DNA of 64,000 bases, from positions 1 to 64,000 of the forward strand of contig JAKFCT010000045.1 of the NCBI GenBank assembly GCA_036676495.1. Reading direction: 5' to 3'. Made by a program: the position numbers and the translations under genes. Of this stretch, positions 1-64,000 are shown one piece after another; positions within the stretch are counted from its first letter, which is position 1, and each line of letters starts with the position of its first letter. This DNA is from Candidatus Sericytochromatia bacterium (GTDB lineage Bacteria; Cyanobacteriota; Sericytochromatia; S15B-MN24; UBA4093). Under the pieces are notes generated by a model. It did not search any database, had not been told where the DNA came from, and worked only from the letters and a program-made list of their open reading frames with translations.

Positions 1-18
1 AATCCTCTCCCCGTCGAG

Positions 19-1884
19 TTACGCGCCCCCCATGGGTCTCCTTGCCCGGGTAGGCAAGAGATGGCCACTTTGGGACCTTAACTCCAGGGTCTTCTGGAAG
101 GCTTGGTGATAATGACGCATTAACTCGTCGATTTCATCCAGGGTTGCCCCCGTCTGCTGCGCGTCCGCCACCATCCCCTTGAGGTTCTCCGCCTCCACGC
201 TCCAAAAGTTCAGGGAGAGGGTATGGATCAACATCTCGGCATAGCCTGCGGGATCCGGCCACTTGTCCGCATCCGCGCTAAAGGCAAGATTGGAAATCAA
301 CCGCGGATCTTGTTCCCCGGGGCCCTCCCGAAGTAACGCTTCCCAGGTTAATGTTTGTTCCGCCGGCCACGTTTCGAGCCGCTCCCGCAGGTCCTGGTAC
401 TCCTCCAACCCGAACGGCACCCCCGACAGCTTCTCGCTCACCAGGGCCCGCACCTCGGGCGATTCCACCATCAAGGCCAGAAGCTCCGCTTCGGCCTTCT
501 CGTCCCCGCGCCGCCGGACGGGAGTCGTCCCTGTTCGGCCGGGCGCTAAACGCGGCTTCTTATTATGCCGCATCCTCCGGCCGATTTCCAGTCGCAGCCC
601 CGCCTCCTGCGCCGGGCTCGCGTTCACCCCGTAGCCGTCCAGCAACCGCTTGGCAATTTCCGCCTTCACGATCTCCGAGGGAATCCGCGCCAGGATCGGA
701 GCGCAGGCCTCCGCCACCCGCTGCCGGTACTCCGGCGAATCCGGATCCCCCTTCACCCCCTCGATCGCCCGCGCGATCAGATAGTCCCAGAGGCTCGGGG
801 CCGATCCGATCAACCCCTCGAAGGCCGCCGGCCCCTTCTCCCGCAGGAACGAATCCGGGTCCTTGCCCGACGGCACCCGGATGATCCGGGCCTCCAGCCC
901 CATCCCCTGGGAGACCTCCTCGAGCGTCGCCACCCCCCGATCCGTCGCGATCTGCCCCGCGCGGTCCGCGTCGTAACTGACCACCACGCGCTTGGTGTAG
1001 CGCAACAGGCTCTTGGCCTGCTCCCGGGTCAGCGCCGTCCCCAGCACCCCCACCGCCTCGCCGAAGCCGAACTGGTGAAGCGCCACCACGTCCATGTAGC
1101 CTTCCACCAGAATGGCCCGATCCGACTCCTGCATCCGCCCCTTGGCCTGGGCCAGCCCGTAGAGATGCTGCCCCTTCTGGTAGAGCGGGGTATCCGGCGA
1201 GTTCAGGTACTTGGGCTCGCGCTCGGCTTCCTTCAGGATCCGGCCCCCGAAGGCGATCACCTGCCCCAGGGCCGCCGTGATCGGGAAGATCACCCGCCCG
1301 CGGAACATGTCGAAGGCCCCCGAGCCGTCCTTCCGGCGCCGCACCAGGCCGGCCGCCTCCTGGACCTCCAGCGGAACCCCATGCCGGTTCAGGTGCCGCG
1401 TCAGCGCATCCCACTCCGGCGGAGCGTACCCCAGCGTGAACTTCTCCCAGAGCTCTTCGGGCAAGCCTCGCCGCGCCAGGTACTCCCGCGCCTCCCGCCC
1501 CGCCTCGGCATGGCGCAGCCGCTCCTGGAAGAAGCGGGTGGCCAGGTCGTTGACCTCGCGAAGCTGCTTGCGGGCGTCGTCGGCTTCCTTGTCGCGCTCG
1601 GCCAGCTGGATGCCGTAACGATCCGCCAGGACCTTCAAGGCCTCCGGGAAGGAGAGGTTGTGAAGCCGCTGCACGAAGGCGAAGACGTCCCCGCCCTCGC
1701 CGCAGCCGAAGCAGCGGAAGATCCCCCGCTCGGGGTTGACGTTGAAGGAGGGCGTGCGCTCCGAGTGGAACGGGCAGAGGCCCAGGTAGTTGCGCCCCGA
1801 GCGCTTGAGCACGACGTGCTCGCCGATGATCTCGGCGATGTCCGCTCGGTCGCGGATGAGTTGGACGGGGTCCAATCCCGCCAT
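19..1884 (-). CDS. dnaG: DNA primase
   Basis: CHC2 zinc finger (CPFHSERTPSF...CFGC), PKYLNSPDT, TOPRIM VEGYMD and YDADRAG motifs. Confidence 0.97.
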   Translation of the reverse strand: MAGLDPVQLIRDRADIAEIIGEHVVLKRSGRNYLGLCPFHSERTPSFNVNPERGIFRCFGCGEGGDVFAFVQRLHNLSFPEALKVLADRYGIQLAERDKEADDARKQLREVNDLATRFFQERLRHAEAGREAREYLARRGLPEELWEKFTLGYAPPEWDALTRHLNRHGVPLEVQEAAGLVRRRKDGSGAFDMFRGRVIFPITAALGQVIAFGGRILKEAEREPKYLNSPDTPLYQKGQHLYGLAQAKGRMQESDRAILVEGYMDVVALHQFGFGEAVGVLGTALTREQAKSLLRYTKRVVVSYDADRAGQIATDRGVATLEEVSQGMGLEARIIRVPSGKDPDSFLREKGPAAFEGLIGSAPSLWDYLIARAIEGVKGDPDSPEYRQRVAEACAPILARIPSEIVKAEIAKRLLDGYGVNASPAQEAGLRLEIGRRMRHNKKPRLAPGRTGTTPVRRRGDEKAEAELLALMVESPEVRALVSEKLSGVPFGLEEYQDLRERLETWPAEQTLTWEALLREGPGEQDPRLISNLAFSADADKWPDPAGYAEMLIHTLSLNFWSVEAENLKGMVADAQQTGATLDEIDELMRHYHQAFQKTLELRSQSGHLLPTRARRPMGGA

Positions 1885-1924
1885 GGGTAGCTCCTTTAAC
1901 GGGCCGTAGGCCCTACCTTGTCAC

Positions 1925-2064
1925 GTCCCCCCTTGATGGGGGGACACCCGGCGCAGCCGGGTGGGGGGTGTTAGCCGGCGAAGCCATGGCGTTCCCTATT
2001 TCTAAGGAACCTGGGAGCAGTGACACCCCCCTCGGCTTCGCCGGTCCCCCCGTCGAGGGGGGAC
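1925..2064. repeat. Inverted pair of REP-like palindromic units
   Basis: 1925-1970 (gtccccccttgatggggggac-acccggcgcagccgggt-ggggggtg) is an imperfect reverse complement of 2024-2064; each unit holds two hairpins. Confidence 0.7.
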
Positions 2065-2077
2065 AAAACGAGGAAGA

Positions 2078-3109
2078 CTAAGTGGTGGTCCAGCCGCGCG
2101 GGACGAAGAGTTCCTCGTACTTGCGGATGGCGAACCGGTCGGTCATGCCGGCGATGTAATCGACCACGTGCTGCGCATGATCCTCGCTGCGGTAGCGATC
2201 GCCCGCGGCCTCCTTCACCTCGTCCGCGTTCTCCATGAAGTAGTGGAAGAGGTCGGTGATGAGCCGGCGCGCCTTGCCTTCCTCCTTCTTGGCTTCCGAG
2301 CCGAGGTAGACCCGCTGGAACATGAAGATCCGCAGCTCGGTCTGGATATCCCACATCTCCGGCGACATCGAGATCTTCTCCTTGCCGTGGGAGTGCATCA
2401 CGATGTCCGTGATCATCGCGCCCAGCCGCTGGGCATGGGAGCGGCCGAGCTCCCGGTAGCGAAGGGGCAGCTCCTCGAAGGCCAGGATTCCCGCCCGGAA
2501 GGCGTCGTCCACGTCATGGTTGAGGTAGGCCACCCGGTCGGAGATCTTCACGATCTGCCCTTCCATGGTGAAGGGATCCTGCACGCCGGTATGCCAGCGG
2601 ATGCCGTTGCGGACTTCCTCCGTGAGGTTCAGATCCTCCAGCACGTCCACCACCCGCAGGGAATGCGCGTTGTGCTGCCAGCCTCCCGGCACCACCCGGG
2701 CCAGCGAATGCTCACCCGTATGCCCGAACGCCGGGTGCCCCAGGTCGTGGCCCATGCAGATGGCCTCGATGAGATCCTCGTTGAGCCTGAGGGCGCGGCC
2801 GATGGAGCGCGAGACCTGCGCGACCTCGAGCGTATGGGTCATGCGGGTGCGGTAATGCTCGCCGTCGGGGGCGATGAAGACCTGGGTCTTTCCCTTGAGG
2901 CGGCGGAAGGTCTTGCAGTGGAGGATCCGATCGCGGTCGCGCTGGAAGGCCGTCCGATAGACGTCAGGCTCCTCGGGGAGCTGGCGGCCTCGGCTTTCAC
3001 CGCTCTTGGCCGCCTTGGGCGAAAGGTGAAGCGCTTCGAACTCCTCTTGCTGCTCACGCAGGAAGAGGCCGGTGAACGGCAGGTTCATGGGGGAAGGCGT
3101 CGTCGCCAT
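2078..3109 (-). CDS. dgt: Deoxyguanosinetriphosphate triphosphohydrolase (HD family)
   Basis: FQRDRDRILH, RRLKGKTQVF, RTRMTHTLEV, HDLGH, DYIAGMTD; typical dgt-dnaG order. Confidence 0.95.
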   Translation of the reverse strand: MATTPSPMNLPFTGLFLREQQEEFEALHLSPKAAKSGESRGRQLPEEPDVYRTAFQRDRDRILHCKTFRRLKGKTQVFIAPDGEHYRTRMTHTLEVAQVSRSIGRALRLNEDLIEAICMGHDLGHPAFGHTGEHSLARVVPGGWQHNAHSLRVVDVLEDLNLTEEVRNGIRWHTGVQDPFTMEGQIVKISDRVAYLNHDVDDAFRAGILAFEELPLRYRELGRSHAQRLGAMITDIVMHSHGKEKISMSPEMWDIQTELRIFMFQRVYLGSEAKKEEGKARRLITDLFHYFMENADEVKEAAGDRYRSEDHAQHVVDYIAGMTDRFAIRKYEELFVPRGWTTT

Positions 3110-3330
3110 GGAGCATCCTCTCTAGGATTGGGCCCGTCGGTTCCGTTGCGCGGGGCTCTTATTGTCGCTCCGCTGTCGGTTGTGGGCAAGCCCGCGCCCG
3201 CGCTCAGGTCTCATGGGGATCCCATACCCAACCTTCGGCGCTCACCGCGTTTTGTGACCGAACCGAACGTTGAGCCTCCCCATGCCCCATGCGACACTGC
3301 GGGAGACCGGATGACGAAAGGAGGACGTTC

Positions 3331-4038
3331 ATGCCAAGGACGACGGTTCGGGAGCGCGAGGTCCGGATCCCGGTGGAGTCGGGGGCGCCGATCGCCGGTC
3401 CGCCGAGGTCGGTCCAGCTGGAGGGCAATTTGACCTTGCCCGAGGGGGCCAAAGGCCTGGTGCTCTTCGCGCATGGCTCGGGATCCAGTCGCTTCAGCCC
3501 GCGTAACCGCTTCGTGGCCCGCGCCCTCCAGGACGCGGGGCTCGCCACCTTGCTCATCGACCTCTTGAACCCTCAAGAGGAGGCCCTGGACGTCCGCACC
3601 GCCGAACTTCGCTTCGACATTCCCTTCCTGGCCAAGCGGCTGGCCGAGGTGATCGACTGGCTGGAAGGGGAGCCCGACACCCGGAATCTCGCCGTGGGGC
3701 TCTTCGGGGCGTCGACCGGGGGCGGGGCGGCCTTGATGGCGGCCGTCGATCGCCCCGAGCGCGTCAAGGCCGTGGTCTCGCGCGGAGGAAGGCCGGATCT
3801 CGCGGCTCCGGTGCTGCCTCGCGTGAAGGCTCCCACCTTGCTCATCGTGGGCGGGGAGGACACGCCGGTGATCGCCATGAACCAGGAAGCCTTCGACCAG
3901 ATGAGCTGCGAGAAGCGCCTCTGGATCGTGCCGGGGGCGACGCACCTCTTCGAGGAGCCGGGCACGCTCGAGCAGGTCGCCATCCTGGCGGCGGATTGGT
4001 TCCGATCGCACCTGGGAGCCCAGGCTTCCAGCCGTTAA
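3331..4038 (+). CDS. Dienelactone hydrolase-family alpha/beta hydrolase
   Basis: FAHGSGSSRFSPRN, GASTG nucleophile elbow, SRGGRPDLA, GATHLFEE; start set at ATG 3331 after AGGAGG. Confidence 0.9.
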   Translation: MPRTTVREREVRIPVESGAPIAGPPRSVQLEGNLTLPEGAKGLVLFAHGSGSSRFSPRNRFVARALQDAGLATLLIDLLNPQEEALDVRTAELRFDIPFLAKRLAEVIDWLEGEPDTRNLAVGLFGASTGGGAALMAAVDRPERVKAVVSRGGRPDLAAPVLPRVKAPTLLIVGGEDTPVIAMNQEAFDQMSCEKRLWIVPGATHLFEEPGTLEQVAILAADWFRSHLGAQASSR

Positions 4039-4087
4039 GGCCTCGTCTCCGCCGGATCCCGCAAGGGGCCGGCGGAGGCATGCGGGC

Positions 4088-5413
4088 TCAGAGTCCCTCG
4101 GGGTAGGTTTCCAGGCCCGGCGGCTCGATCGGATCCAGGGGTTCCACGGCCAGCGTCTCGTCGAAGAAGAGGTAGGCGTCGTAGCGGTTGGCCAGCCGGG
4201 AGGGGACGTAGTTTCCCCAGCGCTCGCGCTGGGGATGGTAGACCACGCCGATCGCCCGTTCCTCGTGGGTGCCGAATAGCCAGCCCCCGCCGCTCTCCAG
4301 CAGCGGCGCCTGCAGGTCCAGGTAGAAGCGGTCGAAGCCGGCCTCGTGGAAGATGGCCTCGTAGGAGTGCTCGCGGGCGGCGGGGACGGGCATGTACGTG
4401 TGGGGGCCGTCCCACTCGGGGGCCGCGGTCACCGTGCCCCGGTGCGTGCCGAAGCCGACGGCGAAGGAGCGATCGCCGAACTGCTCGCGCACGAGCTGTC
4501 CCACGTTGACGTGGCCGCTCCGGCCTTCGTAGGTGGCGCGGAAGTCCCCGATATGCGAGTTATGCTCCCAGAGGACGGCCTTGGAGTCGGGGCCCATGTG
4601 CTTGAGCAAGCGGTTGAGGACGTCCACCATGTGGTGATCCCGGAGGTTCCAGGTCACGGCGCCGCCGTAGACCATCTGCCGGTAGTAGCGCTCGGCGTTG
4701 AGCGCCGCCAAGGCATTGAGCTCGGCGTCGAGCACCGCCTCGGGGGAGGTGCGGGTCTCGTAGTCCCCGCGCCGCCGCTGGAGGTCCAGCAGGGTGCTCA
4801 CGACCTGGTCCTCGCAGGTCTCGGCCAGGTAGTGCGCGCTCAGCGCGTAGGTCTGGGTGTCCTGGAACGGCTCGAAGCAGGCGTAGCGCTCGCGCGCCTT
4901 CGCCGCGGCCGGGGGATCGACGGCTTCCAGGTAGCGCAGCACCTCGGCGATCGAGGAGTGGAGGCTGTAGACGTCGAGTCCGTAGAAGTGGGTCATGCGC
5001 TCGGGGTGGCGCGCGTTATGCTCCCGCAGCCAGTCCACGAAGTCCAGGATGATGGTGTTGCGCCACATCCAGGTGGGGAAGCGCTGGAAGCCGGAGAGGG
5101 ACTCGAGCGCGGTGCGCGGAGCTCCGTTGGCCATGCGGGAGTCGCCGGTCACGAAGCGGTTGACCCGGGCGGCATCCGGCCAGTCACCCTCGATGGCCAC
5201 CATGGTGAAGCCTTTTTCCACGATCAGGCGCTGGGTGATCTGCGCGCGGATCGCATAAAACTCGGCCGTGCCGTGGCTGGCCTCGCCCAGCATGACGATC
5301 CGGGCGTCGCCGATGCGATCGAGCAGGGCGTCGAAATCGTGGGGCGTCTTCTGGAGCGGCATGGCGTTCGCCTTCACCCAGTCCGCCAGCGTCGTGGTCA
5401 ACCGATCGGCCAT
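4088..5413 (-). CDS. Erythromycin esterase family protein
   Basis: LGEASHGTAEFY, EGDWPDA, WNLRDHHM, WEHNSHIGD, ERAIGVVY motifs. Confidence 0.9.
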   Translation of the reverse strand: MADRLTTTLADWVKANAMPLQKTPHDFDALLDRIGDARIVMLGEASHGTAEFYAIRAQITQRLIVEKGFTMVAIEGDWPDAARVNRFVTGDSRMANGAPRTALESLSGFQRFPTWMWRNTIILDFVDWLREHNARHPERMTHFYGLDVYSLHSSIAEVLRYLEAVDPPAAAKARERYACFEPFQDTQTYALSAHYLAETCEDQVVSTLLDLQRRRGDYETRTSPEAVLDAELNALAALNAERYYRQMVYGGAVTWNLRDHHMVDVLNRLLKHMGPDSKAVLWEHNSHIGDFRATYEGRSGHVNVGQLVREQFGDRSFAVGFGTHRGTVTAAPEWDGPHTYMPVPAAREHSYEAIFHEAGFDRFYLDLQAPLLESGGGWLFGTHEERAIGVVYHPQRERWGNYVPSRLANRYDAYLFFDETLAVEPLDPIEPPGLETYPEGL

Positions 5414-5447
5414 GAGGTGCCTCCCTTCGAGTCTCCGCGCGGCGGGC

Positions 5448-6092
5448 TCAGCGTGCGGTCTGAGCCAGGCAAGCCTTCGCCTCGGCGTCGGTCACCTGGG
5501 TGAAGTCCGCGTAGAACTGCCCGACGGCGAAGAAGAGCGCGGGGACCGAGATGGCGACGACGTCGTCGACCTCGTGCTGGAGGGCGTCGAAGGTTTCGGG
5601 GGCGATGACCGGGGCGGCCACGACGATCCGGGCGGGCTGCTGGTTGCGGACGTCGGCGATCGCCGCGCGCAGGGTCATCCCCGTCGCCACCCCGTCATCC
5701 ACCAGGATGACCACCCGTCCCTGCAGGGGAAGGGCCGGCCTCCCTTCGCGCATCATGGCCTCGCGCTCCTTGGCCTTGAGCGTCTGATCGTCGGAGGCCG
5801 CCTCCAGGAAGCCCGGCGGCAGCATGACCCCCTTCAGGGCGGAGGTGTTGAGCACCCGGGTGCCCCGGGCCGTCACCGCTCCGATCGCGAACTCCTCGTG
5901 CTGGGGGGCGCCGATCTTGCGGGAGACCAGGATGTCCAGGGGCCAGCCGAAGCGATCCGCCACCGCGCGGGCCACCGGCAACCCTCCGCGAGGCAGGCCG
6001 ATCACCACGACGTCCTGGCCGCGATAGCCTTCCAGTTTCTCGGCGAGCAAGCGCCCCGCCTCTCTCCGGTCCGTGAAGATGATGGGTTCCAT
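5448..6092 (-). CDS. Phosphoribosyltransferase family protein
   Basis: [21 protein letters not shown]-binding [22 protein letters not shown]; start at ATG 6092 after GGAGG. Confidence 0.9.
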
Positions 6093-6294
6093 CGCTCTCG
6101 CCTCCTTCGCGCGTTCGAGTCGGATCCTCTCTCCCGCGCCGGGGGAACTCAAGCCCCGGTCGCGCCATGGCGCCGCGCCTCCTCGCGGCGAACCCCTCGG
6201 GGGGATCCCTGCGGGGACGATCCGCCGTGCCTTTTCACCCGCGTGCGCGGAGCTAAACTCGCGGAAGCGTCACGGGATGCGAAGGGGGGAGACC

Positions 6295-8961
6295 ATGCTT
6301 TGTGAGAACTGCGGAGAGCGGCCCGCCACGTATCACCTCACCCAGACGATCAACGGGAAGCGGGAAGAGGTGAACCTTTGCGGCCATTGCGCCCGCCACT
6401 TCCAGGAGGAGCAGCGACCGGGCTGGGAGGGACTGGGGCTCGGAGAGATGGGCCTCGACAACCTGATCGAGTCGGTCTTCGGCCCGCGGGTGCGCTCCTG
6501 GAGCCGGGGAAACCTGCTCGACCGCCTTTCCGCCGATTCCAAGCGCATGCTGGAATCGGCCGCCGAGCACGCCGCCGACGCCGGGGACAGCCAGCTCAGC
6601 ACCGAGCGCTTGCTGTTGGCGATGCTGACCGACGCCATCGAAGGGCCCACCCTGGCCGCCGAGCTCGAAGTGGACGTCGAGGCGATCGTCCAGCGGCTGG
6701 AAGCCGGCCTGCCCAAGGGGCAAGGCCCCCGGCCCGAGCGCGTCACCCTTTCCCCGCGCCTCAAGAAGGCCTTGCAGCTCGCGCATGACTCCGCGCTCCT
6801 CCAGGGGATCAGCTACATCGGTCCGGAGCATCTGCTCGCCGGCATCATCCAGGAGGGAGAGGGCGTGGCCTCCCAGATCCTCCAGGAGAACCTCCGCCGC
6901 ATCCCGCCGCCGGTCCGCAAGCAGCTCCAGAACAATCCCACCTGGGGCACGATGATGGAAGGCGCCAAGAAGGGCCAGAACCTCCAGAAGTTCACCCGCG
7001 ACCTCACGGAGCTGGCTCAAGCCGGCAAGCTCGACCCCGTGATCGGCCGCGACGACGAGATCGAGCGCGTCACGCGCATCCTCTCCCGCCGAACCAAGAA
7101 CAACCCCGTCCTGATCGGAGAGCCCGGCGTCGGCAAGACCGCCATCGCCGAAGGGCTCGCTCAGCGGATCGTGGCCGGCGACGTGCCGGAGATGCTCAAG
7201 AACAAGTCCGTTCTGGCGCTCGACCTGGCCGGCATGGTGGCCGGCACCAAGTATCGCGGCGAGTTCGAGGAGCGCCTCAAGGGCTTGATGGACGAGATCA
7301 AGGCCCAATCGGGTCGGGTGATTCTCTTCATCGACGAGTTGCATACCATCCTGGGGGCCGGAGCGGCGGAAGGGGCCATGGACGCCTCGAACATGCTCAA
7401 GCCCGCCCTGGCCCGGGGTGAGCTGCAGGCGCTGGGGGCCACCACCCTCGACGAGTACCGCAAGCACATCGAGAAGGATGCCGCCCTGGAGCGGCGCTTC
7501 CAGCCGGTCTTGGTCGACGAGCCCACGGTGGATCAAACCATCGAAATCCTCAAGGGCCTGCGCGATCTCTACGAGGCTCATCACTCGGTCTCGATCGCGG
7601 ACGAGGCCCTCACCGCCGCCGCCGAGCTCAGCGACAAGTACGTTCCCGATCGTTTCCTTCCCGACAAGGCCATCGACCTGATCGACGAGGCCTCCGCGAT
7701 GAAGCACCTGGGTTCTCGCCGGGAGCCCAAGCGGCTGGGGGAGCTCGAGGCCGAGGTCGAGCGCCTCGAGCATCAGAAGGACGATGCCGTCCGGAGCGAG
7801 CGCTTCGACGAAGCGCGCACCCTCAAAGAAAAGCAGGACAAAGCCCAGGCGGATCTGAGGGCGTTGCGGAAGGAGTGGCGATCGGAAACCGGCAAAGCGG
7901 AGCCCAGTGTGGAGGTCGAGGATATCGCCCGGGTCGTTTCGGAGTGGACGGGCATTCCAGCCGACAAGATGGTCGCCGAGGAGCGCAAGCGGTTGCTCGC
8001 CATGGAGGAGCATCTTCACCAGCGGGTGATTGGGCAGGATGAGGCCATCGAGGCGGTCTCCGAGGCGGTGCGGCGGGCCCGGACCGGCATGAAGGATCCC
8101 AATCGGCCGATCGGGTCGTTCATCTTCCTGGGGCCGACGGGCGTCGGCAAGACGGAGCTGGCCAAGGCGCTGGCCGAGTACCTGTTCTCCGACGAGGACG
8201 CGATGATCCGCTTCGACATGAGCGAGTTCCAGGAGCGGCATACGGTGAGCCGGCTGGTCGGAGCGCCTCCGGGCTACGTGGGGTACGAGGAAGCCGGCCA
8301 GCTCACCGAGGCCTTGCGCCGCAAGCCCTACTCGGTCATCCTCTTCGACGAGATCGAGAAGGCCCATCCCGACGTCTTCAACATCTTGCTTCAGATGATG
8401 GACGACGGGCGCATCACGGATGCCAAGGGCCGCGTGGTCGATGCCAAGAACGCGGTCATCGTGATGACGTCCAATGTCGGGGCGCACCGGATCTTCGATC
8501 TCGAGGAGCAGGGAGCCGACTGGGAGGCGATCCGGAACGAGTCCATGAACGCGCTCAAGGCCCAGTTCCGCCCGGAGTTCATCAACCGCCTGGATGAGAT
8601 CGTGGTCTTCCATCCCTTGAACCGCGAGCAGATCCTTCAGATCGTCGACCTCATGCTCGAGGGCACGAAGCGGAAGGTGCATGCGCAGGGCTTGACGCTG
8701 GAGCTGACCGACGCGGCCAAGGCGGCGGTGGCGGATCGCGGCTTCGATCCGACCTACGGGGCGCGCCCGTTGCGGCGGGTGATCCAGCGGGAGATCGAGA
8801 CTCCCATCAGCCGCCTGCTCCTGGAAGAGGAGTTCCAGCCGGGGGACGTCATCCGGGCCGATTACGCGGATGGCCGCTTCACGCTCTTCCGCGAGGAGCG
8901 TCCCGCCGAGGCGGTCGGCCAAGCTCCCGGCCAAGCTCCCGCAGAGGGCTCAGCCGGTTAG
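6295..8961 (+). CDS. Hsp100/Clp AAA+ ATPase with N-terminal Zn finger plus Clp-N domain (ClpG/ClpK-like)
   Basis: MLCENC...LCGHC, Clp-N repeats, two Walker A motifs ([16 protein letters not shown]), short coiled-coil M domain; start ATG 6295 after GAAGGGGGGA. Confidence 0.9.
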
Positions 8962-8981
8962 ACGCGCGTCGTTCGGGTCTC

Positions 8982-9019
8982 CGGAGGCCATGGCGGGAGG
9001 CCGTGGCCTCCGTTTTCTT
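8982..9019 (+). terminator. Intrinsic terminator after the Clp gene
   Basis: cggaggccatggc-ggga-ggccgtggcctccg hairpin followed by ttttctt. Confidence 0.7.
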
Positions 9020-9026
9020 CGGGGAT

Positions 9027-9057
9027 TTGACAAGCGAGCCTTTTGCTGAAATATTCT
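9027..9057 (+). promoter_or_regulatory. Sigma-70-type promoter of the act operon
   Basis: Perfect TTGACA at 9027-9032 and an AT-rich -10 region (AATATT/TATTCT) 17-19 nt downstream in otherwise GC-rich DNA. Confidence 0.6.
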
Positions 9058-9133
9058 TTATGAACAATTATGTCGCATGCCTGTCCTATCCTTCGAGCTG
9101 ACCGCGCTCGCCCCCCGCCATGCGAGGAGCGCC

Positions 9134-9634
9134 ATGAACCGTCGTCTTTTACTTGTCTTGTTGCTCGTCTTGGTCCTTGGAGGGGCTGCCGTCGCGCTGG
9201 CGACGTCCGCCCGCCGCCAGGGGCCGGCGCAGCCCGTGGCGTTCAGCCATAAGACGCACGTGGGAGACCGCGGCATCTCCTGTGTCTACTGTCATCAGGG
9301 CGTGACGCAAACCGCCAATGCCCTCCTGCCTTCCACCGAGACCTGCATGGACTGTCACCGGGTGGTCAAGACCGATTCCCCCGAGGTCCAGAAGGTCGCG
9401 GCGGCGTATCAAGCGGGGGAGGCGATCCCATGGGTGCGTGTCACCGACCTGCCGGATTTCGTGCGCTTCACGCACCGGCGCCACATCCAGGCCGGGGTCG
9501 ATTGCATGAGCTGCCACGGGGACGTCGCGCGCATGGACCGGGTCTACAAGGCGAACCCGCTGCTCATGGGCGATTGTCTGTCTTGCCACCACCAGAAAGG
9601 GGCTTCCACGGATTGCCTGACCTGTCACCAGTGA
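9134..9634 (+). CDS. actA: Alternative complex III pentaheme cytochrome c subunit
   Basis: N-terminal TM helix and five CxxCH motifs (CVYCH, CMDCH, CMSCH, CLSCH, CLTCH); start ATG 9134 after GAGGAG. Confidence 0.88.
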   Translation: MNRRLLLVLLLVLVLGGAAVALATSARRQGPAQPVAFSHKTHVGDRGISCVYCHQGVTQTANALLPSTETCMDCHRVVKTDSPEVQKVAAAYQAGEAIPWVRVTDLPDFVRFTHRRHIQAGVDCMSCHGDVARMDRVYKANPLLMGDCLSCHHQKGASTDCLTCHQ

Positions 9635-9656
9635 CGGATCACGAGTAGGAGCGAGC

Positions 9657-11891
9657 ATGAAGCGGCGAGAATTCTTGAAACTCAGCAGCCTGACGGCCTC
9701 CACGGCGGTCCTGGGAGCGTGCGCCAAGCCGCAGCCCAAGGAAACCTACGTCCCTTACGTCGAGCAGCCCGAGGAGTTCATCCCCGGAGTTGCCGACTGG
9801 TACGCCACCACGTGCACGATCTGCGCCGCCAACTGCGGCCTCATGGCGCGCGTCATCGACGGCCGGGTGGTCAAGCTCGAGGGCAACCCCAGCCATCCGG
9901 TCAACCAGGGCAAGCTCTGCGCCCTGGGGCAATCGGGCTTGCAGGTGATTTACAACCCCGATCGGATTCGCCAGCCGATGAAGCGGAAGGGCGATCGCGG
10001 CGCGGCCGACTTCGAGCCGATCTCCTGGGACGAGGCCCTGAGCACCCTCGCCACCCGGCTGCGCCAGAGCGCGCAGCAGACCGCCTTCATGGCCATGCCC
10101 CTCAACGGCACCCGGGGCCTGGTTCTCGACCGCTTCAGCCGGGCCGTGAGCGGCCGCGGCCCCGTGACGTTCGACCTCGAGGGCCGCGAAACCCTCCAAG
10201 CCGCCCTCTCGCAGACCCTGGGCACGGACCGGATCCCTTACTATGACCTCACGCAGGCGCAGTACGTGCTCTGCTTCGGGGCCGACCTCTTCGGATCCTG
10301 GGTTTCCCCGGTCAACTTCGGCGTCCAGTTCGGGGAGTTCCGGCAGGGGCGCGCGGGGATCCGCGGCAAGCTGGTCCACGTCGAGCCCCGCATGTCGATC
10401 ACCGGGGCCGCCGCCGACGAGTGGATCCCGGTGCCTCCGGGCCACGAAGGCCTCCTGGCGCTGGCGATCGCCCAGAGCCTGATCGTCCAGGGCCTGGCAC
10501 AGCCGGGTTACGAGGGGTCGCTGCCGGCTCTCGAGGATGTTGCGCCCGGCCGGGTGGCCGAGCGCCTGGGAATCCCCGCGGAGCGGATCGCGGCCGTGGC
10601 CCGGGAGCTCGGGACCCGCAAGCCGGCGATCGCCATCGCCGGAGGCCCCATGGCCGCCCAGACCAACGGCGTGGCGGCCGTCGCGGCCGTTCACGCCCTC
10701 AACCAGCTGCTGGGAACCGTGGGCGTTCCCGGCGGAGTCCTCGCCAGCGCCGTCACCCCCCTGCGCGACCTGAACTCCCTGCCCCCCGCGCGCTTCCGGG
10801 ACGTGCGCGACCTGACCGCCCGCATGCGCCAAGGCCAGGTCCAGGCCCTCCTCGTGCACGAGATCGATCCCGTCTACCTCCTGCCCCAGGCGATGGGCTT
10901 CCGGGACGCCCTGGCCAAGGTTCCCTTCATCGCCAGCTTCAGCTCCTTCATCGACGACACCACCGCCTACGCGGACCTGATCCTCCCGGATCATACCTTC
11001 CTGGAGTCCTGGGGGCTCCAGGTCCCGGAGCCCAACGTCCAGGTTCCGGCCGCGAGCTCCCTGCAGCCGGTGATGCGGCCCCTTTACGAGACCCGGCCGA
11101 TGCCCGACGTCCTGCTCTCGGTCGGCCATGCCCTGGGACCGACCGAGGCCAGCGCGCTTCCGTGGCCCTCGTACACGGCCCTGGTGAAGACCACCTGGGA
11201 GACCCTGTCTCCGGCTCCGAACTTCTGGACCCAGGTCCGCCAGCAGGGAGTCTGGACGGGGACGAAGACCACGGGCGCGGGCCTGCGCCGCAGCGGAGCG
11301 CTTCCGAGCGTTCCGGAGCCGCAGTTCGCCGGCCCGGTCGAGGACTACCCCTACTGGTTCTACCCCTACGTCTCGATGACGCTGCGCGACGGTCGCGCGG
11401 CCAACCTCCCCTGGCAGCAGGAATTGCCGGAAACCATGACCTCCGGAGTCTGGAGCTCCTGGATCGAGATCAACCCCCGGACCGCCGCCGAGCTGGGCTT
11501 CGGCGATCGCGAGGCGGTGGAGATCACCTCACCGCGCGGCACGCTGCGGGCGCGGGTCTACCTCAACCCCGGCGTGCACCCGGGAGTCGTCGCCATGCCC
11601 ATGGGGCAAGGGCATGAGGCCTACGGGCGCTACGCCGCGGGCCGGGGCGTGAACCCCATGGACCTGGTGGAGCCCTTGGAGGTCGCGGGCACGGGAGCCC
11701 TGGCGTGGGCCGCCACCCGGGTGAAACTTTCCAAGGCCGCGGAGGCTCCGTCCTTCACCCGTCTCGACAAGCGAACCCGTCCGAATGAGGGCCATGCACC
11801 GGGCTTCGTGAGCATGAAGGACCTGGTCGAGCAGCGTTGGCCCTGGGATGGCAGCACACAAGGAGGGCAGGGTGGCGGAAGCAGACTCTAA
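9657..11891 (+). CDS. Molybdopterin-oxidoreductase-like subunit of alternative complex III (ActB1/QrcB-like), Tat-exported
   Basis: MKRREFLK Tat motif, VLGAC lipobox-like site, PYVEQPEEFIPG, CX2CX3CX27C, C-terminal molybdopterin-binding-type domain (EINPRTAAELG). Confidence 0.85.
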   Translation: MKRREFLKLSSLTASTAVLGACAKPQPKETYVPYVEQPEEFIPGVADWYATTCTICAANCGLMARVIDGRVVKLEGNPSHPVNQGKLCALGQSGLQVIYNPDRIRQPMKRKGDRGAADFEPISWDEALSTLATRLRQSAQQTAFMAMPLNGTRGLVLDRFSRAVSGRGPVTFDLEGRETLQAALSQTLGTDRIPYYDLTQAQYVLCFGADLFGSWVSPVNFGVQFGEFRQGRAGIRGKLVHVEPRMSITGAAADEWIPVPPGHEGLLALAIAQSLIVQGLAQPGYEGSLPALEDVAPGRVAERLGIPAERIAAVARELGTRKPAIAIAGGPMAAQTNGVAAVAAVHALNQLLGTVGVPGGVLASAVTPLRDLNSLPPARFRDVRDLTARMRQGQVQALLVHEIDPVYLLPQAMGFRDALAKVPFIASFSSFIDDTTAYADLILPDHTFLESWGLQVPEPNVQVPAASSLQPVMRPLYETRPMPDVLLSVGHALGPTEASALPWPSYTALVKTTWETLSPAPNFWTQVRQQGVWTGTKTTGAGLRRSGALPSVPEPQFAGPVEDYPYWFYPYVSMTLRDGRAANLPWQQELPETMTSGVWSSWIEINPRTAAELGFGDREAVEITSPRGTLRARVYLNPGVHPGVVAMPMGQGHEAYGRYAAGRGVNPMDLVEPLEVAGTGALAWAATRVKLSKAAEAPSFTRLDKRTRPNEGHAPGFVSMKDLVEQRWPWDGSTQGGQGGGSRL

Positions 11892-12639
11892 CGGGATGCC
11901 GAAGCCCGCCGCGCCGGACCTTCCGCGCCCCGAAGGCGAGGGAGATCTGCCGCGCTGGGGCATGGTGGTCGACCTGGATCGCTGCACGGGCTGCGAGGCC
12001 TGCGTGCTCGCGTGTCATGCCGAGAACAACCTCCCCATCGTGGGGGAGGAGGAATGTGCCAACGACCGGGCGTTCAACTGGATCCGGGTGGAGCGTTACT
12101 ACGAGGGGGAGTACCCCGAGACCAAGGCGCGCTTCCTGCCGGTGCTTTGCCAGCACTGCACGCATGCTCCCTGCGAGCCGGTCTGCCCGGTCTATGCCAC
12201 CTACCACAACCCCGAGGGGCTCAACGCGCAGGTGTACAACCGCTGCGTGGGGACGCGCTACTGCGCGAACAACTGCCCGTACGACGTGAGGTTCTTCAAC
12301 TGGTTCGATCCCCACTGGCCGGAGCCGATGCCGATGATGCTCAACCCGGACGTGACGGTGCGCAGCCGGGGCGTGATGGAGAAGTGCACGTTCTGCATCC
12401 AGCGGATCAACGCGGTCAAGGAGCAGGCGGCCATCGAGGGGCGGGCGCTGGCCCCTGACGAGGTGGTACCGGCCTGCGCCCAGGCCTGCCCGCCGAGCGT
12501 GCTGATTTTCGGGGATCTGCGGGATCCCCAGAGCAAGGTGAGCAAGCTGACGGGGGACGAGCGGCGCTTCCAGCTCCTGGGAGAGCTGGGGACGGAGCCG
12601 GTGGTCATCTACCTCAAGCAGGCAGGAGAGCCGTCATGA
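11872..12639 (+). CDS. Alternative complex III iron-sulfur subunit (ActB2)
   Basis: RWGMVVDLDRCTGCEACVLAC, CQHCTHAPCEPVCP, CVGTRYCANNCP ([3Fe-4S] variant), GVMEKCTFCIQRI; start GTG 11872 after GGAGG (ATG 11848/11896 possible). Confidence 0.9.
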   Translation: MAEADSNGMPKPAAPDLPRPEGEGDLPRWGMVVDLDRCTGCEACVLACHAENNLPIVGEEECANDRAFNWIRVERYYEGEYPETKARFLPVLCQHCTHAPCEPVCPVYATYHNPEGLNAQVYNRCVGTRYCANNCPYDVRFFNWFDPHWPEPMPMMLNPDVTVRSRGVMEKCTFCIQRINAVKEQAAIEGRALAPDEVVPACAQACPPSVLIFGDLRDPQSKVSKLTGDERRFQLLGELGTEPVVIYLKQAGEPS

Positions 12640-14036
12640 CGACTCCGCACCGCCACCCGCTGCCTTCCGACGAGCAGATCGTCGCGGACATCCTCGCTCC
12701 CATGGAGCGGATCACCTGGCGCTTCTGGGTCTTCGTCGCGATCTTGCTGTTGATCGTCGCGCTGGGGATCGGGGCTTACCTCTACATGGCCGCGGTCGGC
12801 ATGGGGGTGACGGGCCTGAGCCGGCCGAACATGTGGGGCTTTTTGATCGCCAGCTTCGTTTTCTGGATCGGCCTCTCGCACTCGGGAACGCTGATCTCGG
12901 CGATTCTGAGGCTGACCAAGGCCGAGTGGCGTCGCCCCGTCGTGCGCGCGGCCGAGGCCATGACGCTCTTTTCCATCATGGTCGCCGCCATCTTCCCCAT
13001 CATCCACCTGGGCCGCTCCTGGCTCTTCTACTGGCTGATCCCCTATCCGAGCGAGCGCTGGCTCTGGCCCAACTTCCGCTCTCCGCTGATGTGGGACTTC
13101 ATGGCGATCACCACCTACCTGACGGGCAGCACGATGTACTTCTTCCTGCCCTTGATCCCGGATCTCGCGACCGTCCGGGATCGCTCCACCGGCTGGAAGA
13201 AGCGCATCTACACGGTGCTCAGCTTCGGGTGGCGGGGGACGGCCGAGCAGTGGGAGCGCCTGGAGCGGGCCCTGTCGATCATGGCCGTGACGATCCTGCC
13301 GGTGGCGGTCTCGGTGCATACGATCGTGTCCTGGGACTTCGCCATGGCGATCGCCCCTCCGATGTGGCATACCACCATCTACGGCCCCTACTTCGTGGCC
13401 GGCGCCATCTACTCGGGGCTGGCGCTGGTCATCACGGTGATGGCCGTCCTGCGCTGGGTCTACAAGCTGGACACCTACCTGAGGCCCGAGCACTTCGACA
13501 AGATGGGCAAGATCCTCCTGACCGTCGCCCTCGTCTGGTTCTACCTCTGGTGGGGGGATTTCCTGATCAGCTGGTACGGCCGGCTGCCGCATGAGCGGCT
13601 CGCCTGGAACGAGTACCTCTTCGGGCGCTTCTGGCCCCTGTCTTGGACCATGTTGCTCGCCAACGCCTTGCTGCCCATCGTTTGCCTCAGCTTCCGGAAG
13701 TTCCGCCATTCCATCCCGGCGATGGTGGTCCTGACCCTGCTCATCAACGTGGGGATGTACTTCGAGCGCTTGCTGATCGTGATCCCGCCCTTGTCCTTCA
13801 AGAACTTCCCTTACGTTTGGGGGCATTACTGGCCGAGCTGGGTCGAGTGGACCATCATCCTCTCGGCGTTCGCCTTCTTCACCTTGCTCTACACGGTCTT
13901 CTCGAAGCTGATCCCGATCGTCTCGATCTGGGAAGTGCGCGAGGAGCGGATCTACACCACGAATAAGCGGGTCGGCAAGGAGACCTACGAGGCGGTGGCC
14001 CTGCCGATGGTCGGCCAGGAGGGCGGTCATGGCTAA
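12636..14036 (+). CDS. actC: Alternative complex III quinol-binding membrane subunit (NrfD/PsrC family)
   Basis: FVFWIGLSHSGTLISAIL, HLGR, WPNFRSPLMWD, SVHTIVSWDFA; many TM helices. Confidence 0.92.
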   Translation: MTTPHRHPLPSDEQIVADILAPMERITWRFWVFVAILLLIVALGIGAYLYMAAVGMGVTGLSRPNMWGFLIASFVFWIGLSHSGTLISAILRLTKAEWRRPVVRAAEAMTLFSIMVAAIFPIIHLGRSWLFYWLIPYPSERWLWPNFRSPLMWDFMAITTYLTGSTMYFFLPLIPDLATVRDRSTGWKKRIYTVLSFGWRGTAEQWERLERALSIMAVTILPVAVSVHTIVSWDFAMAIAPPMWHTTIYGPYFVAGAIYSGLALVITVMAVLRWVYKLDTYLRPEHFDKMGKILLTVALVWFYLWWGDFLISWYGRLPHERLAWNEYLFGRFWPLSWTMLLANALLPIVCLSFRKFRHSIPAMVVLTLLINVGMYFERLLIVIPPLSFKNFPYVWGHYWPSWVEWTIILSAFAFFTLLYTVFSKLIPIVSIWEVREERIYTTNKRVGKETYEAVALPMVGQEGGHG

Positions 14037-14532
14037 GGTCTTCGCCCTCTTCAAGGAGCTCGACGAGGTGGTGGGAGCGGTGGACGCGCTGAAGGCGTCG
14101 CGCTTCGAGACGCGGGACATCGAGCTTTTGTCCTCCATTCCCTATCCGCCGCATGCCGTGGGCTTGCCGGAGACCCGGACCCAGAACCAGGTCTGGCTCT
14201 CGACGGGCATGGGCGCTTTGGGAATGCTCTTCGGGTTCCTGCTCGCCGGGGGGACGGCCTGGCTGTATCAGCTTCCGACCGGCGGCAAGCCGATCGTCGC
14301 CATGCCGACGGTGGCGGTGATCATGTACGAGACGACCATGCTCTTTGCCATCTGGACGGCGTTCTTCGGGGCGTTGATCTTCTTCAAGGGCTGGCGCTCC
14401 AAGCGGGCGCCTTACGATCCGCGGATCGCCGCCGGAGCGATCGGCCTGGTGGTGAGCGTTCCGGACGCGGGGCGCGTGAGCGAGGCCGAGGCGGCCATGG
14501 CGGGAGCCATGGAGGTGACGCGATGGGACTGA
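14029..14532 (+). CDS. actD: Alternative complex III subunit D (DUF3341)
   Basis: Two TM helices around GGKP, YETTMLFA, YDPRI; position after actC. Confidence 0.85.
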   Translation: MAKVFALFKELDEVVGAVDALKASRFETRDIELLSSIPYPPHAVGLPETRTQNQVWLSTGMGALGMLFGFLLAGGTAWLYQLPTGGKPIVAMPTVAVIMYETTMLFAIWTAFFGALIFFKGWRSKRAPYDPRIAAGAIGLVVSVPDAGRVSEAEAAMAGAMEVTRWD

Positions 14533-15032
14533 GCGCGAAACGGGCCGCGATCCTCGGGGCCTGGGCCCTCGGGGCCTCCCTCGGGACGTGGTTCCTCGGG
14601 GGATGCTCGGGGCAGATGGCGGATCAGCCGTCCTACAAGACGGGGAAGCTCGCGTTGCTGCCGGCGAGCGGCTCGTTGCCGGTGACTCCGCAGCGCCCCT
14701 GGGCGGTGAAGCTGCCCCCCGGGACGGCGACCGCCTCCAATCCGGTCCTGGTGACGCAGGCGGTCTTGACGGAGGGCAAGCAGCTCTACGCCGACAACTG
14801 CAGCTTCTGTCACGGGGCGGAGGGCCGGGGGGACGGCCCGGTCGGGGAGGTTTACGCGCCGCGGCCGGCGAACCTGCATTTGCCGCGGCTGGTCTCCGCC
14901 ACGGATGGGCGGATCTACGAGGTGATCACCAACGGGTACTCGACGATGCCGGCCTTCTACAAGCGGCTGGATCCGGGGGAGCGCTGGCGGGTCGTGGCCT
15001 ATGTGCGGGAGCTTCAGCGTGGAAGCGATTGA
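14523..15032 (+). CDS. actE: Alternative complex III monoheme cytochrome c lipoprotein
   Basis: LGGC lipobox then MADQP, CSFCHG, DGRIYEVITNGYSTMP, RWRVVAYVR. Confidence 0.85.
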   Translation: MGLSAKRAAILGAWALGASLGTWFLGGCSGQMADQPSYKTGKLALLPASGSLPVTPQRPWAVKLPPGTATASNPVLVTQAVLTEGKQLYADNCSFCHGAEGRGDGPVGEVYAPRPANLHLPRLVSATDGRIYEVITNGYSTMPAFYKRLDPGERWRVVAYVRELQRGSD

Positions 15033-15621
15033 GCGGCTTCGAGGGCTGGCCCGGGCCTGCGGCGCGACCCTGGACTGTCCCGGGGCGACCCAGGTGGTGC
15101 CGGGGGAAGGCAATCCGCATGCGGCGATCGTCCTGGTGGGCGAGGCTCCGGGAGAGCAGGAGGATCGGGAGGGGCGTCCCTTTGTGGGGCGTTCGGGTCG
15201 GCTGCTCGAGCGGATCCTGGAGGAGGCGGGGCTGAGCCGGGAGGAGGTCTGGATCACGAACGCGGTGAAGTGCCGGCCGGTGCTCTTCGAGGGGGATCGC
15301 ATGCGGAACCGGCCTCCCAAGGTTTCGGAGGTTCGGGCCTGGAGCGGGTGCCTGCATGAGGAGTTGCGGCTGATCGGGCCGCGGGTCCTGGTGGGGCTGG
15401 GGGCGGTGGCGGGCCGCGCGCTCTTGGGGCAGGACTTCAAGCTGACGAGCGAGCGGGGTCAATGGCGCCGGGATTCGGTGCTGGGGACCGAGACGCTGGT
15501 GACCTGGCATCCGGCTTACCTCTTGAGGCAGAAGGGAGAGGGTTACGAGCAGCGGCTGGCGGAGGCGATCGCCGACCTGGCGGAAGCGGCCCAGCACCTG
15601 CGAACGCTTTCGTCTCCTTAG
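15019..15621 (+). CDS. Uracil-DNA glycosylase, family 4-like
   Basis: VGEAPG, PFVGRSG, NAVKCRP, TWHPAYLLR; probable GTG start overlapping the actE end. Confidence 0.88.
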   Translation: MEAIERLRGLARACGATLDCPGATQVVPGEGNPHAAIVLVGEAPGEQEDREGRPFVGRSGRLLERILEEAGLSREEVWITNAVKCRPVLFEGDRMRNRPPKVSEVRAWSGCLHEELRLIGPRVLVGLGAVAGRALLGQDFKLTSERGQWRRDSVLGTETLVTWHPAYLLRQKGEGYEQRLAEAIADLAEAAQHLRTLSSP

Positions 15622-15729
15622 ACCGTGATCCGCGGAGCCGCGTGCCGTAGGCTGGGCTTGCCCGGGCCGCCGGAGGCGGATCCCGGAGAGGTTCGGAAGG
15701 GGTCCGAGCGCGTTGGAGAAGGGGGAGCG

Positions 15730-16053
15730 ATGCCGCGTACCGAGCGGAAGTTATGCCTGGATGGGGTGGCGATCGTGCTCGATGCCGACGCCGTGGAGAT
15801 CGACCTGGCGCGGCGGGGCCAGAAGGCCATGCATGCGGCGGGGGAGGTCGCGGAGGTCCATTGCTGCGGGGCGCGTTGCCAGCCGCTGATGCGCTTCGAG
15901 GATGGGTCGGTGGTCTACCTGCACTGCCCTCCCGAGGGTGAGGAGGGGCCCATGGGGTACCGGGTCGAGTCTCCGCGCCCGCACCGCTGGACCATCGCCT
16001 TCCTGTCGGAGGGGCCGGAGCGGGTGGCGCGGCTGAGCTGGGACACCATCTAG
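15730..16053 (+). CDS. Hypothetical protein
   Basis: ORF with GGGGGAG RBS before ATG 15730; no recognisable family. Confidence 0.55.
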   Translation: MPRTERKLCLDGVAIVLDADAVEIDLARRGQKAMHAAGEVAEVHCCGARCQPLMRFEDGSVVYLHCPPEGEEGPMGYRVESPRPHRWTIAFLSEGPERVARLSWDTI

Positions 16054-16101
16054 ACTGCGGCTCCGGAGGACGGTTGCGAGGCCGGACGCCATGTCGGGGT
16101 T

Positions 16102-18456
16102 TTAGCCGGGTTCCGCGCGGCGGGGGCTCTGGCGCCGGAGGGCCTCGTCCAAAAGGAGGCGGCGCTCCGCGGAAGCGACGTGCCGGCGCGTGGCGACCAC
16201 GGCGTCGGCATTGACCGAGATCGAGCCGATCCCCCAGCGCACCAGCTGCTCGGCGAACTCCGGGTAGACGGAAGGGGCCTGCCCGCAGAGGCTGGTCTCC
16301 ATGCCCACCTCCTCGGCGGCCGTCAGGATCGACGCGATCGCCCCCATCACCGCGGGATCGCGCTCGTCGTAGAGCTCGCTGAGCCGCTCGTTGTCGCGGT
16401 CCACCCCCAGGATCAACTGGGTGAGGTCATTGGAGCCGATCGAGACCCCCGTGATCCCCAGCGCGTGGTAATCCTCCAGGTAGTAAAGCACCGAGGGCAC
16501 CTCGGCCATCAGCCAGAGCTGGAAGCGCCGATCCCGCATCAGCCCGCTCTCCTCCACGTGCTCCACGCAGGCCTCCACCTCCCAGAGCGTCCGGGCGAAC
16601 GGCAGCATCACGTTCAGGTTCTGCAAGCCCCCCTCGCGCAACTCCCGGATGGCCCTCAGCTCCAGCGCGAAGAGCGCCGGATCCTTGAGGTAGCGGAAGC
16701 ACCCGCGCAACCCGATCATCGGGTTCTCCTCCACCGGCTCGGCCTCGACTCCCCCCTCCAGGTTGCGGAACTCGTTGGAGCGAAAATCCGTCGTCCGGTA
16801 CAAGACCGGCCGCGGGTGAAACGCCTGGGCGATCCTCCCCACGTCCCGCTTCAGGCGCTCCACGAAGACCTCATGCGGGCAGTCCTTCAGGTAGAGCGCG
16901 GGATGCGTCTGCTCCAGCGCATGCATGAGGATCAGCTCCGCCCGCAAGAGGCCGACGCCCTCCACCGGAAGCGCCGCCGCCGCCTCGGCCTGCTCGGGAT
17001 CCGCCAGGTTGAGCAGGATCTTGGTGGCCGTCGTTTCCGCCTCCCGCGCCGTCGGGGCCGAGGGCGGCTTGACCAGGTGCCCGTTGGTCTGCGCCCCCTG
17101 GAAGATGATCCCCCGGGTGGCGTCCACCGTGATCACCTCCCCGTCCCGAAGCAGCTGGGTCGCCCCGCGGGTGCCCACCACGCAAGGGACCCCCAGCTCG
17201 CGCGAGACGATGGCGGCATGGCTGGTCATGCCGCCGGTGTCCGTCACCGTGGCGGCGGCCCGCCGCATCAGCGGCACCCAGTCCGGGCTGGTCGTGTGCG
17301 CGACCAGGATCTCCCCGCTTTGTAGCTTGGCGCCTTCCTGGGGCGAGCGCAGCACCCGGACCCGGCCCACGGCCACTCCGGGGCTGGCCCCCATCCCGCG
17401 CAGCAATTCCCGGGAGGCGGCTCCGGCCAGGGTCGCGAGCGCGCCCGGAGGCCCCGCCGCTTCGTCACCCGGTGGGTTGGCGGTCGTGGCTCCCGAGGGG
17501 ATGACGGGCGCGCGCTTCTGGGTGGTGATGGGACGCGTCTGGACCAGGTAGAGCTGGTCCTCGGCGATCGCCCATTCCATGTCCTGCGGTTCGTCGTAAT
17601 GATCCTCGACCCGGAAGGCCAAGTCCAGAAGCTGCTGGACCTCCCTGCCCCCGAGGACCGGAGCCCGGGCCTCCCAGTCCTCCAGCTCGACGCGCTCGTT
17701 TTCCCCGCCTTCCCCGCGCACCAGCTTGAACTCCTTGAAGCCGATCTGCTTGCTGACGATCTTGCGGGTGGCCTTGTTGAGGACCAGGGAGTCCGGGGTG
17801 ATCTCGCCTCCCACCACCACCTCGCCCAGCCCCCAACCGGCCTCGATGACGACTTCCTGGCGATCGCCGGTCGTCGGGTTCGCCGAGAACATGACCCCGG
17901 ATTTCTCGGCGTTCACCATGGTCTGGATCACCACGGCGATGGCGGGCGGCGCCTCGATCTGCCGGCGGGCCCGGTAGTAGATGACCCGGGCCCCGTAGAG
18001 CGAGGCCCAGCACTCCCGAACCTTGGCAATCAGGGCCTCGTCTCCGAAGACGTTGAGGAAGCTGCGGTTCATGCCCGCGAACGAGGCCGCCTCGGTGTCC
18101 TCGGAGGTGGCCGAGGACCTCACGGCCACGAAGCGCTCGGGAAGCTGGTGGTAGGCCTCCAGGATGTCCTGCTTCAGCGCGTCGGGCATGGGCTTCGAGA
18201 GGATCAGCTCCTGGATCGTGCCGGCGACGGCATTCAGCTGGTCGGTGTCCTCGACGTCCAGCCCCTCCAGCTCCAGCGGCATGCGCGCGGTGAGGCCGGA
18301 TTGCTCGAGGAAGGTCCGGTAGACGTCGGCCGTCACGACGAAGCCGGGTGGAATGGGGAGGCCGGCCCGGGTCATCTCGCCGAGGTTGGCTCCCTTGCCA
18401 CCGGCCAGCTCGACGTCCTGGCGGCTGAGCTCCTGGAACCATCGGATCTCCGACAT
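16102..18456 (-). CDS. ppsA: Phosphoenolpyruvate synthase
   Basis: GGKGANLGEM, VAVRSSATSED, GGMTSHAAIVSRE (phospho-His), EENPMIGLRG, SIGSNDLTQ. Confidence 0.95.
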   Translation of the reverse strand: MSEIRWFQELSRQDVELAGGKGANLGEMTRAGLPIPPGFVVTADVYRTFLEQSGLTARMPLELEGLDVEDTDQLNAVAGTIQELILSKPMPDALKQDILEAYHQLPERFVAVRSSATSEDTEAASFAGMNRSFLNVFGDEALIAKVRECWASLYGARVIYYRARRQIEAPPAIAVVIQTMVNAEKSGVMFSANPTTGDRQEVVIEAGWGLGEVVVGGEITPDSLVLNKATRKIVSKQIGFKEFKLVRGEGGENERVELEDWEARAPVLGGREVQQLLDLAFRVEDHYDEPQDMEWAIAEDQLYLVQTRPITTQKRAPVIPSGATTANPPGDEAAGPPGALATLAGAASRELLRGMGASPGVAVGRVRVLRSPQEGAKLQSGEILVAHTTSPDWVPLMRRAAATVTDTGGMTSHAAIVSRELGVPCVVGTRGATQLLRDGEVITVDATRGIIFQGAQTNGHLVKPPSAPTAREAETTATKILLNLADPEQAEAAAALPVEGVGLLRAELILMHALEQTHPALYLKDCPHEVFVERLKRDVGRIAQAFHPRPVLYRTTDFRSNEFRNLEGGVEAEPVEENPMIGLRGCFRYLKDPALFALELRAIRELREGGLQNLNVMLPFARTLWEVEACVEHVEESGLMRDRRFQLWLMAEVPSVLYYLEDYHALGITGVSIGSNDLTQLILGVDRDNERLSELYDERDPAVMGAIASILTAAEEVGMETSLCGQAPSVYPEFAEQLVRWGIGSISVNADAVVATRRHVASAERRLLLDEALRRQSPRRAEPG

Positions 18457-18494
18457 CCCCTCCCCCTTTGCCTTTGAGCGCGTCGCGGCAGCCG

Positions 18495-19469
18495 CTAGCC
18501 CGGCCCGCTCCCCGGCCGCGAGCGCCGGGTGACCACCTGGACGTTGTTGACCACCCGCGTGATCCCCGGGACCGCCTGCGCCAGCTGCCCCGCCTTGAGG
18601 CGTTGCTCGGGCGTGTCCACCTGGCCCCAGAGGTAGGCGACTTCCTTGACGACCACCGAGAGCACGTCCACCGGGCTCACCTCATCCCCCTTGGCCCCGA
18701 ACGCCCGCCGGACCTCCTGGTTGAGCGCATCGTCGCCACCCGTCGAGCCGTCGATCGCCACCAGTCGGTTCTGCACCGACTTCACGCCCGGCACCCGTTG
18801 GGCGAGGATCCGCGCCTGGGCCGCTTCTTCGGCGGTCTTGACCCAGCCGTCCAGCGTGACCGTGCCGTTGTGGGTCCAGGTGTGGATCTCGTCGGCCCGG
18901 GGAGTGGGCATCGCGTTGGCGAGCAACTCCTCGATCTCGTTGGTGATCGTGATGTCGTCCCGGCCGACGACCACTTGGGGCGCCTCCGGGGGGATCTTGA
19001 ACTTGCCCTCCTGGCGGTACTCCGGTTCGACGCCGATCTGCTGCTGCCCCATGATGACGGCTTCCTCGGCATGCACGGCGCGGATGCCGGGAATCCCGGA
19101 GACGATCCGCTGGGCGCGATTGCGCTTGTCCAGGCTTTCCACGCTGCCTTGCAGGTAGGCGACCCCCTCTCGGACCCGGACTCCCAGGTCGAGTCCCGCG
19201 TCGAAGAGGGCCTTCTCGGCGCACGTGGTCAGTCCCTGATCGTCGTCGGGGCGGTTGTTGGTGATGACCAGGCTGTTGTCGATGGCAAGGCCCGGCACGA
19301 TCTGGCGGGTCAGACTCTCCACTTCCTCCTTGGCCCTGAGGCTGGAGACCTCCCCGGTCAAGGCGACGGCGTCCTCCAGGAAGGTGACCGTGATGCTCGG
19401 GCTGCCGACCTTGGGATCCCGCGCGTACGCGTCCAGCAGGGCTTGCCGGAGATCGTCCAACCGCGCCAT
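18495..19469 (-). CDS. Multi-BON-domain protein (about four BON repeats)
   Basis: Repeated V.L.G.V...A..VPGV..V.N.L units; no signal peptide visible. Confidence 0.85.
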   Translation of the reverse strand: MARLDDLRQALLDAYARDPKVGSPSITVTFLEDAVALTGEVSSLRAKEEVESLTRQIVPGLAIDNSLVITNNRPDDDQGLTTCAEKALFDAGLDLGVRVREGVAYLQGSVESLDKRNRAQRIVSGIPGIRAVHAEEAVIMGQQQIGVEPEYRQEGKFKIPPEAPQVVVGRDDITITNEIEELLANAMPTPRADEIHTWTHNGTVTLDGWVKTAEEAAQARILAQRVPGVKSVQNRLVAIDGSTGGDDALNQEVRRAFGAKGDEVSPVDVLSVVVKEVAYLWGQVDTPEQRLKAGQLAQAVPGITRVVNNVQVVTRRSRPGSGPG

Positions 19470-19470
19470 G

Positions 19471-20049
19471 CTACTCCTCCTTCCACCAGATCACGCGCGT
19501 GAACTCCTCGCGCGGGAGGTGCGTGCTCTCGACTTGGCTTCCGGAGAAGGCTTTCTTCAGCTCCTTGCCGATCCGATCGGCCAGGAACTCGTTGACCGTC
19601 CAGACGTGCATCTCCTCGTCCTGCTCCTCGATCAGCCCGATGCGGGAATGCGGGTTGGTGGCGCGCAGGTGGGCCTCTTCGTTGTAGATGGTGTTGAGGA
19701 TCTGCTCGCGATGCTTGGCGAGAACCGGACCCTTGAGCGTGACCTGGCCCTTGAAGTCCTTGCGCTCGATGGCGATGCAACTCGGGCAGACGATCTCGCT
19801 GATCTTGGGATCCTGGCGCAGCCGCTGGTACTCGGCCTCGTCGAGGTGCCAGTGCTTGGGGTGGTAAATCGCATGGCAGCGTCCGCAGACCGCGACGTTT
19901 CCCGTGATGTCGGGGGCGGCGTCCGCGTTATGGGCTTCGTCCGGCCTGAGATGGTCGACCCGCCTCCCCATCGTCCGGCGCTTCTCGTCTTGATTTCCCC
20001 TCAGCGGATCCTTGCCGAGCGGGTACTTGGTGGAGAATCCTCGGCTCAT
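19471..20049 (-). CDS. BCAM0308-family protein
   Basis: VCGRCHAIY..KHW, CPSC, NPHSRI, TVNEFLADRIGKELKKAF, RVIW. Confidence 0.8.
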   Translation of the reverse strand: MSRGFSTKYPLGKDPLRGNQDEKRRTMGRRVDHLRPDEAHNADAAPDITGNVAVCGRCHAIYHPKHWHLDEAEYQRLRQDPKISEIVCPSCIAIERKDFKGQVTLKGPVLAKHREQILNTIYNEEAHLRATNPHSRIGLIEEQDEEMHVWTVNEFLADRIGKELKKAFSGSQVESTHLPREEFTRVIWWKEE

Positions 20050-20195
20050 GGCGGCCCCCTTCCTTGAAGCAGGAATGTAAAGAAAGGTGTTCTCGTGCGC
20101 GAGTATACCTCCCCCCTCCGGAACGCGGCGACAACGGGCCGGGGGTCCGGAACGGAGCCCCGCGAGATTGGGGGGGGCGTTCGCGTCTGGGGGAG

Positions 20196-20753
20196 CTAGG
20201 GCTTCGCCTGGCGGATCTGGCCGAAGATGTAGCGTGTGAGCTTGCTGCGGGCGGCCGCCGTCGGCTCGAAGCGGACGGTGGCTTTCTTGCCCGTCGGGGC
20301 GGGCTCGACGTGGGCGGGAATCCGCAGGGCGTCCTTGCCGAGGTAGAGGGTGACCTCGACGGGGACGTCGGCGGGCAAGGGACGGTTGAGATCGAGGTGG
20401 GCGCGCTCTCCCGTCAGATCCTGGGTGAAGCCGGAGGCGATCAGGTTCTGCGAGCCCGGCTTCTCCCAGACGTCGACGGCGATCCGCTGGTCGATCCGGG
20501 CAGGCTTCGGCTTGGGGCGCGGCAGACAGACCTGGACGGTGGTGAGGCAGCGCATGTCGCCATGCCCGAAGGCCTGGGTTCGCTTGCCTTTCCAGGTGAC
20601 GGAGCCCGTGGCGGGCAGCACGGAGCGCGGGTCATGCTCGACCCGGATGGCGATCGTGATGGCTTCCTCGGTGACCTCGACGATCTCGCCGGAGTACTCC
20701 TCGTCCCCCAGCCGGACGGCGATGGTCTGGCCCACCTGGGGCGCGCGCGACAT
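20196..20753 (-). CDS. PilZ-like domain protein
   Basis: RxxxR (RIDQR) and degenerate DLTG motif, C-terminal VRF...LTRYIF. Confidence 0.55.
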   Translation of the reverse strand: MSRAPQVGQTIAVRLGDEEYSGEIVEVTEEAITIAIRVEHDPRSVLPATGSVTWKGKRTQAFGHGDMRCLTTVQVCLPRPKPKPARIDQRIAVDVWEKPGSQNLIASGFTQDLTGERAHLDLNRPLPADVPVEVTLYLGKDALRIPAHVEPAPTGKKATVRFEPTAAARSKLTRYIFGQIRQAKP

Positions 20754-20865
20754 GACGACCTCCGATTGCGAGTGGCCTGCCTACCGGACCACGGGTGCTA
20801 GCCGTGCCTCATTATACCCGTCGCACGGCCGCAAAAGGCGGCGACGCCGGCCAGCCGGGCGCGGG

Positions 20866-22113
20866 TTAGCGGTTCAGGTGAATGGCGTTGGAGTAGCCCA
20901 GGAGCGCGCGCCGGCTGCTGCGGCGGCGAAGGAGGCGCTGGCGCCTGCGGTGGCCGCGCCAGCGGACGACGCCGAAGACCAGCGCCGAGAGGGCTCCCCC
21001 CTTGAGGAACCACGCGAGGACCGGGGCCAGCTCGGTGGTGAGCGGAGGAGCGACGGAAACCGCGGACGCGGCCGTCAAGGGGAAGGTGGCGACCAGTTTC
21101 TCGCCTTGCTTCACGTGGAATGTCCCGATCTTCTGGCCCGCGACGACCGGGGCCTGAACGGCGGGATCGAGTTCGTAGGAGGTGCTGACGGCCCCCTTGA
21201 AGCCGGGGCCGACGGTGACCGAGACATCCTGGGGAAGGATGGCTGCGACCTGGGAGTCGCGTCCCTTCTGGACCGTGACCTTGGCGATGGTGGTGCCTGC
21301 CTTGGCGACGGGCTCGGACTTGAAGTTGTCGAGGCCGTAGTTGAGGAGGGCCTCGGCGTCCTCCCACATCTGGGGAGCGTCGAGCAGGGCTTCGATGACG
21401 TAGCGGCCGTCTCGCTTGGCGGATCCCACGAAGCAGCGGCCGGCGACGGAGGTGTAGCCGGTCTTGCCGCCATAGGCGCCGGGGAAGTAGCGCAGCAGCT
21501 TGTTGTGGTTGACGAGCACGCGCCGCTCGATCCGGCCGTTGCCGGGAACCTCGAGGGCCTTGGTGGTCGTGATCTTGGCGAACTCGGGGTTGGAGAGGGC
21601 GTAGCGCGCGATCATGGCCATGTCGTAGGCCGAGGAGAAGTGCTCGTCGGCGGGGAGGCCGTGCGGATTGGTGTACTGGGTGTTTTTGAGGCCCAGTGCC
21701 TTGGCCTTGTCGTTCATGAGGCCCACGAAGCGGTCGGTCGAGCCGCCCACGTACTCGGCCACGGCGTTGCTGGCGTCGTTGCCGGAGTTGAGCATGACCC
21801 CGTAGAGCAGTTGCTCGAAGGTGAGGCGCTCACCGGGCTCGAGGTAGATGCTGGAGCCCGCGATGTCGGAGCTGCGCTTGCTCACGACGACCGTATCGCT
21901 GAGTTGCCCTCGCTCGAGGGCGACGATGCCGGTCATCATCTTGGTGGTGCTGGCCTGGGGAAGGCGCTGGTGGATGTTGCGTCCCCAGAGGATCTGGCCG
22001 GTGACTCCGTCGATCACGATGGCCGCACGGGCGGAGATCTCGGGGAGCGCATGGGCGCTCGGAGCGAGAGCTGCGATGAGGGCGGTCGTGAGAAGCGGGA
22101 TCTTCCAAGCCAA
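20866..22113 (-). CDS. D-alanyl-D-alanine carboxypeptidase (peptidase S11)
   Basis: Signal peptide, STTK, SGN, NPHGL, KTG motifs, PBP5 C-domain, C-terminal TM anchor. Confidence 0.92.
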   Translation of the reverse strand: MAWKIPLLTTALIAALAPSAHALPEISARAAIVIDGVTGQILWGRNIHQRLPQASTTKMMTGIVALERGQLSDTVVVSKRSSDIAGSSIYLEPGERLTFEQLLYGVMLNSGNDASNAVAEYVGGSTDRFVGLMNDKAKALGLKNTQYTNPHGLPADEHFSSAYDMAMIARYALSNPEFAKITTTKALEVPGNGRIERRVLVNHNKLLRYFPGAYGGKTGYTSVAGRCFVGSAKRDGRYVIEALLDAPQMWEDAEALLNYGLDNFKSEPVAKAGTTIAKVTVQKGRDSQVAAILPQDVSVTVGPGFKGAVSTSYELDPAVQAPVVAGQKIGTFHVKQGEKLVATFPLTAASAVSVAPPLTTELAPVLAWFLKGGALSALVFGVVRWRGHRRRQRLLRRRSSRRALLGYSNAIHLNR

Positions 22114-22369
22114 GGTCAGCCTCCGGAGTCACGATGCCACGGGGTCCGGTCGGAGCCCGTCGGGGGGAACGAAAGCCTGGGGGCATGTCAACAATGTGAT
22201 AGGTCGATTATAACCCCAGGCTGTCCACTTGAAATCCGCCGATGGTGAAAAATAGGTTAATCTTCTTGAAGCGGCGGGCTGGCAGGCTCGATCCTAGGGG
22301 ATCATGGCGTGAAGAAACCGTGATCCCGGCCACGCATGGTGCTTTGCGAGAAAGATTTCGCGAGAAGTG

Positions 22370-22399
22370 TTGACTCCCGTCTTTACCCAGTGATAATAT
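22370..22399 (+). promoter_or_regulatory. Promoter of tRNA-Lys
   Basis: TTGACT -35 and TGnTAATAT extended -10 about 33 nt upstream of the tRNA. Confidence 0.65.
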
Positions 22400-22431
22400 C
22401 AACCTTGTTGCAAGCGAAACGCAGGCGACGC

Positions 22432-22504
<73 letters not shown>

Positions 22505-22508
22505 CTAC

Positions 22509-22555
22509 GAAAGAAGCGGGTTCCGGCCGATAGCCGTGAGCCCGCTTTTCGTTTC
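22509..22555. terminator. Hairpin between the convergent tRNA and DMT gene
   Basis: gaaagaagcggg...cccgcttttc inverted repeat with T runs on both strands. Confidence 0.6.
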
Positions 22556-22633
22556 TCCCGCTTCCATCAGAATGCAAGCACGGCCCCCGCCACCATGCCG
22601 GTGGCGGGGGCCGTGCTCCAACGGATCCGGGGC

Positions 22634-23005
22634 TCAGGAGCGCGCGACCATGAGGACGCCGGTGACGATGATGCACGCGCCTGCCCATCGCAACGGCGAG
22701 ACGGCCTCTCCGAGAAAGAGCCATGAGGTCAGCAGCACGAAGACGTACCCCAGCCCCAGCATGGGGTAGGCCATGCTGACGTCCATCCGGGACAGGACGA
22801 TGATCCACATCGCCGCCCCCAGGCCGTAGCAGGCGAGCCCTGTGACGATCATGGGGCTGGTTGCGACCGAGAAGGCGAGATTCGGCAGGTTGGCGAGAGC
22901 GGCTCCGCCGATGGGACCTAGCTTGGCCACGCCCGCCTTCATGGCGAGCTGGCCGCAGACCCCCACCAGAACCGATGCCAGGACGAGGAGAATCGAGGCT
23001 CCCAT
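22634..23005 (-). CDS. Small 4-TM DMT/EamA protein (ArnE/ArnF-like flippase candidate)
   Basis: GQLAMK, WIIVLSRMDVSMAYP, LFLGEAVSPLRWAG; start at ATG 23005. Confidence 0.85.
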   Translation of the reverse strand: MGASILLVLASVLVGVCGQLAMKAGVAKLGPIGGAALANLPNLAFSVATSPMIVTGLACYGLGAAMWIIVLSRMDVSMAYPMLGLGYVFVLLTSWLFLGEAVSPLRWAGACIIVTGVLMVARS

Positions 23006-23010
23006 GGCGC

Positions 23011-24246
23011 CTACACCACTGCCGCGGGCCGCTCGCGCAACGGCTGCCTGAACCGTAGGCGAGCAAACCAGCTGGAGAGCGTCACGGCCCCGAGGGTGAG
23101 GACCAGCGGGTAGTAGGGCACCAGGTAGCGTGCCTCCAGCGACGGGAGGGCATGGATCACGACCGCGTAACCGAGGGTTGTCCCGAGGATCCAGCGCGGG
23201 AGCCGGGGGATGCGGAACAGCCCCAGGATGGCCAGCCCCAGGAGGCTCAGCTGCAGGCCGGTGAAGCCGGCGAAGATCCACGGATGGGAGTCCGCGAGCT
23301 GTCGCGTCCCGGGAAAGGCCGACCAGCAGCGCAGCGTCCGTTCGAGGCAGTAGCCCGCGTAGCGGAGGGGATCGGCCAGGATGCGCTCCCGGGCCGCCTT
23401 GGCAAAGCGAGGCGCGGCTTGGTAGTCGATGTAGTTGTCGGTACCGGCAATCCGCAGGAGGTCGGCCTGGAATTCCGGATCCTGCTTCAAGGCCTCCTTC
23501 AGGCCGAGCACGAGGGGGCTGTGGTAGGTCCCCTGCCACATGTTGTAGGGGCCAAGGCTGGCGACCGGGGTGAGGGTGCCGGTCACCTGGTAGTTGCGCA
23601 CGATCCACGGGGCGAGCGTGAGGCCGAAACTCAGGGCCACGACACTCACGAAGCGCCACGGCACGCCCACCCTCAACAGCAGGAGAAACGCGACCGGTAA
23701 GAGCAGCAAGGTCGGGCGGGTCAGCGTCGCCAAGCCCAGGAGGATGCCGACCAAGAGGGCTTTGCGCCCGGAGAAGGGCTTCCCGGTCAGCATCACGGCG
23801 ATGGCGCCGATGAACAACAAGGTAAAGTGGGCTTCTGAAACCACCATGGAAGAGGCCGCCTGGATCGGGGGGTAAAGGGCGATGGCCAGCCCCGCGAGTA
23901 TCCCGGCACCGGTTCCTCCGAGCCGCCGTCCGATCAGGAAGCACAAGACGACGAGCAGCCCGGTGAGTCCCGCCTGCAGCGGGAAGACGGCCTGCGGGCC
24001 CAGGGTCGCATAGACGGCCGCCAGGAAGGCAGGGTACAGGGGCGGACGCATGGTGGTGGGGGCACCGTTCGAGGAGAACCCGTTGCCTGCAAGCAGCGAG
24101 CTGGCGATCTCTTGGTACTCGATGGCATCGCCTTGCAGGATTTGCTCGCCGAACGCGGGGAGGTGCAGCGCCCGAGCCATCACGGCTCCGCTCAACAGGC
24201 TCAGGACGAAGAGCAGGATCGGAATCCAGCGACGGAGGTTCTTCAT
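23011..24246 (-). CDS. ArnT/PMT-like (GT-C fold) membrane glycosyltransferase
   Basis: GDAIEY, RPPLYP, SEAHF, LTRP, PWIVRNY, RYLVP; multiple TM helices. Confidence 0.85.
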   Translation of the reverse strand: MKNLRRWIPILLFVLSLLSGAVMARALHLPAFGEQILQGDAIEYQEIASSLLAGNGFSSNGAPTTMRPPLYPAFLAAVYATLGPQAVFPLQAGLTGLLVVLCFLIGRRLGGTGAGILAGLAIALYPPIQAASSMVVSEAHFTLLFIGAIAVMLTGKPFSGRKALLVGILLGLATLTRPTLLLLPVAFLLLLRVGVPWRFVSVVALSFGLTLAPWIVRNYQVTGTLTPVASLGPYNMWQGTYHSPLVLGLKEALKQDPEFQADLLRIAGTDNYIDYQAAPRFAKAARERILADPLRYAGYCLERTLRCWSAFPGTRQLADSHPWIFAGFTGLQLSLLGLAILGLFRIPRLPRWILGTTLGYAVVIHALPSLEARYLVPYYPLVLTLGAVTLSSWFARLRFRQPLRERPAAVV

Positions 24247-24257
24247 TTCGGGCTCCT

Positions 24258-25256
24258 TTAGCGCTGGCCTTCCAGCGCGAGGGAGCCGGGAGCGGTGCCG
24301 GTCGCGCTGGGAGTGAGGTTGAGCAGATCCCGGACGATGTAGAGCGGGCGCTGCTTCACTTCGTCATAGATGCGGCCGAGATACTCGCCGATGATGCCCA
24401 GCGTGATCAGCTGGATGCCGCCCAGAAGCAGGGAGCAGACCATGAGGGAGGCCCACCCGGTGATGGTGACGTTGCTGAAGAGCCGGAGGCCGATGACGAT
24501 GGCGATGCCGACGAAGGCGATCGCCGAGGTGACAAAGCCAAGGTAGCTCGCCAGTTGCAGCGGGAAGAAGGAGAAGCCGGTGATCCCGTCCAGGGCGAAC
24601 TTGAGCATCTTCTTGAGCGGGTACTTGGTCTCCCCGGCAAAGCGCTCGTCGCGGACGAACGGGACGCCGATCTGGCGAAAGCCGATCCAGCTCACCAGGC
24701 CGCGAACGTAGCGATGCTTCTCCCGGATCCGGGCAAGCGCATCGACGGCTGCGCGGCTCATGAGGCGGAAATCCCCAGTGTCGAGGGGGATGTCCACGTT
24801 GGTGATGCGTCGGATCAGGCGGTAATACGCCATGGCGGTCGTCTTCTTGAAGAGGGATTCCCCGCGACGCGAGGTCCGGACCGCGTAGACGATATCGAAG
24901 CCCTCGCGCCACTTCGCGATCATCTCGGGAATGAGCTCCGGGGGATCCTGCAGGTCGGCATCGATGATGACCACCGCTTGACCCGAGGAGTAGTCCATGC
25001 CGGCCGTGATGGCCGCTTGGTGGCCGAAGTTTCGGGAAAAGTTGATGACCTTCACCCGCGGATCGGCCGCACTCAGCGCGCTGGCGCGCTCGAGGGAGGC
25101 GTCCCGGCTGCCGTCGTTGACCAGAATGAGCTCGTAGGGGTCGCCGATCCCCCCCATGACGGAGGTCATGCGCCGATAGAGCTCCGAGATGCCTTCGGCT
25201 TCGTTGTAGATGGGGATGATCACGGAAATGACAGGAGCTTGAGCACGTTCTCGCAT
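24258..25256 (-). CDS. GT2 polyprenyl-phosphate glycosyltransferase (GtrB/ArnC-like)
   Basis: IPIYNE, NDGSRD, SRNFGHQAA, DADLQDPPE, GDFRL, two C-terminal TMs, GEYLGRIY. Confidence 0.92.
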   Translation of the reverse strand: MRERAQAPVISVIIPIYNEAEGISELYRRMTSVMGGIGDPYELILVNDGSRDASLERASALSAADPRVKVINFSRNFGHQAAITAGMDYSSGQAVVIIDADLQDPPELIPEMIAKWREGFDIVYAVRTSRRGESLFKKTTAMAYYRLIRRITNVDIPLDTGDFRLMSRAAVDALARIREKHRYVRGLVSWIGFRQIGVPFVRDERFAGETKYPLKKMLKFALDGITGFSFFPLQLASYLGFVTSAIAFVGIAIVIGLRLFSNVTITGWASLMVCSLLLGGIQLITLGIIGEYLGRIYDEVKQRPLYIVRDLLNLTPSATGTAPGSLALEGQR

Positions 25257-25331
25257 GAGGCTTCCTCCACTGGGCTACAGAGATGCTTGATTGCTTGCCC
25301 AATCAGCTTACCGAAGTCATGTCATGGGGGA

Positions 25332-25352
25332 CTTGGTGCAATTTGCACAAAG
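25332..25352. promoter_or_regulatory. Palindromic operator candidate upstream of the glycosylation operon
   Basis: CTTGGTGCAA-T-TTGCACAAAG, 10-1-10 inverted repeat with one mismatch. Confidence 0.45.
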
Positions 25353-25647
25353 ATTTTGGAGGCCTGATCGCAGGCCCGATTCCGCCCGCCGCCTGGCTCT
25401 CCGCTCGGCCCCGCCTCGCGCACGCCCCCATGAGGCCTGGGGATCGCCGCTCTGCTTGCTACCCGTCATGCGGCTGCCGTCACCTCGCCCCGCACCGCGG
25501 GGGTGGGGGGGACGCGGGGCGAAGGGGCCCGTGCTACCGAGCGGGACCCGATTTCGCTTGCCTGATCGTTCGACCCTGACTTAGGATGCTTGCCTGAGCA
25601 CCCGCTGAAACCCGTCATCCGGGTGTCGTTACGCTGGAGGAAACCCC

Positions 25648-26103
25648 ATGCAATCGACCGCTTCCACTCTTGATGCTTATCTCGAAAGCCTTCCGGAAGA
25701 CCGGAAGGAGGCGATCGCCAAGCTGCGCGCCGTCATCCAGGAAAACCTTCCCGCCGGCTTCGAGGAAACCATGTCCTACGGCATGATCGGCTACGTCGTG
25801 CCCCATGCCCTCTACCCGGCGGGTTACCACTGCGATCCCAAGCAGCCCCTGCCGTTCCTCAGCATCGCCTCGCAGAAGAGCCACGTCGCCGTCTACCACA
25901 TGGGCCTCTACGCCATGCCTGATTTGCTCGCGTGGTTCACGGAGCTGTGGGCCGTCGAATCCAAGCGCAAGCTCGACATGGGTAAGAGCTGCATCCGCTT
26001 GAAGAAGCCCGAGGACATTCCCTACCGCCTGATCGGTGAGCTCGCCTCCAAGCTCACCCCCCAGCAGTGGATCGCGGCCTACGAGCAGGGCCTCAAGCGC
26101 TGA
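25648..26103 (+). CDS. DUF1801 (YdhG-like) protein
   Basis: YGMIGYVVPHALYPAGYHC, LDMGKSCIR motifs. Confidence 0.85.
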   Translation: MQSTASTLDAYLESLPEDRKEAIAKLRAVIQENLPAGFEETMSYGMIGYVVPHALYPAGYHCDPKQPLPFLSIASQKSHVAVYHMGLYAMPDLLAWFTELWAVESKRKLDMGKSCIRLKKPEDIPYRLIGELASKLTPQQWIAAYEQGLKR

Positions 26104-26112
26104 TCCGGACAG

Positions 26113-26191
26113 CAGGAAGCCCGCCGGGGTGTGAGGCCGGCGGGCTCGGTTCAGAGAGGCATCGGGGGCGGGTGTGAGTCGCTCCCGATGC
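26113..26191 (-). ncRNA. Candidate two-hairpin sRNA, copy 1 (CUCACACC loops)
   Basis: Two GC-rich stems with loops ACUCACACC and CCUCACACC; near-identical copy about 960 bp away; TGnCAAGAT just upstream. Confidence 0.55.
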
Positions 26192-26250
26192 TTTTATCTT
26201 GCCACGGACGGGCGATTCCCGGCGTCACCGGCGTCGCCTCCGGACCGTGA

Positions 26251-27015
26251 TCATGCTTTCGCCCGCTTGTTCGCCTTGGAAGCCTGGTAGGCCTCCAGCA
26301 GGGCCTCGCGCTCCCGTGCCGGAAGGTGCTTGGAGCCTTCCCGCAAGGTCAGCCCGGAGACCCGGTCCAGATGTTCCTCCAGAAAGCCCAGCGCCAGCTT
26401 GGGTCGCTTTCGCGAGACATCCCGCAGCACCCAGCCGATCGCCTTGCGGATGAAGAACTCCTTTTCGCCCAGCATGCCCGAGGCGAGGCGCGAGAAGCTC
26501 GCGAAGTCTCCCTGCCCCGCCCTCAGGCTCTCCAAATGGGAAAGCAGGGCCGAGCGTCGTAGCCACATCCATTCCTCCCGGCTCCAGCGTTCCCTGACCG
26601 TCTCGCTATCGGGCATTCGCTCGACCAGCGGTCCCACAACCTTCACTGCCAGCCAATCTACGTGAGCCCAGGTGTTGCATTGGCGCAGGAGGTCTTCGAG
26701 CAGGGGAAGGTCCGATGCCTCCAGCCGCTCGCGATAGGCCTCCAGGACGGCGATCGCCAGCGATCTCAGCTCGTGGACGGGAGGGCGCCAGAGCGCCCGG
26801 ATCACCTCCACGAGATCCGCGTGCGGGAGCGCCGGGAACTCCCGGCGCAAGCGCTTGGCCACGGAGCGGATGACGGGCACTCCCGTCCCGATGAACGCGA
26901 GGTCGCTCTTGAGGTAGGCCTTCTCTCCTTCGGCCCTTTCGGCGTTGCCCGCTTCGCGCAGCGTCGGTTCGAGCGCTGCGAGCCAGTGCGTGAGGGCTTC
27001 CTGCATCGTCGTCAT
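26251..27015 (-). CDS. DNA alkylation repair protein (AlkD-like HEAT repeat)
   Basis: AYLKS..FIG, NTWAHVD, EFFIRKAIGWVLRD, LTLREGSKHL; start could be 27006, 27015 or 27045. Confidence 0.85.
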   Translation of the reverse strand: MTTMQEALTHWLAALEPTLREAGNAERAEGEKAYLKSDLAFIGTGVPVIRSVAKRLRREFPALPHADLVEVIRALWRPPVHELRSLAIAVLEAYRERLEASDLPLLEDLLRQCNTWAHVDWLAVKVVGPLVERMPDSETVRERWSREEWMWLRRSALLSHLESLRAGQGDFASFSRLASGMLGEKEFFIRKAIGWVLRDVSRKRPKLALGFLEEHLDRVSGLTLREGSKHLPAREREALLEAYQASKANKRAKA

Positions 27016-27071
27016 CCTTCCTGATCCGAATCCTGCCGCGTTCATGATACCCGCGGGGGCCTTCCGGACAG

Positions 27072-27151
27072 CAAGAAGCCCGCCGGGGTGTGAGGCCGGC
27101 GGGCTCGGTTCAGAGAGGCCATCGGGGGCGGGTGTGAGTCACCCCCGATGC
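27072..27151 (-). ncRNA. Candidate two-hairpin sRNA, copy 2 (CUCACACC loops)
   Basis: Same structure as 26113-26191 with pairing-compatible substitutions; TGnGAAGAT just upstream. Confidence 0.55.
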
Positions 27152-27235
27152 TTTTATCTTCTCACCCGCGGCCCCATCCGGCTGTCGCCTCGGCCCCGCT
27201 GCGGGTGTGATCCTGCTTTCGCCCGCTTGAACGCT

Positions 27236-27892
27236 TCAGGGGCTCAGCACGCCCACCCGCCGCCCATGCCAGGCCGCATCGTCCAGCGACGCGATCATCC
27301 AGCGGGCCAGGGCCTCCATGCTCACGCGAAGCGGGCCCTCGGGCAGCACGTCCGCGCGGACGCTCAAAGGCTGCATGCGATCGCCCTCCACCAGCTCCGG
27401 CGGGCAAACCAGCGTCCACTCCAGCTCCGAGGCCGCCAGCAGCTCCCAGACCCGCAGATGCCTTTCGGCGCCCGCCCTGAACGCCTCGGGATAGCCCGGC
27501 CGCTCGCACCGCAGCCGCTGGGCGTCCAGCTGCAGGATCCCCGCCGAGGCGATCGCCATCAGGCGCGTGAGGCCGCCGTGTCGCATGCCTTCCACCAGGT
27601 GACGGATTCCCAGTTCCAGCACGTCGGCGGTCTCGGCGGAGCGCCGGTAGCCCAGCGCGCTGATCACGGCGTCATGGCCCGCGACGGCTTCGGAGACGGC
27701 CGCTGCGTCCCGGACGTCGATCGATGCGAGCGTGAGCAAGGGGTGGCTGATGTCCAAGGCTTGGGGGGAGCGCGAGAGGGCCGTCACGGCATGCCCCTGA
27801 AGCAGGGCTTCTCGCACGATCCGGCTTCCCAGCCGTCCGGAGGCTCCGGCGATCAGGATCCGCTGGGGGGCATTCGACGTCTCGCGCGGCAT
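27236..27892 (-). CDS. NAD(P)H-binding oxidoreductase (atypical SDR, flavin reductase-like)
   Basis: IAGASGRLG Rossmann motif, HDAVISALG, LEWTLVCP. Confidence 0.85.
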   Translation of the reverse strand: MPRETSNAPQRILIAGASGRLGSRIVREALLQGHAVTALSRSPQALDISHPLLTLASIDVRDAAAVSEAVAGHDAVISALGYRRSAETADVLELGIRHLVEGMRHGGLTRLMAIASAGILQLDAQRLRCERPGYPEAFRAGAERHLRVWELLAASELEWTLVCPPELVEGDRMQPLSVRADVLPEGPLRVSMEALARWMIASLDDAAWHGRRVGVLSP

Positions 27893-27895
27893 GAG

Positions 27896-29119
27896 CTAGG
27901 GCGTCCGCAGCTTGGGTTCGGCGAGGAACCGATGGGCCAGGAAGGCGACCGTGCCGCAGGTGGCCATCACGAGGGCCAGCGGCAGGGCGCTGCCGTCGTG
28001 CAGGCGCCCGATCATGGCGCTCGCGACGGCGGCCAGCCCGAATTGAAGCGAGCCCATGACCGCCGAGGCGAAACCCGCCCGCCGGCCGTGAGGCTCCAGG
28101 GCCGTTGCCGTCGCGTTGGGCATGACGAAGCCCAGCGATGCCACGTAGCCGAAGAGCGGAAGCAGCAAGCCCCAGAGTCCGCCGAAGCCGCTCCCGACCG
28201 CTCCGGCGAGGGCGAGCCCGAAGACGGCCGGCGCCAGCATCGTGAGTCGCAACAAGCCGCGGGGAGGCCGGGACTTGAGCAGCCAGCCGTTGATCTGGGA
28301 GGCGGCGATCAGACCCAGGGCGTTCACCCCGAAGATCCAGCTGTAGGCCGAGGCGGAGACCTGGTGCAGTTCGATCAGGACGAACGGCGAGCCCGAGATG
28401 TAGGCGAACATTCCGGCGTTGGCCATGCTGCCGGCCAGGGTGAAGCCCAGGAAGTGCCGGTCTTTGAGCAGGTGGCGCAGGTCGTCTCCCAGCGAGGTCG
28501 CGGCGTTGGAGGGGCGGGTGGCGGCGGGGCGCGTCTCCGGCAAGCCTCCGGCGGCGGCGAGGAGGGCGATCGCCCCGAAGGCCGCCAGCGCGACGAAGAT
28601 CGCCTGCCAGCCGAAGAAGGCCAGCAAGCCTGCTCCCGCCATGGGCGCGAGGATCGGCGCGACTCCCATCACCAGGGTCATCAGCGAGAAGACCCGGGCC
28701 GCGTCCTGCACCGGAAAGACGTCCCGGACGACGGCCCGCGCGATGACCATCGCGGCGCAGCCCCCCATGGCCTGGAGGAAGCGGAACGCCACCAGGGCCC
28801 AGATGTTCGGGGCGAAGGCGCAGCCGAACGAGGCGAGCGTGAAGAGGCCGAGCCCCACCAGCATCGGCTTCTTGCGCCCCAGACGATCCGAGATCGGGCC
28901 GTAGAGCAACTGCCCGAGCGCCAGCCCGATGAAGTAGACGGCGAGCGTCAGCTGCACGTCCCGGGTCGCCGCCCCCAGATCCTTCCCGATGCTCGGAAGG
29001 CTGGGCAGGTACATGTCGATGGAGGCGGGGCCGATGGCCGTCAGCGCTCCCAGCAGGACGATCAGGGCCGCGGTCGCCGCGGGATGCGCGGCCGTGCCGG
29101 CGGGGGAGGTCGTCTTCAA
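27896..29119 (-). CDS. Bcr/CflA family MFS efflux transporter
   Basis: IDMYLPSLP, GPISDRLGRK, LPET; about 12 TM helices. Confidence 0.92.
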   Translation of the reverse strand: MKTTSPAGTAAHPAATAALIVLLGALTAIGPASIDMYLPSLPSIGKDLGAATRDVQLTLAVYFIGLALGQLLYGPISDRLGRKKPMLVGLGLFTLASFGCAFAPNIWALVAFRFLQAMGGCAAMVIARAVVRDVFPVQDAARVFSLMTLVMGVAPILAPMAGAGLLAFFGWQAIFVALAAFGAIALLAAAGGLPETRPAATRPSNAATSLGDDLRHLLKDRHFLGFTLAGSMANAGMFAYISGSPFVLIELHQVSASAYSWIFGVNALGLIAASQINGWLLKSRPPRGLLRLTMLAPAVFGLALAGAVGSGFGGLWGLLLPLFGYVASLGFVMPNATATALEPHGRRAGFASAVMGSLQFGLAAVASAMIGRLHDGSALPLALVMATCGTVAFLAHRFLAEPKLRTP

Positions 29120-29285
29120 TCAGGGTGCTCCAAGGTGCCGGAACGCCCAGCGTTCCGCGTTGGGTCATGGCTGCAGGCCCCCTCAGGGCCTGGGCCTTAT
29201 TCTACCAGGAGAATGCCGTCGTTTCGCCCGTTCGAGGGAGCCGGCGGGGCCAAGCCGCCTGCGGCACGGCCCCAGGCGGCAGGCA

Positions 29286-29711
29286 TCACTGGGGGCGACG
29301 CTGCTTCAGGACGTGATCGAGGCTCCAGGGCCCGGAGCCGTTCCCGGCGAGGAAGAGGAAGATGAGCATGTAGAGGAGCGCGAGCTCCCCGGCGTTCAGG
29401 ATCGGCCACGGTCCCCGGGGGACGTGGGCCATGACGTAGGCGACGAGCATCTGGAGGGCGAGGATCAGGGCCACCGGGCGCGTCAGCAGTCCGAGGACGA
29501 TGAGCAGGCCCCCGAAGAACTCCAGGACCCCCGCGAGGCCCATCAGCGAGACGAGCGGGACGGCCTGTTCGCCGAGCACGCCGAAGAGCTTCTGGGCGCC
29601 GTGCTGCATGAAGAGCAATCCCGCGCCGATCCTCAGGATCGCATGCAGTGCGGGGCCCAGGACCGCCAGGGGGGAAGTTCCGGCGGAATAGGAGTCGGGG
29701 TGCTTGGCCAT
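29286..29711 (-). CDS. DoxX family membrane protein
   Basis: LRIGAGLLFMQHGAQKLFG, EFFGG, GLLTRP, GELALLY, GPWSLD; start ATG 29711 after GAGGAGG. Confidence 0.9.
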   Translation of the reverse strand: MAKHPDSYSAGTSPLAVLGPALHAILRIGAGLLFMQHGAQKLFGVLGEQAVPLVSLMGLAGVLEFFGGLLIVLGLLTRPVALILALQMLVAYVMAHVPRGPWPILNAGELALLYMLIFLFLAGNGSGPWSLDHVLKQRRPQ

Positions 29712-29771
29712 GGCGTCCTCCTCGGGGTGACCCGTGCGAAAGGCCTTGCCGCACGGCAAGGATTCTCCTTT

Positions 29772-29798
29772 CGGATTGTCACATATCGTAACAATCCG
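29772..29798. promoter_or_regulatory. Palindromic operator between the doxX paralogs
   Basis: CGGATTGTCAC-ATATC-GTAACAATCCG, 11-5-11 inverted repeat with one mismatch. Confidence 0.6.
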
Positions 29799-29855
29799 GA
29801 TTCCCCGAGGCAAGGCCTCTGCGCGGGACCTCGCTCCCCGTGGCGAGTTTCGGGG

Positions 29856-30293
29856 TCAGCGCCCGCGCCGGCTGCGCAGCCAGGCGTCGAGGCTCCAGGG
29901 GCCCGCACCGTTGGCAGCGACGAAGGCGAAGATCAGCGCGTAAAGGAGGGCCATCTCGCCGCGATTGAGGATCGGCAAAGCCCCCTGACCCGCATGGCCG
30001 ACGACGTACGCCGCGATCATCAACAGGCACATGAGGGCGCTGGCCGGGCGCGTCAGCAGACCGAGGGCGATCAGGATGCCGCCGAAAAACTCCACCACCC
30101 CGGCGAACCCGTACTGGGTGAAGAGGGGCACCGCGTCCTTGCCCAGCACCCCGAAGAGCTTCTGGGCGCCGTGCGGAATCATCAGGAGCGCGGCGCCGAT
30201 CCGCAAGATTGCGTGGGTCGGGGGCGCGACGGCGGCCAGCATGGCAAAGGGCGAGCCGACGCTCTGGGGGGACGTGGGGGCATTGGGGGTCAT
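29856..30293 (-). CDS. DoxX family membrane protein (paralog)
   Basis: HGAQKLFG, EFFGG, GEMALLY, GPWSLD; clearly paralogous to 29286-29711. Confidence 0.9.
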   Translation of the reverse strand: MTPNAPTSPQSVGSPFAMLAAVAPPTHAILRIGAALLMIPHGAQKLFGVLGKDAVPLFTQYGFAGVVEFFGGILIALGLLTRPASALMCLLMIAAYVVGHAGQGALPILNRGEMALLYALIFAFVAANGAGPWSLDAWLRSRRGR

Positions 30294-30340
30294 CGTTCCT
30301 CCTTGGGGATCTCCCGGCCCTCGGGGGGGATTGCGCGGGA

Positions 30341-32431
30341 TTAAGGACGGGAAAGTGGCGTCCGGCAGGCATGAGCGCCGATCGGAGTCGTTGGCATGGT
30401 ATCAGCGGGTGGATTTGGGGGCAACTCCGACGCTCCGGTCTCTCGGTCTCCTTCGGAGCTTCGGCGTGCGGCCGGCGCGGGAGCGTAGAGGGTATAGCGG
30501 TTCCTGCCGGCCTGTTTCGAGGCGTACATGGCCGCGTCCGCTTGCTGGACCAGGGTCTCGGCGTCGGGGGCCAGCTCCGGGAAGAGGCTGATGCCGATGC
30601 TCGGCGTGACCGTGAGCGGCACTCCGTCGATCTCGAAGGTCTTGGGCAGGGCTTGCAGGATCTTCTGGGCGACCGTGATGGCCCCGTGGGGGCCGTCGAC
30701 GACGGGGAGCAAGACGGTGAACTCGTCCCCGCCGAGGCGGGCGACGGTGTCGCTCGAGCGCACGCAGGAGCGCAGGCGGTGGGCGACGTCTTGAAGCAAG
30801 GTATCGCCGGCGGCATGGCCCAAGGCGTCGTTCACGTTCTTGAAGTGATCCAGGTCCAGGTAAAGGAGCGCCATCGGGGTGTTGTTTCGCCGCGCTTTCA
30901 CCATGGCTTGGTCCAGCCGATCGGCGAAGAGCATGCGGTTCGGGAGGCCCGTCAAGGCGTCATGGAAGGCCTGATGCGCGATCACTTCCTCTTGCTGCTT
31001 GCGGGCGGTGATGTCTTCGATCAGGGCCACCATGAAGTCGAGCGTGCCGTCTTGCCGCCGGACTCCGGTCACGGCCAGGTTCGCCCAGACGGTCCGGCCA
31101 TCCTTGCAGATGTAGCGCTTCTCCATGTGGTAGGCGCTCCGCTCGCCGCGCAGCATCTCCCGGCGGTAGCGCTGATTCTCGGCGTGATCGTCGAGCAGGG
31201 TGAACTGGGACCAGTGCGTGTCCTGCAGCTCCTCCTCGGTGTAGCCGAGCATGCGCTGGAAAGCCGGGTTGGTATGCACGATCGTGCCTTCGGGGGTCGT
31301 CTGGACGATGCCGAGGGCCGCATGATCGTGGATGGCCCGGAAGCGTTCCTCGCTTTCGCGCAGGGCATGGGTCATTTCCAGGGCGAGCGCGCGGGCCCGG
31401 GCTCGGTGCGAGATCAAACTCCAGGCGATCCCGAAGAGCAGGAAGCTGATGATCACCCCGCCCAGGAACCAGCCCTGCCGGCCGAACCCCGCCTGGGCCT
31501 CGAACTCCGGCCGGCTCTTCACTTGCAGGGTCCAGGTGCTGTTGTTGAGCGCGAAGGGGCGCGTCTGGCCGTAGAGGCTTTCCCGTTTCGAACCGGTTTT
31601 CGGCCGCTCTGCGCCCGAGTCGTAAAGGAGCTCCCCGGACCCGAAAGTTGCTCCGTCGGCGATCATGAGGTCCAGGTCCGGGAACTGGTCTCCCATGATG
31701 CCGCGCATGAGGTCGTTCATCCGGAAGGGGGCGTAGACGAAGCCCTTCAGGGCCTCGCGTCGCTGTGACGGGGTGGCGAGGGGCATGCCGTCGCGGTAGA
31801 CCGGGACGTAGAGGAGGAACCCCGCCTGGCGATCCCGATCCGTTTCCTGCACCAGGGTGACCTTGCGGCTGAAGGCCGGCGAGCCCGTGTCCCGGGCCAG
31901 GTCCATGGCCGCTTGGCGAATGGGTTCGGAGTGCATGTCGTAGCCGAAGGCGCGTAGGTTGCGCCCGCTGAACGGCTCCAGGTAGATGATGGAGTGGTAC
32001 TCCGCGCGCGCTCCCGGCGGGGTCACGACGTAGCCGGGAAAGCCCTCCGCCCGGATCCGGCGCTGATGCGCCTCCAGGTCGGCGGCGGGGATGCGCTGCG
32101 TGTAGCCGATCCCGAGGATGCCGGGGAAGCGGGTCTCGAGGTCCAGGGAGTCGATGTAGGTGCGCCACTGACGCCGATCCACCTCGCCGACGGCCTCGAA
32201 GAGCCCGACCCCTCCGCTCAGCAGGCCCTCGTAGCTGAGCATGCGGGTGTGAATCGCGCGCTCCATCTGCTCGGCTCTCAGGAGGAAGCGCTGCTGCGCC
32301 GCCTCGCGCTCGCGCACGTTGCCCAACTGCCAGGCGATCGCCGTGCAACAGAGGCCGAGCGCCAGCACGATCCATGCCGGGAGCAACCCCGAGAAGCGCG
32401 AGGAGAAGGAGGGGCGGGAGGCATGCGACAT
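30341..32431 (-). CDS. CHASE-PAS-GGDEF diguanylate cyclase
   Basis: TM-CHASE (YLEPFSGRNLRAFGYDM)-TM, PAS/PAC, DLDHFK, GGDEF; start about ATG 32431. Confidence 0.9.
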   Translation of the reverse strand: MSHASRPSFSSRFSGLLPAWIVLALGLCCTAIAWQLGNVREREAAQQRFLLRAEQMERAIHTRMLSYEGLLSGGVGLFEAVGEVDRRQWRTYIDSLDLETRFPGILGIGYTQRIPAADLEAHQRRIRAEGFPGYVVTPPGARAEYHSIIYLEPFSGRNLRAFGYDMHSEPIRQAAMDLARDTGSPAFSRKVTLVQETDRDRQAGFLLYVPVYRDGMPLATPSQRREALKGFVYAPFRMNDLMRGIMGDQFPDLDLMIADGATFGSGELLYDSGAERPKTGSKRESLYGQTRPFALNNSTWTLQVKSRPEFEAQAGFGRQGWFLGGVIISFLLFGIAWSLISHRARARALALEMTHALRESEERFRAIHDHAALGIVQTTPEGTIVHTNPAFQRMLGYTEEELQDTHWSQFTLLDDHAENQRYRREMLRGERSAYHMEKRYICKDGRTVWANLAVTGVRRQDGTLDFMVALIEDITARKQQEEVIAHQAFHDALTGLPNRMLFADRLDQAMVKARRNNTPMALLYLDLDHFKNVNDALGHAAGDTLLQDVAHRLRSCVRSSDTVARLGGDEFTVLLPVVDGPHGAITVAQKILQALPKTFEIDGVPLTVTPSIGISLFPELAPDAETLVQQADAAMYASKQAGRNRYTLYAPAPAARRSSEGDRETGASELPPNPPADTMPTTPIGAHACRTPLSRP

Positions 32432-32590
32432 GGCGAGGGCTCCAGGAATCGACGGCGGTGGAACGAGGACTTGCCTGGAGTATAGGATGCTTCCTTGCTT
32501 AGAGCGAGCGTAGTTATCCCCGAGCGGCGGCCCTGAGGCCACTTCAGGCATGCGATCGCGCGCAAACGCTGGCGGTGATGCCGTGGGAGG

Positions 32591-34498
32591 TTATTCGGGA
32601 AGCGGCAGGGTGAACCAGAAGGTGCTGCCTTCTCCGGGCCGGCTTCGAACGCCGATCTGGCCGCCGTGGGCTTCCACGAAGGCTTTGCTGATGGTCAGGC
32701 CCAGGCCGGTCCCGCCGACCCGCCGGGTCGAGCTCATGTCGACCTGGGAGAAGGGCTTGAAGAGCTTGGCGACGGACTCCTCGGAGATGCCGGGCCCGGT
32801 ATCCGTCACCTCGGTGAGGATGGTGTCGCCGGCGTGCCGGACGCGCACTTGGATCTCGCCTCCCTGGGGCGTGAATTTGATGGCGTTGTCCACCAGGTTG
32901 GTCAGCACCTGGATCAGGCGGCGGGCGTCGACCATGAGCCGGGGGTGGTCCTGGGCGTCCAGGGTGAGGGAGATCTGCTTCTGATCGCTGAGGGGGCGCA
33001 GGGGAGCGAGCGCCTCCTGGACGATGGGGACGTAGTCGGCGAGATCCGGCTCGATGTGGAGCTTTCCGGCCTGGATCCGGCTCATGTCGAGCAGGTTGTT
33101 GACCAGCTCCAGCATGCGGTCGGCGCCGTTCAAGATCTTGTGAATGTACGATTGCTGCGTCTCGTTGAGGGGGCCGGCCACCTCGTCTTCGAGGATGCTG
33201 GCGAAGCCGGTGATGAAGTTGAGGGGCGTGCGCAGCTCGTGGCTGATGACCGAGAGGAACTCGTCCTTGTAGCGGTCGGCCGTTCGAAGGGCCTCGTTGG
33301 CTTTCTCCAGCTCGGCGCTGCGCTGGGCGATCGCCGCTTCGGCTTGCTTGCGTTCGGTGATGTCCCGGATCACGGCCAGCACCGCCGGTAGATCTTCGCC
33401 CTCCAGCGGGCTGAGGCTGACCTCGATGGGGAACTCCGTGCCGTCCTTGCGCTCGGCGGACAGCTCCAGCCCCGAGCCCATCGGGCGCATGCGCGGGGCC
33501 ATGAAGAAGCCCCGCAGGTGATGGCCATGGGCGGCGCGAAAGCGCGCGGGCATGAGGATCTCGACGGGCTGGCCGACTAGCTCCGCTTGGCTGTAGCCGA
33601 AGATCTGCTCCGTCTGGGGGCTGGCCAGCGTGATCCGGCCCTCCTGGTTGACCAGGATGGTGGGATCGGGGGAGGCCTCCAGGATTCTCCGGAACTGCCG
33701 CTCGGCCTTCTTGAGGGTTTCGTAGGCCTGGGAGGTGACGACATCCTCCAGGCGCTGCTTGTAGGAGCTGAGGAGGGCGATCGTGAGGATGATCAGGGTT
33801 CCGGCGGCGATCGCGGCGCCGCCCAGGCTGCCGATTTGCAGGACAGGGGCCTGGGTGGGGGTGGGAGTCACGGAGAAGTGGGCGGCGGCCATGCCGACGT
33901 AGTGCATCCCGGAAATCGCCACTCCGACCAGCGTGGCGCTGGCGATCCGCAGGCCGCTCCAGACCGTGGAGGCTTGCTCGCGCAGCCGGAAGGTCAGCCA
34001 GAGGGCCGCGATCGAGCCGGCGACGGCGATCACCAGGGAGGCCATGACGAGCCATGGATCATAGCCGGTGACCGTGGGCATGCGCATGGCGGCCATGCCG
34101 ACGTAGTGCATCGCGGCGATCCCGAAGCCCATGAGGAAGCCGCCGGCGATGAGGTTCCGGGGGCGGATGCGCGGCCGGCTCGCGACCCAGAGCGCCCACC
34201 ATGACGCGGCGATCGCCACCAGCATCGAGGCGACGGTCAGCGTCACGTCGTAGGTCATCAGGGTCTGACCCACGTGGAAGGCCAGCATGCCGGTGAAATG
34301 CATCGACCAGATGCCCAGGCCCATGGCGAAGGCCCCTCCCGCCAGCCAGAGCCGGCGCGAGAGCCCCTGGGAAAGCGCGACGCGGCCCGCCATGTCGAGG
34401 GCCGTGTAGCCCGCTCCGATGGCGATCGCCACCGAGAGGATCACCAGGATCGGATCGTAGCCGCTCGCCGCGGCCGCGGCACCACCTGCTGCAGTCAT
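32591..34498 (-). CDS. MHYT-PAS histidine kinase
   Basis: MHFTGM and MHYVGM repeats, PAS, SHELRTP, NAIKF, GTGLGL. Confidence 0.92.
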   Translation of the reverse strand: MTAAGGAAAAASGYDPILVILSVAIAIGAGYTALDMAGRVALSQGLSRRLWLAGGAFAMGLGIWSMHFTGMLAFHVGQTLMTYDVTLTVASMLVAIAASWWALWVASRPRIRPRNLIAGGFLMGFGIAAMHYVGMAAMRMPTVTGYDPWLVMASLVIAVAGSIAALWLTFRLREQASTVWSGLRIASATLVGVAISGMHYVGMAAAHFSVTPTPTQAPVLQIGSLGGAAIAAGTLIILTIALLSSYKQRLEDVVTSQAYETLKKAERQFRRILEASPDPTILVNQEGRITLASPQTEQIFGYSQAELVGQPVEILMPARFRAAHGHHLRGFFMAPRMRPMGSGLELSAERKDGTEFPIEVSLSPLEGEDLPAVLAVIRDITERKQAEAAIAQRSAELEKANEALRTADRYKDEFLSVISHELRTPLNFITGFASILEDEVAGPLNETQQSYIHKILNGADRMLELVNNLLDMSRIQAGKLHIEPDLADYVPIVQEALAPLRPLSDQKQISLTLDAQDHPRLMVDARRLIQVLTNLVDNAIKFTPQGGEIQVRVRHAGDTILTEVTDTGPGISEESVAKLFKPFSQVDMSSTRRVGGTGLGLTISKAFVEAHGGQIGVRSRPGEGSTFWFTLPLPE

Positions 34499-34603
34499 GA
34501 GGCCATCCGGTTTCTAGTACCCCGTCGAGGGCGACATCAGGCCTCATTATCTCATGTTTAGCGCGGGGCGCGCGGGGGATCCCCGTCCTCCCCTTGCCGC
34601 GGC

Positions 34604-34882
34604 TTACGCTTGTTTCTTCTTGATCGCCGTGATCAGCTCGCTGAGCGTCCCCGAGGAAGGCCGGGCGGCTCCAAATTCCGTCGTGTCGGCTCCCAGGGCC
34701 GAGAGGCGCTGGAGCATGACCTCCGCCGATTCCGCGTAGAGCGTGACGGCCAGCATCACGCTATCGGTATCATGCGGCTTTCGGCCGATCAGGCAGTTGG
34801 CGAAGTTCTCGCGGATGGCGGCGACGACCTTCGTGGTTTCCGAGGCCGGAACCAGGAAGGTGATGCTTTGACGCTGCTTCAT
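34604..34882 (-). CDS. Hypothetical protein
   Basis: 92-aa ORF abutting the upstream gene in the same operon-like run. Confidence 0.55.
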   Translation of the reverse strand: MKQRQSITFLVPASETTKVVAAIRENFANCLIGRKPHDTDSVMLAVTLYAESAEVMLQRLSALGADTTEFGAARPSSGTLSELITAIKKKQA

Positions 34883-34884
34883 GC

Positions 34885-35292
34885 TCAGGCCTCGCTCGGC
34901 TCGGGAGGGGCGGCGGATTGGAACTGCCGGTCCAGGGGGGCGGGAAATTCGTCGTAGGCGAACCCTTGCGCCATGTGGGCCTTCAACGCGCGCCATTGCT
35001 CGGCGCTGACGTAGACGGTCTTCTCGCCGACCAGGGGATCTTGGATCATGAGGGGGCGGTTCCGGATCTTCTCAGGATCCGACGAGCGCATGCCCCAGGC
35101 GATTCCGGCCACGCCACCGACCATGACGCCGGCCCAGCCGGCAAAGAGCGCTCCCACGCCGAGCACGGTCGCCCCAGCCAGCGCTCCGGCGGTTCCGCCG
35201 GCGGTCGCTCCCGCGACGGCCCCCTTGAATACTCGGGAGGCGGCCCCAGGCTCGACGCTCAACGGGCGCTCCGAGAATTTGAACGATGTCAT
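34885..35292 (-). CDS. Hypothetical membrane protein with glycine-zipper-like segment
   Basis: GAVAGATAGGTAGALAG...; G-rich RBS before ATG 35292. Confidence 0.6.
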   Translation of the reverse strand: MTSFKFSERPLSVEPGAASRVFKGAVAGATAGGTAGALAGATVLGVGALFAGWAGVMVGGVAGIAWGMRSSDPEKIRNRPLMIQDPLVGEKTVYVSAEQWRALKAHMAQGFAYDEFPAPLDRQFQSAAPPEPSEA

Positions 35293-35403
35293 TCCCCCCC
35301 CATCCTTCCGGAAAGACGCTTGCTTGCTACAGTCTTTCACGAAGCGGAGCCCCGGACGACCGTGGTTTCTGCGGAGTTTGGGAGGGGGCTGCGGGATGGC
35401 GCG

Positions 35404-36318
35404 TCAGATCCAGCGGCGGGACTTGAAGACGATCAGCATGGCGAGGGCGGTCACGCCCATCAGGGCCAGGATGGCCTCGAAGGCATGAGGCGTTCCCCCG
35501 AACGGCAGTCGGACGTTCATCCCGTAGAGCCCGGAGACCAGGGTCAGGGGCAGGATGATCACGGAGATGATGGTGAGGGCCTGGATGACCTCGTTGGTGC
35601 GGTGCGAGATCAAGGAGTCATGGGTGTCGTTGAGGGCCTCGATGATGCCCTTCTGGTCCTCCAGGGATTCCCAGACCCGGGCGAGGTGGTCGCCGATATC
35701 CGAGAAGTACACCTCGAGGTCCTCGTGGATCAGCCGGCTCTTGAGATATTCCAGGCGGGAGATGACGGGCATCAAGGGCTTGACGATCCGGCGGTAGGCG
35801 ATGATGTCGCGCCGCAGGACCGAGATCTCCTCGACCGTCTCGCGGCCGCCGTGCTCGAAGATCATGTCCTCGATTTCCTGGACGTTGCGCTCGATCTTGT
35901 AGACGAGCGGGAAGAAGTGATCGACCAGGTCGTCGATGATCCGGTACAAGAGGTAGCCCGAGCCCATGCTCATGCTCTCCTCGCGCCGATTCTCGGCTTG
36001 CTCGCAGGCCTCGAACTTGCGGTCCAGCGGCCAGACCCGCCCCTTGTGGATGGTGATCAGGAAGTCCGGCCCCACGAAGATGTCCACCTCGGACGGCGTC
36101 GTCACCCGCAGCTCCTTGTCGTAGACCGGGAACTGCAGCACCAGGAAGAGGTAATCGTCGTACTCGTCCAGCTTCGGGCGCTGCCAACGGCTGGTCAGGT
36201 CGTCGAAGTCCAGCGGGTGGAACGGGAAGTTCTCCTCGAGGTAGGCGATGTCTTCGGCGCTCGCCTGGGGGATGTCGAGCCAGCGCAGGCCCTGGTAGCG
36301 GATCTCGCGAATCGCCAT
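35404..36318 (-). CDS. corA: CorA family Mg/Co transporter
   Basis: FHPLD, RPKLDEY, YGMN signature between two C-terminal TMs. Confidence 0.92.
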   Translation of the reverse strand: MAIREIRYQGLRWLDIPQASAEDIAYLEENFPFHPLDFDDLTSRWQRPKLDEYDDYLFLVLQFPVYDKELRVTTPSEVDIFVGPDFLITIHKGRVWPLDRKFEACEQAENRREESMSMGSGYLLYRIIDDLVDHFFPLVYKIERNVQEIEDMIFEHGGRETVEEISVLRRDIIAYRRIVKPLMPVISRLEYLKSRLIHEDLEVYFSDIGDHLARVWESLEDQKGIIEALNDTHDSLISHRTNEVIQALTIISVIILPLTLVSGLYGMNVRLPFGGTPHAFEAILALMGVTALAMLIVFKSRRWI

Positions 36319-36321
36319 AAT

Positions 36322-37209
36322 CTACACCTGACGCCGGGTCTTGGGATCCAGCAAGTCTCTGAGGCCGTCACCCAGGAGGTTGAAGCCCAGCACGACGAGC
36401 ATGATGGCGAGGCCCGGGAAGGTCACGGTCCATGGAGCCGAGCGGATGAAGGCTCTGGCGTTGTTCAGCATGGTGCCCCATTCGGGCAGGGGAGGTTGGG
36501 CGCCGAGTCCCAGGAAGGAGAGGCCGGCGGTCTCGAGGATGGCGGTGGCGATGCCGAGGGTGGCCTGGACCATGAGCGGGGTGAGGCAATTGGGGAGGAC
36601 GTGGCGGAAGACCACGGCGGCGTGCGAGGCGCCCGAGGCATGGGCGGCTTCCACGAACTCCTGGGATTTGACGCCCATGACCGAGGCTCGGACGAGCCGG
36701 GCGTAAACGGGGACGTTGACCAGCCCGATGGCGATCATGGCGTTGGTGAGGCTGGGGCCCATGATGGCGACGATCAGGATGGCCAAGAGGATGCCGGGGA
36801 AGGCCATCATGACGTCGATCCCCCGCATGATCGTCTCGTCCATCCACTTTCCGGCATACCCCGCGAGCGTGCCCAGGGTGGTGCCGAGGATCAGGGCGAT
36901 CGCCACCGAGATCAGCCCCACCTGCAGGGAAATCCAGGCCCCGGCCACGATTCGCAAGGCGATGTCGCGGCCCAGGTCGTCGGTGCCCAGGGGGTGGGCG
37001 AGGCTGGGGGGGGAGAGGCGCTCGGCGAGGTTCTGGGCGGTGGGGTCGTAGGGCATGACTTGCCCCACGGCGGCCACGATCAGGAATCCCAGCACCAGAA
37101 CGGCTCCCCAGACCGCCGAGCGGTTCCTGAGAAAGCGGCGCGCCCAGGCTTGCCAGCCCTCGGCGGGGGGAGTGTCGGTTGCGGCTTGGGGCACGATCGT
37201 GGTCGCCAT
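36322..37209 (-). CDS. dppC: Peptide ABC transporter permease (DppC/OppC)
   Basis: HPLGTDDLGRD, EAA loop, HVLPN, LSFLGLG, PEWG. Confidence 0.9.
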   Translation of the reverse strand: MATTIVPQAATDTPPAEGWQAWARRFLRNRSAVWGAVLVLGFLIVAAVGQVMPYDPTAQNLAERLSPPSLAHPLGTDDLGRDIALRIVAGAWISLQVGLISVAIALILGTTLGTLAGYAGKWMDETIMRGIDVMMAFPGILLAILIVAIMGPSLTNAMIAIGLVNVPVYARLVRASVMGVKSQEFVEAAHASGASHAAVVFRHVLPNCLTPLMVQATLGIATAILETAGLSFLGLGAQPPLPEWGTMLNNARAFIRSAPWTVTFPGLAIMLVVLGFNLLGDGLRDLLDPKTRRQV

Positions 37210-37219
37210 CTAGTCTTCC

Positions 37220-38218
37220 CTATCGCAGCCTCGGATCCATCCGGGTGTAAAGCAGGTCGGTGGCCAGGTTGACCAGCACGAAGCAGGTGGCGAAGACCAG
37301 CACGCAGCCTTGCAGGACCGGGAAGTCCCGCGAGAATACCGATTGTACCGCCAAAGAGCCGATTCCGGGCCAGCTGAAAATGGTCTCGGTGATGACCGCT
37401 CCCGAGAGCAGGTAGCCGAGCTGGAGGCCGGCCACGGTGACGATGGGGATGGCGGCGTTCTTCAGGGCATGCCGCCAGACCACGGCGCGCTCGCCGAGGC
37501 CCTTGGCGCGGGCAGTGCGGACGTAGTCCGCTCCCAGCACCTCCAGCATGGCCGCGCGGGTCATGCGGGCGATGATGGCCATGGGCACGGTGGCCAGGGT
37601 CAGCGCCGGCAGGATCAGGTGAAGCCCCGCCGAGCGGAAGGCGGCGAAGTCCCCGCGCAGCAGGGAGTCCAGCAGGTAGAACCCCGTGACCGGGACGATG
37701 TCCAGCGCGAGGTCCAGCCTCCCCGACAGCGGCAGGATCCGCAGCTGGGCCGAGAAGAGCAGCATCAGGACCAAGCCCAGCCAGAAGATGGGCATCGAGA
37801 CACCAACGAGCGCCCCCGAGGTGCTCAGGACGTCGATCCAGGAGTTTTTGCGGGCGGCGGCCAGGATCCCCAGCGGGATGCCGACGATCAGGGCGATCGC
37901 GAGCGCCGCCCCGCCCAGTTCGACCGTGGCGGGAAAGCGCTGGGAGATCTCCTGGGTCACCGGAGCGCCGGAGACGATGGAGCGGCCGAGGTCCCCGCGG
38001 GCCATGCGCCCGACGGTGGCGGCGAACTGAACCGGCAGGGGCTTGTCCAGGCCGAGGGATTCGCGGACCCGGGCGATCGCCTCGGGGCTGGCCCGCTCTC
38101 CCAGCATGACCTGTGCCGGGTCTCCCGGCACCAGCCTCACGGCCCCGAAGACGATCACGGTCACCCCGAAGAGGATGGGCACGAGCAGCAGCAGGCGGCG
38201 AAACAGCATCGCGATCAT
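37220..38218 (-). CDS. dppB: Peptide ABC transporter permease (DppB/OppB)
   Basis: PGDPA, GLDKPL, DYVRTARAKG, HALKNA, DPRLR; start ATG 38218. Confidence 0.9.
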   Translation of the reverse strand: MIAMLFRRLLLLVPILFGVTVIVFGAVRLVPGDPAQVMLGERASPEAIARVRESLGLDKPLPVQFAATVGRMARGDLGRSIVSGAPVTQEISQRFPATVELGGAALAIALIVGIPLGILAAARKNSWIDVLSTSGALVGVSMPIFWLGLVLMLLFSAQLRILPLSGRLDLALDIVPVTGFYLLDSLLRGDFAAFRSAGLHLILPALTLATVPMAIIARMTRAAMLEVLGADYVRTARAKGLGERAVVWRHALKNAAIPIVTVAGLQLGYLLSGAVITETIFSWPGIGSLAVQSVFSRDFPVLQGCVLVFATCFVLVNLATDLLYTRMDPRLR

Positions 38219-39855
38219 GGCGTCTCCTCGCGCGTCGTCGATGGGGCGAACCATGCCCGGGCGAAATGCGCCTTGCCCGTGGGGTGGAGCGTGAAGCCGC
38301 GGACGTTGGCCCGGACCGCAGCCATCTGCTTGGCGTGGAACAGCGGCACCCATGGCGCGTCCCGGTGGATGGCGACCTGCGCCTCCTCGTAGAGCCGCAT
38401 GCGCTCCGCGGGATCCGAGACCCGCCGGGCCTTCAGGAGCAAGCGATGGGCCTCTTGCCCCCGGTAGAAGGCGTAGTTGGTGGAGCCGCCCTTGCGGGCG
38501 TTGCTGGCGTCCAGCAGGTTGTAGAGGAAGTTGTCGGGGTCGCCGTTGTCGCCGATCCAGCCGATCAGGGCCGCCTGGTGGTCCCCCTTGCCGAGCTTGT
38601 CGAGGTAGGTTCCCCACTCGTAGGTGGTGATCCGCACCTTGACGCCGATCTTGGCGAGATCCGACTGGATGGCCTCGGCCACCCGCTGGCCTTGAGGCAT
38701 GTAGGGCCGGACCACCGGCAGGGCCCAGAGCTCCATCTCGAAGCCCCGGGGGTAGCCGGCCTCGGCCAAGAGGCGCTTGGCGCGCGCGGGATCGTAGGCA
38801 TAGTCCCGGATGGCGTCGTTGTAGCCCCAGAGCGTGGGGGGCATGGGGTTCTTGGCGGCTTCGCCAAGGCGGCCGTCCGCGAAGAAGGCCTTGATGAGGG
38901 CCGGCTTGTTGATGGCGTGGTTGAGGGCCTGCCGAACTTTCAGTTGGTCGAAGGGCTTGCGATCGTTGTTCATCGCGAGGTAGCCGATGTTCATGCCCGG
39001 CTCTTGCAGGAAGCTCAGCTCGGCGTTCGCCTCGACCCGGGCGGTGTCGTCCGGATTCAGCCCGCTCATGCCATGGATGGCGCCCACCTCCAGCTCGAGC
39101 AGGCGCACGGCATTCTCGGGGACCGGCTTGAAGATCAGCTTGTCCAGGTAGGGACGCCCGCCCCAGTAGGCCTCGTTGGCTGCCAGCACGATCTTCTGGT
39201 TGGGCTCCCACTTCACGAAGCGGAAGGGACCGGTGCCCACGGGATGGCGGGAGACGTCGGCGCCGTACCGGGCCAACGAGGCCGGAGAGACCATGCCCAT
39301 CGAGAACATCGCGAGGTTGCTGAGGAAGGTCGCGTCGTGCTCCTTGAGCGTGACCCGGACGGTCTGCGGGTCGATCACCGTGACCGCGTCCACCACCGGC
39401 TCGAAGAAACTCTGCCAGAACTCGAACTGCTGGCCTTCGAGCGGCTTGCGCTGGCGCTCGAAGTTGACCGCGACGGCGGCGGCATCGAACGGCGTCCCGT
39501 CGTGGAAGGTGACGCCCCGGCGCAGATGGAAGGTGTAGGCCTTCCCGTCGGGAGCGACGTCCCAGGAGGTCGCCAGTCCCGGCTCGAGCGCCGTCGAGTC
39601 CTCCTGGAAGTGGATCAGCTTGTCGAAGACGTTCTCCGTCACGATGGAGGACTCCCCATCGGTGGTGTCGGCCGGATCCAGGCGGGTGGCGTCCCGCCCC
39701 TTGCCGAAGATCAGCGTGCCGCCATAGACGGGCTCGCCCTCCTTACCCAGGGTTCGAGCGTCCTGACCCCCGGGGCCCGCTTTGGGCGGAGCGGAACAGG
39801 ATACCGCCAAGGCCGCCGCCAACATGGCGGCCGCCAGCGCGTGGAAGCGAGGCAT
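38215..39855 (-). CDS. dppA: Peptide ABC transporter substrate-binding lipoprotein (family 5)
   Basis: AVSC lipobox, LATSW, FHLRRGVTFHDG, GTGPF, RPYMP, GWIGDNGDPDNF. Confidence 0.9.
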   Translation of the reverse strand: MPRFHALAAAMLAAALAVSCSAPPKAGPGGQDARTLGKEGEPVYGGTLIFGKGRDATRLDPADTTDGESSIVTENVFDKLIHFQEDSTALEPGLATSWDVAPDGKAYTFHLRRGVTFHDGTPFDAAAVAVNFERQRKPLEGQQFEFWQSFFEPVVDAVTVIDPQTVRVTLKEHDATFLSNLAMFSMGMVSPASLARYGADVSRHPVGTGPFRFVKWEPNQKIVLAANEAYWGGRPYLDKLIFKPVPENAVRLLELEVGAIHGMSGLNPDDTARVEANAELSFLQEPGMNIGYLAMNNDRKPFDQLKVRQALNHAINKPALIKAFFADGRLGEAAKNPMPPTLWGYNDAIRDYAYDPARAKRLLAEAGYPRGFEMELWALPVVRPYMPQGQRVAEAIQSDLAKIGVKVRITTYEWGTYLDKLGKGDHQAALIGWIGDNGDPDNFLYNLLDASNARKGGSTNYAFYRGQEAHRLLLKARRVSDPAERMRLYEEAQVAIHRDAPWVPLFHAKQMAAVRANVRGFTLHPTGKAHFARAWFAPSTTREETP

Positions 39856-39867
39856 GGAATCTCCGGT

Positions 39868-40194
39868 CTAGTTCAAGAAGTCCAGGGCCTGGAGCTTGCG
39901 GAGCCGCATGACGGCCGACGCGGCATGGTCTTGCGCCGGTTCGACCCGTTCGCCGAACTCTCCGAAGAGGGTCTTTCCGATCTCATGGACGCTCCGAGAG
40001 CCGTCCGCCAGCTCCCAGACGCGGCCGCTGACGGCATCCAGCCGATGGCTGCGGGGGCCGAAGAGCCGGGTCAGCCCGGACGCGGCGATCGTGAGGGTGA
40101 CGGAGCCGTCGTCATGACGCTCCCATTCGGTATCTTCGCGGCGCTTCGGCCGCTGCAAGAGCAAATTCTGCGTTTCGTTGAGAAACAACGGCAT
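39868..40194 (-). CDS. PqqD-family (RRE-like) protein
   Basis: NLL..RP, LDAVSGRVWELADGSRSVHEIGKTLFGEFGE.VEP. Confidence 0.75.
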   Translation of the reverse strand: MPLFLNETQNLLLQRPKRREDTEWERHDDGSVTLTIAASGLTRLFGPRSHRLDAVSGRVWELADGSRSVHEIGKTLFGEFGERVEPAQDHAASAVMRLRKLQALDFLN

Positions 40195-40302
40195 GGTGCG
40201 CGCTCGAGTCACGGCAACCTCCCGACTGGAAATGGGCAAGCAGGATCTTGCTGCTTCATTCTAGCATTCAGGCGAAACCGACGACTACTCCTCGGCCCGA
40301 TA

Positions 40303-40403
40303 GCGTCACTCCCGCGCCCGATTGCGTCATTCCCGCATCCTTGAACGTCATTCCCGCGAACGCGGGAATCCACTGGGCCCCCGCTTGAATCGCCGGGGGC
40401 GAT
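40303..40403. repeat. REP-like palindrome GTCATTCCCGC-N4-GCGGGAATCCA preceded by two 21-bp-periodic partial copies
   Basis: cgtca(c/t)tcccgc units at 40303, 40324, 40345; same family as 54445-54497. Confidence 0.75.
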
Positions 40404-40596
40404 GCAAAATCCCGAAGTAAAGCTTCGCTCATTAGAGCGATCGTCGTTGCTGCAGGACAGCGAGCTTTGACTTTCTGCCTCTATCCATGTGGTTCTCGGT
40501 TAACGCTCGCTGCCTTTCGCAACAGCCGCGGGCGCTAGAGGATTTTGCGCGGGGGTGACGGGGATGAGAGCGGGGGGACGCGGCTGGGTGGGCTCG

Positions 40597-41304
40597 CTAG
40601 CCGAGCAAGCTTGCCGCCGACGGATCGAGCAGGACCTCCGCGTCGGGATGCAACTGCAGGACCGACGCGGGACAACGCGGATCCACGAGCCCCCCGAAAG
40701 CCCGCGCGATGGCCGAGGCTTTCGAGGCTCCGGTCGCCGCCAGGAGCACCTTGCGGGCTCGGGTGATCGTGCCGACTCCCATGGTGAGCCCCTGGTGGAT
40801 CGCGTGGAGGCTGGAGGGCATCCCCTCGCGCGTCATGTCCGCGAGGCGGGCGACATGCGTCTTCACCACCAGCCGATCGCTGGGCTCATTGAAGGCGATG
40901 TGGCCGTTCCGGCCAATGCCGAGCACGGCGAGATCCAGGCCGCCGTCGGCAATGAGCGCCTCGTAGCGATGCGTCTCGGCTCCCGCGTCCTCCGCGTCCC
41001 CCCGGGGGGCATGGAAGGCCCCCTCGGGCAAGTCGATGCGCGAAAGCAGCGCCTCGGCGAAGAAGTGCGCGAAGGAATCCGGATGATCCGCCGGGAGGCC
41101 CCGGTACTCGTCCAGGGCGAAGAGCTGGGTCCCCGCAAACGAGATCCGTCCGGCCGCGACCCACTCACCCAGGAGGGCATAGGCCAGGCGCGGAGTTTCG
41201 CCGCTGGGGAGGGCCAAACGGGCCCCAGGCTTCAATGCCCGGGCGATCGCCTGGGCCAATTCAAGGCTCACGGCCTCAGAGGAGGGAAGGTGTCGAATCT
41301 GCAT
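40597..41304 (-). CDS. nagB: Glucosamine-6-phosphate deaminase
   Basis: LPSGETP, LDEYRGL, LGIGRNGHIAFNEP, TMGVGTI, PASVLQLH; start ATG 41304. Confidence 0.9.
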   Translation of the reverse strand: MQIRHLPSSEAVSLELAQAIARALKPGARLALPSGETPRLAYALLGEWVAAGRISFAGTQLFALDEYRGLPADHPDSFAHFFAEALLSRIDLPEGAFHAPRGDAEDAGAETHRYEALIADGGLDLAVLGIGRNGHIAFNEPSDRLVVKTHVARLADMTREGMPSSLHAIHQGLTMGVGTITRARKVLLAATGASKASAIARAFGGLVDPRCPASVLQLHPDAEVLLDPSAASLLG

Positions 41305-41339
41305 GGCCCCATTGTACGCTATCGCGAGCCCTCCGCGGC

Positions 41340-42527
41340 TCAAACCATCGTGTCCTCGGACGTCCACGTCGGGAGGGAGAACGAGAACGTGCTGCCCTCG
41401 CCCAGCGTACTCTCCGCCCAGACGCGCCCGCCGTGCAGCTCCACCAGGCTTTTCACCAGGGACAATCCGAGTCCCATGCCCCCGAACTGGCGCGTCGCCG
41501 AGGGATCGGCCTGGTAGAACGAGGTGAAGAGCATCGCGAGCTTCTCCGGGGCCAGCCCGATCCCGGTGTCGCTGATTTCCACGATGACCGCCTCCTGGCG
41601 TTCCGGGTCCTTCAGCCATCCCGCTTCGCACTTCAGGCATGCCCGGACGGCGATCCGGCCCCCGGGCGGGGTGAACTTCACCGCATTGGAGAGCAGGTTC
41701 GCCACGATCTGGTAGACATGGTTGGGATCCCCGCGCACCAGCGGGAGGTCGGGATCGATCACCAGGCTGATGCTGAGCGGCTTGGCGGCCGCGAGGTCGA
41801 GCTGCTGCTCGCATGCGGGCTGGAGGATCAAGCCGATATCGAGGGGCTGGATGTCCAGGCTGAGCTTTCCGGCGGTGATCTGGCTCAGGTCGAGCATGGT
41901 GTTGATCAGCTCGCGCAGGCGGTAGCCATCGGCCAGCAGGCGTTGAAGGAGCTCATGCTGCTCCGAGCTGAGCCGTCCCGTCAGCTCTTCCTCCAGGATC
42001 TCGCCGTAGCCCAGGATGCCCGACAGTGGCGTCCGCAGCTCGTGGGTAACGTTGGAGAGGAGGTTGCGGCGGAGCACGTCGAGTTCCTTCAATTGCCGGT
42101 TGGCGTCCTCGAGCTCTCGACTGCGCGCTCCCAGGCTCTCCCAGGTCTGGATGGCTCGCTCCTGGATCAGGGCATGGACCAGATCGTCCAGCATCCAGAT
42201 CCCGTCGTCCTCCCCCTTCACTCCGATCTCCCGGTAGGCCTCGCGAACCTCGCGGGGCAAGTCGAAGCAAAGGCTGACCAGGCGAGGGTAATCGACGCCG
42301 TGATGCTGCAGCTCCATGAGGTCCCGGCTGAGCCGGGCGTGGTCCTCCGGACGGGACTGCCCCTGCATCTGCCGGATCCAGGTCTCGAGGAGATCCGAGA
42401 GGAAGGCTCGAGCGGCGGTCTCGAAGGGGGGCTTGCTCGGCGTTTCGGGAAAGTGGATCCAGCGTAGGCAGCGACGGACGACGTCGGGGGCGAATGTGGC
42501 GTAAGTCTCGACCAAGGTGATCCTCAT
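41340..42527 (-). CDS. Cytoplasmic histidine kinase
   Basis: THELRTPL, NAVKF, DTGIG, GMGLGL; helical N-terminal domain without TM; start ATG 42527 after GAAGGAAGG. Confidence 0.9.
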   Translation of the reverse strand: MRITLVETYATFAPDVVRRCLRWIHFPETPSKPPFETAARAFLSDLLETWIRQMQGQSRPEDHARLSRDLMELQHHGVDYPRLVSLCFDLPREVREAYREIGVKGEDDGIWMLDDLVHALIQERAIQTWESLGARSRELEDANRQLKELDVLRRNLLSNVTHELRTPLSGILGYGEILEEELTGRLSSEQHELLQRLLADGYRLRELINTMLDLSQITAGKLSLDIQPLDIGLILQPACEQQLDLAAAKPLSISLVIDPDLPLVRGDPNHVYQIVANLLSNAVKFTPPGGRIAVRACLKCEAGWLKDPERQEAVIVEISDTGIGLAPEKLAMLFTSFYQADPSATRQFGGMGLGLSLVKSLVELHGGRVWAESTLGEGSTFSFSLPTWTSEDTMV

Positions 42528-42635
42528 AACGCCTTCCTTCGCCTCGCTGCGGGCGCTGTCGCCTCGCCGCGGGCGCCGTCGCCTAGCCGTGAGCGCTGTC
42601 GCTAGCCACGGGTGCCGCGGCTGAGCGCAGTTTAC

Positions 42636-42676
42636 CACGATGCCCCTTCGGCCAGTAGAGGCGAAGGGGCATCGTG
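42636..42676 (-). terminator. Strong hairpin downstream of nadC
   Basis: cacgatgccccttcg...cgaaggggcatcgtg 15-bp stem; no clear U tract. Confidence 0.5.
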
Positions 42677-42700
42677 AGGAAGGAGCGTTGTGGGACGGAA

Positions 42701-43582
42701 TCAGGCCGTGTGAAGATCGAGGCTGATGTCCAGGCTGCCGGCGCTATGCGTCAGCGCTCCGACCGAGATGAAGTCCACCCCGGTCTCGGCGACGTGCCGG
42801 ATGCTCGTCAGCGTGATGCCACCCGACGCTTCCGTGATGGCCCGGCCGTCGATCAACGCGACCGCCTCACGCATCGTCTCGGGGGCCATGTTGTCCAGCA
42901 TGATGATGTCAGCCCCTGCTTCCAGCGCCTCGCGAACCATCTCCAGCGACTCGGTCTCCACCTCGATCCGGGTGGTCATGGGCGCGCCCGCGCGGGCCCG
43001 CCGGACTGCCTCGGCGATCGAGCCGGCGATCTCGATGTGGTTGTCCTTGATCATGATGGCGTCCGCCAGCCCGAAGCGATGGTTGCGCCCGCCGCCGACG
43101 CGGACGGCGTACTTCTCCAGCAGGCGCAGGCCCGGGGTCGTCTTGCGGGTGTCCAGCAGCTGCGTGTGGGTTCCCTCCAGCGCGTCGGAGTACGTCCGCG
43201 CCAGGGTCGCCGTGGCCGACATGCGTTGCAGGAGGTTCAAGGCCACGCGCTCGGCCATCAACAGGGAACGGGCGGAGCCATGGGCCTCGGCCACGATCGT
43301 TCCCTTGCGGATGCGATCGCCATCCTGAGCGAGCAACTGGAGCGTGAGCGCCGGGTCCACCAGATGGAAGATCCGCGCGACCACCGGAAGCCCCGCCACG
43401 ACGCCGTCCTGCTTGAACAGGAACTCGGCCCGGCCCATGACGTCCGGAGGCACGATCAGGGTGCTGGTCAGATCCCCCCAGGCCCAGTCCTCGCGCAACG
43501 CATGCTCGAGGATGGGATCGAGCGTCAGCGGGTGGAGGCCGGCGTGGGCGAGGTGCGTGCTTGTAGGAAGTGCTTTCGGCAT
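42701..43582 (-). CDS. nadC: Nicotinate-nucleotide pyrophosphorylase (carboxylating)
   Basis: DTRKTTPG, NHRFGL, IKDNH, EVE, MLDN, EASGGI, SVGALTHS. Confidence 0.95.
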   Translation of the reverse strand: MPKALPTSTHLAHAGLHPLTLDPILEHALREDWAWGDLTSTLIVPPDVMGRAEFLFKQDGVVAGLPVVARIFHLVDPALTLQLLAQDGDRIRKGTIVAEAHGSARSLLMAERVALNLLQRMSATATLARTYSDALEGTHTQLLDTRKTTPGLRLLEKYAVRVGGGRNHRFGLADAIMIKDNHIEIAGSIAEAVRRARAGAPMTTRIEVETESLEMVREALEAGADIIMLDNMAPETMREAVALIDGRAITEASGGITLTSIRHVAETGVDFISVGALTHSAGSLDISLDLHTA

Positions 43583-45096
43583 GAATCGTCCATTTCGGGG
43601 TAATCGGTGCGGGCGTGGACGCCGCGGCTCTCCTTGCGCCAGAGCGCGGCTTCGGTGATCAGACGGGCAGACGTCAAGAGGTTGCGAAGCTCCCAGAACT
43701 CCCGGGACCGCTCCTCGCGGGGACCCGATTCGAGGGTTTCCTGCCAGGCGGTAATCCGAGCCAAGGCTGCTTGAAGGCCCTCTTCCTGGCGGAGCAACCC
43801 CACGTTCGCCCACATCTCGGCTTGCAACTCGGCGCGCATGGCACCCAGTGCGCCGGATGGGCCCGTCGAGGCGAGCGGAGCGGGCAACGGGGCGGTGAAG
43901 TCCTCTTCCTCCGGTGTGGGGTCCAGCTCGGCAATGGCCTCGGCAACCCGGCGCCCGAAGACCGCCGCCTCCATCAGGGAGTTGCTCGCCAGGCGGTTGG
44001 CGCCATGCAGCCCCGTGGCCGCGGCTTCGCCCGCGGCGTAGAGACCCGGAATCGAGGCCCTGCCCCAGAGATCGGTCTGGACTCCGCCGATGAAGTAATG
44101 CGCCGCCGGAGCCACCGGCAGCATGTCCTGAGGCAAGTTGAAGCCGTTCTCCCGGCAGAACGCCACGATGTTGGGGAAGCGCGACTGCACCAGCTCGGCG
44201 CTCAGATGGCGGAGATCCAGCCAGACGAACCCCCGGCCGTCCTGGGCCATCTCGGCGGCAATGGCGCGCGCCACCACGTCCCGGGGCGCCAGCTCCTTGC
44301 GGGCGTCGTAGCGCTCCATGAACGCCTCGCCCTTCGCGTTTCTCAGGATCGCCCCCTCGCCCCGGACGGCCTCCGAGATCAGGTGGGTCCGCACTCCGGG
44401 ATGCGTCAGGGCCGTGGGATGAAACTGCATGAACTCCATGTCGGCGAGCACCGCGCCCGCACGCCATGCCAGCCCGACCGCATCACCGGTGGCCGTCGGA
44501 GGATTGGTGGTGTAGCGGTAGACCTGCCCCAGGCCGCCGGCCGCCAGCACGGTCGCATCCGCCGCCAGGAAGCTCACCCGATCCTCGGCGTCCATCACCA
44601 GGGCCCCGCGGCAACGGCCGTCCACTACGAGATCCTGGACGAAGTGATGCTCGCGGATCGTGATCTTCGGATGGCGGCTCGCCTTCTCCGCGAGCGCGCG
44701 CTCGATCTCGAGACCCGTGGCGTCTCCCAGCGCATGCACCACCCGCCGCCGGGAATGGGCGGCCTCCAGGGTGACGGCCAAGCGCCCGTCCTGTTCGCGG
44801 TCGAAGTGAACCCCGGTCTCGACCAAGGCACGCAATTGAGCGGGGCCTTCTTCGGTGAGGATCCTCACGGCGTCCGGGTCACAGAGACCCGCTCCCGCTG
44901 CGATCGTGTCCTGGGCATGCAAATCCGGAGAGTCGTCCGGCGTGACGGCCACCGCGATCCCGCCTTGGGCGTATCGGGTGTTGGAATCCATCAGGTTCTG
45001 CTTGGTGACCAGGTTGACGTCCAGGCCATGATCGGCGAGCGAAAGCGCTGTCCAAAGCCCGGTCAGGCCGCTGCCGATGACGAGTACGGATCGCAA
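43525..45096 (-). CDS. nadB: L-aspartate oxidase
   Basis: IGSGLTG, YAQGGIA, EAAHS, QFHPT, ISEAVRGEG, HGANRLASNSL, ESRGVH; adjacent to nadC. Confidence 0.95.
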   Translation of the reverse strand: MRSVLVIGSGLTGLWTALSLADHGLDVNLVTKQNLMDSNTRYAQGGIAVAVTPDDSPDLHAQDTIAAGAGLCDPDAVRILTEEGPAQLRALVETGVHFDREQDGRLAVTLEAAHSRRRVVHALGDATGLEIERALAEKASRHPKITIREHHFVQDLVVDGRCRGALVMDAEDRVSFLAADATVLAAGGLGQVYRYTTNPPTATGDAVGLAWRAGAVLADMEFMQFHPTALTHPGVRTHLISEAVRGEGAILRNAKGEAFMERYDARKELAPRDVVARAIAAEMAQDGRGFVWLDLRHLSAELVQSRFPNIVAFCRENGFNLPQDMLPVAPAAHYFIGGVQTDLWGRASIPGLYAAGEAAATGLHGANRLASNSLMEAAVFGRRVAEAIAELDPTPEEEDFTAPLPAPLASTGPSGALGAMRAELQAEMWANVGLLRQEEGLQAALARITAWQETLESGPREERSREFWELRNLLTSARLITEAALWRKESRGVHARTDYPEMDDSCRKHFLQARTSPTPASTR

Positions 45097-45216
45097 GCGA
45101 CCGCCCCCCTTCTCATGTATACCGCGGGCTCCTATTAAGCCCGTATTAAGGCTTGAATTATAACACGCCTTGAGTTACAAGAAGGAAGGAAGCCCCAGAG
45201 GGGCGGAAGGGGGACC

Positions 45217-45426
45217 ATGACCACCGGGACGATGCCTGCGATCGCCTTCGAGCCTATCGAATGCGAGTACTTCGACAAGGAAAACCTCGGTTGGGCCAAG
45301 GCCTACATCGCCAAGCACCAGCAACGCCTCGAAGAAGGCGGTGAAGACCTGGCCCCCCAGCTGCGCCGCTTCATGGAAACGGAAATCGCCGCCTACGAGG
45401 AGCTGATCGCCCGCTTTTCCAAGTAA
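45217..45426 (+). CDS. Hypothetical small acidic protein
   Basis: 69-aa ORF with GGAAGGGGG RBS, host-like codon usage and an AT-rich upstream region. Confidence 0.65.
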   Translation: MTTGTMPAIAFEPIECEYFDKENLGWAKAYIAKHQQRLEEGGEDLAPQLRRFMETEIAAYEELIARFSK

Positions 45427-45432
45427 GCCCGC

Positions 45433-46596
45433 TTACTCGAGGAAGGCCGCAAAGACCTCGTTGGACAGCATGATCCCGCGTGGGGTCAACAGCAGGCGAT
45501 CGCCCCGATCTTCCAGGAGACCGTCCGCCACCAGCTGCTGGACGGTCTTGCCGTAGCGCGCGTCGAGCGCTTCCCCGAACCGTTCCGCGTAACGCGCCTT
45601 TTCCAGCCCGTCCCGGGTCATGCGCAACCCCAGGAAGATCAGCTCCTCGCGGATCTCCTGCTCGCTCATCGGCTCCGCGGGAATTTCCGGCCGCGGATCC
45701 CGGACGTAGTCCATGATCCCGCGGCCATGCGCGTAGCGGCGGTTCCGCCAGTAGGAGTGCGCCCCCGTCCCCAGCCCGATGAAGGGGGCGTTGACCCAGT
45801 AGCGCGTGTTGTGGCGCGACTCGAAGCCGGGCTGGGTCCAGCTCGAGATCTCGTACTGCTCGAAGCCCGCGCCCCGCATCCGCGTCTCCAGGACCTCGGC
45901 CATGGCGATCTCGAGGTCCTCGTCGACCAGCTGAAGCTTGCCTTTGCGGTGCCAGGCCCCGAAGACCGTCTGCTCCTCGAGGATCAGGCTGTAGATCGAG
46001 AAATGCTTCGGCTCCAGGGCCAGGGCCTGGGTGATGCTCTCCTCCCAGTCGGCCATGGTCTGGCCGGGAAGGGCGTACATGAGGTCGAGGCTGAGGTTGG
46101 TGATGCCCGCGTCGCGGAGGGCCTCCAGCGTGCGCGGCACGTCCTCGGGGGCGTGGTCGCGGCCGATCCGCTTCAGCAGCTCGGGCGAAAAGGTCTGGAC
46201 GCCCAGGCTCATGCGGCGGATGCCCCAGTCATGCGCGGTCTTCCAGAGCTCGGGGCTGCCGGTGCCGGGGTTGACCTCCATGGTCGCTTCCGCGCCGGGA
46301 AGGATCCGGAGGTGCCGGTGGAGGGCGCTCATGATCGTGTCGAGCTGGCGCGGGGTGAGCACCGAGGGGGTGCCGCCGCCGAAGTAGATCGTCTCGGCCT
46401 CCAGGCCGGCGTAGGCCGCGATCTCGCGCGTCAGGGCCTCCACGTAGGCGTCGATGTGTTTTTCCTGCCCCGCATAGCATGCGAAGTCGCAGTAGTAGCA
46501 CTTCTTCACGCAGAAGGGGATATGCAGGTAGACCCCCACGCGCCGATCGGCGGGAGCGAGCGTGTCCAGGTCGAAGAGAGGCGTCGGTATCGTCAT
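45433..46596 (-). CDS. hemW: Radical SAM heme chaperone (HemW/HemN-like)
   Basis: YLHIPFCVKKCYYCDF, GGGTPS, YEISSW, HNTRYW, HemN C-terminal domain; start ATG 46596. Confidence 0.92.
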   Translation of the reverse strand: MTIPTPLFDLDTLAPADRRVGVYLHIPFCVKKCYYCDFACYAGQEKHIDAYVEALTREIAAYAGLEAETIYFGGGTPSVLTPRQLDTIMSALHRHLRILPGAEATMEVNPGTGSPELWKTAHDWGIRRMSLGVQTFSPELLKRIGRDHAPEDVPRTLEALRDAGITNLSLDLMYALPGQTMADWEESITQALALEPKHFSIYSLILEEQTVFGAWHRKGKLQLVDEDLEIAMAEVLETRMRGAGFEQYEISSWTQPGFESRHNTRYWVNAPFIGLGTGAHSYWRNRRYAHGRGIMDYVRDPRPEIPAEPMSEQEIREELIFLGLRMTRDGLEKARYAERFGEALDARYGKTVQQLVADGLLEDRGDRLLLTPRGIMLSNEVFAAFLE

Positions 46597-46604
46597 GCCT
46601 CGCA

Positions 46605-47156
46605 TTATACCGAGTTTTGCTTCCACTCCGGGGCCAGAACGGCCATCTCGAGGAAATCATGGAACCGGCCCGCGAAGAAGCGGTGGTCGCGAAGCCGTCC
46701 CTCGGTCTGGAAGCCGCAGCGCTCGTAGCAGGCGATCGCCCGCGCATTGGTCGCCAAGACCAGCAGCCTCGCCTTGTGGAGGCCGAGATCGTCGAAGAGG
46801 TAGCCGAGCAGCGTCTGGAGAGCGTCCGTTCCGAGGCCGTGGCCCCGGGTTGCGGCATCGCCCAGGTAGAGGCCGACGAGGGTCTGGCGATCGCCCGCAT
46901 CGTAGGCGCCGTACCAGATCGTCCCGATCAGGCCCTCCGGGGTCTCGATCCCCAGGGTCTTGCCCTCCTGGGAGGAGGTCTTGTCGAGCTCGGTATCGAG
47001 CCAGGCGTCGAGCTCGTCGCGGCTGCTGACGCGGCGCCGGGAGCCCATCTGGCTCCAGAGCTCGGGATCGTTCCACCAGTCGTGGAGCGCGTCGCTGTCG
47101 TCCCGTTCCAGGGCGCGGAGTCGAATGATCTTTCCTTGAAGCATGGCCGTTCTCAT
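46605..47156 (-). CDS. GNAT N-acetyltransferase (RimJ/RimL-like)
   Basis: RGHGLGT, NARAIACYERCGF.EG.LR. Confidence 0.9.
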   Translation of the reverse strand: MRTAMLQGKIIRLRALERDDSDALHDWWNDPELWSQMGSRRRVSSRDELDAWLDTELDKTSSQEGKTLGIETPEGLIGTIWYGAYDAGDRQTLVGLYLGDAATRGHGLGTDALQTLLGYLFDDLGLHKARLLVLATNARAIACYERCGFQTEGRLRDHRFFAGRFHDFLEMAVLAPEWKQNSV

Positions 47157-47159
47157 GAG

Positions 47160-47188
47160 GAAGCCGGGGGAAGGTTTCCCCCGGCTTT
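47160..47188. terminator. Terminator after the pilin gene
   Basis: aagccgggggaa-ggt-ttcccccggctt perfect hairpin. Confidence 0.7.
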
Positions 47189-47210
47189 GCGATTGGATAG
47201 AGGTTCGAGA

Positions 47211-47726
47211 TTAGTAGTTCTTGACGCGGAACACGACGATGGCGTTGCCGCCCTTCTTGCCCGTGCCGGCCAAGTCGTACTTCTCGGAGGCGGTGCCGTC
47301 GTTGTCGTAAGTGATCGCGCCGTAGTTGGTCATGTCGGTCGGAACCGCCATGGTACCGGGGGCGATCACTTCGTTGACCTTCTTGGCGAAGTGCGCGGCG
47401 ACAAAGGGGATATTGGCAGTCTGCTGCTTGTTCCAGGGAGTGTTGGGGAATGCCGTGAGGTAGTCGCTGGCCGCGCCGATGACCAAGCCCTCGCCGGCAG
47501 CCGCGGCGGTAAGCGAGGCGGGGTAGACGCCTGCGTAGTCAACGGCGTACTGCTCGACAGCCATCTGAATGGTGTGACCGTTCGCCTGAACGCCCGAGTT
47601 CTTGGCCTTGTCCTGGGCGCCCATGAAGTTGGGAACCGCCACCGAAGCCAAGATGCCGATGATGACGACGACTACCAGCAGCTCGATCAGGGTGAAACCG
47701 CCCTGACCCTTCTTCTTGATTTGCAT
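47211..47726 (-). CDS. Type IV major pilin-like protein
   Basis: Class III signal MQIKKKGQGG|FTLIELLVVVVIIGILASVAVP, strong AGGAGG RBS, own terminator. Confidence 0.88.
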   Translation of the reverse strand: MQIKKKGQGGFTLIELLVVVVIIGILASVAVPNFMGAQDKAKNSGVQANGHTIQMAVEQYAVDYAGVYPASLTAAAAGEGLVIGAASDYLTAFPNTPWNKQQTANIPFVAAHFAKKVNEVIAPGTMAVPTDMTNYGAITYDNDGTASEKYDLAGTGKKGGNAIVVFRVKNY

Positions 47727-47823
47727 TCCATCCTCCTAAATTGCAGGTGCAAGTTTTGGTCCCGCTTGGGGCTACCTATCTCTTCCCTGGAGGGCTAGCG
47801 TCTAAACGGTCGCCCACCGATAT

Positions 47824-47844
47824 TTCTGCGTGAATTTTGCGTGA
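47824..47844. promoter_or_regulatory. Tandem TGCGTGA direct repeat (11-bp period) between the divergent pilin and flagellar operon
   Basis: ttcTGCGTGAatttTGCGTGA. Confidence 0.5.
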
Positions 47845-47984
47845 GGTTCGCCGATCACAGCCATGGCGGGGCCTTGTTGGCTAGGATGGCCTAGAAGTCC
47901 GGAGGTTTGGGCGCTTGCGGACCATGGGTATACAAGGCTCACGGGGAAGCATCACCCCGTCCGGCGTGGGCGGAGGGGGCAGGA

Positions 47985-49064
47985 ATGGCCGATATCAACA
48001 TCCGGAACCCTCTGGGTTCCAACGAGATCCGGCCTGGAGGCGGCGCGCCCCAGGCCCCTCGGATCGTGGGCCCGACCGCTCCTTCCATCGAGCAGTCCGC
48101 TTCCCAGCGCCCGCAAGGCCCCAGCTACTTCGGCTACCACAACGACTCCTCCATCGCCGCCCGCTTGGCCCAGCAAGGCGTTCCCCCCAACGCCGTGAAC
48201 CTGCGCATCGCCCAGCAGATGCTGCGCTACGGGATTCCCCTGGGCGGAGACGCCCTCGCCCAGCTGCGTCACCTCTGGCAGACGATGGGCGCCACCTCGC
48301 TGGTGGACCTGGAGGCCCTCATGGCGCTTTTCGCTTCGGGACACCCCGCCAGCGCCGAGAACATGTCCGCCATGACGCAACTGCTCTCGGGCGGCCCCAT
48401 GAGCCACCTCTTCGCCCGGCTCACCATGATGATGCGCAACCACGGTCAGCTTCCGCAGGCCGCCGAGCTTCAAAACCTCATGACCCAGTTCTGGAAGCTG
48501 GGCAACGGTCCCGATAAACTGGGTGGCGAGCTGGCCCAGTTTGAGCAAATCTTCGCTCGAATGGGTAAATTGGCTTCAGGCGACCTTTCGAGGCTTCCTC
48601 CGGACGTCGCCCAGGGCATGAACCAAATCAAGGACTTCATCGCAGCCCAGCAGCTTCTGCTAAAACAGCCCCAGAACACCGTTTACGTGCCTTTCTTTCA
48701 GTGGCGAGATCAGCAGCCGATGCCCGGTGAGCTGCTCGTCCAGGCGGATCAGGATCCGGCCGCGCAGGCGGCCGGTTACGCGCAGGTGGCGCTGGCGGTG
48801 GACACCCGCAATCTCGGGCGGATGCACCTCGACTTCACGGTCATCCGGGGACATCTGAGCGTGCGGCTGGACGTTCCCGATGCCGGCGTCAAGCAGCTCT
48901 TGGAGCGGGGCCTCGCGGACCTGCGTCACAAGCTGGTGGCTCGGACGCCTTACCAGGTGGCCACCATCCTCTGCAACGAGGTGGGGCAGGCCAAGGCGGT
49001 GAGCGTGCTCTTGCCCAAGCGTCGGGATTTGAGGAAGCTCAGTCGGGCGATCGGAGTGCTGTAG
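47985..49064 (+). CDS. FliK-like protein (C-terminal Flg_hook/T3S4-type domain)
   Basis: C-terminal VALAVDTRNLGRMHLDFTVIRGHLSVRL pattern, Pro/Gln-rich N-terminus, followed by a FlhB-C-like gene. Confidence 0.55.
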   Translation: MADINIRNPLGSNEIRPGGGAPQAPRIVGPTAPSIEQSASQRPQGPSYFGYHNDSSIAARLAQQGVPPNAVNLRIAQQMLRYGIPLGGDALAQLRHLWQTMGATSLVDLEALMALFASGHPASAENMSAMTQLLSGGPMSHLFARLTMMMRNHGQLPQAAELQNLMTQFWKLGNGPDKLGGELAQFEQIFARMGKLASGDLSRLPPDVAQGMNQIKDFIAAQQLLLKQPQNTVYVPFFQWRDQQPMPGELLVQADQDPAAQAAGYAQVALAVDTRNLGRMHLDFTVIRGHLSVRLDVPDAGVKQLLERGLADLRHKLVARTPYQVATILCNEVGQAKAVSVLLPKRRDLRKLSRAIGVL

Positions 49065-49271
49065 ATGAGCGAGAATCAACCCATTCGCTTGCCAGCCAGA
49101 CGCCAATCCCAGGCGCTCACGCCCGCTGCAGCCCAGGCGGTGGCGGAAGTGATGAAGGGGCTGACGGTTCAGGCGGCCATCCCGAGGGAGATGCTGCCGG
49201 CGATCGAGGAGATGCTCGGTTACATCTACGCGATGGATGAGCGGGCCCAGAACGGAAGAGGGAGGAGGTAG
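49065..49271 (+). CDS. Short FlhB C-terminal-like protein (FlhX/YlqH type)
   Basis: IPREMLPAIEEMLGYIYAMD resembles the IP.ELY.AVAE.LA.IY.LD tail of FlhB-C. Confidence 0.5.
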   Translation: MSENQPIRLPARRQSQALTPAAAQAVAEVMKGLTVQAAIPREMLPAIEEMLGYIYAMDERAQNGRGRR

Positions 49272-49272
49272 G

Positions 49273-50019
49273 ATGCTTCGGGGAATCTACACCGCGGCCA
49301 CCGGGATGATGTACCAGCTGGACGCGGTCAACACCATCTCCCATAACCTCGCCAACGTCGAGACCAACGGCTACAAGCGCAAAGAATTGCTTGGCGCCAG
49401 CTTCGGCGACGTGCTGATCGAGATGACCGGTCAGGCGCCCGGCATGCAAGGACTCGTCGGCCAGGGCATCCGCTCGGAGGGCGCGTTCCGCTACGACACG
49501 CCGGGCAACCTGGTTGCCACCGGCAGCCCCTTGACCTTCGCGCTGGCCAACCCCGGTTACTTCGTGGTCCAGCGCCAGGATGGCACCCAGCTCATGACCC
49601 GTGACGGCGACTTCTCGATCGACGAGCAGCGCCGGCTGGTCACCAAGAGCGGAGAGCTGGTGCTTTCCGTTCGCCCGCCCGGAAACCAGCTCGCTCCCGT
49701 CGTGCTCCCCGGAGATCTCGCGGCTTTCAAGGTCTCGCCCGAGGGCAACCTCACGCAGGGCGAGGACTTCCTGGGCAGGCTCGTGGTGGTGAACCCGCCC
49801 GAGGCCCAGATGGCCACCTTCCCGGTCGCCCCCGCCCAGCTCCAGCTGGTGGATGGCGGGGTCAAGCAGGGATTCCTCGAGCACTCCAACGTCAACGTCG
49901 TCACGGAAATGGTCTCGCTCCTGCATGCGAACCGGTCGTTCGGCTTCTCGCAGAAGGTCATCATGGCGCATGACCAGATGCTTCAGAAGGCCGCCAACGA
50001 CCTTGGCCGCATCCAGTAG
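49273..50019 (+). CDS. flgF: Flagellar rod protein FlgF/FlhO
   Basis: MLRGIYTAATGM, HNLANVET.GYKR, TRDGDF, QGFLEHSNVNVVTEMV. Confidence 0.85.
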   Translation: MLRGIYTAATGMMYQLDAVNTISHNLANVETNGYKRKELLGASFGDVLIEMTGQAPGMQGLVGQGIRSEGAFRYDTPGNLVATGSPLTFALANPGYFVVQRQDGTQLMTRDGDFSIDEQRRLVTKSGELVLSVRPPGNQLAPVVLPGDLAAFKVSPEGNLTQGEDFLGRLVVVNPPEAQMATFPVAPAQLQLVDGGVKQGFLEHSNVNVVTEMVSLLHANRSFGFSQKVIMAHDQMLQKAANDLGRIQ

Positions 50020-50043
50020 GCCCTTCAGAGGAGGTTACGCCGA

Positions 50044-50811
50044 ATGATTCACGCGATTTGGACCGCCGCTACGGGCATGCAGGCCCAGCAGATGCGCATC
50101 GACACCATCGCCAACAACTTGTCGAACGTCAACACGACCGCCTACAAGCGCTCGAACGTCGACTTCCAGGATCTCCTGTACCAGACCATCAACCAGCCCG
50201 GCGCGGACACGGCCGGCGTTCAGGTCGGCTTGGGCGTGCGCCCGGTGGCCATCACCAAGCTCTACGAGCAGGGTAACCTCCAGATCACCGAGAACGCGCT
50301 GGATCTGGCCATCGACGGCGAGGGCTTCTTCCAGGTGCGGCGCGCCGACGGCACGGTGGCCTACACCCGGGACGGCTCGTTCAAGCTGGACGCCGAGGGC
50401 AACCTGATCACCTCCACCGGTCTCCAGCTGGAGCCTCAGATCCAGTTCCCGGCCGGTACCACCAACATCTACATCGCCAACAACGGTCAGGTGGCCGCAC
50501 AGCTGCCGGGCCAGCCGGAGCAGGCCCCCATCGGTCAGATCAACCTGGCGCGCTTCGCCAACCCGGCGGGTCTCCAGGCGATGGGCAACAACCTCTTGCT
50601 CCAGACGGCCGCTTCCGGCGAGCCCATCATCGGGCCGGCGGATATCGAGGGCATGGGACGGATCCGGCAGGGAGCGCTGGAAACCTCGAACGTGGAGCTG
50701 GTGCGCGAGATGGTCATGATGATCGCCACCCAGAAGGCCTACGACACCTCGTCCAAGGCCATCAACGTGTCGGACAAGATGATGGAGACCGCGAACAATC
50801 TCCAACGGTAA
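50044..50811 (+). CDS. flgG: Flagellar distal rod protein
   Basis: ANNLSNVNT, FQDLLYQ, DLAIDGEGFFQV, YTRDGSF, LETSNVELVREMV. Confidence 0.92.
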   Translation: MIHAIWTAATGMQAQQMRIDTIANNLSNVNTTAYKRSNVDFQDLLYQTINQPGADTAGVQVGLGVRPVAITKLYEQGNLQITENALDLAIDGEGFFQVRRADGTVAYTRDGSFKLDAEGNLITSTGLQLEPQIQFPAGTTNIYIANNGQVAAQLPGQPEQAPIGQINLARFANPAGLQAMGNNLLLQTAASGEPIIGPADIEGMGRIRQGALETSNVELVREMVMMIATQKAYDTSSKAINVSDKMMETANNLQR

Positions 50812-50827
50812 GGAAAGCTAGGAGGCC

Positions 50828-51556
50828 ATGCACAAGGCGGCAACGCTCGGATTGTTTCTCGTGGCTTGGGCGATCGCGCTCATGCCGGCCCATGCCGCTC
50901 CCTTGCGGGAGCGCGACGTGGTCGAGTTCGTCGCCGAGCAGGCCGCCTTGCGCTATCAGGCCAAGCGATCGGATATCAAGGTCACCTGGGAGGGGACGCG
51001 TCTCGCGTCCCTGGCCGGAGGAGGTCTGGACGGCTCGCAGGTCACCTTGCACCTCGATCCGGATACGCGGCTCGGGGGGAAATCCGCCATTCCCCTGCAG
51101 CTTTTCAAGGACGGGAAGCGCTTCAAGACCATCTTTCCCCGCCTGGAGATCCTGGTCCTGAGGGAGGTCATGGTGGCGGTGAACGGGGTGGCGCGAGGTG
51201 ACGCGATCGCCGAGGGCGACGTGCAGCTCGTGAAGCGGGCCTTGCATACCATCCCCGGAACGCCCATCCTGGGAGGGCCCGAGGTCCTGAAGGGGGCCGT
51301 CGCCAAGCGGTACGTGGCGAAGGGGACGGTTCTGGTGGAGGGGGCCTTCGACTTGCCGCCCTTGGTCCGGAGCGGTAGCATGGTGGCCGTGAAGGTCGTC
51401 AGCGGAGCGCTCACGATCATCGCCAGTGGCCAGGCCGTTTCGGATGGGGCCATGGGGCAGCTGATCCGGGTCGTGAACCTGGACACGCGCAAGGACTTCG
51501 TGGCGCGGGTGGTCGGTGAGAATCGGGTCGAGATCCACCTGGAGGAGGAACGATGA
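50828..51556 (+). CDS. flgA: P-ring assembly chaperone
   Basis: Signal peptide, SAF-like domain, LVRSGS.V, GQAVSDGAMGQLIRVVN; position before flgH/flgI. Confidence 0.85.
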   Translation: MHKAATLGLFLVAWAIALMPAHAAPLRERDVVEFVAEQAALRYQAKRSDIKVTWEGTRLASLAGGGLDGSQVTLHLDPDTRLGGKSAIPLQLFKDGKRFKTIFPRLEILVLREVMVAVNGVARGDAIAEGDVQLVKRALHTIPGTPILGGPEVLKGAVAKRYVAKGTVLVEGAFDLPPLVRSGSMVAVKVVSGALTIIASGQAVSDGAMGQLIRVVNLDTRKDFVARVVGENRVEIHLEEER

Positions 51557-52236
51557 GGAGGTTGGTCATGGGGAAGTGGGCGATGGCAGGCTTGCTCGCC
51601 ACCATGATGACGGGCGCGCCGCTGCTGGGGACCGCACCGTTTCAGGGGATCGCTCCGTTTCTAGGGGTAGCCCCGTTTCTTGGGATAGCTCCGGCGTCGG
51701 CGGATTCGCTTTACCGGGCGGATGATCCCGGTCTCTTGAGCGATCGCCTGGGCGATCGCCGCTCGCAGTTCGGACCGGGCGCGTTGGTCACCGTGATCGT
51801 CACCGAGAACATGCAGGCCTCGACGACGGCGACCACGCGGGCTCAGAAGGAGTCCAAGAACGGGGCCAACTGGAACTTGGGCTCGATCATCCCTCAGGGA
51901 GCCGCGGGCGAGGTGAGCGTCGGAGGCAAGACCGAGTTCGCCGGCGACGGCCTGACCCGCCGGGGAGGGGTCATCACCCTGGAGATCGCCGCCGTGATCC
52001 AGGAGGTCCTGGCCGATGGATCCTTGCGGATCGAGGGTAAGAAGGATCTGAGGGTGAACGACGAGGTCAGCACCGTCACGATCGCGGGCGTCATCCGTCC
52101 CTTCGACATCGATCCGGGAAACCGCGTGGCCTCCACCCGGATCGCCGACCTCAAGCTCGACTACAAGGGCGCCGGCCCGGTCCACGCCAAGACCTCGCCT
52201 GGCTTGTTGTCCCGCCTCTTCAACTGGCTTTTCTAG
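51553..52236 (+). CDS. flgH: Flagellar L-ring protein
   Basis: VTVIVTE, GSLRIEGKK, GVIRPFDIDPGNRVASTRIAD, PGLLSRLF. Confidence 0.9.
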   Translation: MRRLVMGKWAMAGLLATMMTGAPLLGTAPFQGIAPFLGVAPFLGIAPASADSLYRADDPGLLSDRLGDRRSQFGPGALVTVIVTENMQASTTATTRAQKESKNGANWNLGSIIPQGAAGEVSVGGKTEFAGDGLTRRGGVITLEIAAVIQEVLADGSLRIEGKKDLRVNDEVSTVTIAGVIRPFDIDPGNRVASTRIADLKLDYKGAGPVHAKTSPGLLSRLFNWLF

Positions 52237-52245
52237 GAGTCTGAG

Positions 52246-53370
52246 ATGCGCCGCTGGCTGACCCTATTCCTGGCCCTCCTGATGCCGCTGGCTCTCATGA
52301 GCCCGGCCTCGGCCGAGGTCTTCAAATCCGATCAGCCCGTGCGGCTCAAGGACATCGCCTTCGTCCAGGGAGCCGTCGACAACCAGTTGACCGGCCTGGG
52401 CCTGGTGGTGGGTCTCAACGGGACGGGCGACACGCAGCAGACTGGCTTCACCGAGCGGGTGCTTCGCAACCTTGTCATCAACACGGGCGTTTACGTGGCC
52501 CAGGAGCGGATCCGGGCGAAGAACGTGGCGGTCGTGACCGTGACGGCCAAGCTTCCCCCCTTCCTCAAGCCCGGCCAGAAGATCGACGTGACCGTGGCCT
52601 CCATCGGGGACGCCAAGAGCCTCAACAACGGCGTGCTGGTCCAGACCCCCCTGATGGGTCCCGACGGCAAGACCTACGCGGTGGCCGAGGGCTCGCTCTC
52701 CACGGGAGGCTTCGAGGTCTCCGCCAACGGCAGCTCGGTCAGCAAGAACCAGTCCCTGGTCGCCCGCATCCCCAACGGGGGAATCGTCCAGCGCGACGTG
52801 CCCGTGACGATGATCGACGCCAACGGCTTCCTGCACCTCAACCTCAACGAGCCCGACTTCGTGACGGCCTCGCGGGTGGCCGCCGCCATCCAGAAGAGCT
52901 ACCTGGGCACGGCGCAGGCCATCGACGCCGCGACCATCCGGGTCTACGTCACCAGCCAGTACCGGGACAACCTCGTGAACCTGGTCGCACGCCTGGAGCA
53001 GATCAGCGTGCTCCCCGATCTGGTCGCCAAGGTTGTGATCGAGGAGCGAACGGGTACAGTAATCTTGGGGTCGAACGTCCGGATCGGTCCGGTCGCGATC
53101 ACCCACGGCGGGTTGTTGCTCAAGGTGGACACCCAGACGACCGTTTCGCAGCCCAACGCCCTCTCTGCGGGCGCGACGACGGTCGTGACCAACTCGTCGG
53201 TTTCTGCCGAGGAGCAGAAGGCCAAGAGCGTGGTGCTCGACGCCGGGACCACCCTGGGGCAGCTGGTGAGGGCGCTGAACGCGCTGGGCACCACGCCGCG
53301 GGAGCTGATCTCGATCGTGCAGAACATCAAGGCGGCCGGGGCGTTGAACGCCCAGCTGGAAATCATCTAG
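52246..53370 (+). CDS. flgI: Flagellar P-ring protein
   Basis: RLKDIA, NQLTGLGLVVGLNGTGD, GDAKSL, ERTGTV, AAGALNAQLEII. Confidence 0.95.
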   Translation: MRRWLTLFLALLMPLALMSPASAEVFKSDQPVRLKDIAFVQGAVDNQLTGLGLVVGLNGTGDTQQTGFTERVLRNLVINTGVYVAQERIRAKNVAVVTVTAKLPPFLKPGQKIDVTVASIGDAKSLNNGVLVQTPLMGPDGKTYAVAEGSLSTGGFEVSANGSSVSKNQSLVARIPNGGIVQRDVPVTMIDANGFLHLNLNEPDFVTASRVAAAIQKSYLGTAQAIDAATIRVYVTSQYRDNLVNLVARLEQISVLPDLVAKVVIEERTGTVILGSNVRIGPVAITHGGLLLKVDTQTTVSQPNALSAGATTVVTNSSVSAEEQKAKSVVLDAGTTLGQLVRALNALGTTPRELISIVQNIKAAGALNAQLEII

Positions 53371-53393
53371 CCGCTGTCGGCAAGGAGTGAGCC

Positions 53394-53729
53394 GTGGACC
53401 GTATCAACCCTTATATGAGCGGGTTTCCGCTGAGTCCACTCTCGGCCGCTCCCATGCCCGTCGCTCCGAAGCAGGGGCTCGGCCTGGAGGAGACCCGCCA
53501 GGCGGCCGAGGAGTTCGCCGGTTATCTTTTTGCCCAGGTCTTCAGCCAGATGCGGCCGGAGTCCAATGAGGAGGGGGGATTGTTCTCGGGAGAGAACGCC
53601 GAAATGTTCATGAGCTTCTTTGATCAGGCTGTTGGCAAGAGCTTCGCAAACTCGGGCTCTGGCAACCAACTGGTGGACCAGTTGGTGCAGCAGCTCGTTC
53701 AAGCTCAGTCGAAAGCCCAGCAGGAGTAG
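53394..53729 (+). CDS. flgJ: Rod-cap protein, rod-binding domain only
   Basis: AAEEFAGYLFAQVFSQMR...GLFSG, no muramidase domain; follows flgI. Confidence 0.75.
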   Translation: MDRINPYMSGFPLSPLSAAPMPVAPKQGLGLEETRQAAEEFAGYLFAQVFSQMRPESNEEGGLFSGENAEMFMSFFDQAVGKSFANSGSGNQLVDQLVQQLVQAQSKAQQE

Positions 53730-53738
53730 GAGCGCACG

Positions 53739-54410
53739 GTGAAGAAGCCTGTCACGTCAGCGAAACGGATGGATGATGCCGCCATCAAGCAATACTTGCC
53801 GATGGTTCGGGCGATCGCCCGTCGCCTCTCCACCAAGCTGCCGCGTCACTACGATGTCGAGGACTTGGTCTCCGACGGCATCATGGGCCTGATGGCCGCG
53901 GCCGATCGCTTCGATCCCGAGCGCGGCGTCAAGTTCGAGACCTTCGCCACCTACTACATCAAGGGGGCCATCCTCGACAACCTGCCCAAGCTGCCCACCA
54001 TCCCCAAGAACCAGCGCCAGCAGGTCGAGGACGAGAACTCCGAAGAGGCGATGCAGAGCTCCCTGACCCAGCTCGCCTACTCGTACATCCTCAGCCTGGA
54101 CGCCCCGTCCGGCTCGGACGGCGACGAGTCCTTCTCGCTGCTCAACCAGCTGGGCTCCAGTGACACCATCCAGAACGAGATGGAGCTGGAAGATCTTCAG
54201 CAGACCCTGCGCCTCACCATCGAGCAGTTGCCGGTCCAGGAGCGCACCACGCTGCGCTACTACTACTTCCACAACATGTCGTTCAACGAGATCGGCCAGA
54301 AGCTGGGTCTGTCGGAGTCCTGGGTCAGCCGCATCCACCGCAGGGCGCTGGAGCAGCTCAAGCAGAAGCTGGGCAAGAAGAAGAGCATCGACGACTTTAT
54401 TAGTTGGTAG
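53739..54410 (+). CDS. fliA: FliA/WhiG-family sigma factor, divergent
   Basis: DLVSDGIMGL, RFDPERGVKFETFA, region 4 EIGQKLGLSESWVSRIH; region 3 shortened. Confidence 0.85.
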   Translation: MKKPVTSAKRMDDAAIKQYLPMVRAIARRLSTKLPRHYDVEDLVSDGIMGLMAAADRFDPERGVKFETFATYYIKGAILDNLPKLPTIPKNQRQQVEDENSEEAMQSSLTQLAYSYILSLDAPSGSDGDESFSLLNQLGSSDTIQNEMELEDLQQTLRLTIEQLPVQERTTLRYYYFHNMSFNEIGQKLGLSESWVSRIHRRALEQLKQKLGKKKSIDDFISW

Positions 54411-54444
54411 CTGCAGACGCTAGTTGGTAGGGGTATCCGTTGCC

Positions 54445-54497
54445 GTCATTCCCGCGGAAGCGGGAATCCACTGGACCCCCGCTTTCGCGGGGGTGAC
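54445..54497. repeat. REP-like double palindrome
   Basis: gtcattcccgcggaagcgggaatcca-c-tggacccccgctttcgcgggggtgac; related copy at 40347. Confidence 0.8.
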
Positions 54498-54519
54498 GAG
54501 AGAGGAAGGGGGTGTCAGC

Positions 54520-54942
54520 ATGTTCGGAATGGAACTCAAAGGTCTCGAGCGCGCTCTGGACGGCCTGAGCACCCGCTTTTCGGCCCAGGCGAACAACGTC
54601 GCCAACGTCAACACTCCCAACTATCAGCGCCAGGTGGTCAACTTCGAGGACTCCCTCAAGGCCATCCTGGAAACCGCCAAGGCTGAGGGCTCCCAGGAGC
54701 CATTCGAGAATCCGATGCAGGGCTTCTTCGGGCAGTCGTCGACCGATGCCGCCGCCATGCTCGAGATGTGGTCGCCGACCGTGACCACGGTGGAAAACAA
54801 AGCTTTCCGCCGCGACGGCAACGGCACCTCCATCGAGTCCGAGATGGCGGACGTGGTCAAGACCGTCCAGCGCTTCAACACGGTGACCACCATGTTGGCC
54901 TCCGAGTATCGGACGCTCAAGTTCGTCATCGACGCGAAGTAA
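54520..54942 (+). CDS. flgB: Flagellar proximal rod protein
   Basis: ANNVANVNTPNYQ, RRDGNGTSIESEM; start ATG 54520. Confidence 0.9.
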   Translation: MFGMELKGLERALDGLSTRFSAQANNVANVNTPNYQRQVVNFEDSLKAILETAKAEGSQEPFENPMQGFFGQSSTDAAAMLEMWSPTVTTVENKAFRRDGNGTSIESEMADVVKTVQRFNTVTTMLASEYRTLKFVIDAK

Positions 54943-54952
54943 TTTGTCGCTT

Positions 54953-55016
54953 GGCGGGCGCAGAGGCCCGCCCTACTGCCCCTACCTTAACCGTGGCACG
55001 GGCGTCCCTGCCCGCG
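54953..55016. repeat. Two GTAG/GTGG-type REP-like hairpins
   Basis: ggcgggc-gcagag-gcccgccctac and gtggcacgggcgtccctgcccgcg. Confidence 0.5.
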
Positions 55017-55247
55017 CATGTCCGCCTGTGCGTTCTTGCAGCGCGTCCTCGCCTGCGATCACGCTCGGCGTGACCGATGCCACGGCTTCCGACTTCAGCG
55101 CTCGGTATTATGTAACGAGCCCCCTTGCCGGTGCCGCTTGTAGGCTTAAGCGGGTTTTAAACCCCAAACCGTGCTACCAAGCCCTTTCCCGGGTATAGGG
55201 GGAGTAGTGTGATTAGCCAGACCGGTCCTTCGACCTGAGGGGGAGTC

Positions 55248-55655
55248 ATGAGCATCTACAACGTCTTCGATGTTTCGGCCTCCGCGCTGACCGCCAACCG
55301 CTTCTGGTTGGAGGCGATTTCGAATAACATGGCGAACTCCGCCGCCACCCGGACGCCGGACGGTGGGCCCTACCAGCGCCAGATGCCGGTCTTCCAGACC
55401 CTGCTCGACGAGGCGACGGGCCAGCTCAAGGGCGTGCAGGTCGCCGGCACCCACAAGGACCAGACTCCCGGGCCCTTGGTCTACAAGCCCGGCCATCCCG
55501 ACGCGGATCCCAACGGCTTCGTGAGGATGCCCAACGTCAACGTCGTGACCGAGATGGTCGACATGATCGCCGTCAGCCGGGCCTACGACTCCAACGTGAC
55601 CATCGCCAACGCGGCCAAGAACATGCACCAGAAGTCCCTCGAGATCGGGCGATAG
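55248..55655 (+). CDS. flgC: Flagellar proximal rod protein
   Basis: SNNMANS, GGPYQR, YKPGHPDADPNGFVRMPNVNVVTEMVDMI. Confidence 0.95.
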   Translation: MSIYNVFDVSASALTANRFWLEAISNNMANSAATRTPDGGPYQRQMPVFQTLLDEATGQLKGVQVAGTHKDQTPGPLVYKPGHPDADPNGFVRMPNVNVVTEMVDMIAVSRAYDSNVTIANAAKNMHQKSLEIGR

Positions 55656-55664
55656 GAGGCTCTG

Positions 55665-56048
55665 ATGCTCGTCAACTACCACCAGCTCAACGCCCTGCCG
55701 GGCCGCAACGATCCGCTCGCCGCCTTCAACGAGTTCGAGGACAAGTTCGCCCAGTTCGGCCTTCAAAACAACCCGGAGTTCCCCGGGACGCTCGATCCGT
55801 CGGCGAACGTCCTCAATCCCGGCGAGACCCGGGACTTCGGGGACGTGCTCAAGGACGCCATCCAGGGCGTGAGCGACAAGCACCACCATGCGCTGGAGCT
55901 CGGCGTGGACTTCAGCCTGGGTAAGCCCATCGACCCCCACCAGATCATGCTGGCGGTGACCCAGGCCGAGACCCAGGTTCACCTGACCTCGGCCGTCACG
56001 ACGCGCGTCGCCCAGGGCTATCAGACCCTGATGAACATGCAAATCTAG
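55665..56048 (+). CDS. fliE: Flagellar hook-basal body protein
   Basis: FGDVLKDAI..V, DPHQIMLAVTQAE, C-terminal YQTLMNMQI. Confidence 0.88.
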   Translation: MLVNYHQLNALPGRNDPLAAFNEFEDKFAQFGLQNNPEFPGTLDPSANVLNPGETRDFGDVLKDAIQGVSDKHHHALELGVDFSLGKPIDPHQIMLAVTQAETQVHLTSAVTTRVAQGYQTLMNMQI

Positions 56049-56049
56049 T

Positions 56050-57933
56050 ATGGGAGCGCTTCAGAATCTCCTTCAAAACAAGAAACTGCTGGCCATCGTC
56101 GGGGGAGGCGTTGGCCTCCTCGTCGTGATCATCATCGTCGTGATGATGGCGATGGGCGGCGGCAAGAACAAGGAGAAAGAAGCGGAATCCTGGACCGTGC
56201 TCTTCCGCAAGATGGATGGAGTCTCGGCGGGCGAGGCTGCGGGCAAGCTGCAAGAAGCCAAGATCGAGAGCAAGCTGCTCGAGGACGGGACGGCGATCGC
56301 CGTCAAGAAGGAGAACGCCGACAAGGCGCGCATCGCGCTCTCCTTGGCCGGCCTGCCCAAGAACGCCGAGCCCGGCTTTGAGATCTTCAACAAGAAGGAC
56401 TTCATCTCCACCGACTTCGACAAGAAGATCGCCTTCCTCCGGGCCCTGCGCGGAGAGCTGAAGCGCCTCGTCAAGCAGATCGACGGCGTCGAGGACGCCG
56501 GCGTCATCGTCAACCTTCCCGAGGACACCCTCTTCCAGACCGAGCGCAAGCCCACCACCGCCGCCGTCATGGTCGTCATGCAGCGCGGGCGCTCCCTCAA
56601 TCCCATGCAGGTGGAAGGCATCCAGCACCTCGTCGCCTCCTCGGTTCCCGGCCTCTTGACCGACAACGTCACCGTCACGGACAAGGACGGCCACCTCCTG
56701 TCCAGCGGCATGGAAGCCAACGCCGGCAACAAGGACGAGCGCAGCCTGATGCGCGCCCTCAACGAGCAGATGAAGGTCACCCGCCAGATGGAGGCCGACC
56801 TCGAGAACCGTCTCACCTCGCTGCTGGACAAGCTGGTGGGCTCGGGCAAATCGGTCGTGCGCGTCAAGCTCGAACTGGACTTCAACAAGCGCCAGGTCAT
56901 GAACCAGTTGCTGGCCCCCGTGCTCAACAACGGCGAGCCCGTGGCCGTCAACCGCACCCTCGTCGAGGAGCGCAACGGCACCGCCACCAACGGCGGCGTG
57001 CCCGGCGTGGCCTCGAACGTGCCTTCTTACCCGGCCCTGCCGAGCGAGATGGGCGGCGACAAGGAGTCCTACCGCAAGAACCTTCGCGAGCAGCAGGCCC
57101 TCAGCATGGAGCGCCAGCTCGTGAACACGGCCTCCGGCAACATCAAGCGCATGTCCATCGCCGTGCTGCTTCCCGAATCGGTGAAGCCCGACGGAGTGGA
57201 GCGCCTGCGCATGGTCATCGCGACCGCCGCCGGCGCCGACCAGGCCCGCCGCGACCAGGTGACCGTCGAGCGCGTGAAGTTCGACACCTCCCTCGAAGAC
57301 GCCCTGAAAAAGGAGCTCGAGGACAAGGACGCCGCCTCCAAGAAGCCCAAGGGCAAGTCGGTCTCATGGGGCCTGGTCTGGGCCGCGGGCGGAGGACTCT
57401 TGCTGCTCTTCCTGCTCATCGCCTTCATCCGCCGGGCAACCCGCAAGCAAGAGGACCCCTTGGCCGCGCTCACCGCGCTCAGCGGCGACGGCGATTCGCT
57501 GCCGTCGTTCGATCAGTCGGCTTTGGCCGGTATCCCGCCGGGCTTCGGCCAGATGGGCTTCGATCAGGACGCCCTCTCGGGTCAGATGGGTTACGACCAG
57601 GGACTGCCCGGAGGCGATCCGTACGCCAACATGCAGTACGAGGAGCCTGCCATGATGGCGCCTCAGGCCCAGGCCATGGGCGGTGCGTTCGACTTCCTCT
57701 ATGAGGTCGCCCCCGAGCAAGTCTCCGAACTCCTGGGCATGGAGAAGCCCCAGAGCGTCGCCGGCGTGCTGGCGCAGCTCGACCCGGGCTACGCCGAGCA
57801 GGTGCTCAACTACCTCTCGCCGGACATCCAGCAAGAGGTCTTCAACCGCTTGAACTCGGGCGCCTCCTTGCCCGCCATGACCCAGAAGATGCTGAGCCAG
57901 TCCCTGCGGCGGAAGCTCGGCGTCCCGGTCTAG
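56050..57933 (+). CDS. fliF: MS-ring protein FliF with C-terminal FliG middle-domain fusion
   Basis: TM, GFEIF, RALRGELKR, LVASSVPGL, GVPGVASN, second TM, then FDFL...EKPQSVAGVLAQLDP. Confidence 0.88.
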   Translation: MGALQNLLQNKKLLAIVGGGVGLLVVIIIVVMMAMGGGKNKEKEAESWTVLFRKMDGVSAGEAAGKLQEAKIESKLLEDGTAIAVKKENADKARIALSLAGLPKNAEPGFEIFNKKDFISTDFDKKIAFLRALRGELKRLVKQIDGVEDAGVIVNLPEDTLFQTERKPTTAAVMVVMQRGRSLNPMQVEGIQHLVASSVPGLLTDNVTVTDKDGHLLSSGMEANAGNKDERSLMRALNEQMKVTRQMEADLENRLTSLLDKLVGSGKSVVRVKLELDFNKRQVMNQLLAPVLNNGEPVAVNRTLVEERNGTATNGGVPGVASNVPSYPALPSEMGGDKESYRKNLREQQALSMERQLVNTASGNIKRMSIAVLLPESVKPDGVERLRMVIATAAGADQARRDQVTVERVKFDTSLEDALKKELEDKDAASKKPKGKSVSWGLVWAAGGGLLLLFLLIAFIRRATRKQEDPLAALTALSGDGDSLPSFDQSALAGIPPGFGQMGFDQDALSGQMGYDQGLPGGDPYANMQYEEPAMMAPQAQAMGGAFDFLYEVAPEQVSELLGMEKPQSVAGVLAQLDPGYAEQVLNYLSPDIQQEVFNRLNSGASLPAMTQKMLSQSLRRKLGVPV

Positions 57934-57944
57934 GGCGCGGCTAG

Positions 57945-60059
57945 ATGATCGCCCTTCCGGGAGGAAAACAAGGCGGCCTCTTGGGCGACCTCGCCCTCGC
58001 CGCCATTGTCGTCATCATCCTGGGCATCCTCTTGCTGCCCCTGCCGACGATCATCCTGGACTTCCTGATCGTCTGCAACATCGTCATCTCGCTGATCATC
58101 CTCTTCGTCGCCCTTTACCTGATCAAGCCGCTCGAGTTCGCGAGCTTCCCGTCGATGCTGCTGATCACGGCCTTGTACCGCATCAGCTTGTCGGTGGCCA
58201 CCACCCGCTCGATTCTCCTCAACGGCGAGGCGGGACATATCATCGACTCGATGGCGAACATCGTCATGGGCGGCAACTTCCTGGTCGGCATCATCATCTT
58301 CCTGATCCTGATCCTCGTGAACATGATCGTCATCACCGAGGGCGCCAAGCGCGTCGCCGAGGTGGCGGCGCGCTTCACCCTGGACGCCATGCCCGGTAAG
58401 CAGATGTCCATCGACGCGGACCTGGCCTCGGGCCTGATCGACGGCAACGAGGCCAAGGCCCGCCGCGAGAACCTCGTCCGCGAGTCGAGCTTCTTCGGCG
58501 CCATGGACGGCGCCAACAAGTTCGTGAAGGGCGACGTCATCATGGGCATCGTGCTGATCGTCGTCAACATCATCGGCGGCATCCTGATGGGCATCATCTT
58601 CAAGCAGATGGACGTCATGCAGGCCATGCAGAAGTACACGCTGCTGACCGTCGGTGACGGCCTGGTGGGCTTGATTCCCTCGATCCTGATCTCGATGGCC
58701 GCCGGTTTCGTCACCACGCGCGCGGCCTCGGAGAACAACCTCTCCATCGACCTCAAGAACCAGGTCTTCGGCTCCCCCAAGACCATGGCCGTCGCGGCGG
58801 TGGTCGTCACCCTGATGGGCTTCATCCCCGGCTTCCCCGCCTACTTCTTCATCCCGCTGGGTCTGGTGCTCGGAGCGGTCGCCTTCATGAGCTTCCGCAA
58901 GTCGATGGCGCCTCCGCCCACCGACGACTACATGATGCCCGGCGACGACATGATGGACGACTACGCCCCCGAGGCCGACGAGGATCTCAAGAACCCCGAG
59001 AACGTCATGAAGATGCTCGGCGTGCCTCCGCTCACCCTGGAGCTGGGGCTCGACCTCGTGCCCCTGGTCGACCCGGGCCTGGGCGGCGAACTCATGGATC
59101 GGGTGGTCCCCATGCGCGTGAACATCGCCCTCGACATGGGCTTCGTCATGCCGGGCATCCAGTTCAAGGACAACCTCAACCTCCGGCCCAACGCCTACCA
59201 GATCCTGGTGAAGGGCAACGTGGTGGCCGGGGGCGAACTTCTGGTCGGCTACATGCTGGCGATTCAGCAAGCCATGACCGATACCAGCCAGGAGCTGGTG
59301 GGCTTCCCCACCACCGACCCCGCCTTCGGCAAGCCCGCGGTCTGGGTGGCCGGCGCCGAGGCCCAGCGGGCCGCTCAGCTCGGCTATCTGATCCAGGACC
59401 CGACCAACGTGCTCACCGCGCACCTCGAAGAGGTGGTGCGGTCGTTCGCCCATGAGATCCTGAGCCGCGAGGAGGTCCAGATGATGCTGAACCGCCTCAA
59501 GGAGAAGGCTCCGGTCACGGTCAAGGATCTGGTGCCCGAGATCCTCTCGCTCTCGGAGGTCCAGCGCGTCCTGCAGGCCCTCATCCGCGAGCGCGTCAGC
59601 ATCCGGGACCTCGCTACCATCCTCGAGAAACTGGCCGATTACGGCAAGATGACCAAGGACGTCTTCGTGCTCACCGAGCTGGTCCGCCAGTCGCTGGGCC
59701 GCCAGATCTGCGCGGGCCTGGCCGACGAGGAGGGCCAGATCACGGTCATCACCCTGGATGCCGGGGTCGAGAATACCGTTCAGCAATCGATTCAGCAGGG
59801 CCCCACCGGCCCCAGCCTGGCCATCAACCCGCAGATTGCTCAGCTCGTCTTGGCAAGGCTCGCCTCGGTACATCAGGAAGCCATCTCCAAGGGCTACAAT
59901 CCCTGCCTGATCACCAGCCCCGTCACCCGCCCGCACATCAAGGGCCTCATCGACCGCAACTTCCCGCAGATGGCGGTCATCTCCTTCGCCGAGATCTCGA
60001 GCAAGTACAAGGTCCAGTCGGTCGGCTCGGTTTCGATCGCCGTGGGGGCCGTGTCTTAG
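57945..60059 (+). CDS. flhA: Flagellar export gate protein
   Basis: GAKRVAEVAARFTLDAMPGKQMSIDADL, FFGAMDGANKFVKGD, DPAFG, VSIRDLATILE. Confidence 0.95.
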   Translation: MIALPGGKQGGLLGDLALAAIVVIILGILLLPLPTIILDFLIVCNIVISLIILFVALYLIKPLEFASFPSMLLITALYRISLSVATTRSILLNGEAGHIIDSMANIVMGGNFLVGIIIFLILILVNMIVITEGAKRVAEVAARFTLDAMPGKQMSIDADLASGLIDGNEAKARRENLVRESSFFGAMDGANKFVKGDVIMGIVLIVVNIIGGILMGIIFKQMDVMQAMQKYTLLTVGDGLVGLIPSILISMAAGFVTTRAASENNLSIDLKNQVFGSPKTMAVAAVVVTLMGFIPGFPAYFFIPLGLVLGAVAFMSFRKSMAPPPTDDYMMPGDDMMDDYAPEADEDLKNPENVMKMLGVPPLTLELGLDLVPLVDPGLGGELMDRVVPMRVNIALDMGFVMPGIQFKDNLNLRPNAYQILVKGNVVAGGELLVGYMLAIQQAMTDTSQELVGFPTTDPAFGKPAVWVAGAEAQRAAQLGYLIQDPTNVLTAHLEEVVRSFAHEILSREEVQMMLNRLKEKAPVTVKDLVPEILSLSEVQRVLQALIRERVSIRDLATILEKLADYGKMTKDVFVLTELVRQSLGRQICAGLADEEGQITVITLDAGVENTVQQSIQQGPTGPSLAINPQIAQLVLARLASVHQEAISKGYNPCLITSPVTRPHIKGLIDRNFPQMAVISFAEISSKYKVQSVGSVSIAVGAVS

Positions 60060-60186
60060 GCCTGGCGGTCCCCGCCGCCGCGCCGGCACTCCTGCTCGCG
60101 GAGCGATGAGACTTGCTGAGGGTCGAGCATTGTGGGAACATGGCAGGACCTGTCGCCCTGTTCGAACCACGAAGCGAGATTCATCG

Positions 60187-61497
60187 ATGAAGCCTCTCAC
60201 CAAGCTCATGCCCCTGGCGGTTTCCGCCCTCGTTCTTGCGGGTTGTACGCCCCCCTGCATCCATAACAGCTCTAACGGCATGCCCACCCTGACGTCGCTG
60301 GGCATTCAAGACGCCCGCTCGCTTTTCATCGCGGGTCAGACCTCGGGCCAGTACCGGATTGCCAGCGGCCCCACCCAGCAGGCGCTCTACAAGGTGGATG
60401 CCTCGGGAGCCGTCTCGGCCGTCGAGGCCAAGTTCGGCAGCGGCTCGGGTTACATGATGCTCTCGCTGAATCCCCAGTACGTGACCCAGATCTCCGAGAA
60501 CTTCATCGTTCTCGGGACCAGCTGGGGCACCTTCCTCGTCCGTCGCACGGACGGCAAATCGGCGCGGCTCGATTCGACGCCCACGTACGTCATGAGCGAC
60601 GGCATGCAGGCCCCCGTCCAGGCGGACAAGATCGGGAACATCTACCTGAACTCCCACCAGGAGGGCCTCTACAAGGTCGCCTTGCCAACCGAGCTGACCT
60701 CTGACGACCTGACGAAGACCTCGATGATCAAGGGCGAACTGGAGCTGGTCCAGCAGTTTGCCGTGAATCACGCCGGCTACCTCGTCGCCACGGTCTCCCC
60801 CAAGTCCAACGGTCCCATGAATCCCAAGACGCGCCTTTACAAGCCGAGCGGAAGCGTCCAGAACCTTTCGACGAGTGGGCAATTCGGCGGCGGGTCCATG
60901 TGGGTCGCCAAGGACGGTACGCTTTACATGCATGCCTACGGCTCCTCGGGCCCGGCTCTCCACATGCTCTCGGTGGATGCCAGCGGGAACGGGACGTTGG
61001 TGCCCGTCGAGGGATGGACGGAACCCAGCTACATGTCGATGCCCTACAACATGCCGGCGCTGCTTCCGGACCAGACGGTTCTCTCGGGCAACGAGTATAG
61101 CCGGGAGACGAACGAGCAGCATCCCAACGGGATCGACCTCTACAAGCCCTATCTCTTCTTCGTGAAGGGAGCCAAGGCGACCAAGGAATACCTGACAAAG
61201 GTCGTCAAGGTCTCGGCGATCGCGGCATCCGCCACGACGGTCGTCATCCTGGGCACGGATCAGGCCGAGAACACCATGGTGAGCTCGTTCGACCCCGTGA
61301 CGAAGGAGGAGAAGGTCCTCTTCAGCGATGCGAACTACCAGATCCTGAAGATGACGGTGGCCGCCAACGGGACGGTCACCCTCAACGCCCTGCGTCTGGC
61401 CGACAACACCTATGTCGTGGCGGACATCAAGGACGGAGCCCTCGCCGTCGCGAACTCGGAGTTGCCGCCCGTCAAGCAGTTCCTGACGCTGCAGTAG
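60187..61497 (+). CDS. Uncharacterised beta-rich lipoprotein
   Basis: MKPLTK...LVLAGC lipobox; repeated short beta-strand pattern; start ATG 60187 (or 60208). Confidence 0.7.
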   Translation: MKPLTKLMPLAVSALVLAGCTPPCIHNSSNGMPTLTSLGIQDARSLFIAGQTSGQYRIASGPTQQALYKVDASGAVSAVEAKFGSGSGYMMLSLNPQYVTQISENFIVLGTSWGTFLVRRTDGKSARLDSTPTYVMSDGMQAPVQADKIGNIYLNSHQEGLYKVALPTELTSDDLTKTSMIKGELELVQQFAVNHAGYLVATVSPKSNGPMNPKTRLYKPSGSVQNLSTSGQFGGGSMWVAKDGTLYMHAYGSSGPALHMLSVDASGNGTLVPVEGWTEPSYMSMPYNMPALLPDQTVLSGNEYSRETNEQHPNGIDLYKPYLFFVKGAKATKEYLTKVVKVSAIAASATTVVILGTDQAENTMVSSFDPVTKEEKVLFSDANYQILKMTVAANGTVTLNALRLADNTYVVADIKDGALAVANSELPPVKQFLTLQ

Positions 61498-61509
61498 CTC
61501 TTGATTCGA

Positions 61510-61544
61510 GGGGTGGCCGTGTCGAAGACACGGCCACCCTTTTT
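61510..61544 (+). terminator. Intrinsic terminator
   Basis: gggtggccgtgtc-gaa-gacacggccaccc followed by ttttt. Confidence 0.85.
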
Positions 61545-61638
61545 GCTAGGGCAAGTTGCAAGAAAAACCTCGCCTTCATCTGCCCCTGGGGCATGCTAGG
61601 ATGAGACCGCCCACGCATCCATCATTTGCGAGGCAAGC

Positions 61639-62733
61639 ATGCGCGAACCTGTGCTTGATGCTTTGAACCCGCTCGATCGGGGGCTGGAGGGTTTCCTGGC
61701 CCGGATGAAGGACCCGGCGTTCGTCGTGGAGGTCGCCTCCGGTCGGATCCTCCTCTGGAACCGCGCGGCTACCCAGCTCTTCGCTTATCCGGCATCCGAG
61801 GGGCACGGCTTGGCGCGGAGGCTTTCGTTGCCGAGAGCGCTGGTCGAGCGGGCGATCGTCTCCCCGTGCCCGGTGGAGTTCGAGAGCGAGCGCCTGGATG
61901 GCCGCAGGATCTCCCTCGAGGTGACGCTCAGCCGCCTGGAGCAACCCGGCCAAGCCCTGGCCATCCTCCGGGATGCCACCGAGCGCAAATGCTCGGACGA
62001 AGCGCGCGTGCGCTTCCTGAACGTGCTCTCCCACGAACTCAGGACCCCCATCAGCACGGTGCTGGGCTTTGGCAGCCTCGTGGTCGATGGTCTCGCGGGA
62101 CCGCTCAGCGATCAGCAGCGCCATTACCTCCAGCGGCTCTTGGTGGCCGCCGACGATCTTCACGCCCTCGTCAACGATCTGCTCGACCTGGGCCAGCTTC
62201 ACGCCGGCCGCTTCGTGATGCATCGTCAGCCCTTCTCCCTCTCGGCGGCCGTCACCGAGGTGATCGAAGGGCTCGCGCCCCAGGCCGAAGCCAAGCGGCT
62301 GACGATCCGCCATGAGGTCCCCGCGGATCTCATGGCCATCCCGGCGGATGGGAAGCGGATCGCCCAGGTCTTGCGGAACCTCCTGGGGAACGCCATCAAG
62401 TACAGCCCCGACGCGGGGAATGTCCGCGTCCGGGGCGGCCTCGAGGAGGGTTGCCTGCTCTGCGAGATCGAGGATACCGGCCCAGGGATCCCCGAAGAGG
62501 CACATGCGCGCCTCTTCGAGCCCTTCGTCAGGCTGGGAGACCCGGAGGTTCCCGGGACCGGCCTCGGGTTGAACATCGCCAAGGCCTTGGTGGAAGCGCA
62601 TGACGGGAGGATCGGTGTCCGCCGCCGCTCGGGACCGGGTACGATCTTCTGGTTCACGCTCCCGATCGTCCCGTTGGACGCGCTAACCTGCACCTCACGG
62701 CAGAGCAAGGGACCCGCAACAAACGCCGGGTAA
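61639..62733 (+). CDS. PAS-domain histidine kinase
   Basis: WNRAATQLF PAS, SHELRTP, NAIKY, DTGPG, GTGLGL. Confidence 0.9.
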   Translation: MREPVLDALNPLDRGLEGFLARMKDPAFVVEVASGRILLWNRAATQLFAYPASEGHGLARRLSLPRALVERAIVSPCPVEFESERLDGRRISLEVTLSRLEQPGQALAILRDATERKCSDEARVRFLNVLSHELRTPISTVLGFGSLVVDGLAGPLSDQQRHYLQRLLVAADDLHALVNDLLDLGQLHAGRFVMHRQPFSLSAAVTEVIEGLAPQAEAKRLTIRHEVPADLMAIPADGKRIAQVLRNLLGNAIKYSPDAGNVRVRGGLEEGCLLCEIEDTGPGIPEEAHARLFEPFVRLGDPEVPGTGLGLNIAKALVEAHDGRIGVRRRSGPGTIFWFTLPIVPLDALTCTSRQSKGPATNAG

Positions 62734-62756
62734 GAAGAGGCCGAGGAGGAACCCCC

Positions 62757-62864
62757 TTGAAACCCAAGTCTCAGGCCATGAGCATGGCAGCCCTCTACCT
62801 GGCCACCTACCTTGCGGTGCTCTCGCTGCTCGTTTACCTTTTCATCGCGCCTTCCGCCCTTTAG
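62757..62864 (+). CDS. Candidate 35-aa single-TM peptide (below the ORF-track cutoff)
   Basis: GAGGAGG RBS then TTG; MKPKSQAMSMAALYLATYLAVLSLLVYLFIAPSAL. Confidence 0.5.
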   Translation: MKPKSQAMSMAALYLATYLAVLSLLVYLFIAPSAL

Positions 62865-62876
62865 CGGCAGGCCCCC

Positions 62877-62914
62877 AAAAAGGACGATAGGCCCCCTCCG
62901 GAAAGGGGCCTATC
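62877..62914 (-). terminator. Minus-strand intrinsic terminator with no adjacent CDS
   Basis: gataggcccc-tttccggag-ggggcctatc-gtccttttt on the minus strand. Confidence 0.65.
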
Positions 62915-63209
62915 AGAAGGTATTCAGTGATCCTATCAGGTCCGATCCCATCCGGCTAAGATCCCACCCGGTTGTCGATCACCAACTGGATCTAGCCTAG
63001 CAAAGCCGCATTAGGAGCGGAACTCCGCTGTGTTCGGCTTTCATCAAATCTCCGACAAATTTGGATAAAATCGAAACGCCTGAAAGGCCTTCAGGGAGGT
63101 GGTTTCCGCTCCGAAAAGACGGGAGTTTCCCTCATGGAGCGGGGTTCCGGCAAGGTGGGGCCGGGGGAATCGCCCGGATCGCGGGTTCGCGCCCGTGACC
63201 TTGGAGGGC

Positions 63210-63731
63210 CTAGAGGAGCTTGGTACGGAACTCGAGCGTCACGTCGTCCGCCTGCACGGTGGACTTCATCTGGAAGGTCTGGCTACCCTTCGCCGAGAGT
63301 GAGATGACCCGGTACTGCAACTCGACCTCGCGTCCCTTCAGGGTGAAGCTCGCCAGCAGGAAGCCCAGCTGAGGCGTGGCTTCGTGGTTCTTGACGGTGA
63401 TCTGGGCGTCGCAGCGCTCCCAGCTGAACATGCCGGGCAAGTCCTTGGAAACCAGCTGGACCTCGACTCCGCTCAGGACGGGAGCCGACGCGGTCGCGGC
63501 GGGAAGGGTCTCGCCGATGACGGGAAGCGTGGTGTCCACGTACGGGTTCTGCGTCCAGTTGCCGGTCGTCCCGGTGTTGCTCGAGGGACTTGTGTAGTAG
63601 GCGTCGCTGTAAGGCGTGGTGGTCGTGTAGGAGCTCTGCGGGGAAACCGTGGTCCCGGCATCGCTCCCGCAGCCCGCGAGGGCAAGTCCTAGGACCAGCC
63701 AGATCGGAAAGCGTGTTTGCAGCTTCTTCAT
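63210..63731 (-). CDS. Uncharacterised lipoprotein
   Basis: MKKLQ...LALAGC lipobox, Thr/Ser-rich linker, small beta-rich C-terminal domain; start ATG 63731 after AAGGAG. Confidence 0.75.
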   Translation of the reverse strand: MKKLQTRFPIWLVLGLALAGCGSDAGTTVSPQSSYTTTTPYSDAYYTSPSSNTGTTGNWTQNPYVDTTLPVIGETLPAATASAPVLSGVEVQLVSKDLPGMFSWERCDAQITVKNHEATPQLGFLLASFTLKGREVELQYRVISLSAKGSQTFQMKSTVQADDVTLEFRTKLL

Positions 63732-63785
63732 CGCGGGCTCCTTCGGATCGGGGGAGGGGCTCTCCCCGCGATCGCGCATCCGGGG

Positions 63786-64000
63786 TTAGGGGGTAATCGT
63801 CACGCGGGCGTCGTCGGCGTGCTTCTCCGAGCGGTAGGGCCCGTAAGAGCGGATTTCAGCCGGGGCCAGCACGATGGAATAAACTTGCTTCTCGACTTCC
63901 TGGCCCTTGAGCGTGTAGGTGATGGTCAGGTTGCCGGTCTGGGTGCGGAGGAACGAGGGGTTATGCACCTGAGCGGTGATCTCGCACTTCTCCCAAGCCA
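63786..64000 (-). CDS. Partial CDS (3' end), paralog of the 63210-63731 C-terminal domain
   Basis: WEKCEITAQVHN...YTLKGQEVE aligns with WERCDAQITVKN...FTLKGREVE; runs off the window edge. Confidence 0.65.
   Translation of the reverse strand, partial: AWEKCEITAQVHNPSFLRTQTGNLTITYTLKGQEVEKQVYSIVLAPAEIRSYGPYRSEKHADDARVTITP

Follow-up and report, generated by a model that had tools for sequence, protein, structure and literature searches.

In Buchnera, hook-basal bodies are formed without flagellin and are thought to act as protein exporters; they are what remains of a single ancestral flagellum after the genome of this endosymbiont was reduced, and fliG was kept. Dual flagellar systems are represented by the polar and lateral flagella of Vibrio or Aeromonas and by fla1 and fla2 of Rhodobacter. 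To our knowledge, each set in such a pair comes with separate genes for FliG, junction proteins, cap and flagellin. In the Chlamydiaceae, which are non-flagellated, FliF was described as fused to a homologue of the FliG M region (Bergeron 2016, PeerJ, PMC4768692). Lysobacter enzymogenes OH11 was described as having no fliC and as exporting non-flagellar proteins through its flagellar type III secretion system (Fulano et al. 2020, PMC7688988). Among simple predictors of flagellar motility, the presence of FliC was reported to perform best (PMC12199754).

The source genome (G000), a Candidatus Sericytochromatia MAG with a completeness of 91.9%, was found to contain two flagellar gene sets, A and B. 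The window, that is, the whole stretch of 64,000 nucleotides analysed here, contains the central locus of set B, which is a second system of flagellar type with type III secretion and a basal body. Set B is ancient and has been conserved throughout the Sericytochromatia; this whole class of non-photosynthetic cyanobacterial relatives keeps it in addition to an ordinary flagellum or in its place. Apparently, set B has neither its own filament nor its own torque-receiving rotor part.

As described for the Chlamydiaceae, the set B FliF has a C-terminal cytosolic domain homologous to the FliG M region only and FliG_C is missing, and the chlamydial structure is likewise thought not to be a motility flagellum (PMC4768692). 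However, the chlamydial FliF has approximately 330 aa with a shortened periplasmic part and is accompanied by few flagellar genes (PMC4768692), whereas the 627-aa FliF of set B has full YscJ_FliF and YscJ_FliF_C domains and is part of an almost complete gene set for basal body, rod, rings and hook. Lysobacter enzymogenes OH11 resembles set B in keeping flagellar genes without functional flagellin; its export apparatus was reported to be expressed and to export non-flagellar proteins (PMC7688988). The Lysobacter case concerns one reduced set within a single genus of Pseudomonadota, and the abstract of that work does not mention a FliF-FliG_M fusion (PMC7688988). In contrast, set B is class-wide, coexists in most lineages with a full flagellum, and its C-ring appears to be rewired. 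Unlike the Buchnera structure, it is a separate second system without a separate fliG, and its hosts are free-living, with genomes of 2-7 Mb. As in the dual systems, two divergent and not recently duplicated sets share one genome (the window FlhA and that of set A are 42% identical and fall in separate clades), but set B has no FliG, junction proteins, cap or flagellin of its own.

Gene content of the window and of the two sets

Profile searches with Pfam and NCBIfam delimited the window cluster as a single string of plus-strand genes from 47907 to 60059 (Table 1). The gene list and the non-flagellar flanks given in the first-pass annotation were largely borne out by these searches, although the start of the cluster had been placed at 47985 and the first ORF begins at 47907. 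A pilin-like gene, a GNAT gene and HemN lay upstream; a 463-aa ORF without a match in Pfam or NCBIfam and a PAS kinase lay downstream. It is uncertain whether this ORF belongs to the cluster; it was not conserved at this position in the near-closed genome G030, in which the genes behind flhA are those of a PP2C phosphatase and a TPR protein. As had been annotated, flhA lay directly 3' of fliF, and flgD/E, flgK/L, flagellin, motAB, fliM/N, fliPQR and full-length flhB were found nowhere in the window.

Table 1. Features of the window cluster and the ORF that follows it.
Feature	Positions	Strand	Match
fliK-like hook-length control protein, 385 aa	47907..49064	+	PF02120 Flg_hook, residues 287-345, E 1.1e-8
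FlhB-C-terminal-like remnant, 68 aa	49065..49271	+	partial likeness to G030 orthologue
flgF-like proximal/distal rod protein, 260 aa	49237..50019	+	Flg_bb_rod, LlgE_F_G_D1, Flg_bbr_C
flgG distal rod protein, 255 aa	50044..50811	+	TIGR02488 flgG_G_neg, 335.8 bits vs cut-off 252.75
flgA P-ring chaperone, 242 aa	50828..51556	+	PF13144 ChapFlgA, E 2e-23
flgH L-ring protein, 227 aa	51553..52236	+	PF02107, E 1.8e-37
flgI P-ring protein, 374 aa	52246..53370	+	PF02119, 402.7 bits
Rod-binding protein (FlgJ N-terminal type), 111 aa	53394..53729	+	PF10135, E 2.6e-7
FliA/WhiG-like sigma factor, 223 aa	53739..54410	+	Sigma70_r2 + Sigma70_r4
flgB proximal rod protein, 172-aa ORF	54424..54942	+	TIGR01396 FlgB, 71.5 bits vs cut-off 59
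flgC proximal rod protein, 135 aa	55248..55655	+	TIGR01395 FlgC, 148.2 bits vs cut-off 102
fliE, 127 aa	55665..56048	+	PF02049, E 5.3e-17; TIGR00205, 59.6 bits vs cut-off 30
fliF MS-ring protein, 627 aa, FliG_M-like C-terminal tail	56050..57933	+	YscJ_FliF, YscJ_FliF_C, FliG_M
flhA export-gate protein, 704 aa	57945..60059	+	PF00771, 788.6 bits
463-aa ORF directly 3' of flhA (membership uncertain)	60106..61497	+	no family recognised

The fliK-like protein scored 35.2 bits with PF02120 (cut-off 29.8) and had no NCBIfam match. No Pfam or NCBIfam model matched the 68-aa ORF that had been annotated as flhB-C-like. It aligned only with the last 35 residues of its positional orthologue in G030, a FlhB-C-like protein of 98 aa (31% identity, E 3e-6), and it is in frame with fliK, with one stop codon between; it is a remnant. 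The earlier claim that all ORFs are intact held for the other 14 genes and not for this one. The deletion in FlgG that had been proposed found no support, since the protein covers positions 1-258 of the 259 positions of its equivalog profile. The flgF-like protein scored 137 bits with the FlgEFG subfamily (cut-off 70) and 122 bits with the FlgF equivalog, under the cut-off of 178.5. The FlgJ-like protein consists of the Rod-binding domain only, without a hydrolase domain, and reached 26 bits with the FlgJ equivalog (cut-off 193). The sigma factor did not qualify as FliA/sigma-28: Pfam gave no match to Sigma70_r3, and the score with the FliA_WhiG subfamily, still its best-scoring family, was 159.4 bits, under the cut-off of 189.6. 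The same sigma factor gene occupied the same position in G030. The flgB family match began at residue 36 of the ORF. An 84-aa ORF at 54944-55198 was rejected and is probably not a gene; it had no family match, failed the GC3 test and sits among between-strain indels.

Set A is Bacillus-like and spread over contigs C38, C23 and C29. It makes up a complete set for an ordinary flagellum and for chemotaxis and includes full-length FliG, che genes, stators, hook, FlgK/L, FliD and flagellin; the inventory of the genome did contain a second flagellar set, as the first-pass annotation had suggested looking for. Set B comprises, besides the window cluster, genes for FlgD, FlgE, a FliM-fold protein, FliN, a FliO-FliP fusion, FliQ and FliR on C34, full-length FlhB on C42, FliH and FliI on C27/C48 and FliJ on C20. 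Because the rest of set B lies on these other contigs, the apparatus is not limited to rod and rings, contrary to what had been claimed. The operon order in G030 was equal to that of the window and of C34.

For the export gate proteins FlhA, FlhB, FliP, FliQ and FliR, the flagellar equivalogs of NCBIfam outscored the injectisome types. FlhA reached 761.7 bits with the flagellar equivalog (cut-off 772.1) and 620 bits with SctV, and FlhB on C42 reached 357.8 bits (cut-off 349). FlhB, FliP, FlgG, FlgC, FlgB, FliE and FliF all scored above their own flagellar equivalog cut-offs. Judged by these scores, the set B genes are of flagellar and not of injectisome type. The flagellar-type export scores together with FlgH, FlgI and the full rod speak against an injectisome (non-flagellar T3SS), in agreement with the distinction drawn in the first-pass annotation; the only secretin seen in G000 belonged to the Tad-pilus locus on C38. 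Set B was found to have the flagellar export gate, MS ring, rod, P and L rings, hook with cap and length control (FlgE, FlgD and FliK) and FliM/FliN. It was not found to have its own FliG torque domain or its own filament parts.

FlgA, FlgH and FlgI of the window were the only copies in G000 (FlgA by tblastn, FlgH as the sole FlgH match in the whole genome), and no P/L ring genes were found at the set A loci. The possibility that the window genes are sole copies completing one ordinary motile flagellum, which the first-pass annotation had considered, thus applied to these three genes, with full FliG, stators, hook and flagellin elsewhere. However, FlgB, FlgC, FliE, FliF, FlhA, FlgF, FlgG, FliK and the sigma factor had second copies in set A, and therefore the window cluster is not just the missing piece of one flagellum. 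Another explanation is that there is one composite flagellum and that the cluster supplies its outer half, with the P/L rings, FlgA and distal rod that are wanting in the Bacillus-like set A of a diderm cell, with the duplicated core genes flgB, flgC, fliE, fliF and flhA being spare or regulatory paralogues. The uniqueness of the ring genes agrees with it, as does the presence of FlgI as one copy per genome in 39 of the 41 genomes of the class. It is nevertheless improbable, given that set A has its own flgF and flgG, that FlgI shares a contig with the long fliF and not with the set A fliF in 34/39 genomes, that set B is itself equipped with genes for a full export gate, an ATPase, a hook and a C-ring, and that in family f7 the rings persist, along with all of set B, without any set A. 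Because set A has no P/L ring genes, the rings of the window cluster could also serve set A in two-set genomes.

The FliF tail and the cytoplasmic ring

The fusion of FliF to the middle domain of FliG, which had been noticed in the first-pass annotation, proved to be real and conserved class-wide. The tail comprises approximately residues 545-627 (57682-57930), with a FliG_M match at residues 555-623 (E 8.6e-11), and aligns with residues 109-163, in the middle domain, of the genome's own FliG. Its residues E565, P567 and R600 were at least 90% conserved in 45 sequences and presumably fall at the positions of EHPQR, the FliM-binding motif. A FliG_M-tailed FliF was found in 44 of the 47 genomes of the class. 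The three others were G006, where a contig end truncates the ORF, and the incomplete genomes G044 (completeness 73%) and G042 (87%). None of the 104 other genomes of the phylum sample had such a FliF, and 52 of them carry only a FliF of 540-583 aa. Within the genus, dN/dS of the tail was 0.055 and 0. The nearest ESM Atlas neighbours of the window FliF were YscJ_FliF + FliG_M clusters (scores 0.91-0.94, leads only); these were commonest in Vulcanimicrobiota and Planctomycetota and had 479-486 aa versus 603-669 aa here.

A 299-aa set B protein was assigned the FliM fold from its structure model (pLDDT 81), for which the best PDB matches were FliM chains (E 3e-14) and FliM middle domains (TM 0.74-0.81); its sequence scores far under the FliM cut-offs. 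Set B also has a FliN of 113 aa and an unusual, lineage-specific membrane-anchored FliN-like protein. The one FliG_C in G000 was located inside the set A operon, and set B was found to have neither the N-terminal nor the C-terminal (torque) domain of FliG. The cytoplasmic ring of set B appears to be built differently from the usual one. The middle domain of FliG, to which FliM binds, is carried by the set B FliF itself; the MS ring would then be the direct docking site of the FliM-fold protein, FliN and the membrane-anchored FliN-like protein. On this reading, FliM would dock on the FliF tail.

Filament, stators and distribution in the class

FlgK, FlgL, FliD and full flagellin were each present once in G000, all at set A-type loci, and no set B copies of FliG_C, FlgK, FliD or flagellin were found in this genome. 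By its components, set B has an export gate (FlhA in the window, FlhB and FliOPQR on other contigs), an ATPase complex of FliH/I/J (other contigs), an MS ring, the complete rod, both the P and the L ring and the chaperone for these, a hook together with its cap and length ruler (FlgD/E on another contig, FliK in the window) and a sigma factor of its own. Such an assembly would span the envelope as a hook-basal body and would serve to export proteins or to build a short structure on the cell surface. We consider it somewhat probable that set B is such an export or surface machine and not a propeller. This reading draws on the gene content, the fusion and its conservation, the linkage to the P/L ring genes, the persistence without flagellin and purifying selection. 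The repurposed conduit proposed in the first-pass annotation agrees with the fusion, with the missing set B FliG_C, FlgK, FliD and flagellin and with family f7, which is without them and keeps set B under purifying selection; the premise of the proposal was wrong, since set B includes hook, C-ring and export genes elsewhere. A non-flagellin filament on set B is possible.

Three MotAB pairs were found in G000, on C38, C27 and C57. The C27 pair adjoins the set B fliH/fliI, and sequence similarity links none of the three to set B. Because MotAB pairs were present in every genome tested, a stator could act on set B through an unrecognised partner, and that set B is non-rotating can only be inferred. 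In all nine other genomes of family f1, there was another FliG, long and anchored in the membrane, which contains N, M and C domains, has its own MotAB next to it and might serve set B. This FliG was not found in G000; as the assembly is incomplete, it may be missing from it. The locus is not universal, since family f3 had only one FliG_C match in 8/8 genomes.

These observations bear on the explanation that set B is a second ordinary motility flagellum, as in the lateral/polar or fla1/fla2 pairs, which either relies on set A for FliG, junction proteins, cap and flagellin or works with the long FliG and its MotAB; f7 would then be a special case of reduction. The complete complement of basal body, hook, export apparatus and FliM/FliN is consistent with this, as are the MotAB pair beside fliH/fliI, the f1 locus and the many flagellin genes of some relatives (nine Flagellin_N matches in G004). 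However, G000 and G001 carry one FlgK_D1 each, and FliD_C and full flagellin are single in G000. The hooks are strongly unlike, FlgE having 358 aa in set B versus 610 aa in set A. The long FliG is not universal, with one FliG_C match per genome in f3 and none in three f7 genomes, whereas the FliF tail is nearly universal, and f7 has no flagellin, yet its set B is under purifying selection. A second motility flagellum is therefore regarded as rather unlikely.

Family f7 (six genomes) keeps only set B. Absences, here as elsewhere, were called with Pfam models on MAGs that are 74-98% complete. Flagellin_N was found in 0/6 genomes, versus 13/13 in the sister family f6; FlgK_D1 and FliD_C gave no match above cut-off in any of the six, and FliG_C was absent from the three tested. 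FliF was present only in the long form, and FliG_M only as its tail, in five of the six. FliI and full FlhB were found in all six, FlgI and FliP in two of three. Each genome tested had three FliMN_C matches (3/3) and one MotB (3/3), and there were eight Flg_bbr_C matches per genome. The core operon of f7 is still under purifying selection, as dN/dS was 0.05-0.23 in all 15 comparisons (flgB, flgC, fliE, fliF and flhA); for fliF within the window's genus, it was 0.07-0.09. An explanation of set B as a decaying relic of a former flagellum with no present function is hardly credible beside these values, the 14 intact genes of the window and the conservation in 44/47 genomes, even though the 68-aa remnant and the scores of the sigma factor and the FlgF-like protein under the equivalog cut-offs could be read in its favour. 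As a weak hint, RNA-library contigs with 90-98% identity cover parts of seven of the genes.

The FlhA tree, built from 26 rows chosen from 120 listed and the two FlhA of G000, placed the set B FlhA in a clade of its own (support 100/100), apart from the FlhA of set A and the Firmicutes type.

Set B keeps FliK, FlhB, FlgD (197 aa, on C34), FlgE and several extra axial-family proteins. In G030, the set B hook gene, whose product has 532 aa, lies beside fliJ and cheW. These proteins and the cheW neighbour are hints of late substrates or behavioural control.

The window cluster and the second gene set

The flagellar genes of the window formed a tight run of intact genes, identified with Pfam and NCBIfam profiles, and all of them showed GC3 values of the coding type (0.76-0.93). 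The remainder of the window encoded housekeeping functions (DnaG, ClpB, an alternative-complex-III-like operon, PEP synthase, sensor kinases and others), and no further flagellar gene was found in it. Therefore, the gene list of the first-pass annotation was correct, and the window contained no flagellar genes beyond this run. Two details of that annotation did not hold. FlgG, which had been described as carrying a deletion, was full length, matching positions 1-258 of 259 of the Gram-negative FlgG equivalog (NCBIfam, 335.8 bits), and the gene described as flhB-C-like was only a C-terminal remnant. The sigma factor, of the FliA/WhiG-like type, contained regions 2 and 4 only. Contigs from one metatranscriptome library (X20), 90-98% alike, covered 17 of the 30 bins of the cluster; DNA is possible in such libraries, and this coverage was taken as a weak hint of expression only.

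The FlhB-C-like remnant lacked the N-terminal half of its domain, which was retained in the orthologue of G030 (a genome of family f7), and a single stop codon separated it from fliK in the same reading frame. The flgB-flgC gap was strain-variable, with contigs of two metagenome runs omitting 113-125 bases or substituting them; an 84-aa ORF in this gap is probably non-coding.

The premise that the cluster comprised rod and ring genes only proved wrong because paralogues of the "missing" genes were located on other contigs of the same genome (G000; 106 contigs, 91.9% complete, 6.7% contamination). Together with the window cluster, these genes are referred to as set B, and an ordinary flagellar gene set found in the same genome as set A. 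The set B fliI gene was split across the ends of contigs C27 and C48, so these two contigs probably adjoin each other in the genome. One ORF of 428 aa encoded the set B FliO and FliP as a fusion, and G030 carried the same fusion (413 aa).

Coordinates and gene content of the features described (C, contigs of G000; L, examined loci)
Feature	Location	Content
Window cluster	window 47907-60059 (+)	FliK-like, 68-aa ORF, FlgF-like, FlgG, FlgA, FlgH, FlgI, Rod-binding-only FlgJ-like, FliA/WhiG-like sigma factor, FlgB, FlgC, FliE, FliF, FlhA
Stop codon between fliK and FlhB-C-like remnant	window 49062-49067	
flgB-flgC gap	window 54941-55236	
Alternative complex III-like operon	window 9077-14532	multihaem cytochrome c7-like, molybdopterin-family subunit, 4Fe-4S protein, NrfD-like, ActD
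Erythromycin esterase family gene	window 4088-5413 (-)	PF05139, E 4e-124
Set A	C38	flgB, flgC, fliE, fliF (528 aa), fliG (336 aa; N, M, C domains), fliH, fliI, fliJ, fliK; flgD, flgE (610 aa), flbD, motA, motB, fliL, fliM, fliY, fliO, fliP, fliQ, fliR, flhB, flhA; PilZ gene, cheR, cheA, cheC, cheD, sigma factor (regions 2, 3, 4), cheW
Set A super-operon	C38:20800-52100	
Set A	C23	flgF, flgG, rod-binding gene, flgN, flgK, flgL, fliW, csrA, flhF, flhG
Set A	C29	flagellin, flaG, fliD, fliS, fliT
Set B	C34	flgD, short flgE (358 aa), 299-aa and 463-aa FliMN_C proteins, fliN, fliO-fliP fusion, fliQ, fliR
Set B	C42	full flhB
Set B	C27 and C48	fliH; fliI in two parts
Set B fliI parts	C27:1-794(-); C48:2-661(+)	
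Set B	C20	fliJ
Set B FliO-FliP fusion	C34:40732-42018(-)	
Set B FliM-fold protein (299 aa)	L012:7764-8663(-)	
Set B FliN-like protein (463 aa)	C34:42372-43763(-) = L012:6372-7763(-)	in fliM-fliN operon
Stand-alone FlhA-like proteins	C38:14629-15312(-); C47:3173-4627(-) (L013)	397- and 484-aa frames
Long FliG, genome G001	L034:7302-9143(-)	
Long FliG, genome G008	L035:6991-9054(+)	
Long FliG, genome G003	L036:5826-7787(+)	

Judged by sequence identity (FlhA 42%, FliP 50%, FliI 57%), the two sets were only distantly related. In an FlhA tree of 26 rows chosen from 120 listed homologues and both FlhA proteins of the genome, with a midpoint root only, set B formed its own clade (100/100 support), and set A grouped with Firmicutes-type sequences. 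Both FliF types occurred together in 35 of 41 class genomes, including G008 (30 contigs, 100% complete), in which each type was located on a contig of more than 300 kb. Therefore, their co-occurrence was not a binning artefact.

Several parts were present in one copy. FlgH gave one match in the entire genome, and tblastn with FlgI and FlgA returned self matches only. FlgI was found once per genome in 39 of the 41 class genomes, the exceptions being G002 (85% complete) and G036 (98% complete), and in 34 of these 39 it shared a contig with the gene for the set B FliF, which is distinguished by a FliG_M-like C-terminal tail (long FliF; gene, fliF*). FliG_C, FlgK_D1 and FliD_C each matched once in G000, always at set A-type loci. 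Flagellin_N matched three times there: in flagellin, in FlgL and in a C29 frame of 190 aa, the last match being partial (profile positions 16-63).

Set A was organized as a Bacillus-like fla/che super-operon including FliY, FlbD and CheC/CheD, with FliW-CsrA and FlhF/FlhG encoded elsewhere; this super-operon contained no P or L ring genes, though the organism should be diderm. Outside the flagellar loci, two stand-alone proteins matched the cytoplasmic part of FlhA only (FHIPEP positions ~318-558, 41-43% identity to the FlhA labelled FlhA45), and the one on C47 had one TGA in its wider frame. ORFs of ~750 aa located 5' of second FlgE-like genes in G000 (C60) and G030 were considered as a conserved novel part and rejected since they were non-homologous. 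Inspection by eye of 14 stretches upstream of set B operons revealed no consistent promoter motif.

The FliF tail and the cytoplasmic ring

The FliF of the window was 627 aa long, and its last ~70 residues matched the FliG middle domain (Pfam, E 8.6e-11). This tail was 31% identical to the FliG of the same genome in an alignment covering FliG residues 109-163. Across 45 aligned long FliF proteins, the tail was the best-conserved cytoplasmic part, with E565, P567 and R600 at least 90% conserved; these residues occupy the positions of EHPQR, the motif through which FliG binds FliM. Within the genus, dN/dS of the tail was 0.055 and 0. For fliF compared with other genera of families f1 and f4, dN/dS was 0.26-0.66, values that are uninterpretable because GC3 was ~0.9 and dS 0.6-1.6.

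Long FliF (ORFs of 603-669 aa, with matches reaching into the tail) was found in 44 of 47 class genomes; of the three misses, two were MAGs 73% and 87% complete, and in the third the ORF ran off the end of its contig. It was found in none of the 104 other genomes of the phylum sample, 52 of which (families f9 and f27) carried a single FliF of 540-583 aa and 52 no FliF. The closest public FliF proteins belonged to Candidatus Sericytochromatia MAGs (96% and 91% identity), and the named public homologues of FliF and FlhA carried the Sericytochromatia label too. In a word-limited search of a 5.8-billion-protein collection, the named proteins combining YscJ_FliF with FliG_M among the matches listed were labelled Sericytochromatia, barring two cyanobacterial labels (Pantanalinema sp. 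and "Cyanobacteria bacterium"), a "[bacterium]" and a "compost metagenome", and all were annotated plainly as FliF. The nearest neighbours in the ESM Atlas were YscJ_FliF + FliG_M clusters, most frequent in Planctomycetota and Vulcanimicrobiota (scores 0.91-0.94), which serve as leads only.

The 299-aa protein of set B scored far under the FliM cut-offs by sequence. Its structural model (pLDDT 81) matched FliM chains of Salmonella C-ring structures with an E value of 3e-14 and FliM middle domains with TM scores of 0.74-0.81 and an rmsd of ~4 Å. Its 27 homologues were lineage-restricted. In the 463-aa protein, a polytopic membrane domain of ~270 residues, modelled with confidence, precedes a C-terminus of the FliN/SpoA type. 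No PDB match to the membrane domain was found at E <= 0.001; the C-terminal FliN/SpoA part alone matched, weakly. This protein is lineage-specific: among 1.84 billion representatives, it had only 15 relatives at E <= 1e-10. The orthologues of the cytoplasmic-ring genes in G030 had the identical operon order.

The FliM-fold protein starts with a conserved S-x-E-L-N-x-L, which is only loosely similar to the CheY-P-binding N-terminus, present in canonical form in the set A FliM.

Family f7, stators and the long FliG

Family f7, represented by six genomes from five genera (74-98% complete), is a natural experiment in which the ordinary flagellum was lost and set B was kept. Long fliF was present in five of its six genomes, and no second FliF was detected in any of the six at E <= 1e-10. 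Flagellin_N was absent from all six, whereas it was found in 13 of 13 genomes of the sister family f6. Neither FlgK_D1 nor FliD_C gave a match above the cut-off in the six genomes, FliG_C was absent from the three searched, and FliG_M (5/6) occurred exclusively within FliF. All six encoded one FliI and one full-length FlhB. In each of three genomes, three FliMN_C matches and eight matches to Flg_bbr_C (axial-family proteins) were obtained; FlgI was found in two of three, as was FliP.

In G030 (3 contigs, 93% complete, GC 26%), the operons flgB-flgC-fliE-fliF*-flhA, flhBc-flgF-flgG-flgA-flgH-flgI-rod-binding-sigma and fliM-(membrane FliN-like)-fliN-fliOP-fliQ-fliR were ordered as in G000. When the first of these was compared between G030 and G040, G043 and G036, dN/dS was 0.05-0.23 in 15 of 15 gene comparisons, with dS of 0.65-1.7, so that the larger values were partly saturated. 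Given these values and the absences, selection preserves set B even without flagellin, junction proteins, cap or a recognisable FliG torque domain.

Two groups of genes bear against a static machine. The first is the stators. One MotB was found in each of the three f7 genomes searched; that of G030 adjoined Flp-pilus genes, not flagellar genes, and the MotAB pair of this genome was 34-38% identical to the C38 as well as the C57 pairs of G000, so that similarity linked no particular pair to set B. Of the three MotAB pairs in G000, one adjoined fliH/fliI of set B and scored above the MotA1 equivalog cut-off.

The second is a long FliG. A second FliG_C match, in a frame of 615-752 aa, was present in all nine other f1 genomes. 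The three loci opened encoded membrane-anchored proteins of 613-687 aa, in which a signal or TM segment was combined with FliG N, M and C domains; a weak FliF_C-like stretch was also seen in one of the three. A DUF5723 outer-membrane-type gene lay on the 5' side; on the 3' side a TPR or FlgO-like gene (two of the three) was followed by motA and motB. No orthologue of this locus was found in G000 by tblastn, and it may be absent from the assembly rather than from the genome. All eight f3 genomes had one FliG_C match, that is, no long FliG locus, and the locus was not found in f7. Because it was missing from both families, it was provisionally treated as a device separate from set B.

Nature of set B and related systems

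Overall, the earlier observation was largely right. The direction it had taken, towards a flagellum-derived machine that is not a propeller, gained comparative support, whereas its rod-and-ring-only premise failed. Set B is best described as a second flagellar-type system that has no filament and no FliG torque domain, carries a FliF-FliG_M fusion and is conserved across Sericytochromatia. We infer that it does not rotate and that it functions in export or as a surface structure.

Such a machine would consist of a hook-basal body of the flagellar type, P and L rings included. The FliF-FliG_M fusion would bolt the cytoplasmic ring to the MS ring, and the membrane-anchored FliN-like protein may tether this ring. 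The C-ring would thus be rewired, consisting of FliG_M on FliF, the FliM-fold protein, FliN and the membrane-anchored FliN-like protein. Lacking torque domain and filament, the machine would export proteins or act as a surface organelle. The rewired C-ring leads to testable predictions as to which flagellar parts serve export and which serve rotation.

To our knowledge, exporter-type reduced flagella have so far been reported in endosymbionts, Chlamydiae and individual genera; Buchnera has a flagellin-less flagellar export system that secretes other proteins. Set B shows the same principle in an entire free-living class beside the cyanobacteria, as a second system that is complete, stable and evolving on its own. 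A flagellin-less flagellar export system secreting other proteins is described for Lysobacter enzymogenes (PMC7688988). The FliF of Chlamydiaceae, ~330 aa and fused to a homologue of the FliG M-region, is the one published precedent found for the fusion (PMC4768692). No account of the set B system was found in the literature searched on flagella of Sericytochromatia/Blackallbacteria or on FliF-FliG fusions in Planctomycetes.

It is possible, at somewhat less than even probability in our judgement, that set B is an undescribed non-motile envelope machine kept through the whole history of Sericytochromatia and forms, with the FliF-FliG_M systems of Chlamydiae, Eremiobacterota and Planctomycetota, a widespread overlooked flagellar branch. 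If so, this non-motile branch would parallel, among living bacteria, the intermediate that has been proposed between flagellum and injectisome.

In a large survey (PMC12199754), no other simple predictor of flagellar motility performed as well as the presence of FliC, and the "partial sets" belonged mostly to Chlamydiota. Set B genes are labelled plainly as FliF, FlhA and so on in public records; therefore, motility predicted from the genomes of these organisms may be misleading.

Family f9 was considered as a set-A-only control for the need for P and L rings and was unusable since five of five genomes lacked both FlgI and flagellin. These genomes (G048, G056, G070, G110 and G112; ~1.9 Mb) carried one normal FliF and no FlgI or Flagellin_N match. 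Theirs seems to be a further partial flagellar set, comparable to those in Gastranaerophilales, work on which is cited in PMC6340189.
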